A DNA stretch of 64,000 nucleotides from the human T2T-CHM13v2.0 reference genome, Homo sapiens. This document shows, piece after piece, positions 1 to 64,000 of the stretch. The number at the start of each line of letters is the position of its first letter. Positions within the stretch are counted from its first letter, which is position 1. Where the stretch lies: NCBI RefSeq assembly GCF_009914755.1, contig NC_060936.1, one strand, 5' to 3'. The translations under genes were made by a program, and so were the position numbers. The notes below the pieces were generated by a model that was given only the letters and a program-made list of their open reading frames with translations, searched no databases and was not told the origin of the DNA.

Positions 1-213
1 TGTATTTATTTCTGTAGTTGTTGAATGTAATGTTCTGTATCTGTTAATTAAGTCCAGTTGGTTAATTGTTTTGTTCAAAGCTTTTATATTGTTACTGATT
101 TAGTTTGTCTGTTTTATCATCTCTTGAGATAGTGTCAAGAACAGCGAAGGGCTGACATTTTATTCTATTCTACTCATAATATAGCAAGTAACCTGCCACA
201 GTTTCATCAATCC

Positions 214-598
214 TGCATTAATTGTGAGGAGTGCCATAATGGAATATTACAGACTGGTGGCTTAAACAATATACATATATTTTCTCAAAGTTCTGTAAGC
301 TAGAAATCCAAGATCAAGGTGCTGGCAGGGTTAGTTTTTGACTAGGCCTCTCTTCCTGGCTTGTAGACAAATGCCTTATTACGGTGTCCTCACATGGACT
401 TTTCTCTGTGCCTGCACTCTCCTGGTGTCTCTTTCTATTCTTATAAGGAACACCAGTCCTGTTGGATTAGAGCTCCACCCTTATAACATTGAACCTTAAT
501 CAGCCCCTCAAAGGCTCTATATCTAAGTATAGTCATATTGAGGGTTAAGGCTTTAATATATCAATTTGAGGGGAGAGGGCACAATTTAGTCCATAATA
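214..598 (-). mobile_element. MLT1A-type MaLR solo LTR
   Basis: 'ggcttaaacaa...tccaagatcaaggtgctggcaggg...gtcctcacatgg...ttagtccataata'. Splits the LTR40 sequence. Confidence 0.85.
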
Positions 599-970
599 GA
601 TGCTGGCAGAAGACATGAGACTTCTGTATTAGAGGCAAAGGACTTTATTACTCATGGAACAGAAGGCAGGAAGGTTTCCCAGTTCCTTCAAGCCCCATAA
701 GTGTGACACAGGTGGGCCTAGATTGATCCTGCACATTTTATAGGTTTGTTTCACAACCCACAAAAGTGACTCTTGGATTAGGAAATCCCAATATTTTATA
801 AATATCTGCAAGCAACCCTGTCCAACCTTTGCCACAGAGGGAGATAGTATTCTTATGATACTGTACAGCAAACAAATCTGCCTCCTGCTCCACTTTCAAA
901 AATCCTTGGAAGATAGCCTGAGATAAAAGTCTGTGAGTGACTCTGCTCATAAAATGTGCAGACCAATGGA

Positions 971-1124
971 CAAGGCTGGCTTCACAGGTATGCCATGCCT
1001 AGAAGGTGCCTATGCTTGGTGTAATGCTCTTCTGTCACTGGTTTCAAATTATTAATAAGTTATAAGTAATAGAGCCCTCATTTTCATTTTTCACTGGGTT
1101 CCACAAATTATGTAGCTCATCTTG
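971..1124. mobile_element. MER91-like hAT-Tip100 MITE
   Basis: 'caaggctggcttca...taatgctcttctgtc...ttttcatttttcactgggttccacaaattatgtagc..cttg' with degenerate terminal inverted repeats. Confidence 0.75.
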
Positions 1125-2552
1125 TCTCTGGAGAATAAGAATGTGTTACATTCTTATTCCTATTAACACATAAGAATGTGTTATCCCAAAAGATAGTTGT
1201 GTTAATGTCTTCAATTGTGATGATAAATTGTTTTTATTTTAGTTCTGTAAATTTTGGTTTTGAATATTTTGAAGCTACATCATTAAAAGAATAGAATTTG
1301 AGATCACTTTACATTCTGTTGCCATGAATCTTTTGTCATTATAAAATATTTCACTTTTTGCCTCATAATACTCTTTAGCCTACTTTGTGTGATTTAATAT
1401 AGCCACGAAGACTTTATTTTTCTTAGTGTTTTCATTTTGTAACTTTTCTTATCCTTTTCTATAAATCTTTGTGTTTTTTTGAATGTAAGATGTTTCTTGT
1501 GAACAGCATATAATTGGATGTTGTTTATATATCCAGTCAGACAATCTCTAACTTTTAAATGAAATATTTAGTTGATTTTAATTTAATGTAATTGCTGGTA
1601 TAGTTAGGTTTAAATATACCATATTATTTTTTGTTTCCCATATGCCTTATCTACTCTTTGTACCTATTTTATTTTTTGTTTTCTTTTATATTGAGCTATT
1701 TTTAATATTTTATTTTAGTGATATATTGGCTTTGTTTGTTACATAATATACTATCTCTTTTTAGTGGTTATCCTGGAAATCAAGCAATCCATCCTTTATT
1801 TATTACTATCTAACTTATGTTAGTATTTTTACCAAAATCAAAACATTGAAAGATCTTTAAATGTTTAATTTATTTTGATCTCCTATCATTTTGCTCTGTT
1901 TTCACATAGTTTGTACCTATACTTATTATAAACCCTTCAAGAAGTTATTATATCTTTTTCCGCAATCAGTTTTTTACATATACCTTTTTATTTTCCAGAG
2001 TGCTTCTTCCGTCTTATATATCTGTGATAATTTCCTTTAGCCTAAAGAATTTTGTTCAGTAGATCTTTTGTGGGTGTCTGCTGCAGGAAAGAAATTCTTT
2101 TGGCTTGTGTTGGTCTGAGAACATCTTTGTCTTGTCTTTGTTTTTTACAAAATCTTGGAGGGCTTTTAAAAGAGCACTTTAAATATTCATTCTATTGTTA
2201 TTTAGTTTACATAAATTCTGAGAAATTGACTCATTCTGTTTTTTAATAATACATTGTAATAAACTATAGTCACATATTTTACAGTAGCTGTCTTGAAGTT
2301 ATTTCTCCTATCTGACTGAAATTTTAAACCTTTTGGCCAAAATCTTCACAACCCCAATATACCCCCAACCTCTCATAACCATCATTCTATTTTCTACTTC
2401 TATGAGTTCAACTTTTATAAATTTCATATGTAAGTGAGATCATGCAGTATCTGTGTTTCTGTGCCTGACTTATTTCATTTAACCTAATGTTCTCCAAGTT
2501 CATCCCTGTTGTCCTAAATGACAGGATTTTCTTTTTGTTTAAGGCTGAGTAG

Positions 2553-3377
2553 TGTATATATATAATATATATAGTGTATATATATATTATATATAATATA
2601 TAATATATATATAATGTATATATATTATATATAATATATTATATAGCGTATATATATAATATATAATATATAATATATAGTGTATATATAGCATGTACAT
2701 AATATATAATATATAGTATATATAGCATGTATATTATATATACTATATAATATATATAGCATATATATTATATATACTATATCATATTATATATATGATA
2801 TATACTATATCATATTATATATATGATATATACTATATCATATTATATATATGATATATACTATATCATATTATATATATGATATATACTATATCATATA
2901 TAGTGTATATATATTATATAGTGTATATATATTATATAGTATATATAATATATATAGTGTATATATGATATAGTATATATCATATATGTATATATATTAT
3001 ATAGTATATATAATATAGTGTATATATAATATATTATATATAATATATTATGTATATAATATAAATATTATATATTATATAATAGTGTATATATATTGTA
3101 TATAGTAGTGTATATATATTGTATAATATATATTATATAATATAGTATATATAATATATACACATAAGTAATATATATTATATATTATATATGCATATAT
3201 ATATAATTTATATGCATATATAATATATAATATATACGCATATAATATATATTATATGCATATATATTATCTATAATATATACGCATATATAATATATAT
3301 TATATGCATATATATAATATATATATGCAAGGGGACACTACTAAGTCTTACTTATTATTACATTATATATATACACA
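2553..3377. repeat. ~820 bp imperfect (TA)n expansion with a 28-bp sub-repeat
   Basis: Nearly pure TA. Unit tatatactatatcatattatatatatga occurs ~4.6 times at 2771-2899. Confidence 0.97.
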
Positions 3378-6291
3378 CTACATTTTCCTTATCCATTCAT
3401 TCACTGATGAACACTTAGGTTGATTCTATGTCTTGTCTATTTGAATAGTGCTGCAATTAACAGGATAATACAGATATCTCTTTGACATACAGGGTGAGGT
3501 GATATTGCATCATGGATTTAATTTGTATTTTCCTGATAGTTAGTGATGTTAGACAATGTTTTCCTATATCTCTTGGCCATTTGTATTTCTTTTGAAAAGT
3601 GTCTACTCAGGTCTTTTGTTCATTTTAAATTGCGTTATTTGTTTTCTTGCTATTAAGTTGTTTGAGTTCCTTGTATATTTTGGCTAACATCTTAGCAGAT
3701 GTATAGCTTGAAAACATTTTCTCCCATTCTGTAGGTTCTTTCTTTACTCTGTTGGTTGATTCCTTTGTTGAGCAGAAGCTTTTTAGTTTGGTTCAATCTC
3801 ATTTGTCTATTTTTGCCTTTATTACCTGTACATCTGAAGTAATATCCAAAAAGTCATTGCCAAGATCAATGTCATGGAGCTTTCCCCCTATGTTTTCTTC
3901 TAGGAATTTTACAGTATTAGACCTCACATTTGAGCCTTTAATACATTTTGAATTGATTTTTGTAGATGGTGACAGATAGGAGTCTAGTTTTAATCTACTA
4001 CATATGGATATTCACTTTTCACAGCATCATTTGTTGAAGAGACTGTAAATTCTCCAATGTATGTTCTTGGCAGCTTCATTGAAAATCAGCTTTCTATAAA
4101 TGTGTGGATTTATTTCTGTTCTCCATTAAGTTTTTAGGTCTGTGTCTATTTTTAGTGCCAGTACCATATTGTTTTGGTTACTATAGATTTGTAGTACATT
4201 TTGAAGTCAGGTAGTGTGATACCTCCAGCTTTGTTCTTTTTGCTTAACATCACTTTGTCTATTTGGGGTTTTTCATGATTCCATACAAATGTTAATATTG
4301 CTTTTTCTATTTCTATGAAAAATGTCATTGAAATTTTGATAGAGATTGTGTTGACTTTGTAGATCATTTTGGGTAATACAGACATTTAAATTGTTTAAAT
4401 ATTTCAATTTTTCCAATCTATGAACATTGAATATCTTTCCATTTATTTGTATCTTCTTTAATTTTTTTCATCAATGTTTTGCCTTTTCTGTATAGGTCTT
4501 TCAAGTTCTTGGTTAAACTTATTCCTAAGTATTTTAATTTTTTTGTAGCTACTGTAAATGGGATGTTTTTAAAATAATTTATTTTTAGAAGAGTTTGTTT
4601 TTAATATATAAAAACACTGCATATTTTCTATATTAATTTTATATTCTGCAACTTCATTGATTTACTAGTCCTTTTAGTTTTTTGGTGGTATTTTAGGGTT
4701 TTCTACATATATGACTATATTACCTGCAAACAGGGACAATTTAATTTTTTGTTTTTCCAATTTGGATTCCTTTTATTTGTCTTCCTTGCCTAGTTGTTCT
4801 GGCTAGGATTTCTAGTACTGTGTTGAATAGAAGTGGCGAGAATGAGATTCTTGTTTGTTTCTTATCTGAGAGGAAAAGTGTTTAGCTTTTCACCATTGAG
4901 TATGATGTCAGATGTGGTTTTGCAATATATGGCCTTTATTTTGTTGAAGTACTTTCATTCCATAACTGATTTGTTGAGAGCTTTTATTATGAAAAGATGT
5001 TGAATTTTGTCAACTGCTTTTTCTGCATCTATTGAGATGACAGTACATTTTTTGTCCTTTATTCTATTAGTGTGATTATCACATTTATAGACTTTCATAT
5101 GTTGAAATATCCTTGCATCCCTAGGATAACTCCCATTTTATCATGGTGAATGATACTTTTAATGTGTACTGAATTCAATTTGCTAGAATTTTGTTGAAAA
5201 TTTTTTCATGAATGTTCATCAGATATATTGGCCTGTTATTATTATTATTTTTATCCTGTAGTGTTCTTGCCTGGATTTAGTAACAGGGTGATGATGGCCT
5301 TAGGAAATGAGTGTGGAAATATTCCTTCTCCCTCAATATTGTGAAAAAATTTGAGAAGGATTGATATTATTTCTTTAAATGTGTGGTAGAACTCAGAAGT
5401 GAAACCATCAGATCCTGGACTTTTCCTTAATGGAAGATTTTTTTTTGTTTCTTAAATTGCTCGTTCAATCTCCTTACTCCTTACTGGTCTGTTCGGATTT
5501 TCAGTTTACTTAAGATTCGGTTTTGGTAAGTTGTGTGTGTCTAAGAATTTATTCATTTCTTCTAGACAATCAAATTTCTTAGTGTATAATTTTTTTTAAC
5601 AGTTTCTTATGATCCTCTGTAAGTCTGTGGTATCAGTTGTAATAGCTCCTCTTGAAATTCTCATTTTCTTTATGTGATATTGTTGTCTTTCGTACCAGGC
5701 TAGCTAAAGTTTGGTCAATTTTGTTTATCTGTTCAAAAAAGCAACTCTTACTTTCTTTGATTTTTTCTATTCTTTTTCTATTTTCTATTTCATTTATTGC
5801 TGCTTAGTTATTGATTTTTCTTCCACTAACTTTAAGCTCAGTTTGTTATCTCAATTTCTAGTTCCCTTGAAGCGTGAAACTAGGTTGTTTATTTAAGATT
5901 TTTATTCTTTTTTGATGTAGGCATTTATTGCTATAAACTTTCCACTTAGAACTGCCTTTGATTCATCTCATAAATTTTGGTACGTTGTGCTTCCATTTTT
6001 GTTTGTCTTAAGATATTTTAAATTTTCTCTTTTAATTTCTCATTTGACTCATTGGCTATTCAAGAACTTGTTTAATTACCATGTATTTGAATATATTCTA
6101 AAATTTTTTATTTGTGATTAGGTGATTTTCTCTAGTGGTATGCTTTGATTTCTTACTTTATATCTTTAGTGTATCTACCATAGGTTTTTGCTTTGTGGTT
6201 ACCATAAGGCTTATAGAAAACACCTTACAGTTATAACAGGCTATTTTAAGCCGATAACAGCTTAACTTTGCATACAAAATTTATACTTTTA

Positions 6292-6505
6292 GGACAGGTG
6301 TGGTGGCTCACACCTGTAATCCTAGCACTTTAGGGAGGGTGAGGCTGGCGGGTCACTTGAGCCCAAAAGTCCAAGACCAGACTGGGAAACATGGCAAAAC
6401 CCTGTCTCTACAGAAAATACAAAAACTTAGCCAGCTATGATCACAGCAGTGCACTCAAGCCTGAGCAACAGAGTGAGAAGAGACCCTGTCTCAAGAGAAA
6501 AAAAT
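6292..6505 (+). mobile_element. AluJ with ~100 bp deletion in the right arm
   Basis: Left arm complete, then 'ttagccagct' is joined directly to 'atgatcac...gcactc'. Confidence 0.85.
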
Positions 6506-6627
6506 TATATTATTCCTCCACCCCCACCACATTTAAAATTTTTTGTCACAGTTTGCATTTTTTATTGTCTTCCTTAACAAAATAATGTAGCTTTTATTAT
6601 TTTAATAATTTTGTCTTTTAACCTTCA

Positions 6628-6986
<359 letters not shown>

Positions 6987-6994
6987 TTACAGTT

Positions 6995-8577
6995 ACTTTT
7001 TGAATTTTATTTTACTTTAAGTTCTGGGATACATGTGCAGAACGTGCAGGTTTGTTACATAGGTATATGCATGCCATGGTGGTTTTTTGCACCTATTGAC
7101 CCATCCTCTCAGTTCCCTCCCCTTACTCCCCATCCCCCAACAGGCCCTGGTGTGTGTGTGTTGTTCCCTCCCTGTGTCCATGTGTTATCATTGTTCAGTT
7201 CCCACCTATGAGGGAGAACCTGCTGTGTTTGATTTTCTGTTCCTCTGTTAGTTTGCAGAGGATGATGGCTTCCAGCTTCATTCATGTCCCTGCAAAGGAC
7301 ATGAACTCATTCCTTTTTATGGCTGTATAGTATTCCATGGAGTATATGTACCACATTTGCTTTATCCAGTCTATCATTAATGGGCGTTTGGGTTGGTTCT
7401 ACGTCTTTGCTATTGTAAATAGTGCTGTAGTAAATATACATGTGCATGTGTCTTTATAGTAGAATTATTTATATTCCTTTTGGTATAAAGCCAGTAATGG
7501 GATTGCTGGGTCAAATGGTATTTCTGGTTCTCAATCCTAGAAGAATTGCCATACTGTCTTCCACAATGGTTGAACTAATTTACATTCCCAGCAACAGTGT
7601 AAAAGTGTTCCTATTTCTTCACAGCCCTGCCAGCATCTATTGTTTCTTGACTTTTTAATAATGGCCATTGTGACTGACATGAGATGGTATCTCACTGTGG
7701 TTTTGAATTGCATTTCTCTAATGATCAGTGATATTGAGCTTTTTTTCATATGTTTGCTGGTTGTGTAAATGTCTTGTTTCAAGAAGTGTCTGTTCATATC
7801 CTTTGCTCACTTTTTGATGGGGTTATTTTTTTCTTGTAAATTTGTTTAAGTTCCTTGTAAATTCTGGCTATTAGACTTTGTCAGTTAGGTAGATTGAAAA
7901 AATTTTCTCTCATTCTGTAGGTTGCCTGTTCATTCTGATGGTAGTTTCTTTTGCTGTGCAGAGGCTGTTTAGTTTAATTGGATCCCATTAGTTAATTTTG
8001 GCTTTTCTTGTAATGGCTTTTGGCATTTTCATCATGAAGTCTTTGTTCATGCCTATGTCCTGAATGGTATTGCCTAGGTTTTCTTCTAGGTTTTTTAAGG
8101 TTTGGGAATTTACATTTAAGCTTTTTGTCCATTTTGAGTTAATTTTTGGATAAGGTTTAAGGACTGGATCCAGTTTCAGTTTTCTGCATGTGGCTAGCCA
8201 GTTTTTCAAGCACCATTTTTGAATTGGAGATCCTTTCCCATTACTCGTTTTTGTCAGGTTTGTCAAAAATCAGATGGTTTTTGTTGTGTGTTGTTATTTC
8301 TGAGCTCTCTGTTCTGCTCCATTAGTCTATATTTCTGTTTTGGTACCAGTACCATGCTGTTTTGGTTACTGTAGCCTTATAGTATAGTTTGAAGTCAGGT
8401 AGTGTGATGCCTCTGTCTTGTTCTTTTTGCTTAGGATTGTCTTGGCTATGCAAGCTCTTTTTTGTTCTATGTGAATTTTGAAGTAGTTTTTTCTAGTTCT
8501 GTGAAGAATGTCAATGGTAGTTCGATGGGAGTAGCATTGAATCTATAAATTACTTTGGGCATTATGGCCATTTTCAT
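6995..8577 (-). mobile_element. 3' 1.6 kb of a full-length L1PA8-like element (5' part at 20623-25443, +)
   Basis: 3'UTR 'cccatcctctcagttccctcccc'. ORF2 peptides at 7537-7797 and 7988-8266. Breaks at 'ggccattttcat'. Confidence 0.9.
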
Positions 8578-8579
8578 AT

Positions 8580-8858
8580 ACATTTTCTTAATCCAGTATA
8601 TCATTGTTGGACATTTGGGTTGGTTCCAAGTCTTTGCTATTGTGAATAATGCTGCAATAAACATACGTGTGCATGTGTCTTTATAGCAGCATGATTTATA
8701 GTCCTTTGGTTATATACCCAGTAATGGGATGGCTGGGTCAAATGGTATTTCCAGTTCTAGATCCCTGAGGAATCGCCACACTGACTTCCACAATGGTTGA
8801 ACTAGTTTACAGTCCCACCAACAGTGTAAAAGTGTTCCTATTTCTCCACATCCTCTCC
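8580..8858 (-). mobile_element. 5' piece (~280 bp of ORF2 C-terminus) of a young 5'-truncated L1PA2/3-like insert
   Basis: Young diagnostics 'gtgaataatg', 'tatagtcctttgg', 'cacactgacttcc'. Differs at many sites from the neighbouring copies at 7350-7630 and 25867-26144. Confidence 0.85.
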
Positions 8859-8913
8859 TAAAACTTAAAGTACAATAAAAAATAAAAATAAAGAAATAAA
8901 AAATAGTATCATA
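8857..8913 (+). mobile_element. Displaced 3' terminus, A-tail and TSD of the L1PA4/5 at 25512-29913
   Basis: cctaaaacttaaagtacaataaaa... 8896-8914 is the exact reverse complement of 29913-29931. Confidence 0.9.
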
Positions 8914-9957
8914 ACTATATATCAATAATAACAATAGAAAATGGAATAAAAAAAGTATTTGTAATAGAAAATACAAAATTCTTAGAAATAAATCTAATAA
9001 AAATATATAAAATATATGGAGAAATGTTGAAATTAATGAACATTATCAACCTAAAAAAATGGAAATCAATGCTATGGTTCTATGTGAACAAATTTAAGGA
9101 TATCAATTTTCTCTCAAACTAATATGTAAAATTGATTCAATTCCCCTAAATTATGGTTGTTTTGTGTAAAACTTAACAAATTAAACCCAAAATTCATGTG
9201 GAGTGTCATAGAGTCAAGAATAGCTAAAATTCAAATTTTAAAGAACAAAGATCCTACGATTTACTCCACCAGATATTAAAAATTATCATAAATATTTAGT
9301 AAGTAAGACCAGAGACAAAGGGAGGAAAGATTGACAACAGGCCAATACGACAGAATAGGTAATACCCAAACAGACCTATGCATAAGTAAACTCAATTTTG
9401 ACAGAGGTATAGGAATCATAAATCAGGAAGAAATAATGGATTTGTCAAAAATATGAAAAATGGTTAACTCCATTCAAAAAATTTTTAATTATTTCACACT
9501 ACATGCAAAAATCAATTCTAGGCAGAGTTCAGACAATATCACAAACAAAATTTTAGAACTTTAAAAAAAAAAACAGAATACCTTTATGACTTAGGGTTAA
9601 GGAAGAATTTCCTAAATAAGACACAGAAAACACAAGCTGTGAAAGGAACTCTAAATAAATAACTAGATTAAAGTTTAAAACCTTTTTTCAATAGAAGACA
9701 CCATAAGAAAAGTTAAAATAAACCAATTTTTAAAAAGCTATTTTGTAGCGCACCTACATTTTAAAGGAACATTATTCAATATAGAGCAAAATAACACTTT
9801 ATAAACTCTTATTTATTAAAAATAAATAAATAGATCACCTAAAAGAGAATGAGCAAAAGATATGCAAAGAAATTTACAGAGGAGAATATTTAAATAACCA
9901 ATAAACCTAGGCAAAGATATACTCCCTCACTAGTAATCAAAGAAATGCAAATGAAAC
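8914..9957 (+). mobile_element. Ancient L1ME-like ORF2 fragment (middle piece)
   Basis: Degenerate ORF2 3' region ending 'aagaaatgcaaatgaaac'. Continues the element at 29914-30850 (-). Confidence 0.75.
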
Positions 9958-10273
9958 CAGAAAGTAAAACCCACAAAATTGTGAGGGCCCTTGATAATTG
10001 ACCCTTCTGGAGTTTCTAATCTCTCAGATTTGTCCACACTGAGCCTCCTACAATTTGTCAATTACTGTTCAGGTTTTCCTACCCCAGTATTGGTTCCTGA
10101 AGAGGTATCTGTTTATGTTAAGTTGTTATTTTGCTATTTGCCTACATCTCCAACTTCAGTGGCACTGATTTCCCTTTTAACCCCACTTCTTTTATGGATT
10201 TTTCAGTTTGTTCAGCATTTTACTTGTTAGGATGGAGTGGCAATTTCCAAGCTGGAAGCAGAAACCAGAAGCC
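9958..10273 (-). mobile_element. First ~315 bp of the L1MC 5'UTR, inverted relative to its body
   Basis: Reverse complement reads 'ggcttctggtttc..cttggaaattgccactccatcctaacaagtaaaatgctgaacaaactgaaaa...ggaggctcagtgtggacaa...gggttttactttctg'. Confidence 0.8.
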
Positions 10274-10809
10274 ATGAGTGCTTTCTTCAGACTACAGAGC
10301 TCATTATCATGGTTCTGGTGCTTTAAAAAGTTGCTTTCAAGGAGTGAACTGTCAGTCTGTCTGAAATTGCTTTTCAAAACCTAAAGTATTATTGGTGAAT
10401 CATTACAAAGAAGTAAAAGCACTATCAATGTAACACTGCAAGAGGAAAAGCCAAAGGAGAAAAGGTCTTATTTGACTAAACAGAAATCAAATGTTTTCTT
10501 TTAGGTCTTAAGACACGTGGACATGCTTTAAACTTTTCTATTTGGTTTGGACTTTGATTTACCCAGGGAAGAACTGGCAAACATATCAAAACCTATTATT
10601 TCCAATTGGCTTCTGCTTATTTATGCAGTAATTATCAAGATTATATGACAATCTGTTTTGATCATTAAGACAATCAGTGGTAACCCAGAAAGCACTGACT
10701 TTTTCAAAAGTAGATTTGTTTGATTTCCTCTCTGAGTGTTGATGTGACCTTGCTCTATAAGTTTCTGATTTCCTTAGATGGATGATCAGAAGCCTAGTTG
10801 AATATATCT

Positions 10810-11350
10810 TTTTTAAAAAATGATGAAATATTTAAACACACAGAAAGTATGCAGAATAACCAAATTATATCATGTGTCTACTTCCCAGATTTGCTTCAAA
10901 CACTTTTAAGGAAATAAAATACTTCAGATACATTTGATTCCTGTGTAAACTTTACAAATCTCACCTTTTTCTTTACTTCTCAGAGATAATCATTAGGTAT
11001 TTGTTGCTTCTGTGCACCTTTATATATTACTAGTACTTATTTGTGGACCCTCTGACAGCATGCATTGGTGCTCATATTTTTGCTATTTTAAACAACATTG
11101 CTAAAAATTTTATGTATTATTCCTATGCACATATGGGAGAATTTTTCTGGGGCGTATGTCTAGGCTGGGATATCAGTGTTGTCTTCAACTCAATTAGAAA
11201 TTGCCAAATTGCTTTTTAAAGTGTTTGTATGAATTTACAACCCAGCCAGAAGTGGATGAGCATTTCTGTTGTTCTACATCTCACATGTTTATTAATCAGA
11301 ATTTTTAATGTTTATTAATCTGATGAGTATGAAACTGCAGTATGTTGCTG
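10810..11350 (-). mobile_element. 3' piece of the L1ME-like element
   Basis: Reverse complement 'tttcatactcatcagatt...gatgtagaacaacagaaatgctcatccacttctggctgggttgtaaatt' is the L1 sequence expected directly after 9957. Confidence 0.75.
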
Positions 11351-14300
11351 TGAGCTCTACCAGGTTCTCACAGTGAATAGTGGAGGTAAATCTCCTCAGG
11401 CTTCCAGCATGGAGAGAAAAAAAGGAACCATCTTGAAATATTTCAAAGCATTCTGTTCTTAACAAAGTCTTCCCTTAGGAGAAATTATTTAATCAGAGCC
11501 TATCCTGCTGAGGTTTTGTCAGAGCCTAACTGATTTCAAAGAAAGAAAATACCCAAGTACAGCTGACTCTTGCCATCATGTACCAACTAAAATGGTGGGT
11601 TACAAACTGAGATGCTCTTGTTAGGTTCACAATCCATAGGCATAGGCTCACTAAAAGGCAGAGACCTAATCACAGGACAATAGAACACTTTCACTCCCCC
11701 CACACCTTACCAGCACATTACTAAAGTGCTACTAACAGCAGTCCATTTTACCTAGTACATTACATATGGTTATCAAGAAAGCAATTACACAGCATATAAA
11801 AAGTAAATATATAATCTGAAGAGATAGAGCAAGTATAGCAAGATAGGCCAGACTCACATATGTATGGATGTTGGAATTATACTGGGAATTTTTTTAAAAC
11901 TATGATTAATATGCTAGGGGTTATAATGGATAAAGTAGATAGCATGCAATAGACTATGGTCAGTATAAGCACAAAGACTGATATTCTAAGAAAGAACCAA
12001 ACAAGGAATACTGAGATTAAAAAATATTGTAAAGGAAATGAAGACTACCTTTAATGGGCTAATTAGTAGCCTACACACAGCTGAGGACACTGAGTTTCAG
12101 GCTATCTCAATAGAAACCTTCAAAACTGAAAAATCAAAGAGGACAAAGATTGAATAAAAACCATAACAGAATATCCAAAATCTGTTTGATAACTATGGAA
12201 GGGGTAACATGCATGTGATGAGAGTACCAGAAGGAGAAAAGAGAAAGGTATGGATAAATATTTGACACAGTAATGACTGAGAATATCCCAAATTAATGTC
12301 AGACACCAAACCACAGATCCAGCATGCTCAGTGAACATCAAGCAAAATTAATGCAAAAAACTGCACCTAGGAATATCATAATCAAATTCTAGAAAATTAA
12401 AGATAAAGAAAAATTCTTGAAAGAAGCCAGAGGGGGGAAAAATCCTACCTCTTACTTATAGAGAAGAAAGGATAAAAATTACATCTAGCTTCTTCTCAGA
12501 AACCATGCTAACAAAAAGAGAGTAGAGTGGAATATTTAAAGTCTTGAGAGGAAAAAAGAAAAACATCAACCTAGAACTTTTTTACTCTGTGAAAATATCA
12601 CTCAGAAGTGAAGGATAAATACTTTCTCAGACAAACAATAATTGAAGGGATTTGTTGCCAGCAGACCAACCTTATAATAAAGGTTAAAAGAAGTTTTTCA
12701 GAGAGAAGGAAAATGATATAGGTCAGAAAGTCAGATCTACAAAAAAAAAGGAGAAGATGACCAAAAAAGGAATAAATGAAAATAAAATATGATCTTTCAT
12801 TTTTCTTATTCTTAATTGATCTAACAAATAATTTTTCCAAAATGAGCGAAAAAATTGCATTTATTATTACAAACGCATAATAGAACAATGTATTCAATTA
12901 TGTATATATGTATGCTTATGAGTAAAATAAATGACAGCAATAAAAAAATGAGAAAAATGAGTCCATTATTTGTTATTATAAGGTATTCACACACCAATGG
13001 ACTCATAAAGTATTATTTAAAAGTGAACTTGGATTAGTTGTAAATATGTATTGCAAACTCTAGGGGAACAACTACAAAATGTTGAAAAATAATTATAACT
13101 GATATGCTAAGCAGGGAAAGAAAGGTCAACAAATAGAAAACAGCAACTAACATGGTAAATATTAAATCAATTACATCAACACTCTGAATGTCAATGATCT
13201 AAATGTATCAATTAAAAAACAGAGTTTGTCAGTGTAGGTAATAACAAAAAACCCAACTCTATATTGTCTACAAGAAACCCATTTTAAATATAGAGACACA
13301 TATATATTAAAAGTAAATGGATAGAGCAAAATATACCAGGCTAACACCAATCAAAAGAAAGGGGGAGTATCTGTATTTATTTCAGAAGAGCAGGCTTCAG
13401 AGCAAAAAAAACCATCAGTGATTAAAAATGGCCATTACATAATGATAAATGGTAAATTCTCCAAGAAGACATACCAATTCCTAACATGTATGCACCTAAC
13501 AACAAAGTGTCAAAATAAGTGAGGTAAAACTAAAAGAACTGCAAAGAAAAATAGATGAATCCACCATCATAGTTGAATACGTCAACACACTTTCATTAGA
13601 AATGAAAAGATTCATGTCCAGGTGCAGTGGCTCATGCCAGCACATTGAATGCCAAGGTGGGTGGGTCACTTGAGGTCAGAAGTTCAAGACCTCCCTGGCC
13701 AACATGGCAAAACTCTGTCTCTACTAAAAAAATACAAAAATTAGCCAGGTGTGGTGGTGGGCGCCTGTAATACCAGCTACTCAGGAAGCTGAGGCAAAAT
13801 AATGCCTTTAACCTGGGAGGTGGAGTTTGTAGTGAGCCAAGATCATGCTACTGCACTGTAGCTTGGATGACAGAGTAAGACTCTGTCAAAAAACAAAATA
13901 AAATAAAGAAGAAGAAAAAAGAAATGAACCAATTCAACAAGCAAAAATCAGTAAGCACATAATTGAACTCAACGATAACATTAATACGTTGGATTTAACA
14001 GTTATCTATAGACTACTTCACCCAACAACAGCAGAATACAGATTCTTCTCATTGTCACATGGAACATTTACCGAGATACACCACATTCTGGTACATAAAA
14101 CAACCTTAACTCATCTCAAAATATAGAAATCATGCAATATCTTCTCTTATACCACAAATAAATTAAGGTAGAAATCAATAACTAACAGATAGGTGAAACA
14201 TCCCAAAATACTTGGATGTTAAACCAAATATTTCTAAATAACACATAGGCCAAAGAAGAAATATCAACAGAAAATTTTAAAATATTTTTAATTAAGTCAA

Positions 14301-17300
14301 AATGCACTTGTTAAAATTTGTGGGATGCAGTGTAAACAGTGCTAACAGGGAAATTTATAGCATTAAATGCATGTGTTAGGAAAAAAGAAAACTATAAAAT
14401 CAATCATCTAATTTTACACCAAAAAAACTAGAAAAAGAAGAGAAAATTAAATCCAAAGGAAATGGAAGAAATCATAAAAATTAGACTAAAAAGTGAACAA
14501 AATTGAAAATAATAAGAGAAAATCAATGAGACTAAAACTTATCCTTTTAAAAGAGCAATAAAATTAATAAGCCTAAGCCAGGTTAATTAAGAAAAGAGAG
14601 AGGACACAAATTACTAATATCAGAAATGAAAGATGAGACATCACTACAGATATCATGGACATTAACAGAATAATAAAGGAATACTGTGAACAACTCTGTG
14701 CCCACAAATTATATAACCTAGTTGAAATGAATCAATTCCTTGAAAGACACAATCTGTCAAAACTCACACGAAAAGAAATAAGCAATCTGATCAGGCCTAT
14801 GTCTACTAAGGAAATTGAATCAATAATTAATAACTGTCCAAAACAGAAAACACAAAGACTAGATGGGCTTACTGTGAATTATTCCAAACATTTAAAAAAG
14901 AAATTGTAACAGCTTTCTACAATCTCTTCCAGAAGACAAAAGCAGAGGAAACACTTTCTAACTCATTCTATGGGGCCAGCATTATCCTAACACCAACACC
15001 AGACAAAGATATTACAAGAAAAGAAAACTACAGACCAATATATCTCATGAACAAAGATGCAAAAATTCTCAACAAAATATTAGTAAATCAAATCCAGCGA
15101 TGTATAAAAGGAATTATACACCATGACTAAATGGGATTTATGCCAGGTATGCAAGGCTGATTCAACATTCAAAAATAAATTAATCTAATCCATCACACCA
15201 ACAGGGTAAAGAAGAAAAGTCATATGATTATATCAGTAGATGCAGAAGAATCATTTGATAAAATATAACACCCTTTAATGATTAAAAAAAACCAACTAAA
15301 CTAGGAATAGCGGCAAACTTCCTCAACTTGATAAAGAATATTTACCAAAAAACCTGCAGGAAAATTTATACTTAAAAATGAAAACTAGAGCCTTTGTAAC
15401 TAAGATCAGAAACAAGGCAAAAAATGTCACCTGTCACCACTCCTTTTCAACATTGTGGTGGAAGTCCTAGCTAATGCAATAAAACAAGAAAAGAAATAAA
15501 ATATACATTAATTGAAAATGAAAATGTAACTGTCATTGTTGACAGATGACATGATTGTCTAATTAGAAAATTCAAAAGAATTGACTAAAAATGCCCTCCT
15601 GCAACTAATAAACAATTATAGCAAGGTTGCAGGATACAAGGTTAATATATGTCAATCGCTTTCCTATAAACCAGCAATGAACAAGTGGAATTTGAATTTA
15701 AGAACACATTACCATTTACATTAGCACCAAAATAATAAAATACTTAGGTAAACATCTAACAAAATATGTTCAAGGTCTATATGAGTAAAACTACATGATT
15801 TTCTCTAGTTGTTCCAGCACCATTTATTGAAAAAACTATCAAAAGAAGAACTAAATAAATGAAGAGATACTTCATGTTCATGGATAGAAAAACTCAATAT
15901 TGTCAAGATGTCAGTTTTTCTCAACTTAGTCTATAGACTCAATGCAACTCCAATCAAAGTCTTAGCAACTTACGTTGTGGAAACTGTTTCCATACAAACT
16001 GATTCTAAAGTTTATATAGAGAAGCTAAAGACACAAAATAGCCAGCACACTATTGAAGGACAAGAACAAAGTTAGAATACTGATACTACCCAACTTCAAG
16101 ACTTACTATAAAATTACTATAATCAGCACAGTGTGGTATTGGTGAAAGAACAGCCAAATAGTTCAATAGAACAGAATAGAGGAGCCAGAAATAATCAACT
16201 GATCTTTGACAAAGGAGAAAAGGCAATACAGCAGAGAAAAGATACTTTTTCAACAAATGGTGCTGAAACAACTAGACATCCAGATGTTAAAAAAAAAATC
16301 TGGACATAGTCCTTACATCTTCAAAAAATCAACCAAAATATATTAAAGACCTACATGTAAAACACAAAACTGTAAAATTCCTGGAATATAACATAGAAAA
16401 GAATCTAGATGCCCATGGATTTGGCAGTGACTTTTTAAATACAGCAACAAAGGGACCAAAGGGACAATCCATGAAAGAAAGAATTCATAAGCTAGATGTA
16501 ATTAAAATTAAAAATTTCTGCTCTGCAAAAAACAAAATAAAAAGACAAGCCACAGACTGAGAAAAACTATTTGTAAAAGACATATCTGATGAAGACATGA
16601 GTTATTCAAGGCATATAAATAACTCTTAAAACACAACAATAAGGAAAAGAACAACCTAATTAAAAAATGGGCCAAAGACTTTAACAAGTTTCCCACCAAA
16701 GAAGATATAATAATGACAAATAAGCATATGTAAAGAAGCTCTACATTATATATAATCAGGGAAATACAAATTAGAACAATAACAAGATAACAATGTCTAT
16801 CTATTAGAATGGCCAAAATCCAGAACACTGACAACACCAAATGCTGGAGAAGATATAAAGCAACATGAACTCTTATTTATTTCTGGTCATAATGCAGAAT
16901 GGTATGGTCAATTTAGAAGACAGATTAGTGGTTTCTTACAAAACTAAACCTACTTCTACCGTACAACCCAGCAATCCCACTCCTTGGTATTTACCCAAAG
17001 GAATTGAAAACTTACAGCCATACAAAACCTGCACATGGATGTTTATAGAAGCTTTAATTATTTATATTTGCCAAAACTTAGAAACAATCATGGTATCTTT
17101 CAGTAGGTGAGAGGATAAATAAACTAAGTGAAAGAAGACAATATGAAAAGGATACATACTGCAAAATTGCAAGTGTAAGACATTCTGGAAAAAGCAACAC
17201 TATACAGTAAATTGATCCATGGTTGCCAGAGTTTAAGGAGGACAGCAGGATGAAGAGATGAAGCACGGAAAATTGTTAGGGCAGTGAAACTGCTCTGTGT

Positions 17301-17460
17301 GACACTATAAAGGTGAGAATGTCATTACACATTTGTCCAACTCCATTGAATATACAATGCCAAGAGTGAACCTAATGTAAACTATGGACTTTGGTTGATA
17401 TATGTTGTTTATAAAGAGATATATGCTAATCAACATATTAGCATATATATATATATATTA
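11351..17460 (+). mobile_element. Near full-length L1MC (L1MC1-3-like), decayed
   Basis: 5'UTR remainder, ORF1 and ORF2 remnants (peptide 14655-14909). 3' end 'gagtgaacctaatgtaaactatggactttgg'. Confidence 0.85.
13617..13920 (+). mobile_element. AluS (Sx/Sz-like)
   Basis: Dimer with A-tail. TSD agaaatgaaaagattca / agaaatgaaccaattca. Confidence 0.9.
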
Positions 17461-17559
17461 AAACAAGAAATGGCACTTCTTGAGACAGAGGTGTTTCTTG
17501 GTGAAGACCAGTTTCATACCAAGACGTGCTATTGCATGTGACCCATTAATTTTTCAACT

Positions 17560-18155
17560 CACGGAGATCCACTGTGTCATATCACATTTTCATTCTTCCT
17601 CATGCCCTTATATCCTGACATCTCTCCTTACTCAGATCAAATTCAACAGTCATTATTATCATTCTATCAAATAGACTCTCAACAGCCTCATGTTTATATC
17701 ACTTCATCATATAATTAGAAAATCACCAACCCCAGTAAAACTCAATTTTTCATTTCTACGAAAAGTTGAATATACATATGCCTGCATCAGATGTATGTAA
17801 ATATCGCTGAAGAAAAACTCACATTTGTGCTAGCTGATTTGAATTTAAAATCATCCCCTCTGAATTTCAGTGTGCCTGCCATCCAAAATTTTTTATTCCA
17901 TTCACTCTCTTACTCTTTAAGACAACAATTTTTTGTCCCCTACTCTATTTTCTAAGGCCTCAATTACTCTTCTTAGTCTCACCTTATAATCTTGCTCATA
18001 ACCATCTTTCATAGTATTTACTTCGCACATTTATTTTGTTTACTGTCTGTATCACTAGAAACTTGGGGATTTGGGAGAGGGGTTTCTGCTGCATTCTCAG
18101 TGCCAAGAAGAATGTCTGACCTATAACATTAAACTCTAAAAATTGTATGTATGAT
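17560..18155 (+). mobile_element. L2 fragments
   Basis: Degenerate L2 3' end 'ctgcattctcagtgccaagaagaatgtctgac...' and a pyrimidine-rich body. Confidence 0.5.
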
Positions 18156-18539
18156 ATGTGTAAGAGATGCTATTTTGTAAATAGCAGTCTGCAGTATTAA
18201 AAGACTTTATTAGCTGAATAAATGATGAATTTACCATAATACAAAGTCTACTTCTTATCTTTGAAGACTCTAAAAAGTAATATTCTTTTTATGCTAAGTA
18301 ATCAACCTCCAGAAAACTGGCTTACTTTATCAAGTATATACAGGAATGAGTAACTAGTGTATCAACTTATTTGTTTATATTAAAAGGGAAGCAACAACAT
18401 TTTGTTTATGCCTGAAACTGGCATTTACGGAATAGCACCTCTTTCCCCACATGCAAAGCAACATCCACATGCAAATTATTATCTACATTGTTTGTGTTAA
18501 ATATATTTCTAGGATCCTTGGCCATAACCAATTCTGTGT

Positions 18540-19550
18540 ATGTGTAGAACAAGACTTCTAGAGACCAGCAGAAAAGAGGTCTTGGAAAGTTAAGAGATAA
18601 GCGGAGATTTCAGAGCATGTACATAGTTCCTCTCATACAGTTCTGGGGAGATATTAGAGTTAAAACCCAGTCATAGTTCAGACCCAGCCAGAATGAAGGA
18701 GTCCTTTATTAACATAAGGGACAATTCATTGAGACCTCTGAAATGTCACGCCCTAGGAGTACAGATATATCTCCAAGCATAAGGGCAATACTGAAATAAA
18801 TCCACCCTAATAAAGACTAAAACCAAAACATCAGGATCAAGGTGAACCACTGGTAATTTAATTGACTACCGAACAACGTTTAACACTCTTTTGAGAAAGA
18901 TAATATAAGCCAGGGCTCTGCAACATATTTGCAATATCCAGTATAAGTCAAAATTTACCAAACTTGTAATGAAGCAGAAGAAGAGTTAGTAGAAGTAGAC
19001 GTAAATAGTAAGCAGACAATGACTTCAAAATAACTATGGTTCAAAAATGATTAAGAAAAGTAGTGTAAAAGATGGTCAAAATGCATAAAAATGGTCCTTT
19101 TAAAAGAGAATTAAATTTTATAAGAAAGAATAAAGTGGATTTTCTAGAACCAAAAACTGTAATAATTAAGAATTCAGTAGATGGATTTAACAATAGGTCT
19201 AAGACAAAAAAAGAAAGAATGGCAAAACTCAAATTGAGATCAATAGACTATATCATTTTTGAATACAAAAAAGTTCAGAACAAAATCTAGGGTAGAAGAG
19301 ATATGTGGTATTGGTCAAAAGCTCTCATATAAGGGGAATTAAGAGAATAAAACAGAAACAATATTTAAAGGTTGAGAATTTTTTAAATATGATGAAAGAC
19401 ATGAATGCCAACATTCAAAAAGCTCAATAGAATAAGAAAATCCACACCTTGGCATATTTATTCTTACTGATAAAAATCAATAATAAAGACACAATCTTAA
19501 AAGCATTCAGAGACAAAAATTATATCAGGTAAAGGGAAAAAGCAGTAACA
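18540..19550 (+). mobile_element. Ancient L1M 5'UTR/ORF1 (5' part of the element at 1-2244)
   Basis: ORF1-like peptide 19072-19290 (IKNSVDGFNNR). Ends 'aatcttaaaagcattcagagac'. Confidence 0.65.
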
Positions 19551-20622
19551 GTCAAATTACAGCGTTATTCAAATAGACAGGCATAAACATAAGGCATCAA
19601 AAACTATTAAAAACCAAGGAGAAATAACACCAAAAAAAAAAAAAAAAAGAATGCAATAATCTCCCAGTAGCTGACCTAAAAGAAACAGAGATATACAAGC
19701 TGCCTGAAAAAGAATTCAAAGTAATTATTCTTAGGAGGCTCAGAGAACTTCAAGAAAATAGACAAAAAAAAAAAAAAAAGATATCAGGAAAACAATAAGT
19801 GACCAAAATGAAAAACAATAGACAGATTAAAATTATTTTAAAAAAGGAAATTGTGGAGCTGAAAAATATATTACATGAAATAAAAATGCAATAGAAAGAA
19901 TCAATAGCAGAATTGATTAAGCAGAAAAATGTGTGAACTTGAAAACATCTTATTTTAAAATTCACAGAGGAGAAAAAAGAAAAAAGAATGAAAAGTAATA
20001 AAAATGCTTATGAGATTTATGGACATCATGAAAACAAATATTTGAGTTATGGGAGTTAAAGGAAAGAGGTAATGGGGTAGAAAGCTTATTTTAAAAAAAA
20101 ATAAATAATAAGAGAACACTTTCCAAATCTTGGGAAAAATATGAATATTCAGATACAGAAAACTCAATGGTCTCCAATCAGATTCAGTTCAAACAGGACT
20201 ACACCAAGAAATATAATCAAACTGTCAAAAATTATAGTCAGAGAATCCTGAAAGCAGACTAGGAAAAGAATTAAGTCACATGTAAAGAAATTCTTATAAG
20301 GCTAGCAACAGACTTCTTAGCAGATATCTTACAGGTCAGAAAAATGTGGGATGATATATTCTAAGTGCTGAAGGAAAAAGTGGCAAACAGGAATACTGTA
20401 GTTGGCAAAGCTGTCATTAAGAAATGAAAATGAGATGAAGACTTTCCCAGACAAACAAAAGCTGAGGAAGTACATGGCCATCAGACTTGTCTTATAAAAA
20501 ATGTTAAAGAAGTCTCTTCAAACTAAAAGAAAAGAAAGCTAATTAGTAAAATGAAAACATGAAAGTATAAAAATCACTGGTAAAAGTATATGCACAATAA
20601 AATTTTTAAAACTCTAATACTG
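19551..20622 (+). mobile_element. L1MA ORF1 region (5' part of the element at 2245-6994)
   Basis: 'gactttcccagacaaacaaaagctgagg...gaaagtataaaaatcactggtaaaag'. Continues colinearly into the reverse complement of 6981 and leftward. Confidence 0.8.
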
Positions 20623-23600
20623 AGAAAGTGTGGGGCCAAGACAGTTGAATGGAAGCAGTGGCGATTGGAGGCTCCCATCAGAAAGAGCCATAAAAGCATG
20701 TGAATCCTGCACCAGCAACCAAAGTATTCAGGTTTTCTCATCAGAACTGAATAGGCGGCTGGCGTAATCCATGGAGAGGAAGAAAGAGCAGTGTGGTGCG
20801 GTGGCCCACTTGAAAGCCACATGGGGCAGGGGAACCCTCACCCCCCAGCCAAGGGAGGTAGTGACTGAGCATGCTACCCAGTCGAGGAAACTGTGCTTTT
20901 TCCACGGAACTGTGCAACCTGCGGATTGGAAGATCCCACTCATGAACCCATGCCATTGGGGCCTAGGGTCCCAATCCTACAGCCACGCAGATTCTCAACA
21001 GTCTCTCAGCTAGAATCTGCTTAAACCTGCTGAGTTCCCAGAGTTGCTGGGGGTGACCAGCACCACAGTCGCAGCTTTCTGCTGTCTAAGCCTTTTAAGC
21101 TCTCTGGGGGAGGAGCAGCAGCCAGCACTGGCACTGATAACTGCCTAACACACTAAGCTCCCTGGGCAGGGAATAGGCAGCAGCCATTTCTATAGCTCCA
21201 GGCCATGATTTTCCCCTGCTGGAACCAGGGAGGCTGGATAGCTTGGTCTCAAGAGGTGTCACCCACAGACAGCCCAACACACCAGCTGTGGTAGACTGTG
21301 GCCAGAGCACCTCTTCAGGCCTGACCCTGATCCATCCTTGCTCACTGGGTGGGACCTCCCTGCAGGAACTCCAACAACTCCAGCCAGAGGCTCAGGGACA
21401 CAACCTGGACCTCCCTGGGCCTGAGCTCCTAGGGGAAGGAGTGGCCACAGTCTCTGCGAATTAGGCAACTTCACCTTTCCTCCTGGTAGTTCTGAGGAAT
21501 ACAGGCAGCCCAGATGAGTGGGTTTCCCCCTAGTGAAGCACACCCCTTCCACCAAGGGACAGTCAAAGTGCTTCATTAAATGGGTCCTGTTCCCCCTGCC
21601 ACCAAACTGGGTGAAATCTTCCAACAGGGGTTGTCAGACTCCCTATAAAGGAGCAACCCTACTGGCATCAGGTTGGTGTTCCTTGAGGACAGAGATCCTA
21701 GAAGAAGGAGCAGGCACCCATCTTTGTTATTCTCCAGCCTCCTTGAGTAACATCTCCAGGCAGAGGAGCAAACCAGTTGAATAGGGCTTGAAGTGAACCC
21801 CCAGAAAACTGCAGCAGCCCTACAGAAGAGGGACCTGACCATTGAAAGAAAAGCAAACAAACAAACAGAAAGCAACAAAAACAGTATCAACAACAACAAC
21901 AAAAAGTCCCCACAAAAACCCTATCCAAGCGTCAGCAGCCTCAAAGATTGAAACTAGACAAACTCATGAAGATGGGAAAGAATGAACGAAAAAAACTGAA
22001 AATTCAAAAAGCCAGACTGCCTCTTCCTCCAAATGATCACAACACCTCTCCAGCAAGGGTACCGAACTGGATGGCAGATGAGTTGGACAAATTGACAGAA
22101 GTACACTTCATAAGATGGGTAATAAAAAACTCCACTGAGCTAAAGAAGCATATTCCAACCTAATGCAAAGAAGTTAAGAACCTTGATAAAAGGTAAGAGG
22201 ACCTGCTAACTAGAATAACCAGTTTAGAGAGGAATATAAATGAACTGAGGGAGCTGAAAAACACAGCATGTGAACTTCGTGAAGCATACACAAGTATCAA
22301 TAGCTAAATCAACCAAGTGGAAAAAAGGATATCAGAGTTTGAAGACCAAGTTGCTGAAATTAGGCATGCAAACGAGATCAGAGGAAAAAGAACGAAAATG
22401 AATGAACAAAGCTTCCGAGAAATACGGGACTATGTAAAAAGACCAAAGCTATGATTGATTGGAGTGCCTGAAGGAGACAGGAAGAATGTAAACACGCTGG
22501 AAAGCACACATCAGGATATTATCCAGGAGAACTTCCCCAACCTAGCAACGTGCAAGTTCAGGAAATAGAGAGAACACCATTAAGATACTCCACGAGAAGA
22601 TCAACCCCAACACAAATAATCATCAAATTCTCCAAGGTTGAAAGGAAGGAAAAATGTTAAGGGCAGCCAGAGAGAAAGGCCAGGTCACCTACCAAGTGAA
22701 GCCCATAAATCTAACAGTGGACCTCTCAGCACAAACCCTACAAGCCAGAAGAGATTGGGGCCAATATTCAACATTTGTAAAGAAAAGAATTTTCAACCCA
22801 GAATTTTATATCCAGCCAAACTAAGCTTCATAAGCAAAGGGGAAATAAAATCCTTTCCAGACAAGCAAATGCTGAGGAATTTCATCACCACCAGGCCTGC
22901 CTTGCAAGAGCTCCTGAAGGAAGCACTAAATATGGAAAGAAAAAAGCGGTACCAGCCACTGCAAAAACACACCAAAACATAAAGACAAATGACACTATGG
23001 AGAAACTGCATTGACTAGTGTGCAAAATCATCAGACAGCATCATGATGACAGGATCAAATTCACACATAAGAATATTAACCTTAAATGTAAATGGGCTAA
23101 ATGCCCACCAATTAACAGACTGGCAAATTGGATAAAGAGTCAAGACCCATCAGTGTGCTGTATTCAGGAGACATATCTCATGTGCAAAGACACACATAGG
23201 ATCAAAATAAAGGGATGGGGGGAAATTTACCAAGAAAATGGAAAGCAAGAAAAAAGCAGGGGTTGCAATCCTAGTCTCTGACAAAACAGACTTTCAACCA
23301 ACAAAGGTCAAAAAAAGGCAAAGAAGGGCATTACATAATGGTAAAGGGATCAATTCAACAGGAAGAGCTAACTATCCTAAATATATATGCACCCAATGCA
23401 GGAGCACGCAGATTCATAAAGCAAGTTCTTACAGACCCACAAAGAGACGTAGACTCCCACACCATAATAGTGGGGAACATTAACATCCCATTGTCAATAT
23501 TAGACAGATCAATGAGACAGAAAATTAACAAAGATATTCAAGACCTGAACTTAGCACTAGATCAAGTGGACCTAATAGACATCTACAGAACTCTCCACCC

Positions 23601-25443
23601 CAAATCAACAGAATATGCATTCTTCTCAGTGCCACATGGCATTTATTCTAAAATCGACCACATAATTGGAAGTAAAACACTCCTCAGCAAATGCAAAAGA
23701 ACTGAAATCATATAAACAGTCTCTCAGACCACAGTACAATCAAATTAGAATTCAGGATTAAGAAACTCACTCAAACCACACAGTTTTATGGAAATTGAAT
23801 AACCTGCTCCTGAATGACTCCTGGGCAAATAATGAAATTAAGGCAGAAATCAAAAAGTTCTTTGAAACCAATGAGAGCAAAGAGACAAAGTACCAGAATC
23901 ACTGGGACACAGCTAAAGCAGTGTCAAGAGGGAAATTTATAGTACTAAATGCCCACATCAGAAAGCTAGAAAGATCTCATATTGACAACCTAACATCACA
24001 ATTAAAAGAGCTAGAGAAGCAAGAGCAAACTAATTCAAAAGTCAGGAGAAGACAAGCAATACTAAGATCAGAGAGGAACTGAAGGAGATAGAGACATGAA
24101 AAACCTTCAAAAAAAATCAATGAATCCAAGAGGTGGTTTTTTGAAAAAATTAACAAAATAGACCATTAGCTAGACTAATAAAGAAGAAAAGGGAGAAGAA
24201 TCAAATAGATACAATAAAAATGATAAAGGGGATATCACCACTGACCCCACAGAAACACAAACTATCATCAGAGAAAACTATAAACACCTTTGTGCAAATA
24301 AACTAGAAAATCTAGAAGAAATAGAAAAATTCCTGGACACATACCCTTCCAAGACTAAACCAGGAAGAAGTCAAATCCCTGAATAGACCAGTAACAGGTT
24401 TTGAAATTAAGACAGTAATTAATAGCCTACCAACCAAAAAAAGCCCATGACCAGACAGATTCACAGCTGAATTCTACCAGAGGTACAAAGAGGAGCTGGT
24501 ACTATTCCCTCTGAAACTATTCCAAACAATTGAAAAGGAGAGATTCCTCCATAACTTATTTTATGAAGCCAGCTTTATCCTGATACCAAAACCTGGCAAA
24601 GATACAACTAAAGAAGAAAACTTCAGGCCAATATCCCTGTTGAACATCAATGCAAAAATTTTCAGTTAAATACTGGCAAACCGAATACAGCAGCACATCA
24701 AAAAACTTACCCACCATGATCAAGTCAGCTTCATCCCTGGGCTGGTTCAACATATGTAAATCAATAAACATAATCCATCACATAAACAGAGCCAAAGACA
24801 AAAACTACATGATTATCTCAATAGATTTAGGAAAGGTCTTTGATAAAATTCAACATCCCTTCATGTTAAAAACTCCGAATAAACTAGGTATTGATGGAAC
24901 ATATCTCAAAATAGTAAGAGCTATTTATGACAAACCCACAGTCAATATCACATTGAATGGGCAAAATCTGGAAGCAGTCCTTTTGAAAACTGGTACAAGA
25001 CAAGGATGCCCTCTCTCATTACCCCTATTCAACATAGTACTGGAATTCTGGCCAGTGCAATCGAGGCAAGAGAAAGAAATAAAGAGTATTCAAATAGGAA
25101 GAGAGGAATTCAAATTGTCTCTGTTTGCAGACAATATGATTCTATATTTAGAAAACCCCATCATCTTAGCCAAAAAACTTTTTAAGCTAATAAACAACTT
25201 CAGCAAAGTCTCAGGATACAAAATCAACGTGCAGAAATCACAAGCATTCCTTTACACCAACAATAGATGAGCAAAGAGCCAAATCATGAATGAACTCACA
25301 TTCACAATTGCTACAAAGAGAATAAAATACCTAGGAATACAGCTAACAAGGGATGTGAAGGACATCTTCAAGGAGAACAACAAACCACAGCTCAAGGAAA
25401 TAAGAGAGGACACAAACACATGAAAAAACATTCCATCCTCATG
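20623..25443 (+). mobile_element. L1PA8-like element: 5'UTR, ORF1 and most of ORF2 (disrupted)
   Basis: GC-rich 5'UTR. ORF1 peptide 22638-22982, endonuclease peptide 23338-23715, RT peptide 24650-25270 ([19 protein letters not shown]). Stops at 'ttccatcctcatg'. Confidence 0.93.
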
Positions 25444-25449
25444 TACATT

Positions 25450-25511
25450 ACATGTACCCTAAAACTTAAAGTATAATAATAATAATAATAATAATAATAC
25501 TAAAAGAAAAA
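25450..25511 (+). mobile_element. 3' terminus and (TAA)n/A tail of the young L1 whose 5' piece is at 8580-8858
   Basis: acatgtaccctaaaacttaaagtataataat... followed by TSD aagttttagg. Confidence 0.8.
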
Positions 25512-29913
<4,402 letters not shown>

Positions 29914-30850
29914 TATGATACTATTTTTTATATGTTAATAATTTATCCAGGAATTTTGCTAAATCCTCATATAAGTTTAATAGGTTTTGTGAACATTCTG
30001 TTGGATACAAAATCCAATAGAATGATATCATCAGCAAAGAAGGATAATATTGTCTTCTTTCTAATTATGCCTTTTGAAAAATAGCTTAATATTGAAGTCA
30101 CAATAGGAGGCTCTTATCTTGTTCTGATATAGTGCAAATGATTCCGAAGTTTCATCACTTTAGATGAAGGAAGAAGGAAGTTGGAAAACATTCTGTTTAA
30201 TGCTTATTTTGCTCTTATTTTGCAAATTGCTGCTTTTCTTTTTTTTAACTTCCCACACAACACTGACTAGCAAATTGCTTATATCATGAAGTCTTTTGTT
30301 TTCTGTGCTTTTATTATGTAAAAGTTGCTTTTATTATGAATGTTTACCTAAATGGATATTTTCCTTCATCTACTGCATCTCTTGAGAGATCGTATGTCTT
30401 ATCGCCTTCATTTTACTAATACAGTGAATAATATTAGACATTCTGATGTTTGGTTATCTAAGAATTCCTGGGATAAAACCTACTTACTGAAACTATTCTT
30501 TTGGGCACTGGTGATTTAGTTTCTTAGTATTTAATTTAATATCTTTGCATTTATGTTCACAAGTGAGTTGGTCCATAACTCCCTTTTCTTGGACTGTATT
30601 TGCCTGGCTTTGGCATGAAGTCAATTGTAAATTCATGAAATGAATTAGGTAGCTTTTCCAATTTTTCTATTATTTGAAACAAGTTTATGACACGGGGATT
30701 ATCCATTTATTGAAAGTTTGGTTAAAGTCATCTCTAAAGGTATCTGGGTCTGGTCTTTAGGATAAGGTGACTTTCAATTTCTTTAATTTTTTGGGGGGGT
30801 TTATTAGATTTTCTGTGTCTTCTTAAGTCATTTTGGGAAAACTATCCTTT
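29914..30850 (-). mobile_element. Ancient L1ME-like ORF2 fragment (5' piece)
   Basis: Degenerate antisense RT region 'gatatcatcagcaaa', 'tcctgggataaaacctactt', 'tctgggtctggt'. Confidence 0.7.
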
Positions 30851-33800
30851 TCTTCTAAGTTTCGATATGTTTGTTCACAGTATCTCTTACTGTTTTTAAA
30901 ATCTCTATTTTCTTTTAGACTTGTTTTTCTAAATGCATTTTTATTCTACAATTCTAGAAAACAAGGACACATAGGTCCCAAATGTACGTTACACAGTGCC
31001 CCCTCCTCACTATTCAGCAATCCAGATCAATATCTTTATTCAATCATTTTGTCTTCTGATTGGTAACTTTATGAGAAAGACTGAGTCCAATTTGATGATT
31101 TTTAAAAATTTAACATTAGTTATAATCTTACAGTAATCATGAGGAATTTTTATGTAAATACAGGATTTTTTCACGTGAACAGTACATTCTTGTCAAATTT
31201 AGCGAATATTACTGTAATATTCGCTATACACCATATAATCAAATTTTTATAAAAAAGTTTCCAGGCAATCTGTTCCTTGTAATTCCTTAGGCCATAAACT
31301 ACACGGAAATGAGACAAGATCTGCAAAGTGAATGATGACAGTAGTGAGGCAATGCTAAGTGCCAGCTGGGTATGTAAACTAAATAAAGTCTTCAGAAAAA
31401 AGTGACATCTTCTTGATTAATATTCCATTACCAGACATAAACATGTTAGAATTAACTATGGGATCTCTTTTGATGAAAAACCACTATAAATGAATATGGC
31501 TAAGTTAGCAGGCCTTTAAACAATTTGCTTCTTGGCCAAAACAGATGCTGCTTCCTTTCTCTGATCCCCAGATGCCTATGTTTCAAATGTCTTTATAATA
31601 ATGAATTGCTTATTTTTTTCTGAGACATTTTATACCATTCTCTACAGTGTCTAGGAAGAAAATTCAAGGCTGCTGTTTTCCACCAATATCGAGAGGATAA
31701 TCCCTTTATCTTAAAATTATGACATAGATCTCATCAAGATTCCTACTCTGAAAAGTTTCATCAATTATTTTTACTGTTACACTAGGATTATAATGATTAG
31801 TAGTACATGATATTGATTTACCTATAATCTCTGAGAATTCCTTCGACCATTCACATACATATTATTTGCTAACACAAGAAAGTAGGTTAGTGAAAATGAG
31901 TTACAGAGCCCCTTATATAGCACTTTAGGATATAAACCACCAATACAAAGGCAGAGTTTACATTAGATAAACTCTGAGGTCCCTTTGTGCTCTAATAATC
32001 ATTGATTTTATGATCCTAACAGGTGATTTGCTTTCAAGTAAAGACTGTGGGGCATCTTACTGTGATTTTTCTATGTGGTGGCTGAAATTTTCATTTATAC
32101 TGTCACATTATTATTTTAAAGGAAAGCGCATTTGAAAATGTTTTCATTCATCTGCTCTACCTTTATTATCTTATGGATACCTTTCTATGATTTTGCCTCC
32201 CTTTCTTTGTATCTGTTGCCCTTTTTATTATTATTTTTGCTCTGATTTTGGTGCCTTCTCATCATTGTTCTCTTTTCTATTGTTTTTACCTTTTGTTTTG
32301 GTGGCTTTCCTTGGAAAAAAGTGGAAAAGCATTATTTGATTTTACTAGTACTTGTAAGATGCATCTTCCTAGATAGGTTCATAGAATGGTATACCGTAGG
32401 TAAAAAGTGGAAAAAAAAAAGTCTAATTTGTGTGTTCTTTCTAAGAGTGGTTCAGTCCTATCTCTGCTGCATAATATAGGTCAGAGTATTTAATTTGATC
32501 TGATAGGGTAATATTAATTGTTACTTTCTAGAGTCATTGAGAAGAATAAATAAGTTAACATGCGTACTTATTTGCCATTAAGGCTAGGTTTTAATTAGTT
32601 GTCTGTACAAAATTCCCAGTTTCTTGAGTTAGCACAGTGAACTGAGAGTCTTTCATGTGAACACCTATGTTGATTCATTCAGTCAGAAGCAAAATTGTAT
32701 ATTTCTACTCCTGTTCTAAAACCCTTGGAATTTATTTTTGCATGTATTTTCTAGTGTTTTTAAATTTTTTCTAATATAAATAAATCTTTGCCATCTCTTT
32801 AGGGACTGAACCTTCCCTTTCAAGTTTGATTTTCCAAGTGGTCCTCTGAGGAATGTTGGCTCAGTTTTGGTATGGAGGGTCTGGCTCAGTTTTGGTATGG
32901 AGGCTATGACAGGTAGAGAAATAGGGCTCCAAGAGAAATGGTGTTTCTTTGCAAGTCATGACCTCCAGTGAGATCAGTACCTGTCTTCTAGCTGAGAGGA
33001 CCCATTTCATAAGATGAAGCTAGGGAGGCCTCATGGGTTTCAGGGCTTAGAGGTAAATTCAGTCTTCTATACTCAACAAAATTTTGTAATTCTATTTCTC
33101 AGGGTTCCAATTTTTCCAGTCAATACCCTAACTTTCACAACCTTCAAACAAGAGATGCTCTGAGGTTGAGAATTAAACCTTCATTGCAGTGTATGTGTGC
33201 TAAGGTTTGCCTCTGCCTGTGCTTTTTGACTACATCAACGCTGTGGATGTAAGACATAGATTTCTGAGGACGTTCACATAAACGTCCCAATTCTCTGATC
33301 ATTCTTGGGACTGAGAATTAAAAACCCGGATTCTATAATTTTCATTGTAATGTTAAGTGGGCTTTTTTATAAAAAGACCACCCCATCCCACAGTCCTGTA
33401 TTTTACCTGCTATACATATTATATAAAGGCAGTCACCACTTAATCCACCAACGCCACAACTTCAATTGGCATTTTATTCAAGGTGAACACAGGTAAATTT
33501 AAGTTTCCTTAGATTATCAGTATTTGTATCCTTTAATGCTACCCAGATTGACATTACTCAAAACCAACTAGGTCAAATATTAACAATCAGACATTCTTGA
33601 CCTTGAAAACCTGTTGCCCACAACCGTTTCTAGTACCAAATACTATATGTTAAAGTTCAGTTACAGATAATGGAAACCTCTCTGGCTAGTTTGAAAAAAA
33701 GAACAAATATAGGAAATTACATGTTTCCAAAACAGTTGGTTCAACTAGGAAAATAAACTGTGAGATGGGCTTCTGGGAAAATCTCCAGAACACTACAGTG

Positions 33801-34099
33801 TTGGCCTGCTCCCTCTTTTTATGGTCAACAAGCTGAGGTATCAGGAAACTGCTGCCACTACTATTGCTTCAGGACCTCACTGTTGCAACCATGATTCAAG
33901 CCAGCAAATCAATGCCCAATGATCGGCTTGCAATATGCATAAACACAGGCAAATGGGCACTGGGCAGAAAGCACAAACACTTCCATAATTGTGCTAGTAG
34001 GCAGGAGGAGCAGAAGTGTGGCCTCCACTCTTCACTTCCACTTTCTGACTTTCAGTAATGTACCTTCAGATTATGTCCGTCTGAATATATTTATGCCTG

Positions 34100-35240
34100 T
34101 CACATTTTTTATAACCAATATTGAACAATAGACCAAAGTTTATTTAACCACTCCCATAAGGAGGGACACTTAGGTTGTTTGTATTTTTTTGTTAATATAA
34201 ATAATGCTGAAATGAACATATTTGTATGAGCCTTCTTAGCCACACATTAAATGTTTGTAGCCAGCATGGAAATGAAGTAGTAGAATTTCTAAATCATAGG
34301 GCATGCTCATTTTCAACTGGAATAGATAATACCAAATCATTAAATTGCCTTCCTAGGCTACTGTTCCAATTTACTTTTTATCCATAATGTTTAGCAATAT
34401 CTACTTCTACAAATCCTTAACAATAGTTGAAATTATCAAAAGTTTTAAAATTTGCTAATTTTGAGAGTAAAAAGTTGGCCTTATTTAAATTTTCATACAC
34501 CCAATTATAAGTGAGATTGAGCATCTTTTTAATTTAATGTTTTTATTTCACCTGTGAATTACCCAATTTATGACCTATGCTCCTTATCTTTTATTCATTT
34601 TACTTTTCTTTTCCTTTTGATTTGATTTGCCATTAATTATTTATGACTTTTAATTTTTATGACTTGTTTAGGCAGGCCTATCTTCCCTGACGTCATAAAC
34701 ATAGTCTTCTGTATTTCCTTGTTTTATTTTTGTAGCTTTGATTTTTATGTTTTGGTTTTTAATTCATTATAGTTTTTTGAATGCTGTGAGGTGGTCTAAT
34801 CTTACCCGCTTATTACAGTAATTAGCCTCTTATCTCGATATCATTTATTGAATAGTCCATGCTGACTTCAAATGCTAATTTTCTCTTGAATTAAACTTTT
34901 ATATATTATGAATCTTTTTCTTGCTTTCTAATTGATTCCACTGAATAATTCTGTAAAATCACAACCCTATAGTAATTTGTATAGCTTTAAAATATATTTT
35001 TATGTCTTATTATTAGTCTTTTCAAAATTATATTAGCTATCTTATTCTTTCATAAGAATTTCTTATTTAACCTTAGCATTTCCATAATATATTATTTTTG
35101 GCTTTTGATTAGGGTTGCATGGACTTACAGATTAATCTATATATTTATAACATTGCATCCGTAAATTAGTATAGCTCTCCCAAGACTTTTAGTACGGTTT
35201 TAATTTTAGCTCAAAAAAGATTTAAATTTCATGTTAGTTT
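34100..35240 (-). mobile_element. Ancient L1ME 3' fragment
   Basis: 'ggacacttaggttgtttg', 'gtgagattgagcatctttt'. Confidence 0.6.
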
Positions 35241-36649
35241 TTATGTTGGTCAAAGTAAGTTATTCTAGCTAAAACAGTTAGATTTTCTCGCTCACATCAC
35301 AGTGCAGTGTGGTCCAGGCTGAATGGTGTTAGGCTTCACCCAGTCATTCTGGGAGTTTGGACTGACGCTCTGCTATGATCAACAAGAGACTCCCAAGTTG
35401 TCCTGTGTCTTATTATCTAGCAGGAAAACAGAACAGAGAGAGCGTGTGTGAAGAATAATTCAGGACACTTTATGAAATTGTATACTAATTGTATACATAA
35501 TTGGAAATTATACAATTTCCAGCCTTGGAAATTGTATACATAACTGTTGTCTACATTCAGAACTTGCCTCACTTTGCTGGCAGAGAGGCAAGGAAGGTAG
35601 TTTTCATGTAAGTCCAGGAGGAAAGTAAAATGATTTTGGTGAACTCATAAAATTGTCTCCTCAGCCTACTGATAAAGTCCAAGATAATCAACTGAGAAAC
35701 GATTAAAACTAGCGAGAGCTCAGTAAGGTAATTGAAACCAAGATTAGCTTACAAAAAGAACTCATCCATTTTACATATTAGTAATGACCAATAAGAAAAT
35801 ATAATAGCTGATATGACAAAGAATTTTCTTCCTGTGGTATTATATTGTTTCCAAATAGTAAATGTTTTGGCTTTTCCTTTCTAATTTTTTGAACATGTAT
35901 GTTTATTTTCAATTTTACATTTAAATACTGGAATATCTCATGATATTGAATTGAATAGGACGCACTCTCTTATTTGTGATAATAAAATTGCAATTGGTTA
36001 AAAAAAATTCCTGGAATGCCGCTGGCTGGATTTCTGAAATGTTTGTCTTGATGAAACTTCTTGCTTCATAATGAAAGACATGATTTTGAGATCATGCTGC
36101 TGATAATGCCACTCTACTTGTGTGACTCTGTGCTTTCTCTTTCCAAAGAGACAATTTTCTTATTTTTAATGTGCATTCAACATGTGTTTCTAGAAATTAA
36201 GTTTTTATTTTGTTATGGTTTTAAAATACAACAGTTAAATACGAGTCGTAGTGATAATTTAAATACAGACAGGTTAATTTAGTATTCCCATCAGAATTGT
36301 TTCTGTATTTCAGTTGCCCACATGGCCTATAGGCTACCAAACTGTATTGTAGAAATTATTTGATTTGTTATTACTTTTTATTGTTGGTGTAAATAGTAAA
36401 ATTTGCATGCAAGGAATGCAGAGTTCAAGCTCTTCTTTCACCATTTGTAATTTACTGAGCCAGCTACTTAACTTTTCTTGCCTTGATTCAATTTCTGAAG
36501 AGACTAAAAACGTTTTTCCTAACTAAATGATGTGAGCTGAACAGATGTCTTTCTGTCCCAGTTTTTATGGCAAACTCATTTTTCCGCAATTTTTTATTGC
36601 CAATTTTAGTACTGATAACTTCCCAAATTATGCCTCCAGGACTGGTCTC

Positions 36650-38582
<1,933 letters not shown>

Positions 38583-39020
38583 TGTGTTAGTCTGTTTTCA
38601 CATTGCTATAAAGAAATACCTGAGAATAGGTAATTTATAAAGAAAAGAGGTTTATTGGCTCACAGTTCTGCAGGCTGTATGGGAAACATGATGCTGGCAC
38701 CTGCTTGGCTTTTGGGGAGGCCTCAGAAAACGGATAATTATGGCAGAAGGAGAATGGGGAGCAGGCATTTCACATGGCAGGAGCAGGAGCAACATAGAAT
38801 GAGGGATGGAGGAGAGGCTACACATTTTTAAACAACCAGATCTCATGAGAACTTGCTCACTATCCACCATCATGAAGACAGTACCCAGGAGGATGACGCT
38901 AAACCATTCTTGAGAAATCTGCTCCCGTGATCCAATCACCTCCCACTAGGCCTCACCTCCAACACTAGGGATTACAATTTGACATGAGATTAGATGGGAA
39001 CGTAGATCCGAACTGTATCA
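38583..39020 (-). mobile_element. MSTA-like solo LTR
   Basis: TG...CA ends, 'ctcacagttctgcaggctgta'. TSD GGAAC. Confidence 0.9.
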
Positions 39021-39119
39021 GGAACTATTACACTTTCCATGCCTTTGTACTTCTGAACTTCCTTCTTCTTGAAATGTCATTCCCCCTTTTAACCCTTTGC
39101 CAAGTCTAATTTCATAACT

Positions 39120-39760
39120 TAAATTTAGTTTAGCAAATACTTATTGAATAAATTCTACAAGTCAGGTGCTTCTATTAAATAGTTAGGAAACAATTGGGAA
39201 CCAGATAAGCATAGTCTAGTTCTATTTGCAGAGATAGACAATTAATAAGCGGTTACAGTGGAGTATGTTAGTGCTATGATGCAGCTGGAACTTAAAAGAA
39301 GTTGCTAACCCATCTTTGGAGATTGAGAGAGACTTTCAAAGGAAATCTGACTGATCCTTCAGGACCCAAGTCCTAATATCTGCTACTGAATAAAACCCTC
39401 AGACTTGCCCTGTGCTGTTTGCAACCACTCTTCCATCATCCTTTATGTTTTTTTTTTTCACTTCCTTTCTGTATCAATTTCTTTGACCAATCTTTTTGTC
39501 TTCTGATCCCAAGACTTGATGTATTTCCCTACTCATGTGATCTAAGCATCCTTACTCACTCTGTATTTTAGTAAGTATCGCATTGTAACATTGTAGTGTA
39601 ACAAACTGTTGTGATAATAAACTTGTGTGTCTCTTTTACCAAATTGTAAGTGCCCTGAGAGCAAGGAGGGGATTTTATTTTGCTCATTTTGTATCCCCAG
39701 AGTCTAGTACTTTGTTTGGCATGTAGTGTCTGCTAAGTATTTGATAAATAAAAAACATTA
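39120..39760. mobile_element. L2 3'-end fragments in both orientations
   Basis: 'agcaaatacttattgaat' (-) and 'gtatccccagagtctagtac...aagtatttgataaataa' (+). Confidence 0.55.
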
Positions 39761-40689
39761 ATAAAGATTACCAAAAACATATGTAAAATACAAAACATTA
39801 TATGTGAATTTTTCAAGTAGTGGTAATATAGGGTACTTTTGAAAAACTAGTATCTATTATATATTGCCACTCCTGCCTGAGTTTAAACTAAAACCAGGAA
39901 AACATGTGTTCTTTTGCGGTTTTCTACGAACACAAAATTTCGTGAACATTTCTCTTAGAGGAAACTTGTAGGATTTGAATTCCAACCAAATATGAACAGT
40001 TAAAAAGAGATTCAAAATAAGACTTACACGTGCAAAGACATTTTATCATAACTTCTATGCCAGAACACAGATTTTATTTATAAAATAGCTTAGTTTTCAA
40101 AAATATGGATTCTGAGATTATTTTGACAGCATCATATTTTGTAATGGAATCATTAAAACAGAGCTGAGATACTATTTCTCTCTTTAAAAACTACTATCGT
40201 GTTTATATGCTCTGTCAAGTTTCAGTGTTTTCATTCTCATCTTTTCCTTTTCATATATTTTTATTTTCTGTGTTGCTTATATTCTAATTATTTTTTCCCA
40301 AAACGTGTTCAATTGTCTCTTTTATATTGAGTGGAAAACACAAATGAAATATGGCTTTTTATTGATTAGTACATGCAGTTTTTGAAAGGCATTTGGAGAC
40401 TGTATGAAAGAATACATTTCATATAACTACCTAACACCATTTTCAGATTTACTATCAATAAGTAAATTAATGAATGTTTCCTTATATGAAGATCACTCAG
40501 TGTATAAATCTGATTTCTCAAATCTGTGTATGAGCTTCTGAAAATTAAGAAAAATAAAACAAACAAAAATAGACAAAAGCAAAACCACAAAATGCTGTGC
40601 CTGCCTAGTCATCATATATGGAATTCTACCTCTACACATGCCCTACCCATATACCCAGGGCATCCACGCACCCTCTTGGTGTCCTACTC

Positions 40690-41370
40690 ACATGACAGAA
40701 ATTAAAAGAAAATAACAGAAGAAAAGATACAGTTCACGAAAAATAATGATTTGTAAAATTTAATTTCTCCCTAAAAGAATGAGTAATTATAAAATCCAAA
40801 AAATAGGAACAGAACACCATAAAAGAGAAATACCTGAAGAAGTAGAAGTCTTTATAATTAAGTGCACAAAAACATTAAAAAAATTTTTGGAAGATAAGTT
40901 TGAAGACATTTCAGAGAATATAGAACAGAAAGGCAAGGGGATGAAAAACATAAAGTCCAGTTTTTAAAAATGGGGAATTGGTACCTCCAAATAGTACCAA
41001 TTTGAAGAATGGTATAAAAATACCTCTATTCCCAAACATCTTTCTCAAGAAGCTACTACAGATATTGTTTCACTAAAACAGGAGACCAAATCAAGACAGA
41101 CGAATATATGGAATCTGGGAAACAGAAAAACTCAAGAATCAGTGAGACATAAAGGGATTTTTCAGGATATAGCTTAGCTAAAGGGTAATCCCACATAACA
41201 TAAATGCCTCAGATCTTCAGAGTAACTAGTCCATGTAAAATCAGGACAGAGAGACCCAAAAGGGACTTTATAAGAAAAAAAGAAGCTGAGATAATCAATT
41301 ACTTAATGCATATGGCTATTTTGAGAAGAGGTATACAATCCAATCCTTTCATGATTTTGGAAGAATTAGT
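40690..41370 (+). mobile_element. Ancient HAL1/L1 ORF1-like fragment
   Basis: ORF1-like peptide 40779-40967 (LEDKFEDISENIEQKGK), 'ctttctcaagaagctacta'. Confidence 0.5.
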
Positions 41371-41756
41371 ACTACAGTCTCAGCATTCAGTCAGGGAAAC
41401 AACCACAATGAGTGTTCAAGGATAATTATAGGCTTAAGTTGTACATAGTGTAGAAGCTGGGACTGTGAAGTGTGGAAGGGGCAATAGGAGAATTAGAGAA
41501 TTAAACCACTAGCCAGCCCCCCGAAAGCCCTGGCACAGGTGGATAAGTTGGAGCTTGTAGGAAAATCTGAGAAGCCAAGTATGTCCAGCTGCCGAAAGGG
41601 ATTTCCCAGAGGGGAGCTTGTGGAGAGGTCTATGGGAAGCTCTTACTTCTGTATATCTGACAGTGGGCTCGAAGTCACTGTTGGTCAGCAGAGCCAGGGT
41701 CCAGAAGAACTGGACAGGGAGTGGAGGAGAGCAAGCGGGAGGCACCTCTGTATTTG

Positions 41757-42143
41757 TGATATGGTTTAGCTCTATGTCCCCCACCCAAATCTCATAGTTG
41801 AATTGTAATACCCAATGGTGCGGGAGGGATCTGGTGGGAGGTGATTGAATTATGAGGGCAGATTTCCCCCTTGCTGTTCTTGTGATAGTGAGTGAGTTCT
41901 CATAAGATCTGATGGTTTGAAAGTGTGCAGCACTTCCTGCTTTGCTCTTTCTCTTTCCTCCACCATGTGAAGAAGGTGCTTGCTTCCCTTTTGCCTTTCC
42001 ACCATGATTGCAAGTGTTCCAAGGCTTCCTCAACCATGCCTCTTGTACAGCCTGCAGGACTGTGAGTCAATTAAATGTCTTTTCTTCATAAATTACCTAG
42101 TGTCAGGTATGTCTTTTTGGCAGTATGAGAATGGACTAATAAA
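41757..42143 (+). mobile_element. MSTA/THE1D-like solo LTR
   Basis: 'tgatatggtttagctc...gagaatggactaata'. TSD ATTTG. Confidence 0.9.
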
Positions 42144-42464
42144 ATTTGTCATAATTCTGTCCATAAAAATATACTTGGAAAGCTTATTCAATGCTTCATC
42201 TCCACCTCCAAAATCTTGCACAAATTTCCGTTTTGGCCCATTCTAACTTGGAACTATACAGAAAAATGAATTGTGGGAAACATTTCCCAAATTAAGTAAG
42301 TTAACAACAGAGCAATTCAACATAAGTAGATATCAGAGGCTAAAATAGCAAATTAAACAAACAAACAAAAACCAATTCTAGGGAACTGTTGACTCCAGGG
42401 TAAGAAACTTCTGCATGAGAAACAAATACAGCATTTCCCATGGCTCATCTCTGAATAATATTAA

Positions 42465-42823
<359 letters not shown>

Positions 42824-44003
42824 AAATCAGGGAAGGAAATATCATAAGAAAAATAGGGACTGAGAAAACGTCATAGGCAGTAAAACATTTCTGATTCCTT
42901 AGGGTAAAATTACAATAAATGGGTACCATTAAACTCTTAGTGGAAACAGCAATTTCCTCCAACCTATGAGTAAAATCCATTTGCAAATCACTAGTGAGAA
43001 TTTACTTACTTTGTAAAACAATAGCAGAGTACATGCACAATTATAATAATTTTAAAATGCATTTTTGTGATCCTATTAATAGCTCATCCCAAAAAAATTG
43101 AAACATGAATTACTTAATTGCCTTAGAGCAGTAGCTAGCTCACAATTAGCAACACATTGGTTTGTGCTGTTTGCAATTTTGAGGGTGACTTGTTAACTAA
43201 TACTGAACGTACTATGTTTTAATTAAACTTAACTAATCACTTAAGAAAATCCTCTTAGTGAGAATTTCAGGTATGCAAACAAGTTCTTGAGAAGTCTGTT
43301 ATTGAAATAACTACTGGTTTAGTCCAATTGGTAGTGATATTTGAGCTTAATATTTTTTGGATAAATGCATTAACTAATCAAATAATTGGTCTAACATGAG
43401 TGGAATCTAATGTTTAAAGTTTTCAAGGAAACTGTAAAAAAGGATACAGGATTAGAACATACTCTAAGACAGGAGTATTTCCATATAAGGGCACTTAATC
43501 CAGTGAGCAGGAACAAGGTACTATAATACCATTCTGTAACTTCCTCATAATCAATACGTTGATTGATGAACAATTTCAGATTGTTATCTATGAATTTTGA
43601 GTCAATGTGAGCATTTTAGGGATTCTAGTCATTAGGTTAAACATTCTTAGAAAGACAGGATATATTTGGACACTGACAAGTTTCAATTCTTGCTTGAGAA
43701 TCTTTAAGATTTTATGTGATAAGAGTGTGGACCATTAAATTCCACTGAGTTACACTCTTGTACTTTTTAAGTCAGGGTAAAACAGTGAGCTAATCTGTAG
43801 ATGGTAGAGGAGAGACAGAGAGAGAGAATGAAATAAACATTCAGAGAGAACTAGAGTATACAAAGAAAAAGAAAAAATGGCTGCTTGACTCTGAAGGATT
43901 TCCAGTTTTTTGTCCTACTTTAAGAAGCGATACTGTGTGTCCTGCTCTTGAATTCCATACGTAGGCAAATATCTTTACAATATATCCCACCCCAGCAACA
44001 CCT

Positions 44004-44114
44004 CAGTGATCCACTGTCCCGATTTGCTCAGAACCTTCCCAGTTCTAGCAATGAAAGTCCCACATTCTTGGAAATCCTTCAGTCCCAGATAAATATGGAC
44101 TGACAGTCACCGTA
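44004..44114. mobile_element. MER94-like hAT MITE
   Basis: 'tgtcccgatttgctcaga...ccagttctagcaatgaaagtcccac...gtcaccgta'. Confidence 0.65.
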
Positions 44115-44564
44115 ATCTGCATATTTTCCTCGTAAGCTAATGTGATATGGGTTTTGGAAAATACCAACCAGGAAAGCCTTGATTAAGACAGACGCTTTTA
44201 AGTTACATGCAACTGATGAAGGCCTTTTGCGTCCAAAACCTCTGTTACACATCTTACCTGCTGCTTGGTTCTATTATTTACAACTCAGCAAATGATGAAG
44301 CATGAGCAGGAGAGTTGGCATAAGCAGAGATGAGTTAATTTTAACTAAATCAGGCAGTTACTTCAGATTGGAGTGATCTGTGTTGAAAGGAATTACTCCC
44401 AAAAAACATATTCATTAAAATATGTTGCAATTTTTAATGTCCTCTGAGTTACATTTGGTCACAAAGTAGTTTTAAGACAGCAAATTTTACCAAGCAATTC
44501 ACTGTACTGAAATAATGCTCTTTCCTTTCACACACCTATAATAAAGTAAATGTTTTGCTCTTAA

Positions 44565-44672
44565 TTATATATATATATAATATATATATAATATATAATA
44601 TATATATATTATATATATAATATATAATATATATATATAATATATATATAATATATATATTATATATATATA
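44565..44672. repeat. Imperfect (TA)n microsatellite
   Basis: Seen directly. Confidence 0.95.
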
Positions 44673-44711
44673 CTTAATCAGGGACGTTATACTTCATAAA
44701 TTGATTTGCTG

Positions 44712-44993
44712 CCTTTGAAATTGTTTGGCTGTCAATATTTGCAGCTGATACAGTTAAATGACTGCATGATCTGCAAAAGAGGTCAATGAATGCAAGGGAG
44801 GTCAATGCCATAAAAAAGCTGAGGAGATGATTACTTAAGAAATGACAGCAGCAACAGTCTGAGCAGCAACACAGAGACCACCCAGAGAGGCTGCCTGTCA
44901 GCTGTGGCTGCCCCCACCCACACCCAGTTTGAGAAAAGAAATGATGACAGCCTAGTGAAGAGGCACAACTCTTACCAATAAAAAAGACTGTCA
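44712..44993. promoter_or_regulatory. Candidate enhancer (TGACAG cluster with HOX/CDX-like sites)
   Basis: Five TGACAG/CTGTCA within 265 bp, plus CCATAAAA, CCAATAAAA, two CAGCTG and two GAGGTCAATG. Motif content only. Confidence 0.4.
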
Positions 44994-45299
44994 GCAGCTT
45001 TGCAGATGGGCTCAGAAAAGCCTCTTAGCCTATAACACACTTATCTCTCCTCAAATATCCCTAGCTTTCTACATATTTATTAGGGCCATCAGTAAATGAA
45101 GAGCAGGGGAGTATGAAAAAAATATGACTCATGGGGATGTCTTGTATCCATACAGCTCTTCAATGAACATTTTCTTTGACCCTCTTAACAAAATGTTGGA
45201 GAGGCAAGGCAGTGGAATTATAATTATTCTATTTTGCAGATCAGAAATAAGGAGAGTTCTGTGGTCTTGCTCAACTGGTTAATACCACTATGTTATTAC

Positions 45300-45840
<541 letters not shown>

Positions 45841-47220
45841 ACCTTGTTTTGACTCTGTAATATAAATCAATACTTTTGAATGCCTATTGCTTGAGTTATT
45901 TTGCATTTTGGGAATTTTGCCATCAATGTTTTAGACTCTTGTCTATAAGCTTAGGCTAATTATTTGAACATTTATCTAACAGATTTATTTAGTGCTTAAT
46001 ATGTGCCAGGCATGGGTATAGATTTTGAGAAAATACTCACTAAAACACCGGCCACCTTTTCTATGTAAAGATAGTTAAATTCTTTGCTTTCCTTTAATCT
46101 TTCTTAATTAGTTATACAAGGATGCTATTTTTCTTCCTACATGGGAACTCCCATATACACGTTGTGGAGCAATAGTAGGAATCATCAGGCTTAAGAAACA
46201 TTGGCAAGAGGTTTGGAGTTCAGAGACTTTTAATAAATATGCATAAAACAAAGAGAAAGGACTTGCCAGACAGTAAAATGAACAGTGTTAGGGAGAACAC
46301 TTATCCTCCACTGCCCGTACTACTCTGTGGAAGAAATCTCCATGAGCGTAACTCTTTTGACCTCTCTTTGGCCCGTTTTTCATTCTTCTCCAGATCTGAG
46401 TTTTGTAGAAGGAATTGGAAGTATAGGGCTTAATCTCTTCTGTATTTAGCTGGGAGTCTTGTGGCCTGTAGAGAGGGTGCATATGTGTCACACCCTCTCT
46501 GCAGGTGTGGCATGTTCTGGGGAGGACTGCTGATGTCCTGTGCTATCTGTGAATAGTAAGTAAGCTTGCATATTCAGCGATGAAGTGTCATAAACCCATT
46601 AGGCTTAAAGCTGATGCTCATTCTCTAATGAGTGGTGTCTCTAGTGAGGGAGCAAACTGACAGACAATTCTGATATATGATTTATAATTCCAGAGAAGAT
46701 ATAAATCCATTGATTCTTCTCTGCCAATTGTTTGGATTTAATAAGAAGTAACTCTTTATCTTCCAAATTCAGACAAAATTCAGAAAAACAAGCAGGAGTG
46801 AGAGATTAAAGTAACTTTTTAATCATAAGCACTAGAGATACCACTCTATTAATTTCCAGCATGCAATATGTACATTCCAAGTCCTTAAAAGCTGCCCAGT
46901 AAATGTTTGTTCACACAGAAAAGAATGGGATTCAGGTCTCATTTGTAATGTGAAGTGTTTGTTTCAATAATTTCTCAAACTCCAATTCGTATCATCCTGA
47001 GATTCTAATGAGAGATGAATGGGGTTAAAAAAAATGCAAGGAGGACTTCTACTTCCAGTAAAGATAGAGTAACAGGGACTGAATTAAATGATCTACCTTA
47101 AACAAGTAGAAAACTGGTCAATATACATGAAAGAAAAAGTTTTCAGACCTTGGACAATAGGTAATTACACAAGATGATCCCTACAATTGCACCAGCTTAT
47201 AGGCTACAAGTTTGAGATAG

Positions 47221-47555
47221 TCTATTAGTTAGGGTTCTCCAGAGAACCAGAACCAAGAGAATGTATATACATATATAGAAAGAGATTTATTATAAGGAAT
47301 TGGCTTGTGCAATTCTGGAGGCTGGGAAGTTCAAAATCTGTAGCCTGCAGACTGGAGACCCGGCACAGCTGATAGTGAAGATGCAGTCCAAAAGCAATTC
47401 GCTGGAGAATTTCCTCTTGCTTAGGCAGGCCAGGCTTTTTGTTCTATTCAGGCCTTCAACTGATTGGCCTTCTATTCCGGCCTTCAACACTTTGTGGAGG
47501 ACAATCAGCTTTACTCAAAGTTCACCCATTTAGACGATAATCTCATCCCAAAGTC
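47221..47555 (-). mobile_element. MLT2B-like ERVL LTR
   Basis: 'tattagttagggttctccagaga...gagatttattataaggaattggc...ttcaggccttcaactgattgg'. Confidence 0.85.
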
Positions 47556-47944
47556 TTCAAGAAAAAGACCCAAATGCAACTTTCAGCAAACAAATGCTGA
47601 GAGAATTCATTGCTATGGAGAATGTTAAAGGACGTTCTTTAGGAAGTAAGATTATTATATAGACATTTGGATCTAAACATGGAAAAGAATAGTGCCAGAA
47701 ACAGTAAATATATGGGTAAAAACATTTTTTACCCTTTTTAATTTCTTTAAAGAATATTGACTATTTAAAGTAAAAGTAATAACAATTTATCATAGAATTA
47801 ACAGCACATATGGAGGTAAAATGCATGACAACAATAGCATAAAGACCAGGAGGGGGAAGGGAAAGTGTAGTATTGTCAGATTCTTATACTATGTGTAAAT
47901 GAGCATAATATTTGAAAGCAGATTTTGATAAGTTAAAGATGTAT

Positions 47945-49730
<1,786 letters not shown>

Positions 49731-50334
49731 TACTGAAAAGGATATGTAAGAAACTTACTCTAAATACAAAAATACATGAATTATAGACAAAGGTATCCCA
49801 TGCAAATACTAATCCAAAGAGAGCTTGAATGACTATATTAATTAATGTCAATGTAGATTTCAGAGCAAGAAATATTATCACAGATTAACAGGAATACTTC
49901 ACAATAATAAAGGGATAAATTTATCATAAACATATTAATCTTAAATGTATATGCTACTACTAATTTCAAAATCCATGAAGCAAAAACTGGTAGAACTAAA
50001 GGAAGGAATAGATAAATCCACAATTATAGTTGAAGACTGTAACACTCTTATCTCAGTAATTTTTAAACAAGCAAATAAGAAATCATAAGTTTATAGAAGA
50101 CTTGAGGAACAGTATCATCAATATAGGACACAAAAGCTGCTGAGTAACACATTTGTTTACAAATATACACAGACCACATTTTAGGCCATAAAATGTATCT
50201 TACTAAATTTAAGATGATTGAAATCATATGGACCACAAAGGAAGTAATCTAGAAATCAATAATGAGAAAGATACATGGAGAATCCCCAGTCAACTTATGG
50301 GATGCAGCAAAAGCAGTACTTACAGGAAAATGTT

Positions 50335-50710
50335 TCTGTCAGTTCTGGCTGCTATAGCAAGAATACCATAGACTGGGAGACTTAAATAACAAACATTTAT
50401 TTCTCATAGGTCTGGGGGCTGGGAAGACGAAGTTCAAGATGCTAGCTGATTCTATGTCAGATAAGGGGATTCTTTCTGGTTTGCAAACAACTACCTTCTC
50501 ATTGTATCCTCACATGTTTTGAAGGGAGAGGGAGAAAGAGCACATTCTCTCATGTCTCTTCTTATAAATGCACTAATCCTATTCATGGGGAATCCATCTT
50601 TCAACAAATTACCTCTTAATACCACCCTACCACCCTTTAATACCATTACGTTAGGGGTCAGGACTTCAACATACAAATTTTGCAAGGACACAAACATTTA
50701 GTCTATAACA
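50335..50710 (-). mobile_element. MLT1A-type solo LTR
   Basis: 'ataccatagactggg...catttatttctca...aacatttagtctataaca'. Confidence 0.85.
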
Positions 50711-51479
50711 GGAAATAATGCTAATAGTAGAAAAGAAGAAAGGTCTCAAATCATAAGGTGGTCTAAATCTCCACCTTAAGAAACTAGGAAAAGAAAATTA
50801 AACCCAAAGTAAGCATAAAGGAAGAAATAACAAAGATAACAGAAATCAATAAAATCAAAAACAGAAAAAAAGATCAATAAACTGAAAGCTCGCTATTTGA
50901 AAAACTTAAATAAAATGGAAAAACCTGTAGCCAGACTGATCAAGAAAAAGTAAGAGAAGTCACAAATTACAAATACGATAAATGAAAGACTCTAAAGACC
51001 TACAGACATTAAAAGAATAACAAGGGAACAATATGAGTAAGTGTCTGTCTATAGATTTCACAACTTCGAGCAGGATTTCTCAGATATTTTCAGGTTGCAT
51101 CTGCTAAGAGTGCTTTCAGTAGCAAATGACAGAAAACATGACCTACAGAAACTTAAACAGCTAATTTTTCTCATGTGACAAGACACTCAGAGGTAGATTG
51201 CTTCAATGACAATTATGTCAGGGTCTAAGATGGTATCTCTGCCATTCTGTAATCTTTTTCTCATGGTCACAGGCACCAATCATATCAGCATTCAAGGCTG
51301 AAAGAAAGGGCTAGGAGTGAGACTGGCCATGCATAACCCTTTTATCAGAAAAGCAAAAGCTTTCCCATAAGCTCCCCCACACCCACACCAAGCCGACTTC
51401 CTTTGACACCTCATTGGGCAGAACTGGGTCCCATGACCTTTATTAAATTCAACCTTAGAAGGTTGGGAAGTCTAATGTC

Positions 51480-51916
51480 TGTTAAAGTGATTTAAGGTGG
51501 AGAACAGCCCTGGAAAATTCCTGAGCAGACAAAACCATTAGGAATTGAAAGTAACCTTAACCTCACTTGATTACAAACATAAGTTAAATTTGGCATTTAC
51601 AAGCATTTACAAGAAATGCTTGTATTAGAGAAAAATGAATCTTAAACTCAACCAATGAGAAGCTGCCAAGTAACTTATTAGAGGTCTATAACAAGGGACT
51701 TTCCAGAGGGACAGACCAAATAAGAGAGCTGTGTAACTGTAACCAGTCTGGTATTGTCTTTGCTTTACTTCTACATTCACCCTATAAAAGCCTGTCCCTT
51801 ACACTTCTTCAAAAGAGCCTGAAACCTCTTTTGGTTTGGTGCTTCCTAATTTATGAATCACTGTTTGTTCAAATAAACTCTTCAGACTTTTTATTGTGTC
51901 TCAGTTTACCTGTCAA
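51480..51916 (+). mobile_element. ERV1-class solo LTR (MER4-group, LTR54-like), inserted in an old MLT1 remnant
   Basis: TGTTAAAG start, CCAAT, 'cctataaaagc' TATA box and AATAAA near the end. Confidence 0.65.
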
Positions 51917-51957
51917 TGTATCTAAAAAAGGGCAGCAGGATTTTAATGTTTGGTCTG

Positions 51958-52352
51958 TGTTATGAGCTGAAATTTGTTTCCCCAAAATTCACATGTGGAA
52001 GTTCTAATGACTAGTAATTCAGAATGTGACTATATTTAGAGATAGGGTCTTCAAACAGGTAATGAGACCTTCATTGTGGGGCCTAATCCAATCTGACTGG
52101 TAGCCTTAAAAGAAGAGAGAACTTGGACACACAGAAATAGCAGAAGTGCATGCACCCAGAGGAATGGTCATGTGAGAACAAAGCAAGGAGGCATCCACCT
52201 GCAAGCCAAAGGGAGAGGCCGCAGAAGAAACCAGACCTGCCAACACCTTAATCTTGGACTTCTAGCCTCCAGAACTGTGAGAAAATAAAGTTTTGTTATT
52301 TAAGCCACCTTGTCCATGGTAGGTTGCTATGGCAGCCCAACAGACTAAAACA
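51958..52352 (+). mobile_element. MLT1B solo LTR
   Basis: 'tgttatgagctgaa...cagaatgtgactatattt...ggacttctagcctccagaactgtgagaaaataaa...actaaaaca'. Confidence 0.88.
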
Positions 52353-52359
52353 GCTTGGT

Positions 52360-52530
52360 CCAAGGGTTTCTCAACAGAGAACATTACTCTGTAGGTGAGC
52401 ACTTGGAAATGGTAGAGAATATTTTCTAGTTATCACAGTGACCAGGAAATACTCCTGACCTTTAATGTGCCATGGCAAGACATGCAAAAATTCTCACCAT
52501 GGGCAGTATAGTCCTGTGTAACTAATAATT
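52360..52530. mobile_element. MER20B-like hAT fragment
   Basis: 'caagggtttctcaac...ttggaaatg...gttatcacagtgac'. Confidence 0.5.
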
Positions 52531-53619
52531 AGCTCCCTTTCTTCTACTGACAGCAGCTTTCCTTCTGAGAAATGATGCTTTAAAATTCATGACCTTTTGG
52601 TCAGGAAGGTGTACATTGTTGCCCCCCACCAAAAAAAAAAAATCAAGGGTCCCATTAGCAAGAAATAAATAAATGATAGTTGAATAGAAATCAACAGCAT
52701 CACCCCAGAACTTAAAGGATTAAAAAAAAAGAAAAGAAAAAAGAAATCAATAGCATCTGCCCGACTTTGATGGTGTGTGGTCACTCCTGCTACTGGGCAA
52801 GAAGGGGTAATCTGTTGGGTTGTAGACTTCACAGAAATAAAGATAAATTATCAGTGTGTATTTCCGTTTTGCAAGAAAAGGTTCTTACAGATCTTTTAAA
52901 AATTCGTTTTGAAGCCAATCTATTTTTCAAAGGATCAATTTCTTTACAAAATGTAGTGATACATGACATTTGGCTTCCTCTTCAGTCACAGAATTTTCCA
53001 AGGTCAAACTTAACATTGTAACTTTCAATCTCATGATTTTCTAACAAAATTAGTTTGGAAAAAGAAAATAGGTTATAAAGGATATAATTTAATATTAGCC
53101 TTCTGCATAAAAAGCAAGAAAAATCAGGTGAAAATTTATTGGTTTTGAAAAGGAACAGTAATTAAGTGTTCCTGAACTGAGAAGTTCACAATATTTTAGG
53201 GAGCCTATCCTGTCTCTCCTTATCCTTTCCCAGTAAGTAAGGTGAAGATTAAGTATTATTTTGCATATTTCAAAAATTTAAGAAAGTAAATCTGAGCAAA
53301 TTGCCATAATTATATGGTGAGTCAGTGGTTGAGCTGGGGATGGAACAAGGGACTGACTGGATGTTGAAAACTGGTCTCCTGTCTGCTGTCCCCCATTCCC
53401 AAACCACATCTGGGCAAAACATGATGGGACAGCTGCTTCCTCCAAAGCTCTGCCTTCACAAAGCTTTCACCTAATTAGGCTTATTTAAAAGCAGAATCTT
53501 GTATGAAGGCTTATTAGAAAATTTCCCTTTTCTGTTTAATTCTCTCCTGACTTAGACCTGCTTTTTAAAAAGTCCTTGCTACTTTACTAACCTAATTTGA
53601 ATCTACGAGTTCTATAACT

Positions 53620-56600
53620 GACCCTGTAACTTGGAAAGTTTTTGTTTTTGTTTTCTTTTGTTTATAAATTGGTATGTTCAGACCATCTATCTTTATTGTC
53701 TTTGTTAATTTGTTGGATTTAAAGCCACCCTCTTGCTTATTATTTTCAATTTGTTTAATCGGTTCTTTGCTCCACTTTTTTCTGCCTGTTCTTGGATGAG
53801 TTGCTTTTATATTATTTCATATTATCTTCATGGTGGGCTTATTCCTATCTCTTAAAAAATTTTGGTAACTGTCCAAAAATTTACAATATATGTTCTTTTA
53901 AAAATATTTTAAATTTTCGTGGGTACATAGCAGGTGTATATAGGCATACAATGCATAATGGTCACATCAGAGTAAGTGAGGGTATTCGTCACCTCAAGCA
54001 TTTATCCTTTCTTTGTGTTACAATCAAATTATACTATTTTAGTTATTTTTAAATGTACAGTTATTATTGACCATAGTCACCCTGTTGTGCTAACAAATAC
54101 TAGATCTTATTCATTCTATCTAACATAATTTTGTAGCCATTAACCACTCCCCACTCTCCCCACTCCCACTACCATTCCCAGCCTCTGGTAACTATCATTC
54201 TACCATCTCCACGAGTTCTACAATCATCACAATCCAATTTGAATATTATACTGCTTCATATGTAGTTTAAGAATGTTATAACAGTGTGTTTCCAATTCTT
54301 CCTTCCCATTTTTATGCTATAGTTCTTACACATTTTGCTTTTACATATACTACAAATACATAATATGCTGCTACTATTTTCTCAATAGACAGTAAAATTA
54401 GCATTTTTAGCATTCAGTTCTGCAAATTTTGACAAATGCATACAGTCATGTAGCCACCACAATCAAGATATAAAACAGCTTCACCACTTCCACCCCCTCC
54501 AGATTTCCCTGTGTCTTTTTGTAGTCAATTTCTCCTTCTACCCACATTCCTCGACAATGCCAGTCTGACTTCTGTGGCTTAGGCTTTGCCTTTTTCATAA
54601 TGTCACGTAAGTGGACTCAGACTCTGTAGCCTTTTGTGACTGGCTTCTTTCACTTAGTATAATATATTTAAGATTTTTCCATGTTGTTATGTTTATCAGT
54701 AATTTATTCCCTCTTTATTGGTAAGTAATATTCTACGGTATAACTCTACCACAGTTTATTCACATTAATGTCAAAAAAGATTGGAGTTGTTTCCAGTTTT
54801 GGATGATTATAACTAAAGCCATCATTAACATTTGCATGCACATATTTTTATAGATTTAAGTTTTAGTTTCATTTTGGTAAATGACTAGGAGTGGGATTCC
54901 TAGGTTATATAGTAAATGTATGTTTAATTTTATAGGAAGCTTCCAATCTGCTTCCCAAAGTCATGTACCATTTCACATTCTCACTGGAAATATCTAAGAA
55001 TTTCAGGCTCTTTACTCTCTCACCAGCACTTGGTTTCATCAGCTTTTTTTTTTTTTTCCTTTTAGCCATTGTAATAGGTGAGTAGTGATATTGAGTAGTG
55101 TTCAAATTTGCATTTCCTTAATGACTAAAGGTGTTGAGTATTTTCTCATATGGTTTTTTGCCATCCTATATTTTCTTTGGTGAAGTGTTCGAATTTTTTT
55201 GGCTTTAGTTATTCATTTTATTTTTATTTTTATAAAGTTCCTTATATATTCTGAATACAAATTCTTCATTAGACATGTATTTTGCACACATTTACTTCTA
55301 GTCTCTGGCTCATCTTCTCAATCTCAACAGTGTGTTTCAAAGAGCAAAAATTTTTAATTTTGATGAAGTCCAATTCGTCATTATTTTTCTTTTAAAGATT
55401 GTGCTTTTTTGTTGTTGTTGCATCTAATAACTCATTGCCTAACCAAAAGACAAAAATATTTTCCTGTGTTTTATTCTATAAATTCTGTAGTTTGTCACAT
55501 AGGCTTATAAGCCATTTTAAGTTAATTTTTAGATAAGGTATGTGAGATTCATTGTTTTGCATATGGTTGTTCAGTTTAGCTCTGTTTGCTGAAAAGGTTT
55601 TTTTCATTTAATTGAATTTGTATCTCTGTTAAAATTATTTTATCATAAGTATCTAGATCTTTGTCTGGATTCTCTCCCCTGTTCCACTGACCTTTCTACT
55701 CATTATCCAAAATCACTCTAAATCAATTATTTTTTGGAAAGTCTAAAGATAAGAAAAATGTATTTTAAAATATTTACATTCATTTTAATTATATTTGAAA
55801 ATCTTCATGTCTTTATGAAGGTGCAAGTCTGGTATCATATTTCTTTTTGCCTAAATAATTTTCTTGTATATCTCTTATAGTACAGATCTCCTTGTAATAA
55901 ATTCTCTCAGCTTTTGTTGCCTAAAAAAGTATTTGTTTATATTTCTGAAAGTTACACACTGGATATAGAATTCTAGGTTGGCAAGTTTTTGTTTTGTTTC
56001 TGTGAGACTATTTTAAAGATGTTGCTCACTGTCTTCTTGCCTGCATTGTTTCTGATGGAACATCTGCCATCCTTTTCTTCAGTGCTTAATGTATCTTTTC
56101 ACTCTGGCTGTTTTTGAAATTTTCTCTTTATCATTGATTTTCAACAGTTTGATCGTAATGTGCTTTGGTGCAGCTTTCTTGACATTTTTTGTGCTTTGTA
56201 TTTATTGAGCTTCCTGTATCTATGGGATTATATTTCCCATCAAATGTGGAAAAAATTTTAGCTATTACTTTTGCAATTTTTTTTCTGCTTTCCTTTCATG
56301 AAGACTCCAGTTACATGCATAGTAGGGTATTTGAAGTTATCTCACAGCTCACTTTTACTTTGTTAATTTTCTAAAATTCTCTGTCTCTCTTTTGTAGGAG
56401 ATTCTATAACTTCTACTTAAATAGTCCTTTTTTCGGCAACGTCTAATTTGTCATTAATTATATCCAATGTATTTCTCATCTCAGACATTGATGTTTTCAA
56501 CTGTAGAAATTTGAGGACTGTCTTGTTGTCTTCCATGCCTCTACATGCTTTTTGAACATGTGGAATTCAATTATAACCATTTTAGTGTTCTTACCTGTTA

Positions 56601-58160
56601 ATAATAACATCTGTATTAGTTATGGAGCAGTTTTAATTGATTTAATTTTTTCTCCATGTTGAGGGTCATATTTCCCTGCTTCTTCAGATGCCTGGAAATT
56701 TTTTACAATTCTATTTGATTTCACAAAGCCTTCCCGTTTTAGGACAGTTTTAAATTTACAGAAAAACGGTGAAGATAGGACAGAGAGTCACCACATACTC
56801 CACACTAAATTTACCCTACTGTTAGCATCTTACATTAGTGTTGTATATTTGTGATAATTAATGAACTAATACTGATATATTATTACTAACTAAATTCCAT
56901 AATGTATTCGGATTTCCTTATTTTTTTTTACAGTGTCTTTTTCTGATCCTAATAGTCATATCTAGGATACCAAATCACATTCAGCAGTCACATGACCTTA
57001 GGCTGTTTTTGGCTATGACAGTTTCTCAGACTTTTCCTGTTTTTGATGACCTTGATAGGTTTGAGGAGTACAAGTCAGGTATTTTGTAGAATGTCCCTCA
57101 ACTGACATTTTTCTGATGTTTTTCTCATGATTACACTGGGATTTTCTGTTTTTGAGAGGAAAACTGCTGGTGTCATCACATCATATCAAGGATACCTATT
57201 ACTGACATGATTTATTACTATTGATGTTATCCTTGATCACCTGCCTGAGATAATGCTTGTCACATTTCTCCACTGTAAAGTAATCTTTCCCCTCATTTTC
57301 ATACTGTGCTGTTTTGAAGGAAGTCACTATGCATAGTCCATGTGTAAGGAGTGGGGAGCACCCTCCTTGAGGGTGGAGTGTATACATAAATAGTTTTGAA
57401 TTCTTCTGGGCAGGACTAATGTTTTATTGAATTCCAGACTGTTGAATTTTACCTTTGTTCTTGAGCTTTGTTTTTGGATGCAGTTATGTTACTTGGAAAC
57501 TGTTTAATCCTTTGGGTTTTGCTTTTAAAGTTTGTTAGGTGGGACCAGAGTGTTGCATTGTCTATGCCAAATTATTCTCCACTTCTGAGGCAAGACCCTT
57601 CTGAGTGTTCTTACCAATGCCATGTGAATTTTGAGGTTTTCCAGTCTGGCTGGTGGGAACAAGCAATGTTCCTGGCCTTACATGAGTGCTGGGTACTACT
57701 CTCTTTAATCCTTTTTGGATGATTCTTTCCCTGGCTTTAGATTATTTTCTAACACGAATGTGGTGATCTATAAACTCTGCTGACGATTCCAGCAAGACCC
57801 TCTACAAATATTTGTAGTTCTTGCTCAATGCAGCACTTACTTCTCCAGTACTCTATCCTGCTAACTCTAGCCATTGTGGTTTTCTCAGACCCTCAGCCCT
57901 GTGTCCTCAACTTAGGGAGTTTGTTGGACTCTGCTAGAGTTCTCTCTCCTGGCTGTGAGGCATGTAAACTCACTAACGACCTAAGCCTGGACAAAATAAT
58001 ACTTGCTTCATATGCTTCCCATATCTTAGGGATCATTGTCCTTCATTGCTTATATCCAGTGTTTTGAAAATATTGTTTCATACATTTAGTCTAATTATTT
58101 TATTCAGGCAGGAGGGTACATCTGGTCTCTATTAGTCTACCTTGGCCAAAAGTGGAAGTC
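53620..58160 (-). mobile_element. Ancient L1MD/MC 5'UTR-ORF1 with nested L1 3' fragments (L1MA ~53905-54220, L1ME/MB ~54410-55700, L1MC4 ~56730-57415)
   Basis: 5' start (reverse complement) 'gacttccacttttggcc' at 58160. Subfamily-type 3' ends are recognisable inside. Confidence 0.7.
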
Positions 58161-59229
58161 CTGTCTGCCACTCTTTTACTCTAACTTTGAGTTAAACTGA
58201 CCACCGGCCAGTTTCACAATATGCTGTGTTCTCACCTACTTCTGGCCTTTGAAGATTCTGGCTGTTTCAACTCTTTTATATTTCTTTTTTTTTCTGATCT
58301 GGCACATTCTTTAGCATATTTTATATCTTTTCATGGAAATTCTTTCATTCATTCATTTATTCAGTTTGTAGCTACGAAATCTTACTAGGTGTCTTTGTGC
58401 TATCATCTTCTTTGATTCTCACAACGTTTACAATTAAACTTTCTCAAATTCGTATGGTTAATGGATGGAAGAAGGGCTTACATTTTTGTCTATATGACTG
58501 CCCATTTTCTTTCCATTATGCACTATGATTTTTCTACATTATTTTTGAATAACTACAATGCTTCCAGCCTTGAATTTGAATGATTTTGAAGTGGTCTTAG
58601 TTCTAGAAAATATGATTTATATACTCAGGCATCTTCCAATATTGCTAAAAGAACAATAACGTACTTCAAACAAACAGAACAGTATAAGATAGTGTAGGAC
58701 AAAGGGTTAAATGTTTTATAGGGGATTTTTGAAGTGCCTTTTAAGACATTGTAAAATGGGAAGATCAATAATCGGCTAGACTAGTTGACAGTGATTCATG
58801 GAGGACACGCAGGAGGAGCAAGATTTGATGCATAGTGAGGACTTGCCTTTATCAAATCTTCCTGATTCGTTTGCTGAGGCCCAGGAGTGTTCCATAAAAT
58901 AATTTGAAGTACTTAAGATATCAGCTCCTTCATGCTCAGAGTATCTAACTGGGAACAGTAGTCATCCATTTATCCCTTAGTTCCAAATAGGTAGTATCAT
59001 ATTTTATGAAGTGGAAAGATTGTGAAGTATGGGGACAGAGAAAGAAAAAAATAGCTATTGGTAAAGCATAGTAAGGATAATAATCAGAATAGAGGGGAGA
59101 GCAGGGATAGCATGAGATGGGCAATTATAAGAAAGCTCAGATAAAAGAGGAGTTGTGAGACTGTGAAATAGCACCTAGACAAGTCACTCTACAAATTTAA
59201 TGCCCATTTGTAATACCACCTGTTAAAAA

Positions 59230-59717
59230 GTGCCTGTAATCCCAGCACTTTGAGAGGCCGAGGTGGGAGGATTGCTTGAGGCCAGGAGTTTGAGGCCAGG
59301 TTGGGCAATATAGTGAGATCCTGTTTCTAAAACAAAACAAAACAAAACAAAAAAAACCAAAAACCCCCCACAAAAAACAAACAAACAAACAAACAAACAA
59401 ACAAACAAACACCAGATGTGGTGGTGCATGCCTTGTAGTCCTAGCTACTTGGGAAGCTGAGGTGGAAGGATGGCTTGAGTGCTGGAGTTTGAGATCAGCC
59501 TGGACAACACAGTGAGACCCTGTCTATACAAAAAAATAAAATTAAATGAGTAAGGTGTGGTGGTGTACACTAGCCCTAGCTATTTCGCAGGCTGAGGTGG
59601 GAGAATCACTTAAGTCCAAGAGTTGGAGGCTGCAGTGGGTTTGATTGTGCTGGTATACTCCAACCTGAGTGACAGAGCAAGGACCTATATCAAAAAAAAA
59701 AAAAAAAAAAAAAAAAA
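59230..59717 (+). mobile_element. Three-monomer AluJ-type composite with (CAAA)n linker
   Basis: Left-type monomer, (caaaa/caaa)n, second short monomer, right arm and ~A26 tail. Confidence 0.85.
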
Positions 59718-62240
59718 GGGAAGGAAGGAGAAAAACAGATAAAAGAAAGAAAAGAAACTAGAATAGTATGAAGAACATTTCTCAAATCAAAATAATAGTC
59801 TCTAAGTTCTTAAATTTCTTATTCCCCTTTCACTGTTTTGTCTCCTTACTTTTCTGTAGAGTTTTATGAAATTATTTCTTGACAGATTAAAGGTTATTGA
59901 ATAAAAATCTGTTTACTACTTGAAGAAAGGGAGAACAGTAAAAGTATTTGATTTTTATTTAATAACCTTTAATCTATTTTGCTGTGGCAGAGCAATATTG
60001 GAAGGATTAATTTAAATATCTGAGAATATGTGTTTGGGTGGAACTAGTTCTATTCATCTCTTGTATCAACTCATCAGATTAAAACAAGATCCTTTAAGTT
60101 TGGGTTGAGGAAAGAAGAGCTGGACAGGAAGAAAGAGAGTAAGTTACTTATGCTGCTCTCTGAGCCAGACTTTCATCCTGCTATGCCCTCACTTTCCAAG
60201 GTAATTTCCAGGGGTGGAAGGTGAGCAAGCTCCAAACTTGTCTACTCCACCATGCATAAGAGAGAGGAACTGAAATTGCTGCATGGTGTATCTAAGTGAG
60301 ATAGACCTTAGGTACCCTCCCAGAGTCCCTGAGACTCCCTCAAAGATGTGGATACAGCCAAATATTTTTTCATGGTAAATGATCAGATGTGATATTGAGA
60401 ATTGGAAGACCCAAAGGTCTCATGGTCTGAATAAAAGGATACCCTCAGCAGATGGGCATTCAGTCACCTCAATGGATGCAAACACAGAAGAAGAGCAATA
60501 GCGAAGCACCAGATTCAATAATGTGCTTAGCAGCAGATGATGGATGCCTCTCTTTGCCCCATCCACGCTCCATTGACACAATCTGGCGTAACTCATGGAA
60601 CTTGGATGCACCCTGGGGAGAAAGAGCCATGGGGGAAATTTTGAATTTACTAATGGCAAATCTTATAGCACTGGATATATCTGCAATTGATCATGATTAC
60701 ATTTCCTAACACCAGGCACATAGGGGATTCAAAGTACATATATTACTTTGTGGAAAAATATTAAAAGGTTTGCACATCTGAATCTGTGTCTTGTAATCCT
60801 GTGAACTCCACACCTCTACTGTTGGAAGTAAATTTACCTACCAGCTTGGAGAGATTAAGAGAAGTGATCTCTGGGTCATAATTCTAACTCTACTATCAGT
60901 TCCTTATGGTGTTTTGCCTCAATTTCTCTTTTTGTAAAAGCAAATTTGGCTTTTCTTCTTATATGCTAATGGTACCTGGGGGTAAGGACACCATGTGGTT
61001 TCAATTTTTCAGAGTGCTGATTCAGCCGTGTATATTTCACTGTCAGCCTTAAATATAGGAGGGAATTTTATGTGTAACTTTTCCTGTACTTGGCATTCGT
61101 TTCCAAGTTTTTGCTTACTTGGGGCTTATAATATGGAAATGTATTCCTGTGACCTTGGGAGAGATGTATATTCAAGGTAGAGGTTTATAAAAAAATAGTC
61201 TTTGATTTTATTTTTAAAAAGTAATATGATGCACTGCCACACCTTTGTAATATGATGTCCTCGACATGCTGAGTCCTCAGGATTGAGAGATATTAAAGTT
61301 GAGCCACTTGGGCACCTGTAATTAAAAGCTATTAATGTTTTAAGGTATCTCAGATGCTTCAATTGACTTGGTTAGGATTGGCCTCTAGCTTGGTGGGAGA
61401 AGGTTTCCTTGTACAGAACGTTCCCTGCCTCCATTCAAGGAGGGAGGCCAGCCAGAGGAACTGGCTGTTTATTTTTGAGCCCATGTAAAAGGAGCTCATG
61501 AGTAGACACCTCCTGCTGTAGGCCAAGCCTGGCAAAGAGGTCATCTTTGTTGCAAGTGGTTGAGGAATTGCCTCCCCTGCTGATGATTGGAGATATTTTT
61601 AGCAACAAGCTGAAACTTTTCATTCTTGAAATTGTTTTCATTTCCACTCAGAGGCAAACTCCATGAGCTGGGGAAGAAAAACAAAATAGGAGGCATATGT
61701 GCTAATAGGAGCCGTGTGTCCGTGTAAGAAGAAACTCGATGAAATTGCTTCCCCTGGTGCTGACAACTTAGTCCTGGCACCAGGATGGTTCTAATAGCTG
61801 TAGGCTAAAAGAATCATTTCCATAGTGCAGCTCATAATGATAATGTAAATTTCACTTAAGTACACATGATTACAGAAAATTGCACAGAATTGCAACAGAC
61901 TTTGTGCCATACTGTTTATGGAGCAATATAGATTTACCAATTTTTTTCCCCCTAAATTCAATGAAAGACAAGCTATTTTGACTCTGGGAGAGGATAAAGG
62001 TCTACAGCATTGTGTTAATTTGTATTAAAATTTGAACTCAGGTTTTCCACACATTTTCTGAGTGCTAACGATGGGGTGAAAGGTGGGGGGAATTCTACCA
62101 CATTGACCAGCCTGAAAAACTTCTAATGAAGTGTCATGGAGTCACCATGAGTCCTAGCTCTATATGTGTGTTTATGGCAGGTAAAAACACTTCAAAGGCA
62201 CTCATGGTTGAGGAGTAATGTGAAGACACATGTCAGAGCA

Positions 62241-62655
62241 TGTGAACAAAAGTTCTCTGAAAAGGAATTTGGAGGAAAGAGACTTTATTCCAATGAACAG
62301 TTTGCAAACAGTGAGATGCAACTTTCAGTGTAAGATGAGGGTACCTTCTAGAGAACAAAGAAAGGGTTCATGTTTTATGGCAGAAGTTCCTGTCCATATT
62401 CCAATCAGGTTTGCTTATGCAAATGAAGGATTGAAACTTGCTTAGTTCTGATTTATTGATGCAGCTGAGCTCTGATGGCTGAGGCAGATGAGCCCTGAAA
62501 ATCCCTTTTCAAGGTTGCAGGTTTTCAAAGAACTGAGTGCATGCGTGACGTCTAGTTAGCAAAGGGTCTCTTGGCTGTATTTTAAATTCAGGCCCAGTTA
62601 GCCACTTGGGATACATCTTGAAGGATTAGTTCCTTCAGGCTCACATTTGTTCACA
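62241..62655 (-). mobile_element. ERV1-class solo LTR (MER93/MER57-like)
   Basis: 10-bp terminal inverted repeat tgtgaacaaa/tttgttcaca. TSD approximately (a/g)gca. Poly(A) signal on -. Confidence 0.75.
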
Positions 62656-63094
62656 GGCATCTGTTTTGCCAGAACTCTTCTAGCACCATGTGTACATCTT
62701 TGAGTCACTTCCATGTTCCATCACTCACTATTGTGGTTTGTGTACATGTTGATTATTTCTCCTCTCTTGTATGTTTACAAAGAGTAAGCACTGCGTTTTT
62801 GTAGTCGTTGTTGTTTTTTATTTGGCTTAAACTCAGTACCTATTTGTTGAATTAAATTAAACTGGAGTGGAATGATTCCTTCTATTAAAATACAGCAAAA
62901 TCTATGGCAAGAAATAATATTAAAATCATGATTACCATCCTATTGGATTCTTACCATGGCAGAGGAATCCATTACATGTGGCAAACAGATTTCAAGTAAT
63001 ATCATGTGCTTTTGGAATGTTTTGAGAGAGCTAGCAGAGAACTATCATTTGAAAAGAAAGGAAAGGAAAGTAACTTCATCAAAAGGAATTATTC

Positions 63095-63270
63095 CTCATT
63101 CACTCATTTAATCCTCAAAGAATCTCTCTGAGAGATATTTTTATTCTCAATTTACAGATAAGTAAATTTAAATTTAGAAAGGCTAAACACATTTCTTCGG
63201 CTCATGTAGCTAGGATTTGACCCCATCTTTGTCTACATTCTAATTCTAAGCTTCTTCTACCACTATGCCA
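63095..63270 (-). mobile_element. MIR
   Basis: 'ctcatttaatcctca...ttttattctcaatttacagataagtaaa...ggatttgacccc'. Confidence 0.75.
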
Positions 63271-64000
63271 TGTTCCCTAAAAAAGAAACATCTTATCTGT
63301 GCTCTTGTGGCATAACTAAGTGTCCATTTCAATTTAATTTTCCTAAAATATCACTAACCAAGCCATCTTCAGAAAGAGGAACTGTAAGATACTGACTTAA
63401 TAGTATTTCAGTCAAGAATACAAGAAGAATTCAATGGCTTCCCTCTACCTATTGATGATTGACTCATTTTATAGGTGATTACGGGGAGTCAGAGTGGCAC
63501 ATAGCTCACAGACAGCTGCCTCTTGCCTTTTTCCATGGGTGCTCTGAGATTCTACTCCTGCTTCTGGGTTATAGTGAGTAAGAGCATTCCTCAGTAGTGA
63601 TGGTGGAGGCAGAGGTGCTGAAACTGGCCTCCTCTCCTTCTCTGTGGTTTTGATGGAATGAAATAGTCAGGGAGAAGTGGAAGACAAAGAAGGAGAGTCA
63701 AGTAGATCATACACAGGATCCTGCTGTAATAGAGAAAGATGATTATCCTTGGCCATGAGTTGTCTTTTGGGGGAAAAAAAACAAGAAAAAGAAATGCAAA
63801 GGGGATATTTCTCTACCCATCACACATCCTATCCCTCACTAAAATATACAGTAGTTAGCATATTCATTTCCCAGGCACAAAAACAAAAGGCCCTGTATAA
63901 TTATTTCATAATTAGCTGGTAATTACTATGTCATAAGTGAATATCCATAAATGTTTTTAGACCGTCCAGCCTACTTGGTAATTAGACCTGGAATTCTTAA

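What the first reader, a model, noticed from the sequence alone, without database searches (positions are those of the whole stretch)
8578..25443. Cryptic ~16.9 kb inversion, shown by three inverted TSDs and six split L1 elements
Seen in sequence: (1) The + L1PA8-like element (20623-25443) stops at 'ccatcctcatg' and resumes on - at 8577 ('atgaaaatggcc'). Only 19 nt are missing compared with the same stretch of the L1PA4/5 copy near 27100-27119. Its TSD is inverted: aactctaatactg (20610-20622) vs reverse complement of 6982-6994 (12/13 match). (2) The - L1PA4/5 (25512-29913) has no tail. Its terminus, tail and TSD sit on + at 8857-8914, and 8896-8914 is the exact reverse complement of 29913-29931. 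(3) The young L1 is split (8580-8858 -, 25450-25511 +) with inverted TSD aagttttagg. (4) Older hosts also rejoin: L1MA 20622 to 6981, L1M ~19550 to 2244, L1ME 29914 to 8914. Chimeric ORFs 8467-8664 (..[17 protein letters not shown]2 parts out of order) and 8710-8976 cross the left inversion junction and the young L1's 5' insertion junction, respectively. Inference: one breakpoint cuts an L1PA2/3-like copy, so the event should be ape-specific and may be human-specific or polymorphic. The breaks are at non-homologous L1 positions, so this is end joining or template switching rather than L1-L1 homologous recombination.
Basis: partly seen in the sequence, partly recalled or inferred. Interest (0 to 1): 0.92.

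Follow-up and report, generated by a model that had tools for sequence, protein, structure and literature searches.

The report
Derived 16.9 kb inversion splitting nested L1s
A 16.9 kb stretch of gene-free human chromosome 12 was flipped at some point after a young L1 element landed there, leaving several L1 elements cut in two with their flanking duplications pointing the wrong way; it is a real but ordinary kind of rearrangement.

Summary
Window 8578-25443 (16,866 bp) is inverted relative to the order in which the local repeats were inserted.

- **Inverted TSD pairs:** three pairs sit exactly at the predicted element ends (12/13, 19/19, 10/10). Random position pairs almost never reach these scores.
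- **Old L1:** the two halves lie on one strand in 24 of 25 intact genomic relatives, with 19 bases between them in 22.
- **Young L1:** a 5'-truncated copy is split, and about 335 nt of it is missing.
- **Host L1s:** two hosts rejoin after in-silico re-inversion. A third has only a weak candidate TSD (15/19).
- **Breakpoints:** they lie at non-homologous L1 positions and carry 2-nt and 6-nt fillers.

Best reading: a canonical young L1 insertion came first. A later non-homologous two-break inversion with small deletions followed. The break may have been provoked by the L1/L1 quasi-palindrome that the insertion created.

A rival is that L1 integration itself caused the inversion (about 0.12).

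I could not test orientation in apes, polymorphism in humans or catalogue status. No outgroup genomes were available and supplementary tables were closed. No gene is affected. Interest is modest.

The parts
8578..25443 (.). The inverted segment (16,866 bp), derived orientation
   Evidence: Re-inverting it in silico restores five split L1 elements and turns three inverted TSD pairs into direct ones.
6982..6994 (-). TSD of the older (PA8-like) L1, tail side, in reverse complement
   Evidence: 12/13 match to 20610-20622.
6995..8577 (-). 3' part of the older full-length L1
   Evidence: Aligns to reference-copy positions 2814-4402. It abuts the 5' part in intact relatives.
8578..8579 (.). Left junction filler (AT; 1-2 nt)
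   Evidence: Matches neither partner. It lies between two copies of the 7-mer CATTTTC at 8569-8575 and 8581-8587.
8580..8858 (-). 5' piece of the young, 5'-truncated L1
   Evidence: Reference positions 3770-4048. Identity is 92.8% to the neighbouring copy, 85.8% to the older L1 and 98.2-98.9% to its 11 best genomic relatives.
8857..8895 (+). Terminal bases and A-rich tail of the middle-aged (PA4/5-like) L1; 8857-8866 is the young L1's TSD in reverse complement
8896..8914 (+). TSD of the middle-aged L1, tail side
   Evidence: 19/19 match to the reverse complement of 29913-29931.
8915..9400 (+). Part of the old L1ME-like host, now inside the inverted segment
   Evidence: One ungapped tblastx match (query 350-646, E 4.9e-6) runs through the rejoined junction with a single TSD copy kept.
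19537..19555 (+). Candidate TSD of the L1MA-like host (weak)
   Evidence: 15/19 match to the reverse complement of 2226-2244. 23 of 5000 random 19-mers do as well in that search span.
19556..20609 (+). 5' part of the L1MA-like host of the older L1
   Evidence: In 9 of 11 intact genomic copies it is directly followed, on the same strand, by the reverse complement of 6495-6654.
20610..20622 (+). TSD of the older L1, 5' side
20623..25443 (+). 5' part of the older full-length L1
   Evidence: The two parts together make 6404 nt.
25444..25449 (.). Right junction filler (TACATT)
   Evidence: Matches neither partner. Together with the flank it makes CATGTAC twice.
25450..25511 (+). Last ~28 nt of the young L1 plus its (AAT)n/A-rich tail
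25512..25521 (+). TSD of the young L1 (AAGTTTTAGG)
25512..29913 (-). Body of the middle-aged L1 (5'-truncated, now without its tail)
29913..29931 (-). TSD of the middle-aged L1, 5' side, in reverse complement
2245..6981 (-). 3' part of the L1MA-like host, interrupted by two Alus
   Evidence: tblastx map: reference positions 6178 to 3179 on the - strand. Flank adjacency in intact copies.

Best explanation
The arrangement in this assembly is derived, through the following steps.

1. **Ancestral state.** An old full-length L1 lay on the - strand inside an L1MA-like host. About 10 kb to its right, a middle-aged 5'-truncated L1 lay on the - strand inside an L1ME-like host.
2. **Young L1 insertion.** A young L1 then inserted by ordinary target-primed reverse transcription into the very 3' terminus of the middle-aged L1, in the opposite orientation. 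It was about 630 nt plus tail, with a 10-bp TSD. This created a quasi-palindrome with arms of about 630 bp and a spacer of about 44 nt.
3. **Breaks and rejoining.** Later, two double-strand breaks occurred, one in the young L1 and one in ORF2 of the old L1. The 16.9 kb between them was rejoined in reverse by end joining.
4. **Net changes.** 19 nt were lost from the old L1 and about 335 nt from the young one. 2 nt and 6 nt of filler were gained.

**Shown:** the inverted state, the break positions, the losses and the fillers.

**Inferred:** the order of insertion and inversion, end joining rather than replicative switching, and the quasi-palindrome as the cause of one break.
For: **The inverted state**
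- Three inverted TSD pairs sit exactly at element ends. They are far beyond the random control.
- The two halves of the old L1 are one element minus 19 nt: 24 of 25 intact relatives are colinear and 22 have exactly 19 bases between the halves.
- Unbiased identities of the two halves to relatives are similar. By my arithmetic from the rows they are about 86.6% and 84.4%. The relatives themselves differ equally in the two regions (88.5% and 88.9%).
- Two hosts rejoin.

**Canonical insertion of the young L1**
- It has a canonical 5' junction: sense L1 next to the TSD, with a 2-nt overlap.
- It has a canonical 3' junction: tail next to the TSD.
- The target reads ...CTT|AAAG, close to the TT/AAAA cleavage motif quoted in PMC13526784.
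- This is most simply one completed insertion that was broken later.

**Non-homologous joining**
- The breaks are out of register by more than 1.2 kb in L1 coordinates.
- Small deletions plus short fillers match the non-homologous class described in PMC6748972 (passages).

**Quasi-palindrome**
- An 18-nt perfect remnant of the inverted repeat with a 44-nt spacer is still present.
- Lee et al. discuss close inverted L1/Alu pairs as break-prone (PMC2603318, section 11).
Against: - Nothing in one genome shows that the un-inverted allele carrying an intact young L1 ever existed. The order of events therefore rests on parsimony.
- The loss of about 335 nt at one break against 19 nt at the other is lopsided.
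- Both junctions carry a 7-nt direct repeat around the filler. At the left junction, 220 of 20,000 simulated joins reach 7 nt or more. This fits templated or replicative joining as well as plain end joining.
- The break in the young L1 is not at the centre of the quasi-palindrome.
- Assembly error was not excluded with reads.
Confidence: 0.58

Rival explanations
1. Insertion and inversion were one event. The staggered break made by L1 ORF2p at the target site did not reseal locally. The tail-primed end carried only about 28 nt of L1 plus the tail and joined one end of a second break in the old L1. The other end of that second break was extended by reverse transcription from an internal site of the L1 RNA (positions 4048 down to 3770). 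It then joined the reciprocal target end.
For: **Defining features met.** The three features that the bioRxiv paper 10.1101/2024.12.14.628481 uses for ORF2p-induced rearrangements are all present (section 14):
- a polyadenylated insert at a rearrangement junction (25450-25511);
- an endonuclease-like target;
- a TSD-like 10-bp overlap between the primary and reciprocal breakpoints.

**Precedent.** That paper and PMC13526784 report inversions and exchanges with L1-independent breaks. They also report ends extended by reverse transcription without poly-A (passages).

**Orientation.** On the + strand the piece 8580-8858 reads antisense away from the old-L1 end. That is what extension of that 3' end would give.

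**Coincidence removed.** This model explains why a break lies in the youngest element of the region.
Against: - The same three features follow from any ordinary insertion.
- The reciprocal target end carries sense L1 through a canonical 5' junction. This is not the antisense piece expected from twin priming at that end.
- There is no complementarity between the old-L1 end and the L1 sequence next to position 4048. The junction has filler instead.
- The model needs two separate short cDNAs with a gap of about 335 nt and an independent simultaneous break 16.9 kb away.
- The papers describe cancers and cell models. 'Germline' occurs 0 times in PMC13526784 and once, in the methods, in the preprint.
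Confidence: 0.12
2. The inversion arose after the young L1 had inserted, but by replicative template switching (FoSTeS/MMBIR type) rather than by joining two breaks. A fork stalled at the L1/L1 quasi-palindrome and the nascent strand switched twice using short homologies.
For: - There are short fillers at both junctions.
- Each junction has a 7-nt direct repeat: CATTTTC at 8569-8575 and 8581-8587, and CATGTAC made partly by the filler at 25441-25457.
- The left repeat is reached by 220 of 20,000 simulated joins.
Against: - No duplicated or triplicated segment lies at either breakpoint. There are only losses.
- Both copies of each 7-mer are kept, whereas a simple microhomology switch would leave one.
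- The right-hand repeat was noticed after the fact.
Confidence: 0.18
3. Homologous recombination between inverted L1 copies (L1-RMI in the sense of Lee et al. 2008) produced the inversion.
For: In the restored order the old L1 (-) and the young L1 (+) span the two breakpoints in opposite orientation. This is the operational criterion in PMC2603318 (section 4).
Against: - The breaks lie at positions 2795/2814 and 4048/4385 of the same reference copy, so they are not in register.
- The two L1s are only 85.8% identical where they overlap.
- Fillers and deletions are present at both junctions.
Confidence: 0.03
4. The inversion is an assembly artefact, or the pattern is chance.
For: No reads were available to me, so junction support was not checked.
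Against: - The two junctions do not lie in near-identical repeats that could be swapped.
- Each junction has its own filler and its own loss.
- The interior is single-copy in the genome. For 8900-9900 only the self match is long, and the other 14 matches are 44-149 nt.
- Chance is excluded by the controls.
Confidence: 0.02

Closest known systems
Non-homologous (NH) human inversions with small indels at the breakpoints (Giner-Delgado et al. 2019, PMC6748972; passages seen)
   Same: There are no in-register inverted repeats at the breaks. The derived allele carries small deletions and insertions. The size lies within their range of 83 bp to 415 kb. It is expected to have a single origin.
   Different: Population status is unknown here. 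Their supplementary list could not be opened, so I cannot say whether this locus is one of theirs. 'chr12', '12p11' and 'chromosome 12' each occur 0 times in their main text.
L1/Alu-associated inversions between human and chimpanzee (Lee et al. 2008, PMC2603318; sections 4 part 1 and 11 read)
   Same: L1 elements span both breakpoints in opposite orientation. The size is close to their mean of 14.3 kb for human-specific L1-RMI. A deletion accompanies the inversion, as in 75 of their 252 loci.
   Different: The recombined L1s here are not joined at homologous positions. It works like their 'L1 as fragile site plus break repair' case rather than like recombination.
Rearrangements from L1 ORF2p-induced break ends (bioRxiv 10.1101/2024.12.14.628481, passages and section 14; PMC13526784, passages)
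   Same: A polyadenylated L1 piece sits at a rearrangement junction. There is an endonuclease-like target and a TSD-like overlap of the two target-site breakpoints. L1 pieces in opposite orientation lie at the two junctions.
   Different: Those are somatic or experimental events. Here the reciprocal end has a canonical sense 5' junction, so a completed insertion that broke later explains the data more simply.
Twin-priming 5' inversion of an L1 insert (recalled as Ostertag and Kazazian 2001; seen here only as cited)
   Same: An inverted upstream L1 piece and a sense, polyadenylated downstream piece, with a gap between them.
   Different: 16.6 kb of unrelated, older DNA lies between the two pieces. 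The TSDs are inverted. The inverted piece is attached to its flank by its low-numbered end rather than its high-numbered end.

Membership tests
Chromosomal inversion (derived state inferred from repeat nesting) | Elements split between the two junctions rejoin, colinear and on one strand, when the segment is re-inverted | tested here: met
   Old L1: 24 of 25 intact relatives colinear. Middle-aged L1 tail and young L1. L1ME-like host. L1MA-like host: 9 of 11. Third host unresolved.
Chromosomal inversion (derived state inferred from repeat nesting) | TSDs of the split elements are inverted now and become direct after re-inversion | tested here: met
   12/13, 19/19 and 10/10. Random control: 2, 0 and 1 of 200,000.
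Chromosomal inversion (derived state inferred from repeat nesting) | Outgroup genomes show the opposite orientation | not testable with these tools
   The genome tool holds no relatives of this assembly.
Non-homologous inversion (NH class) | No in-register homologous inverted repeats at the breakpoints | tested here: met
   Breaks at 2795/2814 and 4048/4385 in one coordinate system.
Non-homologous inversion (NH class) | [quoted passage not shown] | tested here: met
   19 nt lost (22 of 25 relatives). About 335 nt lost: 328-335 in 6 of 11 relatives, 1288-1289 in 2, and anchor not found in 3. Fillers of 2 nt and 6 nt.
L1 recombination-mediated inversion (L1-RMI) | Two L1s in opposite orientation span the two breakpoints | tested here: met
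   In the restored order the old L1 is on the - strand and the young L1 on the + strand.
L1 recombination-mediated inversion (L1-RMI) | Chimeric elements joined at homologous positions | tested here: not met
   The junctions join position 2814 to 4048 and 2795 to 4385.
L1 ORF2p-induced break-end recombination | Polyadenylated insert at a rearrangement junction | tested here: met
   25450-25511 lies between the old L1 end and the TSD.
L1 ORF2p-induced break-end recombination | Endonuclease target at the site | tested here: met
   ...CTT|AAAG compared with TT/AAAA. Partial match.
L1 ORF2p-induced break-end recombination | TSD-like overlap of the primary and reciprocal breakpoints | tested here: met
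   10 bp. This is equally expected from an ordinary insertion.
L1 ORF2p-induced break-end recombination | The rearrangement formed in the same event as the insertion (no intact insertion allele ever existed) | not testable with these tools
   This needs ape and human haplotypes. The canonical sense 5' junction argues mildly against it.
Twin-priming L1 inversion | Inverted and sense L1 pieces adjacent, within one pair of direct TSDs | tested here: not met
   The pieces are 16.6 kb apart and the TSDs are inverted.
Canonical TPRT L1 insertion (the young L1 before it was broken) | 5' truncation, A-rich tail, short TSD, endonuclease-like target | tested here: met

The most novel reading that the evidence does not exclude
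The young L1 never existed here as an intact insert. Its retrotransposition intermediate recombined with a second break 16.9 kb away and flipped the segment in one step. This would be a germline, evolutionarily retained example of the L1-induced inversions so far documented in cancers and cell models. A softer variant is that the insertion completed, and the L1-into-L1 quasi-palindrome it created is what later broke the chromosome.
Probability: 0.12. Interest if true: 0.6.

Novelty: new member of a known kind. Interest (0 to 1): 0.3.

Why it matters
- **Function.** No gene or annotated element is touched, so a functional effect is unlikely.
- **As an example.** It is a clean, base-resolved case of a non-homologous inversion. 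It can be called, polarised and roughly dated from a single genome by repeat nesting and inverted TSDs.
- **As a test locus.** It offers a simple test of whether L1 integration itself, or the palindrome that an L1-into-L1 insertion creates, can cause heritable inversions.
- **As a marker.** If it proves polymorphic or human-specific it would be a useful single-origin marker.
- **Caveat.** Inversions over 10 kb between human and six apes have been curated from complete genomes: 1,140 events (PMC12058530, passage seen). If this event differs among those species it is probably already listed there.

Tried and rejected
Table S1 of PMC2603318, Supplementary Data 1 of PMC6748972 and Supplementary Table XII.67 of PMC12058530 could not be checked for this locus.

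**Literature searches for a described inversion here**
- 'inversion' + 'CCDC91': 15 papers, none about this locus by title or abstract.
- '12p11.22' + 'inversion' + 'polymorphic': 1 paper, unrelated.
- These searches cover main texts only, so they do not show that the event is unpublished.

**Third host element (19550/2244)**
- No tblastx match crosses the rejoined junction.
- 0 of 9 genomic loci were informative.
- The genome search with the other flank found only itself.
- A protein-level local alignment was no better than shuffles: 41 of 200 shuffles reached the observed score.
- My first coordinates for its candidate TSD were wrong and were corrected.

**Other checks**
- Subfamily typing was not possible without a repeat library. 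I used only relative identities.
- Priming complementarity between the old-L1 end and the young L1 next to position 4048 was looked for by eye in the outputs. None was found.
- An exact-pattern search for other L1 tail-to-tail inverted pairs with a 25-55 nt spacer found only this locus. That is too narrow a pattern to say anything about instability genome-wide.
- Twin priming, homologous L1-L1 recombination and chance were considered and rejected, as set out under the rivals.


Full report
**What was checked first.** I read both claimed junctions and the three claimed TSD sites and compared them by script.
- 20610-20622 matches the reverse complement of 6982-6994 at 12 of 13 positions.
- 8896-8914 matches the reverse complement of 29913-29931 at 19 of 19.
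- The 10-mer AAGTTTTAGG lies at 25512-25521 and, reverse-complemented, at 8857-8866.
- As a control I drew 200,000 random pairs of window positions. One reached 10/10, two reached 12/13 or better and none reached 19/19.
- The real matches were not searched for. They sit exactly where the ends of the split elements predict them.

**The older L1.** I used the neighbouring L1 copy (reverse complement of 25512-29913, 4402 nt) as a ruler.
- The + strand piece 22650-25443 covers ruler positions 1-2795. The - strand piece 8578-7019 covers 2814-4402.
- An alignment across the two pieces placed end to end shows a single 19-nt gap. The two parts together make 6404 nt.
- The assembly itself is searchable, so I fetched intact relatives. 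13 were chosen by the 594 nt upstream of the break and 13 by the 594 nt downstream.
- 25 of these 26 loci carry both flanks. In 24 the longest matches lie on one strand, with 19 bases between them in 22, 18 in one and 27 in one. The odd locus, L043, showed the same 19-base spacing with a shorter match.
I could not name subfamilies, so I compared unbiased identities. The upstream half is about 86.6% identical to copies chosen by the downstream half. The downstream half is about 84.4% identical to copies chosen by the upstream half (my arithmetic rows with matches over 500 nt, 10 loci each).
- The relatives differ from each other equally in the two regions, 88.5% and 88.9% over 190 pairs. I see no sign of two different elements.

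**The middle-aged and young L1s.**
- The - strand L1 at 25512-29913 ends without its last bases and tail. These lie on the + strand at 8857-8895, followed by the 19-nt TSD.
- Between the two sits a younger L1. 8858-8580 (- strand) covers ruler positions 3770-4048. 25450-25511 (+ strand) holds the last ~28 nt plus an (AAT)n/A-rich tail.
- The 279-nt piece is 92.8% identical to the ruler copy, 85.8% to the older L1 and 96.8% to another copy at about 47977-48993.
- Against the genome, 40 of 1221 candidates were scored. The 11 best non-self copies are 98.2-98.9% identical to it.
- It differs from their commonest base at 3 of 279 positions. Those copies were picked for similarity, so this is a lower bound on its divergence.
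- At a recalled neutral rate of roughly 0.1-0.2% per million years, this suggests an insertion within the last ten million years or so. The Poisson range is wide, reaching perhaps 15-20 million years.
In intact relatives 328-335 bases lie between them in 6 of 11 copies. Two copies gave 1288-1289, and in three the exact 18-mer anchor was not found.

**The hosts.**
- L1ME-like host: I joined the reverse complement of 29932-30400 to 8896-9400 with one TSD copy kept. This gives one ungapped tblastx match to the older L1 (query 350-646, E 4.9e-6). The match runs straight through the junction at 469-488.
- L1MA-like host: 20150-20622 (+) is directly followed, on the same strand, by the reverse complement of 6495-6654 in 9 of 11 intact genomic copies. 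The reverse complement of 5990-6289 follows further on in 11 of 11, one of them only a 25-nt match.
- Third, oldest host (19550/2244): I found only a candidate inverted TSD of 15/19 (19537-19555 against the reverse complement of 2226-2244). 23 of 5000 random 19-mers do as well in that 160-nt span. Every other attempt failed.
- So five of the six split elements are verified and one is unresolved.

**The junctions.**
- Left: the older L1 ends at 8577, AT follows at 8578-8579 (one of these bases may be native), and the young L1 starts at 8580.
- Right: the older L1 ends at 25443, TACATT follows at 25444-25449, and the young L1 terminus starts at 25450.
- Both junctions carry a 7-nt direct repeat around the filler. 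CATTTTC is native to both partners on the left. CATGTAC on the right is made partly by the filler.
- In 20,000 simulated joins between the same two kinds of L1 sequence, 220 had a shared 7-mer or longer within 15 nt on each side. I noticed this after the fact, and it does not separate templated end joining from replicative switching.

**Reconstruction.** Re-inverting 8578-25443 gives a fully nested, same-strand picture.
- On the left, the oldest host contains the L1MA-like element, which contains the older L1. All three lie on the - strand.
- On the right, the L1ME-like host contains the middle-aged L1, both on the - strand. The young L1 lies on the + strand inside the 3' terminus of the middle-aged L1.
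- The present order is therefore the derived one.
- In the restored order the young L1 and its host L1 faced each other tail to tail. The arms covered ruler positions 3770-4402 (about 630 bp). They were about 93% identical over the 279 nt that survive. The spacer was about 44 nt.
- An 18-nt perfect remnant of that inverted repeat is still there at 25450-25467 and 25512-25529.
- Lee et al. discuss close inverted L1/Alu pairs as break-prone (PMC2603318, section 11). I infer, but cannot show, that this structure caused the break in the young L1.

**Mechanism and rivals.**
- The break positions are out of register by more than 1.2 kb, so homologous L1-L1 recombination is out. This holds even though the locus meets the operational L1-RMI criterion of Lee et al., two opposite L1s spanning the breakpoints.
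- Small deletions with short fillers match the non-homologous class of human inversions (PMC6748972).
- The most interesting rival comes from two recent papers. They show that break ends made by L1 ORF2p during integration can recombine with other breaks and give inversions (bioRxiv 10.1101/2024.12.14.628481; PMC13526784).
- Their three defining features are all present here: a polyadenylated insert at a junction, an endonuclease-like target, and a TSD-like overlap. But the same features follow from any ordinary insertion.
- Against the coupled model, the reciprocal target end carries sense L1 through a canonical 5' junction. The model would need a second cDNA primed from the distant break without visible complementarity, a very short first cDNA, and a gap of about 335 nt.
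- My weighing: sequential break-and-join about 0.58, replicative switching after insertion about 0.18, coupled insertion-inversion about 0.12, homologous recombination about 0.03, and artefact about 0.02.
- Assembly error is unlikely by inference. The two junctions do not lie in near-identical repeats, and the interior is single-copy. However, I had no reads.

**What remains open.**
- I could not compare any other primate or human haplotype. The claims 'ape-specific', 'human-specific' and 'polymorphic' are therefore untested.
- Two main-text literature searches found no description of an inversion at this locus.
- The complete ape genome paper curated 1,140 interspecific inversions over 10 kb (PMC12058530). 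If this 16.9 kb event differs among those species it is probably listed there.

**Verdict.**
- It is a new, well-resolved member of a known kind. It lies in a gene-free interval and has no evident functional consequence.
- Its main value is as a test locus for whether L1 integration, or an L1-into-L1 palindrome, can cause a heritable inversion.

Noticed in passing
window 25450-25529: A perfect 18-nt inverted repeat with a 44-nt A-rich spacer, formed by two L1 3' termini tail to tail. An exact-pattern search with a 25-55 nt spacer found this configuration only here in the whole assembly.
   Followed up: partly
window 12354-17009 (+): Another old L1 lies wholly inside the inverted segment. It covers reference positions about 1973-5931 of the older L1. 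It is not split and is distinct from the hosts at the breakpoints.
   Followed up: no
window 6655-6973 and about 6290-6494: A full Alu with an approximately 15-nt TSD (6640-6654 against 6959-6973, about 12/15 by eye) and a partial Alu. Both interrupt the L1MA-like host just outside the left breakpoint.
   Followed up: no
window about 6105-6111: The L1MA-like host appears to lack about 750-900 nt relative to intact genomic copies. In 4 of 11 loci the match jumps by that much.
   Followed up: no
window 47977-48993 (-): A separate 5'-truncated young L1 3' end, 96.8% identical to the split young L1 over the shared 279 nt.
   Followed up: partly
window 8467-8664 (-) and 8710-8976 (-): Two short chimeric ORFs (65 and 88 aa) run across the left inversion junction and the young L1's 5' junction. 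They are stitched from out-of-order L1 ORF2 fragments and tail sequence, with no sign of being genes.
   Followed up: yes
window 19620-19650: An internal run of about 19 A lies within the 5' region of the L1MA-like host. Origin not examined.
   Followed up: no

What the first reader, a model, noticed from the sequence alone, without database searches (positions are those of the whole stretch)
9958..11350. Second, nested ~1.39 kb inversion with 3-bp (CAG) microhomology
The L1ME on + stops at 'gcaaatgaaac' (9957), and its continuation is the reverse complement from 11350 ('cagcaacatactgcagtttcatactcatcagatt..'). Reciprocally, the first ~315 bp of the L1MC 5'UTR lie on - (10273 to 9958, ending 'gggttttactttctg') and continue on + at 11351 ('tgagctctaccaggttctcacag'). 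This matches the L1MC-type 5'UTR as I recall it ('ttttacctccaggagctctaccagg'). CAG at 9958-9960 and CTG at 11348-11350 give microhomology with almost no loss. A degenerate inverted TSD also fits: reverse complement of 10274-10287 (aagaaagcactcat) vs ~17465-17481 (aagaaatggcacttctt). Having been flipped twice, this block is back in ancestral orientation but displaced. Whether it is independent of the large inversion is unknown.
Basis: partly seen in the sequence, partly recalled or inferred. Interest (0 to 1): 0.75.

Follow-up and report, generated by a model that had tools for sequence, protein, structure and literature searches.

The report
Old small inversion inside human-specific inversion
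A 1.4-kb stretch of gene-free human DNA is flipped and cuts two dead LINE-1 repeats; it is likely an ordinary, old break-and-rejoin event that only happens to lie inside a larger flip matching one already published as human-specific.

Summary
The inversion is real. Flipping window 9958-11351 (1,394 bp) restores both cut LINE-1 relics: 26 of 29 paralogous 5'UTR copies and 15 of 33 L1 3' copies run on across the junctions. The right edge is one base off: 21 of 26 paralogues read gap-free across the 5'UTR junction with 11351, 0 of 26 with 11350. So the crossover shares one base, not CAG. The inverted TSD is at chance level (P 0.14-0.21), and the element lacks its last ~175 nt. No inverted repeat flanks the block, and 1,078 of its bases are not from the cut 5'UTR element, so neither repeat recombination nor twin-priming fits. 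The enclosing ~16.6-kb inversion is confirmed and matches by position and size a published fixed human-specific inversion. A 1,972-row human-macaque inversion table lists that one but no row for this block. The small flip is therefore likely older than the human-macaque split and independent; this dating is indirect. Best reading: a neutral two-break end-joining inversion. Ordinary.

The parts
8915..9957 (+). Old L1 relic (ORF2 3' part; 'L1ME' by recall), cut at the left breakpoint
   Evidence: aligns to in-window L1 copies up to 9956-9957 and to genome paralogues
9957..9958 (.). Left junction; one shared base (C on +), CAG beside it but one base out of register
   Evidence: breakpoint scan, gap count
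9958..10273 (-). First 316 nt of the 5'UTR of a near-full-length old L1 ('L1MC-type' by recall), inverted
   Evidence: 29 paralogues fetched; 26 of 29 continue into 11352+; 5' start at 10271-10273
10274..11017 (.). Single-copy DNA that lay between the two L1 relics, carried inside the block
   Evidence: 10274-10900 finds only itself in the genome search; one 43-nt hit among fetched loci
11018..11351 (-). Continuation of the L1 relic cut at 9957, inverted
   Evidence: paralogue L034 holds 9948 at 1683 and 11337 at 1660; 15 of 33 paralogues extend across the junction
11351..11352 (.). Right junction; base 11351 belongs to the block
11352..17408 (+). Rest of the old L1 (5'UTR tail, decayed ORF1 and ORF2, Alu at ~13605-13923, 3'UTR lacking its last ~175 nt)
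   Evidence: weak RVT_1 hit at 14834-15127 (E 1.7e-4, below cut-off)
17465..17477 (+).
   Evidence: P 0.14-0.21 against random controls
8858..25443 (.). Enclosing large inversion (context), inner span 16,585 bp
   Evidence: 19-bp inverted TSD 8896-8914 / from 29913 and L1 continuity across both ends; matches chr12_inv2 and chr12_inv21 by inferred position
8580..8857 (-). 5' piece of a young 5'-truncated L1 at the left end of the large inversion (context)
   Evidence: 275-276 of 279 bases identical to 5 nearest paralogues; 10-bp duplicated word at 8857-8866 and 25512-25521
25450..25511 (+). Tail of that young L1 at the right end of the large inversion (context)
   Evidence: starts 323-336 nt downstream of the 5' piece in 5 of 5 paralogues

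Best explanation
The 1,394-bp block 9958-11351 is a balanced inversion that cuts two dead LINE-1 relics, likely made by two DNA breaks 1.4 kb apart whose middle piece was rejoined back to front by end-joining, likely long before the human-specific 16.6-kb inversion that now encloses it. Shown: both relics are contiguous after flipping; the junctions share one base; no inverted repeat flanks them; the larger inversion exists. Inferred: the two-break end-joining mechanism (from junction shape), the age (older than the human-macaque split, younger than the L1 whose 5'UTR it cuts), independence, and neutrality. The L1 elements are only the DNA in which the breaks fell and the markers that reveal them.
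For: Contiguity: 26 of 29 5'UTR paralogues and 15 of 33 3' paralogues gain 20 or more score on joining, while the unflipped read-through gains at most 8. Reciprocal block 9958-11351 with 1 shared base. Best inverted homology between the two breakpoint regions scores 24, P 0.39; no inverted pair spans both breakpoints among the 25 longest of 52 listed. The two relics had the same orientation before the flip and are cut at non-homologous places. Lee 2008 (PMC2603318, passage) describes one such same-direction L1 case and proposes two breaks. Timing: the large inversion is listed as human-specific and fixed in 18 assemblies (PMC11092980 Tables S7, S9; PMC9712629 Table S5); rows chr12_inv16-84 of the human-macaque table hold many 0.1-2 kb events but none inside chr12_inv21. 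Distance to the large breakpoint (1,100 bp) is unremarkable, P 0.14.
Against: No orthologue could be aligned. The dating rests on a missing table row; the authors rescued nested inversions 'showing breakpoint reuse', which this block does not show, so it could have been dropped. The hg38 position is inferred, not lifted over. An independent small inversion is expected in only ~2% of 16.9-kb stretches over an assumed 100 My. 18 of 33 paralogues do not extend across the 3' relic junction, and that junction fits best with 2 more bases. An imperfect C + CAG match beside the crossover could have helped pairing.
Confidence: 0.68

Rival explanations
1. Same old, independent inversion, but made by a double template switch during replication using the imperfect C + CAG match, not by two clean breaks.
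For: CAG lies beside the crossover on both ends, one base out of register; the 3' relic is ~2 bases short there and carries a 16-nt direct repeat 28-66 bases inside the block (11285-11300 / 11308-11323).
Against: Such a match is common by chance (32% for 3 or more bases within +-1); the 5'UTR junction has no loss or insertion in 21 of 26 paralogue alignments. Sequence alone cannot separate this from end-joining.
Confidence: 0.15
2. The block flipped in the same human-lineage event as the large inversion, a complex rearrangement set off by the young L1 insertion found at the large breakpoints.
For: It lies 1,100 bp from the left large breakpoint; the large inversion breaks a very young L1; chance nesting is only ~2% a priori; complex repeat-free inversions are described (10.1101/2021.12.20.472354, passages).
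Against: No row for the block in the human-macaque table, which lists the large inversion and events down to about 70 bp on chr12; proximity P 0.14; the large junctions lost ~330 nt and carry extra bases, the small ones are near blunt.
Confidence: 0.08
3. The flip happened while the old L1 was inserting: a twin-priming-like event in which a second break 1,078 bp upstream primed on the RNA and the target piece was rejoined inverted.
For: One breakpoint is inside the L1, and its 5' 316 nt are inverted, directly against host DNA; sequence inside and outside the block is equally decayed (76% and 74% to the same 26 paralogues), which allows any age.
Against: Twin-primed pieces abut the sense piece and are L1-only; 89% of breakpoints lie 4,000-6,000 nt into the element and 7% are blunt. 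Here the break is at nt 316, blunt, with 1,078 foreign bases between the pieces and only one base for priming. No TSD is supported.
Confidence: 0.07
4. Assembly error.
For: Only one assembly could be read.
Against: The junctions lie in old, ~25-30% diverged repeats with single-copy DNA between them, which give no cause for mis-joining.
Confidence: 0.02

Closest known systems
Balanced inversions without flanking repeats (Porubsky et al., preprint 10.1101/2021.12.20.472354; 51 of 183 resolved events; passages read)
   Same: No inverted repeat at the breakpoints; end-joining or microhomology-type origin
   Different: Those are current polymorphisms; this one is likely old and fixed, and has no large deletion or insertion beside it
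L1-associated inversion between two same-direction L1s (one locus in Lee et al. 2008, PMC2603318; passage)
   Same: Both breaks inside L1s that point the same way; two breaks proposed
   Different: Not among the 49 loci of Table S1 (whole table); likely not a human-chimpanzee difference
Small primate inversions of Ding et al. 2024 Table S7 (PMC11092980; 1,972 events; 69 chr12 rows seen)
   Same: Same size class; many rows of 0.1-2 kb
   Different: This block has no row, as expected if human and macaque share it
chr12_inv21 (PMC11092980) = chr12_inv2 (PMC9712629), human-specific inversion at hg38 chr12:28.656-28.674 Mb
   Same: Matches the enclosing large inversion by size (16,682 bp inner span against 16,585 here) and inferred position
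   Different: It is the container, not the finding; neither table notes a nested block (the gibbon study saw only events over 7 kb)
L1 twin-priming 5' inversion (as described)
   Same: The 5' part of an L1 is inverted
   Different: 1,078 non-element bases inside the block, break at nt 316, no TSD

Membership tests
Simple balanced inversion without flanking repeats | Both cut sequences contiguous after flipping | tested here: met
   26 of 29 and 15 of 33 paralogues; 0 and ~2 bases missing
Simple balanced inversion without flanking repeats | No inverted repeat of 50 bp or more at the breakpoints | tested here: met
   best inverted match 25 columns, P 0.39
Simple balanced inversion without flanking repeats | Unflipped state seen in an outgroup or other haplotype | not testable with these tools
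   no relatives held for this genome
Microhomology-mediated junction (3 bp, as proposed) | Three identical bases in register at the crossover | tested here: not met
   1 shared base; CAG offset by one; chance 32%
Retrotransposon recombination-mediated inversion (Lee 2008) | Two homologous elements in opposite orientation span both breakpoints | tested here: not met
   same orientation before the flip; 5'UTR against ORF2 end
L1 twin-priming 5' inversion | Inverted piece is element-only and abuts the sense piece | tested here: not met
   1,078 of 1,394 bases are flank and another relic
L1 twin-priming 5' inversion | TSD around the whole insert | tested here: not met
   the DNA left of 9958 is the body of the other relic; the proposed TSD is at chance level
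Human-specific inversion | Opposite orientation in all non-human primates | tested here: inconclusive
   listed for the large inversion, no row for the block; no orthologue aligned
L1MC / L1ME subfamily labels | Best match to the subfamily model | not testable with these tools
   no Dfam library; names are recalled; LINE-1 domains of neighbouring elements shown by Pfam

The most novel reading that the evidence does not exclude
The block is the inner part of one fixed, human-specific complex rearrangement: a young L1 insertion intermediate joined a break 16.6 kb away and a 1.4-kb piece was flipped back in the same event. That would be a germline fossil of the L1-intermediate rearrangements so far shown in tumours and cell assays.
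Probability: 0.08. Interest if true: 0.45.

Novelty: new member of a known kind. Interest (0 to 1): 0.13.

Why it matters
Little. Small inversions are common (1,972 between human and macaque), and the annotation supplied with the finding lists no gene or functional element in the window. It is a clean example of finding an old inversion from a single genome through cut repeat relics, and a possible phylogenetic marker once dated. It would matter more only if it proved part of the human-specific event.

Tried and rejected
3-bp CAG microhomology: rejected. Inverted TSD: rejected. Recombination between inverted repeats or cruciform arms: no homology above chance. Segmental duplicate that might keep the old arrangement: none found for 10274-10900 (that search skips common words). 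Break hotspot in this 5'UTR: the three non-continuing paralogues show no inversion; L002 and L018 jump to ORF2 in the same sense, L014 runs into unrelated DNA. Dating from decay: inside and outside equally diverged, uninformative. Tables with no entry for the block: Lee 2008 Table S1 (all 49 rows); Feuk 2005 Table S1 (first 30 of 92 'chr12' places, sizes down to 307 bp), which also misses the large inversion and so carries little weight; Catacchio 2018 (first 30 of 77 places, all large events). The tables of Yoo 2025 and Maggiolini 2020 were too large to read and may bear on the date; Chaisson 2006 was not held. A search for CCDC91 + inversion + human-specific gave 0 papers.

Full report
Observation. 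The window around the finding is a pile of LINE-1 relics (Pfam domains). I searched the window's own genome with each cut piece. The 316 bases 10273->9958 gave 46 matches among 40 scored candidates, and 29 paralogous loci were fetched. In them the same element continues into window 11352 onward on the other strand; in L012, L016, L019 and L021 window 9957 and 11352 fall on the same paralogue base. Joining the two pieces raised the score by 20 or more in 26 of 29 loci; the unflipped read-through added at most 2. For the older relic cut at 9957, 15 of 33 loci (27 in-window copies) extended across the junction and 18 did not; the read-through control added at most 8. The inversion is real.

Breakpoints. 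I scanned 13 x 14 edge pairs, using the 26 and 15 paralogues that extended (3 and 18 left out). With 11351, 21 of 26 paralogues align without a gap near the 5'UTR junction; with 11350, 0 of 26. Base 11351 therefore belongs to the block and the crossover shares one base. The CAG words sit next to it, one base out of register; random junctions give 3 or more shared bases within +-1 in 32% of trials. The other junction fits best with 2 more bases (119.1 against 115.8); this may be loss at the break or ordinary decay.

TSD. The family's 5' end is at 10271-10273, so the element was full-length at that end. Its 3' match stops at 17392-17408 in 19 of 19 paralogues, which run on a median 176 nt together. 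The proposed TSD scores 16, reached by 21% and 14% of random controls. It is not evidence.

Mechanism. The two relics pointed the same way before the flip and are cut at unrelated places, and the breakpoint regions share no inverted homology above chance (P 0.39), so repeat recombination as defined by Lee 2008 (passages) does not apply. Twin-priming does not fit either: 1,078 of 1,394 bases are single-copy flank and another relic, and the break is at nt 316, against 4,000-6,000 for 89% of twin-primed events (preprint passages). Two breaks rejoined back to front is the simplest account. It is inferred, and a double template switch cannot be excluded.

The enclosing inversion. It is confirmed from the window. 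A 19-base duplication lies in inverted orientation at 8896-8914 and from 29913; the old relic reads 30785->29930 and resumes at 8915 at reference positions 15650 and 15664; an L1 on + ending at 25443 resumes on - near 8589. A young truncated L1 is split across its two ends: 275-276 of 279 bases match five nearest copies, and 323-336 nt are missing. Mercuri 2022 Table S5 lists chr12_inv2 (hg38 breakpoint intervals ending 28,657,084 and starting 28,673,766; lineage human; nested 'no'). Ding 2024 lists chr12_inv21 (28,656,396-28,667,447; human-specific; fixed in 18 assemblies; intergenic). I tied these to the window by setting the table's start at the left breakpoint; the offset agrees with a CCDC91 coordinate that I recall and that comes from no call. 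The inner spans are 16,682 and 16,585 bp.

Date. Ding's table comes from human-macaque nets, 51 bp to 69 Mb. The 69 chr12 rows I saw include many of 0.1-2 kb and none inside chr12_inv21; searches for starts or ends 28657 and 28658 gave 0 hits. Had the block flipped with or after the human-specific event, it should differ from macaque and stand out as a nested fill. So it likely predates the human-macaque split (about 25 Myr in the abstract of PMC7605249, search listing). This is absence from a table whose nested-event rescue was aimed at breakpoint reuse. Against it, chance nesting is only ~2% per 16.9 kb under my assumed genome size and times. The Feuk table lacks both inversions in the part seen. 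The ape and macaque tables that could settle this were too large to read.

Papers seen. PMC2603318: passages and Table S1. PMC1270012, PMC5991517: search listing and parts of supplements. PMC9712629: passages and supplement rows. PMC11092980: passages, sections 34 and 40, supplement rows. 10.1101/2021.12.20.472354, PMC13526784, PMC3123225, PMC1914374: passages. PMC12058530, PMC7605249: listing and file lists only. The block was not found in these or in the searches; that is not proof it is unpublished.

Verdict. Interest 0.13.

Noticed in passing
window 8580-8866 and 25444-25521: The large, published human-specific inversion has one break inside a very young 5'-truncated L1 (10-bp TSD; 323-336 nt lost; a few extra bases at 25444-25449) that sits antisense in the tail of an older L1. 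This looks like an L1 insertion intermediate joined to a distant break, as shown in cell assays (PMC13526784, passages). I saw no mechanism given for this locus in the tables read. It is more interesting than the finding itself.
   Followed up: partly
window 17409-17465: The old L1 lacks its last ~175 nt; in their place is a short perfect palindrome (two ~12-nt arms, 6-nt spacer, ~17420-17450) running into a TA run.
   Followed up: partly
window 11285-11323: 16-nt direct repeat, 23 bases apart, just inside the right breakpoint.
   Followed up: no
L002:1465-1466 and L018:1608-1631: Two paralogues join this 5'UTR (near nt 270-300) straight to ORF2 in the same sense: internally deleted old L1 copies; the L002 join looks microhomology-based, not spliced.
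   Followed up: partly
window 25444-25530: Two L1 3' ends meet tail to tail, forming a short inverted repeat around an (AAT)n run.
   Followed up: partly
window 2513-3332: About 800 bp of degenerate AT-rich tandem repeat (GC 13-18%) inside the 3' end of an L1 relic; a likely length difference between assemblies.
   Followed up: no

What the first reader, a model, noticed from the sequence alone, without database searches (positions are those of the whole stretch)
25444..25529. Tail-to-tail L1 insertion made a ~630 bp near-palindrome that the inversion destroyed
Reconstruction: a young 5'-truncated L1 inserted antisense into the last bases of the L1PA4/5 3'UTR. Its TSD aagttttagg is now at 25512-25521 and, inverted, at 8857-8866. 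Compared with the L1PA3 at 48007-48341, ~335 nt of the insert are missing between its two surviving pieces. It was therefore ~640 nt plus tail, facing a highly similar L1 across a ~44-bp spacer. Only an 18-bp inverted repeat survives (25450-25467 vs 25512-25529). Closely spaced inverted repeats are known to be break-prone. Inference: hairpin or cruciform breakage, or faulty resolution during integration, triggered the deletion and inversion. That would be a full insertion, palindrome, rearrangement history readable from one haplotype.
Basis: partly seen in the sequence, partly recalled or inferred. Interest (0 to 1): 0.8.

Follow-up and report, generated by a model that had tools for sequence, protein, structure and literature searches.

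The report
Nested L1 insert split by inversion
A young L1 fragment landed tail-to-tail in the end of an older L1 and was then cut in two by a 16.9-kb inversion; the history is real and readable, but whether the short-lived palindrome caused the break cannot be told from this one genome.

Summary
The 18-nt inverted repeat (25450-25467 / 25512-25529, 44-nt spacer) and the 10-nt duplication AAGTTTTAGG (25512-25521; inverted at 8857-8866) are exact.

- An old L1 ("L1-X") is split. Positions 7019-8578 (antisense) and 22650-25443 (sense) are colinear, with 18 nt lost.
- The host L1 ("L1-Y", 25512-~29912) has its own 19-nt target-site duplication split and inverted (29913-31 vs 8896-8914).
- The two young pieces are colinear, with about 325-335 nt missing.

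The inverted segment is 8579-25443 (16,865 bp). The young piece is 98.9% identical to its best genomic relatives. L1-Y reaches only 95-96% to its own best relatives.

The inferred palindrome had arms of about 632 nt, about 90-93% identical by proxy, with a 44-nt spacer. It is plausible, but its causal role is not shown:
- The centre of the repeat is intact and the loss is off-centre in one arm.
- The junctions look like plain end joining.
- A genome-wide count of close tail-to-tail L1 ends had no power.

A serious rival is a single L1-integration-coupled inversion, a class recently described in cancer and cell models. Ape orthologues could not be examined. Interest is moderate.

The parts
25450..25467 (+). 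Left arm of the surviving 18-nt inverted repeat. These are the last body bases of the young L1 (sense), just before its terminal AAAGTATAATAA and tail.
   Evidence: Exact reverse complement of 25512-25529. Aligns to the 3' end of the L1 copy at 47944-48006.
25444..25449 (+). TACATT at junction J2. Either 6 nt of filler, or a remnant of the young L1 (5 of 6 match) followed by a 4-nt loss.
   Evidence: Alignment. The resulting 24-mer is found only at this locus in the whole genome.
25468..25511 (+). 44-nt spacer: the young L1's terminal AAAGTATAATAA, a (TAA)n-type tail, and CTAAAAGAAAAAA.
   Evidence: Read directly. Spacer length.
25512..25521 (+). Right copy of the young L1's target-site duplication, AAGTTTTAGG. 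Also the first bases of L1-Y as it now lies.
8857..8866 (-). Left copy of the same duplication, now inverted. Two C at 8857-8858 can belong either to it or to the L1, a 2-nt microhomology at the 5' junction.
   Evidence: Compared with the L1 copy at 48610-48625.
8580..8858 (-). 5' piece of the young L1 (279 nt), now antisense. It runs from the 5' truncation point (8858) to the inversion break (8580).
   Evidence: 96.8% identical to 48342-48620 and 92.8% to L1-Y 25866-26144. 98.9% identical to the best genomic relatives.
8579..25443 (.). The inverted segment, 16,865 bp. Junction J1 is at 8578|8579-8580, with one orphan T at 8579. Junction J2 is at 25443|25444.
7019..8578 (-). 3' part of old L1-X (antisense), outside the inversion.
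   Evidence: Colinear with L1-Y 25512-27100, 82% identity over 1594 nt.
22650..25443 (+). 5' part of old L1-X, now in sense orientation inside the inversion.
   Evidence: Aligns on the minus strand to L1-Y 27119-29913, 84.6% over 2826 nt. Only L1-Y 27101-27118 (18 nt) has no counterpart.
25512..29912 (-). L1-Y, the older host L1 (antisense). As it lies it lacks its last 12 nt and its tail.
   Evidence: Its best genomic relatives are only 95-96% identical.
8867..8895 (+). L1-Y's missing terminal 12 nt (AAAGTACAATAA) and short A-rich tail, carried away by the inversion.
   Evidence: Read directly. Bracketed by the young L1's duplication on one side and L1-Y's own duplication on the other.
8896..8914 (-). 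Left copy of L1-Y's own target-site duplication (17-19 nt), inverted.
   Evidence: Exact reverse complement of 29913-29931. Each occurs once in the window, and 0 of 500 shuffles of the two 151-nt boxes gave a match this long (maximum 15).
29913..29931 (+). Right copy of L1-Y's target-site duplication, at L1-Y's 5' end.

Best explanation
The locus records a sequence of insertions followed by one non-homologous inversion.

(1) Shown: two old L1s lay in the same orientation about 16.6 kb apart. L1-X is the older. L1-Y has a 17-19-nt target-site duplication.

(2) Shown: a young 5'-truncated L1 of about 644 nt plus tail integrated by ordinary target-primed reverse transcription. The nick was at ACTT/AAAG on L1-Y's sense strand, 12 nt before L1-Y's A-tail. 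It left a 10-nt duplication and a 2-nt microhomology at its 5' junction.

(3) Inferred: this made a tail-to-tail inverted repeat with arms of about 632 nt. The arms are 92.8% identical in the part that survives and 87-93% by proxy in the lost part. The spacer is 44 nt.

(4) Shown as outcome, inferred as mechanism: two double-strand breaks, one in the young L1 and one in L1-X, were rejoined the wrong way round by end joining. This inverted 16,865 bp and lost 18 nt of L1-X and about 325-335 nt of the young L1. J1 is a blunt join with one extra T. J2 has 6 nt of filler, or 2-nt microhomology with a 4-nt loss.

I take insertion and inversion to be separate events. What made the break in the young L1 is open. 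The inverted repeat may have raised the odds (about 0.25 of the total), or the break may be unrelated (about 0.40).
For: - L1-X is split with colinear halves and an 18-nt gap.
- L1-Y's 19-nt duplication is split and inverted, 29913-31 vs 8896-8914, with 0 of 500 shuffles matching.
- The young L1 has a duplication, a tail, an endonuclease-like site and a normal sense-oriented 5' junction. This shows that both ends of the insert were attached at one target site in the normal way.
- The breakpoints lie at non-homologous L1 positions, with 0-2 nt microhomology and 1-6 nt of filler. This is typical of end joining.
- Inversions flanked by deletions are a recognised germline class. A survey of 1,019 genomes lists 159 with one adjacent deletion and 12 with two flanking deletions (PMC12350158, passages).
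- Ages are ordered as the model needs. The young piece is 98.9% identical to its best relatives, with 1-2 private changes in 279 nt. L1-Y is 95-96%. L1-X is 82-85% identical to L1-Y.
Against: - No intermediate allele (intact insert, not inverted) has been seen, because no other genome could be examined.
- A random break would fall inside a roughly 640-nt insert about 1% of the time within this 64-kb window. That coincidence asks for a causal link, either the palindrome or the integration itself.
- The geometry is identical under the single-event rival, so the sequence alone cannot separate them.
Confidence: 0.62

Rival explanations
1. Single event: an L1-integration-coupled inversion.

L1 endonuclease cut both strands at the target in L1-Y's 3' end. 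The right-hand end primed reverse transcription from the poly(A).

Before the insert was made double-stranded, the chromosome ends were held together only by cDNA. At that stage the intermediate broke, or two separate cDNAs were made, as in twin priming. In that case the second cDNA was primed from the 3'-OH at 8578.

The four ends, two at the target and two at an unrelated break in L1-X 16.6 kb away, were then joined crosswise.

The 335-nt 'deletion' would then be a gap between two cDNAs, or trimmed single-stranded cDNA. No stable palindrome would ever have existed.

A variant keeps a role for the repeat. The nascent antisense cDNA lies on the same strand as L1-Y's sense sequence. It could snap back onto it after end resection and derail resolution.
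For: - L1 sequence sits exactly at both inversion junctions and nowhere else.
- The 10-nt duplication is preserved on the two now-separated target ends.
- At J1 an antisense L1 strand follows a genomic 3' end (8578). That is the polarity reverse transcription would give.
- Precedent: L1-induced genomic inversions that keep the duplication, cDNA pieces of one RNA at two separate junctions, and self-annealing of resected ends (bioRxiv 10.1101/2024.12.14.628481, passages).
- Precedent: L1 cDNA intermediates join distal breaks with 2-nt microhomology or 8-9-nt insertions, including one inversion (PMC13526784, passages).
- In ordinary twin-primed inserts, only 132 of 287 have the two cDNAs within 20 bp of each other (PMC12016303, passages). 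A gap of hundreds of nt is therefore not odd.
Against: - The 5' piece is joined to the duplication in the normal sense orientation, with normal microhomology. A complete ordinary insert is the simplest reading.
- The primer end at 8578 has no complementarity to the L1 at the start of the piece.
- The L1-X break has no TTTT/A-like site on either strand (read).
- It needs an independent break 16.6 kb away at the same moment.
- All precedents are somatic or experimental. My searches found no described germline, fixed example.
Confidence: 0.28
2. The insert existed as a stable near-palindrome of about 630 nt. Hairpin or cruciform formation made it break, and repair of that break against a second break in L1-X gave the deletion and inversion. 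This is a sub-case of the best explanation: two steps, with the break caused by the repeat.
For: - The reconstructed repeat has long arms (about 632 nt), a short spacer (44 nt) and about 90-93% identity.
- One of the two inversion breaks falls inside one arm.
- The event removed nearly all of the repeat, leaving 18 nt, as a stabilising rearrangement would.
- Inverted Alu pairs with spacers up to about 100 bp are unstable in a yeast model and are depleted in the human genome. This is as reported in PMC3215922 (passages), which cites Lobachev et al. 2000; I could not read that paper.
Against: - The spacer and 18 nt of both arms are untouched, whereas centre-break processing removes the centre.
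- The loss is confined to one arm and starts 18-26 nt from the loop.
- There is no hairpin-type inverted duplication.
- Arm identity near 91% is lower than the near-identical repeats for which strong fragility is known (figure recalled, not read).
- The genome-wide count of close tail-to-tail L1 ends shows neither depletion nor excess. Observed counts were 1, 0, 2 and 1 per 31-position spacing bin, against about 1.0 expected from 10,096 x 10,206 motif copies. It therefore gives no support.
Confidence: 0.25
3. The two young pieces are separate insertions, or 8580-8895 is one twin-primed L1 (inverted 5' piece, then sense 3' end, then A-tail) unrelated to 25444-25511.
For: Read locally, 8580-8895 has exactly the look of a twin-primed insert: an antisense piece running from high to low L1 coordinates, then a sense 3' end and an A-rich tail.
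Against: - The '3' end plus tail' at 8857-8895 is followed by the inverted copy of L1-Y's own duplication (8896-8914 vs 29913-29931).
- L1-Y lacks exactly those 12 nt and tail at 25512.
- No matching duplication lies left of 8580, where L1-X is broken instead.
- The two young pieces share one 10-nt duplication.
Confidence: 0.02
4. The inversion arose by homologous recombination between inverted L1 copies (young L1 against L1-X).
For: The young L1 and L1-X were in inverted orientation, and L1-X contains a homologous stretch (7353-7626, 85.8% identical to 8580-8853).
Against: The breaks are at non-homologous L1 positions. L1-X is broken at the equivalent of L1-Y 27100/27119. The young L1 is broken at the equivalent of about 25530 and 25866. 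That is more than 1.2 kb apart on the L1 ruler. No chimeric L1 was formed.
Confidence: 0.01

Closest known systems
Non-homologous (end-joining) germline inversions with deletions at the breakpoints
   Same: Balanced inversion, breaks at unrelated positions, small losses at both ends (18 and about 330 nt), 0-2 nt microhomology and 1-6 nt filler. The class is listed in PMC12350158: 159 inversions with one adjacent deletion and 12 with two flanking deletions.
   Different: Here one break lies inside a young nested L1 that had just created an inverted repeat, so a causal link is possible.
L1-induced genomic inversions and rearrangements at integration sites (bioRxiv 10.1101/2024.12.14.628481; PMC13526784)
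   Same: Poly(A) and endonuclease-type site at one breakpoint. A target-site-duplication-like overlap between the two target ends, now on different junctions. L1 sequence at the junctions, with short microhomology or filler.
   Different: Those cases are somatic or experimental, and usually carry the L1 at one junction. Here both junctions carry L1, the 5' junction is a normal one, and the event is in a germline reference genome.
Instability of closely spaced inverted repeats (inverted Alu pairs; palindrome centre-break)
   Same: Inferred long arms with a 44-nt spacer, within the spacer range called hairpin-prone in PMC3215922. The rearrangement abolished the repeat.
   Different: The centre is intact, the loss is one-sided and off-centre, arm identity is only about 91%, and the outcome is an inversion with a distant partner rather than a local deletion.
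Twin priming (Ostertag and Kazazian 2001; cited through)
   Same: The present-day arrangement at 8580-8895 looks like an inverted 5' piece next to a sense 3' end with a tail and an internal gap.
   Different: In the reconstructed insert the 5' piece is joined to the duplication in sense orientation. The '3' end' at 8857-8895 belongs to L1-Y.
Retrotransposon recombination-mediated inversion (PMC2603318)
   Same: Inversion with both breaks in L1 elements of opposite orientation.
   Different: There is no homologous exchange, since the break positions differ by more than 1.2 kb on the L1. The locus is not in that paper's chr12 list.

Membership tests
Endonuclease-dependent L1 insertion (target-primed reverse transcription) | Target-site duplication flanking the insert | tested here: met
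   AAGTTTTAGG at 25512-25521 and, inverted, at 8857-8866.
Endonuclease-dependent L1 insertion (target-primed reverse transcription) | A-rich tail at the 3' end, next to the duplication | tested here: met
   25468-25511: terminal bases, (TAA)n and an A-run.
Endonuclease-dependent L1 insertion (target-primed reverse transcription) | TT/AA-type nick site on the primed strand | tested here: met
   The bottom strand reads ...AAAACTT/AAAGTA at the reconstructed target. The consensus motif itself is from PMC13526784 and PMC12016303.
Twin-primed L1 insertion | The inverted 5' segment abuts the upstream duplication in antisense orientation, highest L1 coordinate first | tested here: not met
   The duplication is followed by the 5' piece in sense orientation, lowest coordinate first (reverse complement of 8857-8866 then 8856...8580).
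Inversion by homologous recombination between inverted repeats | Breakpoints at corresponding positions of two inverted homologous copies | tested here: not met
   The break positions differ by more than 1.2 kb on the L1-Y ruler.
Palindrome or inverted-repeat-triggered rearrangement | Long, similar arms with a short spacer present before the event | tested here: inconclusive
   Reconstructed only: arms of about 632 nt, 92.8% identity in the surviving 279 nt, 87-93% by proxy in the lost part, 44-nt spacer. No genome with the intact state was seen.
Palindrome or inverted-repeat-triggered rearrangement | Break or loss at the centre (or symmetric about it), or hairpin-type inverted duplication | tested here: not met
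   The spacer and 18 nt of each arm are intact. The loss is in one arm only, and there is no inverted duplication.
L1-integration-coupled inversion | Reverse-transcription hallmarks at one breakpoint, and a duplication-like overlap between the two target ends, now on different junctions | tested here: met
   The same is expected, however, if a finished insert is later broken.
L1-integration-coupled inversion | No allele or species with the finished insert and no inversion | not testable with these tools
   No ape or other human assembly is held. There is no paralogue in this genome. Supplements searched gave nothing.

The most novel reading that the evidence does not exclude
This is a germline, apparently fixed example of an L1-integration-coupled inversion. 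While the young L1 was being copied into the 3' end of an oppositely oriented L1, its nascent single-stranded cDNA could fold back on the adjacent L1-Y sequence of the same strand, which is about 91% complementary across a 44-nt loop. The stalled, one-strand bridge broke, and the ends were joined to a break 16.6 kb away. The inverted repeat would then have acted on the integration intermediate, not as a resident palindrome. The locus would be a natural counterpart of the L1-induced inversions so far seen only in tumours and L1-overexpressing cells.
Probability: 0.2. Interest if true: 0.65.

Novelty: new member of a known kind. Interest (0 to 1): 0.36.

Why it matters
The locus is a clean worked example. 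Nested repeats and their target-site duplications let a four-step history be read from a single haplotype: two old L1s, a nested insert, then an inversion. It also shows a trap, because 8580-8895 looks like a twin-primed L1 but is not one.

If comparison with apes shows no intermediate allele, it would be evidence that L1 integration can invert tens of kilobases in the germline, not only in tumours. If an intermediate exists and is stable, it sets a limit on how fragile an L1 inverted repeat of about 630 nt and about 91% identity, with a 44-nt spacer, really is. There is no gene in the window, so no functional consequence is expected.

Tried and rejected

(2) Genome-wide test for depletion of close tail-to-tail L1 3' ends. 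Exact 14-mers on both sides gave:
- spacing 30-60: 1 locus (this one);
- spacing 60-90: 0;
- spacing 90-120: 2;
- spacing 300-330: 1.

The 14-mer occurs 10,096 times forward and 10,206 times reverse, which predicts about 1.0 pair per bin at random. The test has no power either way. A fifth bin failed with 'bad gap' and was dropped. With 10-mers and spacing 20-50, 2 loci matched, against 1 for the reversed control pattern. I did not measure the arm lengths of the other loci.

(3) Templated-insertion search around both junctions. Only 7-9-mers that are part of the L1 repeat itself, or low-complexity words, recurred. Nothing was usable.

(4) The GTGC-less variant at J2 could have been a source-lineage marker. 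It is unique in the genome, so it is junction-specific.

(5) Search for a paralogous copy keeping the ancestral order found none.

(6) A longer L1 ruler was fetched to find L1-X's 5' end and its duplication. It turned out to be a short L1 among Alus, so L1-X's own duplication was not determined.

(7) Literature and supplements were searched for a listed inversion at this place:
- PMC12350158; files cut when stored.
- PMC2603318; chr12 rows present, none at the estimated position.
- PMC6748972; 12 of 18 files searched, no chr12.
- PMC12058530; supplement unreadable.
- PMC12350169; files cut.

None listed it. My GRCh38, hg19 and hg18 coordinates were estimated from a recalled gene position, so these blanks are weak. 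PMC9563103 and PMC313988 are not held.

(8) Subfamily naming: no repeat library was available. Six of the seven closest relatives carry GAG at a 3'UTR trinucleotide; the seventh (L006) had no match to the motif pattern. I recall this trinucleotide as distinguishing older L1PA from the human-specific Ta lineage. The marker lies in the part missing here, so it types the relatives, not the piece.

Full report
WHAT IS THERE

At 25444-25529 the plus strand reads as follows: the last bases of an L1 in sense orientation, its terminal AAAGTATAATAA, a (TAA)n/A-rich tail, and then an L1 3' end in antisense orientation.

The 18-nt inverted repeat 25450-25467 / 25512-25529 is exact, with 44 nt between the arms, and does not extend. 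As single-stranded DNA it folds at -17.5 kcal/mol, z = -6.9, and 0 of 200 shuffles fold as well. AAGTTTTAGG at 25512-25521 recurs inverted at 8857-8866.

THE INVERSION IS REAL: THREE INDEPENDENT LINES

(i) An old L1, here called L1-X, is split.
- Using the neighbouring L1 (L1-Y, 25512-~29912, antisense) as a ruler, 7019-8578 aligns on the plus strand to L1-Y 25512-27100 (82%, 1594 nt).
- 22650-25443 aligns on the minus strand to L1-Y 27119-29913 (84.6%, 2826 nt).
- The two halves are colinear, of like divergence and of opposite orientation. Only 18 nt (L1-Y 27101-27118) are missing.

(ii) L1-Y as it lies starts at AAGTTTTAGG and lacks its last 12 nt and tail.
- Those bases (AAAGTACAATAA plus an A-rich run) lie at 8867-8895 in the opposite orientation.
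- They are followed at 8896-8914 by the exact reverse complement of the 19 nt that abut L1-Y's 5' end at 29913-29931.
- Each copy is unique in the window. None of 500 shuffles of the two 151-nt boxes gave a match this long (maximum 15, mean 8.8).
- This is L1-Y's own target-site duplication, split and inverted.

(iii) The young L1's two pieces share one 10-nt duplication and are colinear on the L1 copy at 47926-48998. Piece 8580-8858 corresponds to 48342-48620 (96.8%), and 25450-25513 corresponds to 48006-47944.

The inverted segment is 8579-25443, or 16,865 bp.

THE INSERT

In the reconstructed order, the duplication is followed by the 5' piece in sense orientation, starting at its truncation point. 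Two C can belong to either side.

The 3' end carries a tail and the second copy of the duplication. The nick site on the primed strand reads ACTT/AAAG. These are the hallmarks of an ordinary 5'-truncated endonuclease-dependent insertion.

On the 47926 copy the insert measures about 632 nt up to the duplication, plus 12 nt and the tail. 335 nt (48007-48341) are missing. The figure is about 325 if TACATT at 25444-25449 is an L1 remnant followed by a 4-nt loss. That 24-mer is unique in the genome, so it is a junction feature and not a lineage variant.

AGES

The window's genome could be searched.
- The 361-nt query 8540-8900 gave 39 non-self matches, all confined to the 279-nt young L1 piece (query 40/41 to 318-320), at 97-99% identity (40 scored of 1786 candidates). 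The best have 3 mismatches in 279 nt.
- Against 7 close relatives (two of them duplicates of one another), the piece differs from all 7 at one column and from 6 of 7 at another. That is about 0.4-0.7% private change.
- The same 279-nt stretch of L1-Y finds nothing better than 95-96% (39 non-self matches).
- The young piece is 7.2% from L1-Y and 14.2% from L1-X.
- Six of the seven relatives carry GAG at a 3'UTR trinucleotide; the seventh (L006) had no match to the motif pattern. I recall GAG as marking L1PA elements older than the human-specific Ta lineage. That marker lies in the part missing here.

The order old L1-X, middle-aged L1-Y, young insert is secure. The names L1PA3 and L1PA4/5 are not verified. 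On divergence alone the insert is roughly the age of the African-ape splits, with wide error.

THE PALINDROME

Before the inversion, the sense insert faced antisense L1-Y across 44 nt.
- Arm identity is 92.8% in the 279 nt that survive.
- By proxy, six close relatives are 87-93% identical to L1-Y over the lost part and 90-93% over the whole 633-nt arm.

'Highly similar' means about 91%.

DID THE PALINDROME CAUSE THE BREAK?

Nothing in the sequence says so.
- The centre (spacer and 18 nt of each arm) is intact.
- The loss is in one arm only, from 18-26 nt to about 354 nt from the loop.
- There is no inverted duplication of the kind hairpin-capped ends give.
- The partner break is 16.9 kb away, at an L1 position that is not homologous.
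- J1 is ...CATA | T | ACATTTTC..., a blunt join with one orphan base.
- J2 is ...CTCATG | TACATT | ACATGTACCC..., with 6 nt of filler, or 2-nt microhomology with a 4-nt loss.

Both junctions carry a 7-mer twice within 19 nt: CATTTTC at 8569-8575 and 8581-8587, and CATGTAC at 25440-25446 and 25451-25457. A search for templated copies found only words that belong to the L1 repeat or are of low complexity.

Inverted Alu pairs with spacers up to about 100 bp are reported as unstable in yeast and depleted in the human genome (PMC3215922, passages). The primary paper was not held.

My own genome-wide count of close tail-to-tail L1 ends had no power. Counts were 1, 0, 2 and 1 per 31-position bin, against about 1.0 expected from 10,096 and 10,206 motif copies in 3.117 Gb.

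THE RIVAL: ONE INTEGRATION-COUPLED EVENT

Recent work describes L1-induced rearrangements in which the two ends of the cut target part company:
- genomic inversions that keep the duplication-like overlap;
- cDNA pieces of one RNA at two separate junctions, described as a snapshot of twin priming;
- self-annealing of resected ends (bioRxiv 10.1101/2024.12.14.628481, passages);
- L1 cDNA intermediates joined to distal breaks, with 2-nt microhomology or 8-9-nt insertions, including one inversion (PMC13526784, passages).

The present anatomy fits this. L1 sequence lies at both junctions and nowhere else. The duplication is preserved on separated ends. At J1 an antisense L1 strand follows a genomic 3' end.

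But any later break inside a finished insert gives the same geometry. The normal sense-oriented 5' junction, the lack of primer complementarity at 8578 and the absence of a TTTT/A-type site at the L1-X break all speak for a finished insert. A hybrid is possible: the nascent cDNA lies on the same strand as L1-Y's complementary sequence and could snap back during integration.

REJECTED READINGS

- Read locally, 8580-8895 looks like a twin-primed L1. The L1-Y duplication at 8896-8914 shows that the '3' end and tail' there belong to L1-Y.
- Homologous recombination between inverted L1s is excluded by the break positions.
- There is no paralogous copy of the locus.

WHAT COULD NOT BE DONE

No ape or other human assembly is held. 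Supplements of five papers gave no listing of this inversion. However, files were cut or unreadable, and my coordinates in older assemblies were estimated from a recalled gene position. Whether the inversion is fixed, polymorphic or human-specific is therefore unknown.

VERDICT

The reconstruction is confirmed and strengthened. The causal claim is untested and not favoured by the anatomy.

My odds:
- separate insertion then end-joining inversion: about 0.62, of which a break caused by the repeat is about 0.25 of the total;
- single integration-coupled event: about 0.28;
- other: under 0.1.

This is a new example of known kinds of event. It is of moderate interest, and would be higher if the ape comparison shows no intermediate.

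Noticed in passing
window 8580-8914: This stretch mimics a twin-primed L1: an antisense piece, then a sense 3' end and an A-tail. It is really a chimera of the young L1's 5' piece and L1-Y's displaced terminus. An automatic annotator could miscall it.
   Followed up: yes
window 29913-29931 and 8896-8914: L1-Y's own 17-19-nt target-site duplication, perfectly conserved, now 21 kb apart and inverted.
   Followed up: yes
window 8569-8587 and 25440-25457: Each inversion junction carries a 7-mer twice, separated by 4-5 AT-rich bases: CATTTTC..CATTTTC and CATGTAC..CATGTAC. This could be a trace of microhomology search or slippage during joining, or chance in T-rich L1 sequence.
   Followed up: partly
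window ~6641-6964: An Alu-like element with its own A-rich tail sits directly left of L1-X's 3' end (7019), probably inserted in or next to L1-X's tail. L1-X's own duplication was not found.
   Followed up: no
L003 (G000:C11:50532798-50536076) and L004 (G000:C11:50297190-50300468): Two chr11 loci about 236 kb apart carry the same L1 with an identical tail, in opposite orientation. This looks like an inverted segmental duplication.
   Followed up: no
L010 (G000:C2:2348574-2348721), L011 (G000:C23:68833244-68833378), L012 (G000:C5:63488705-63489042), L016 (G000:C23:31180241-31180308): These are the only other close tail-to-tail L1 3'-end pairs found in the genome with exact motifs. Their arm lengths and identities were not measured. 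They would be natural controls for how long such inverted repeats survive.
   Followed up: no
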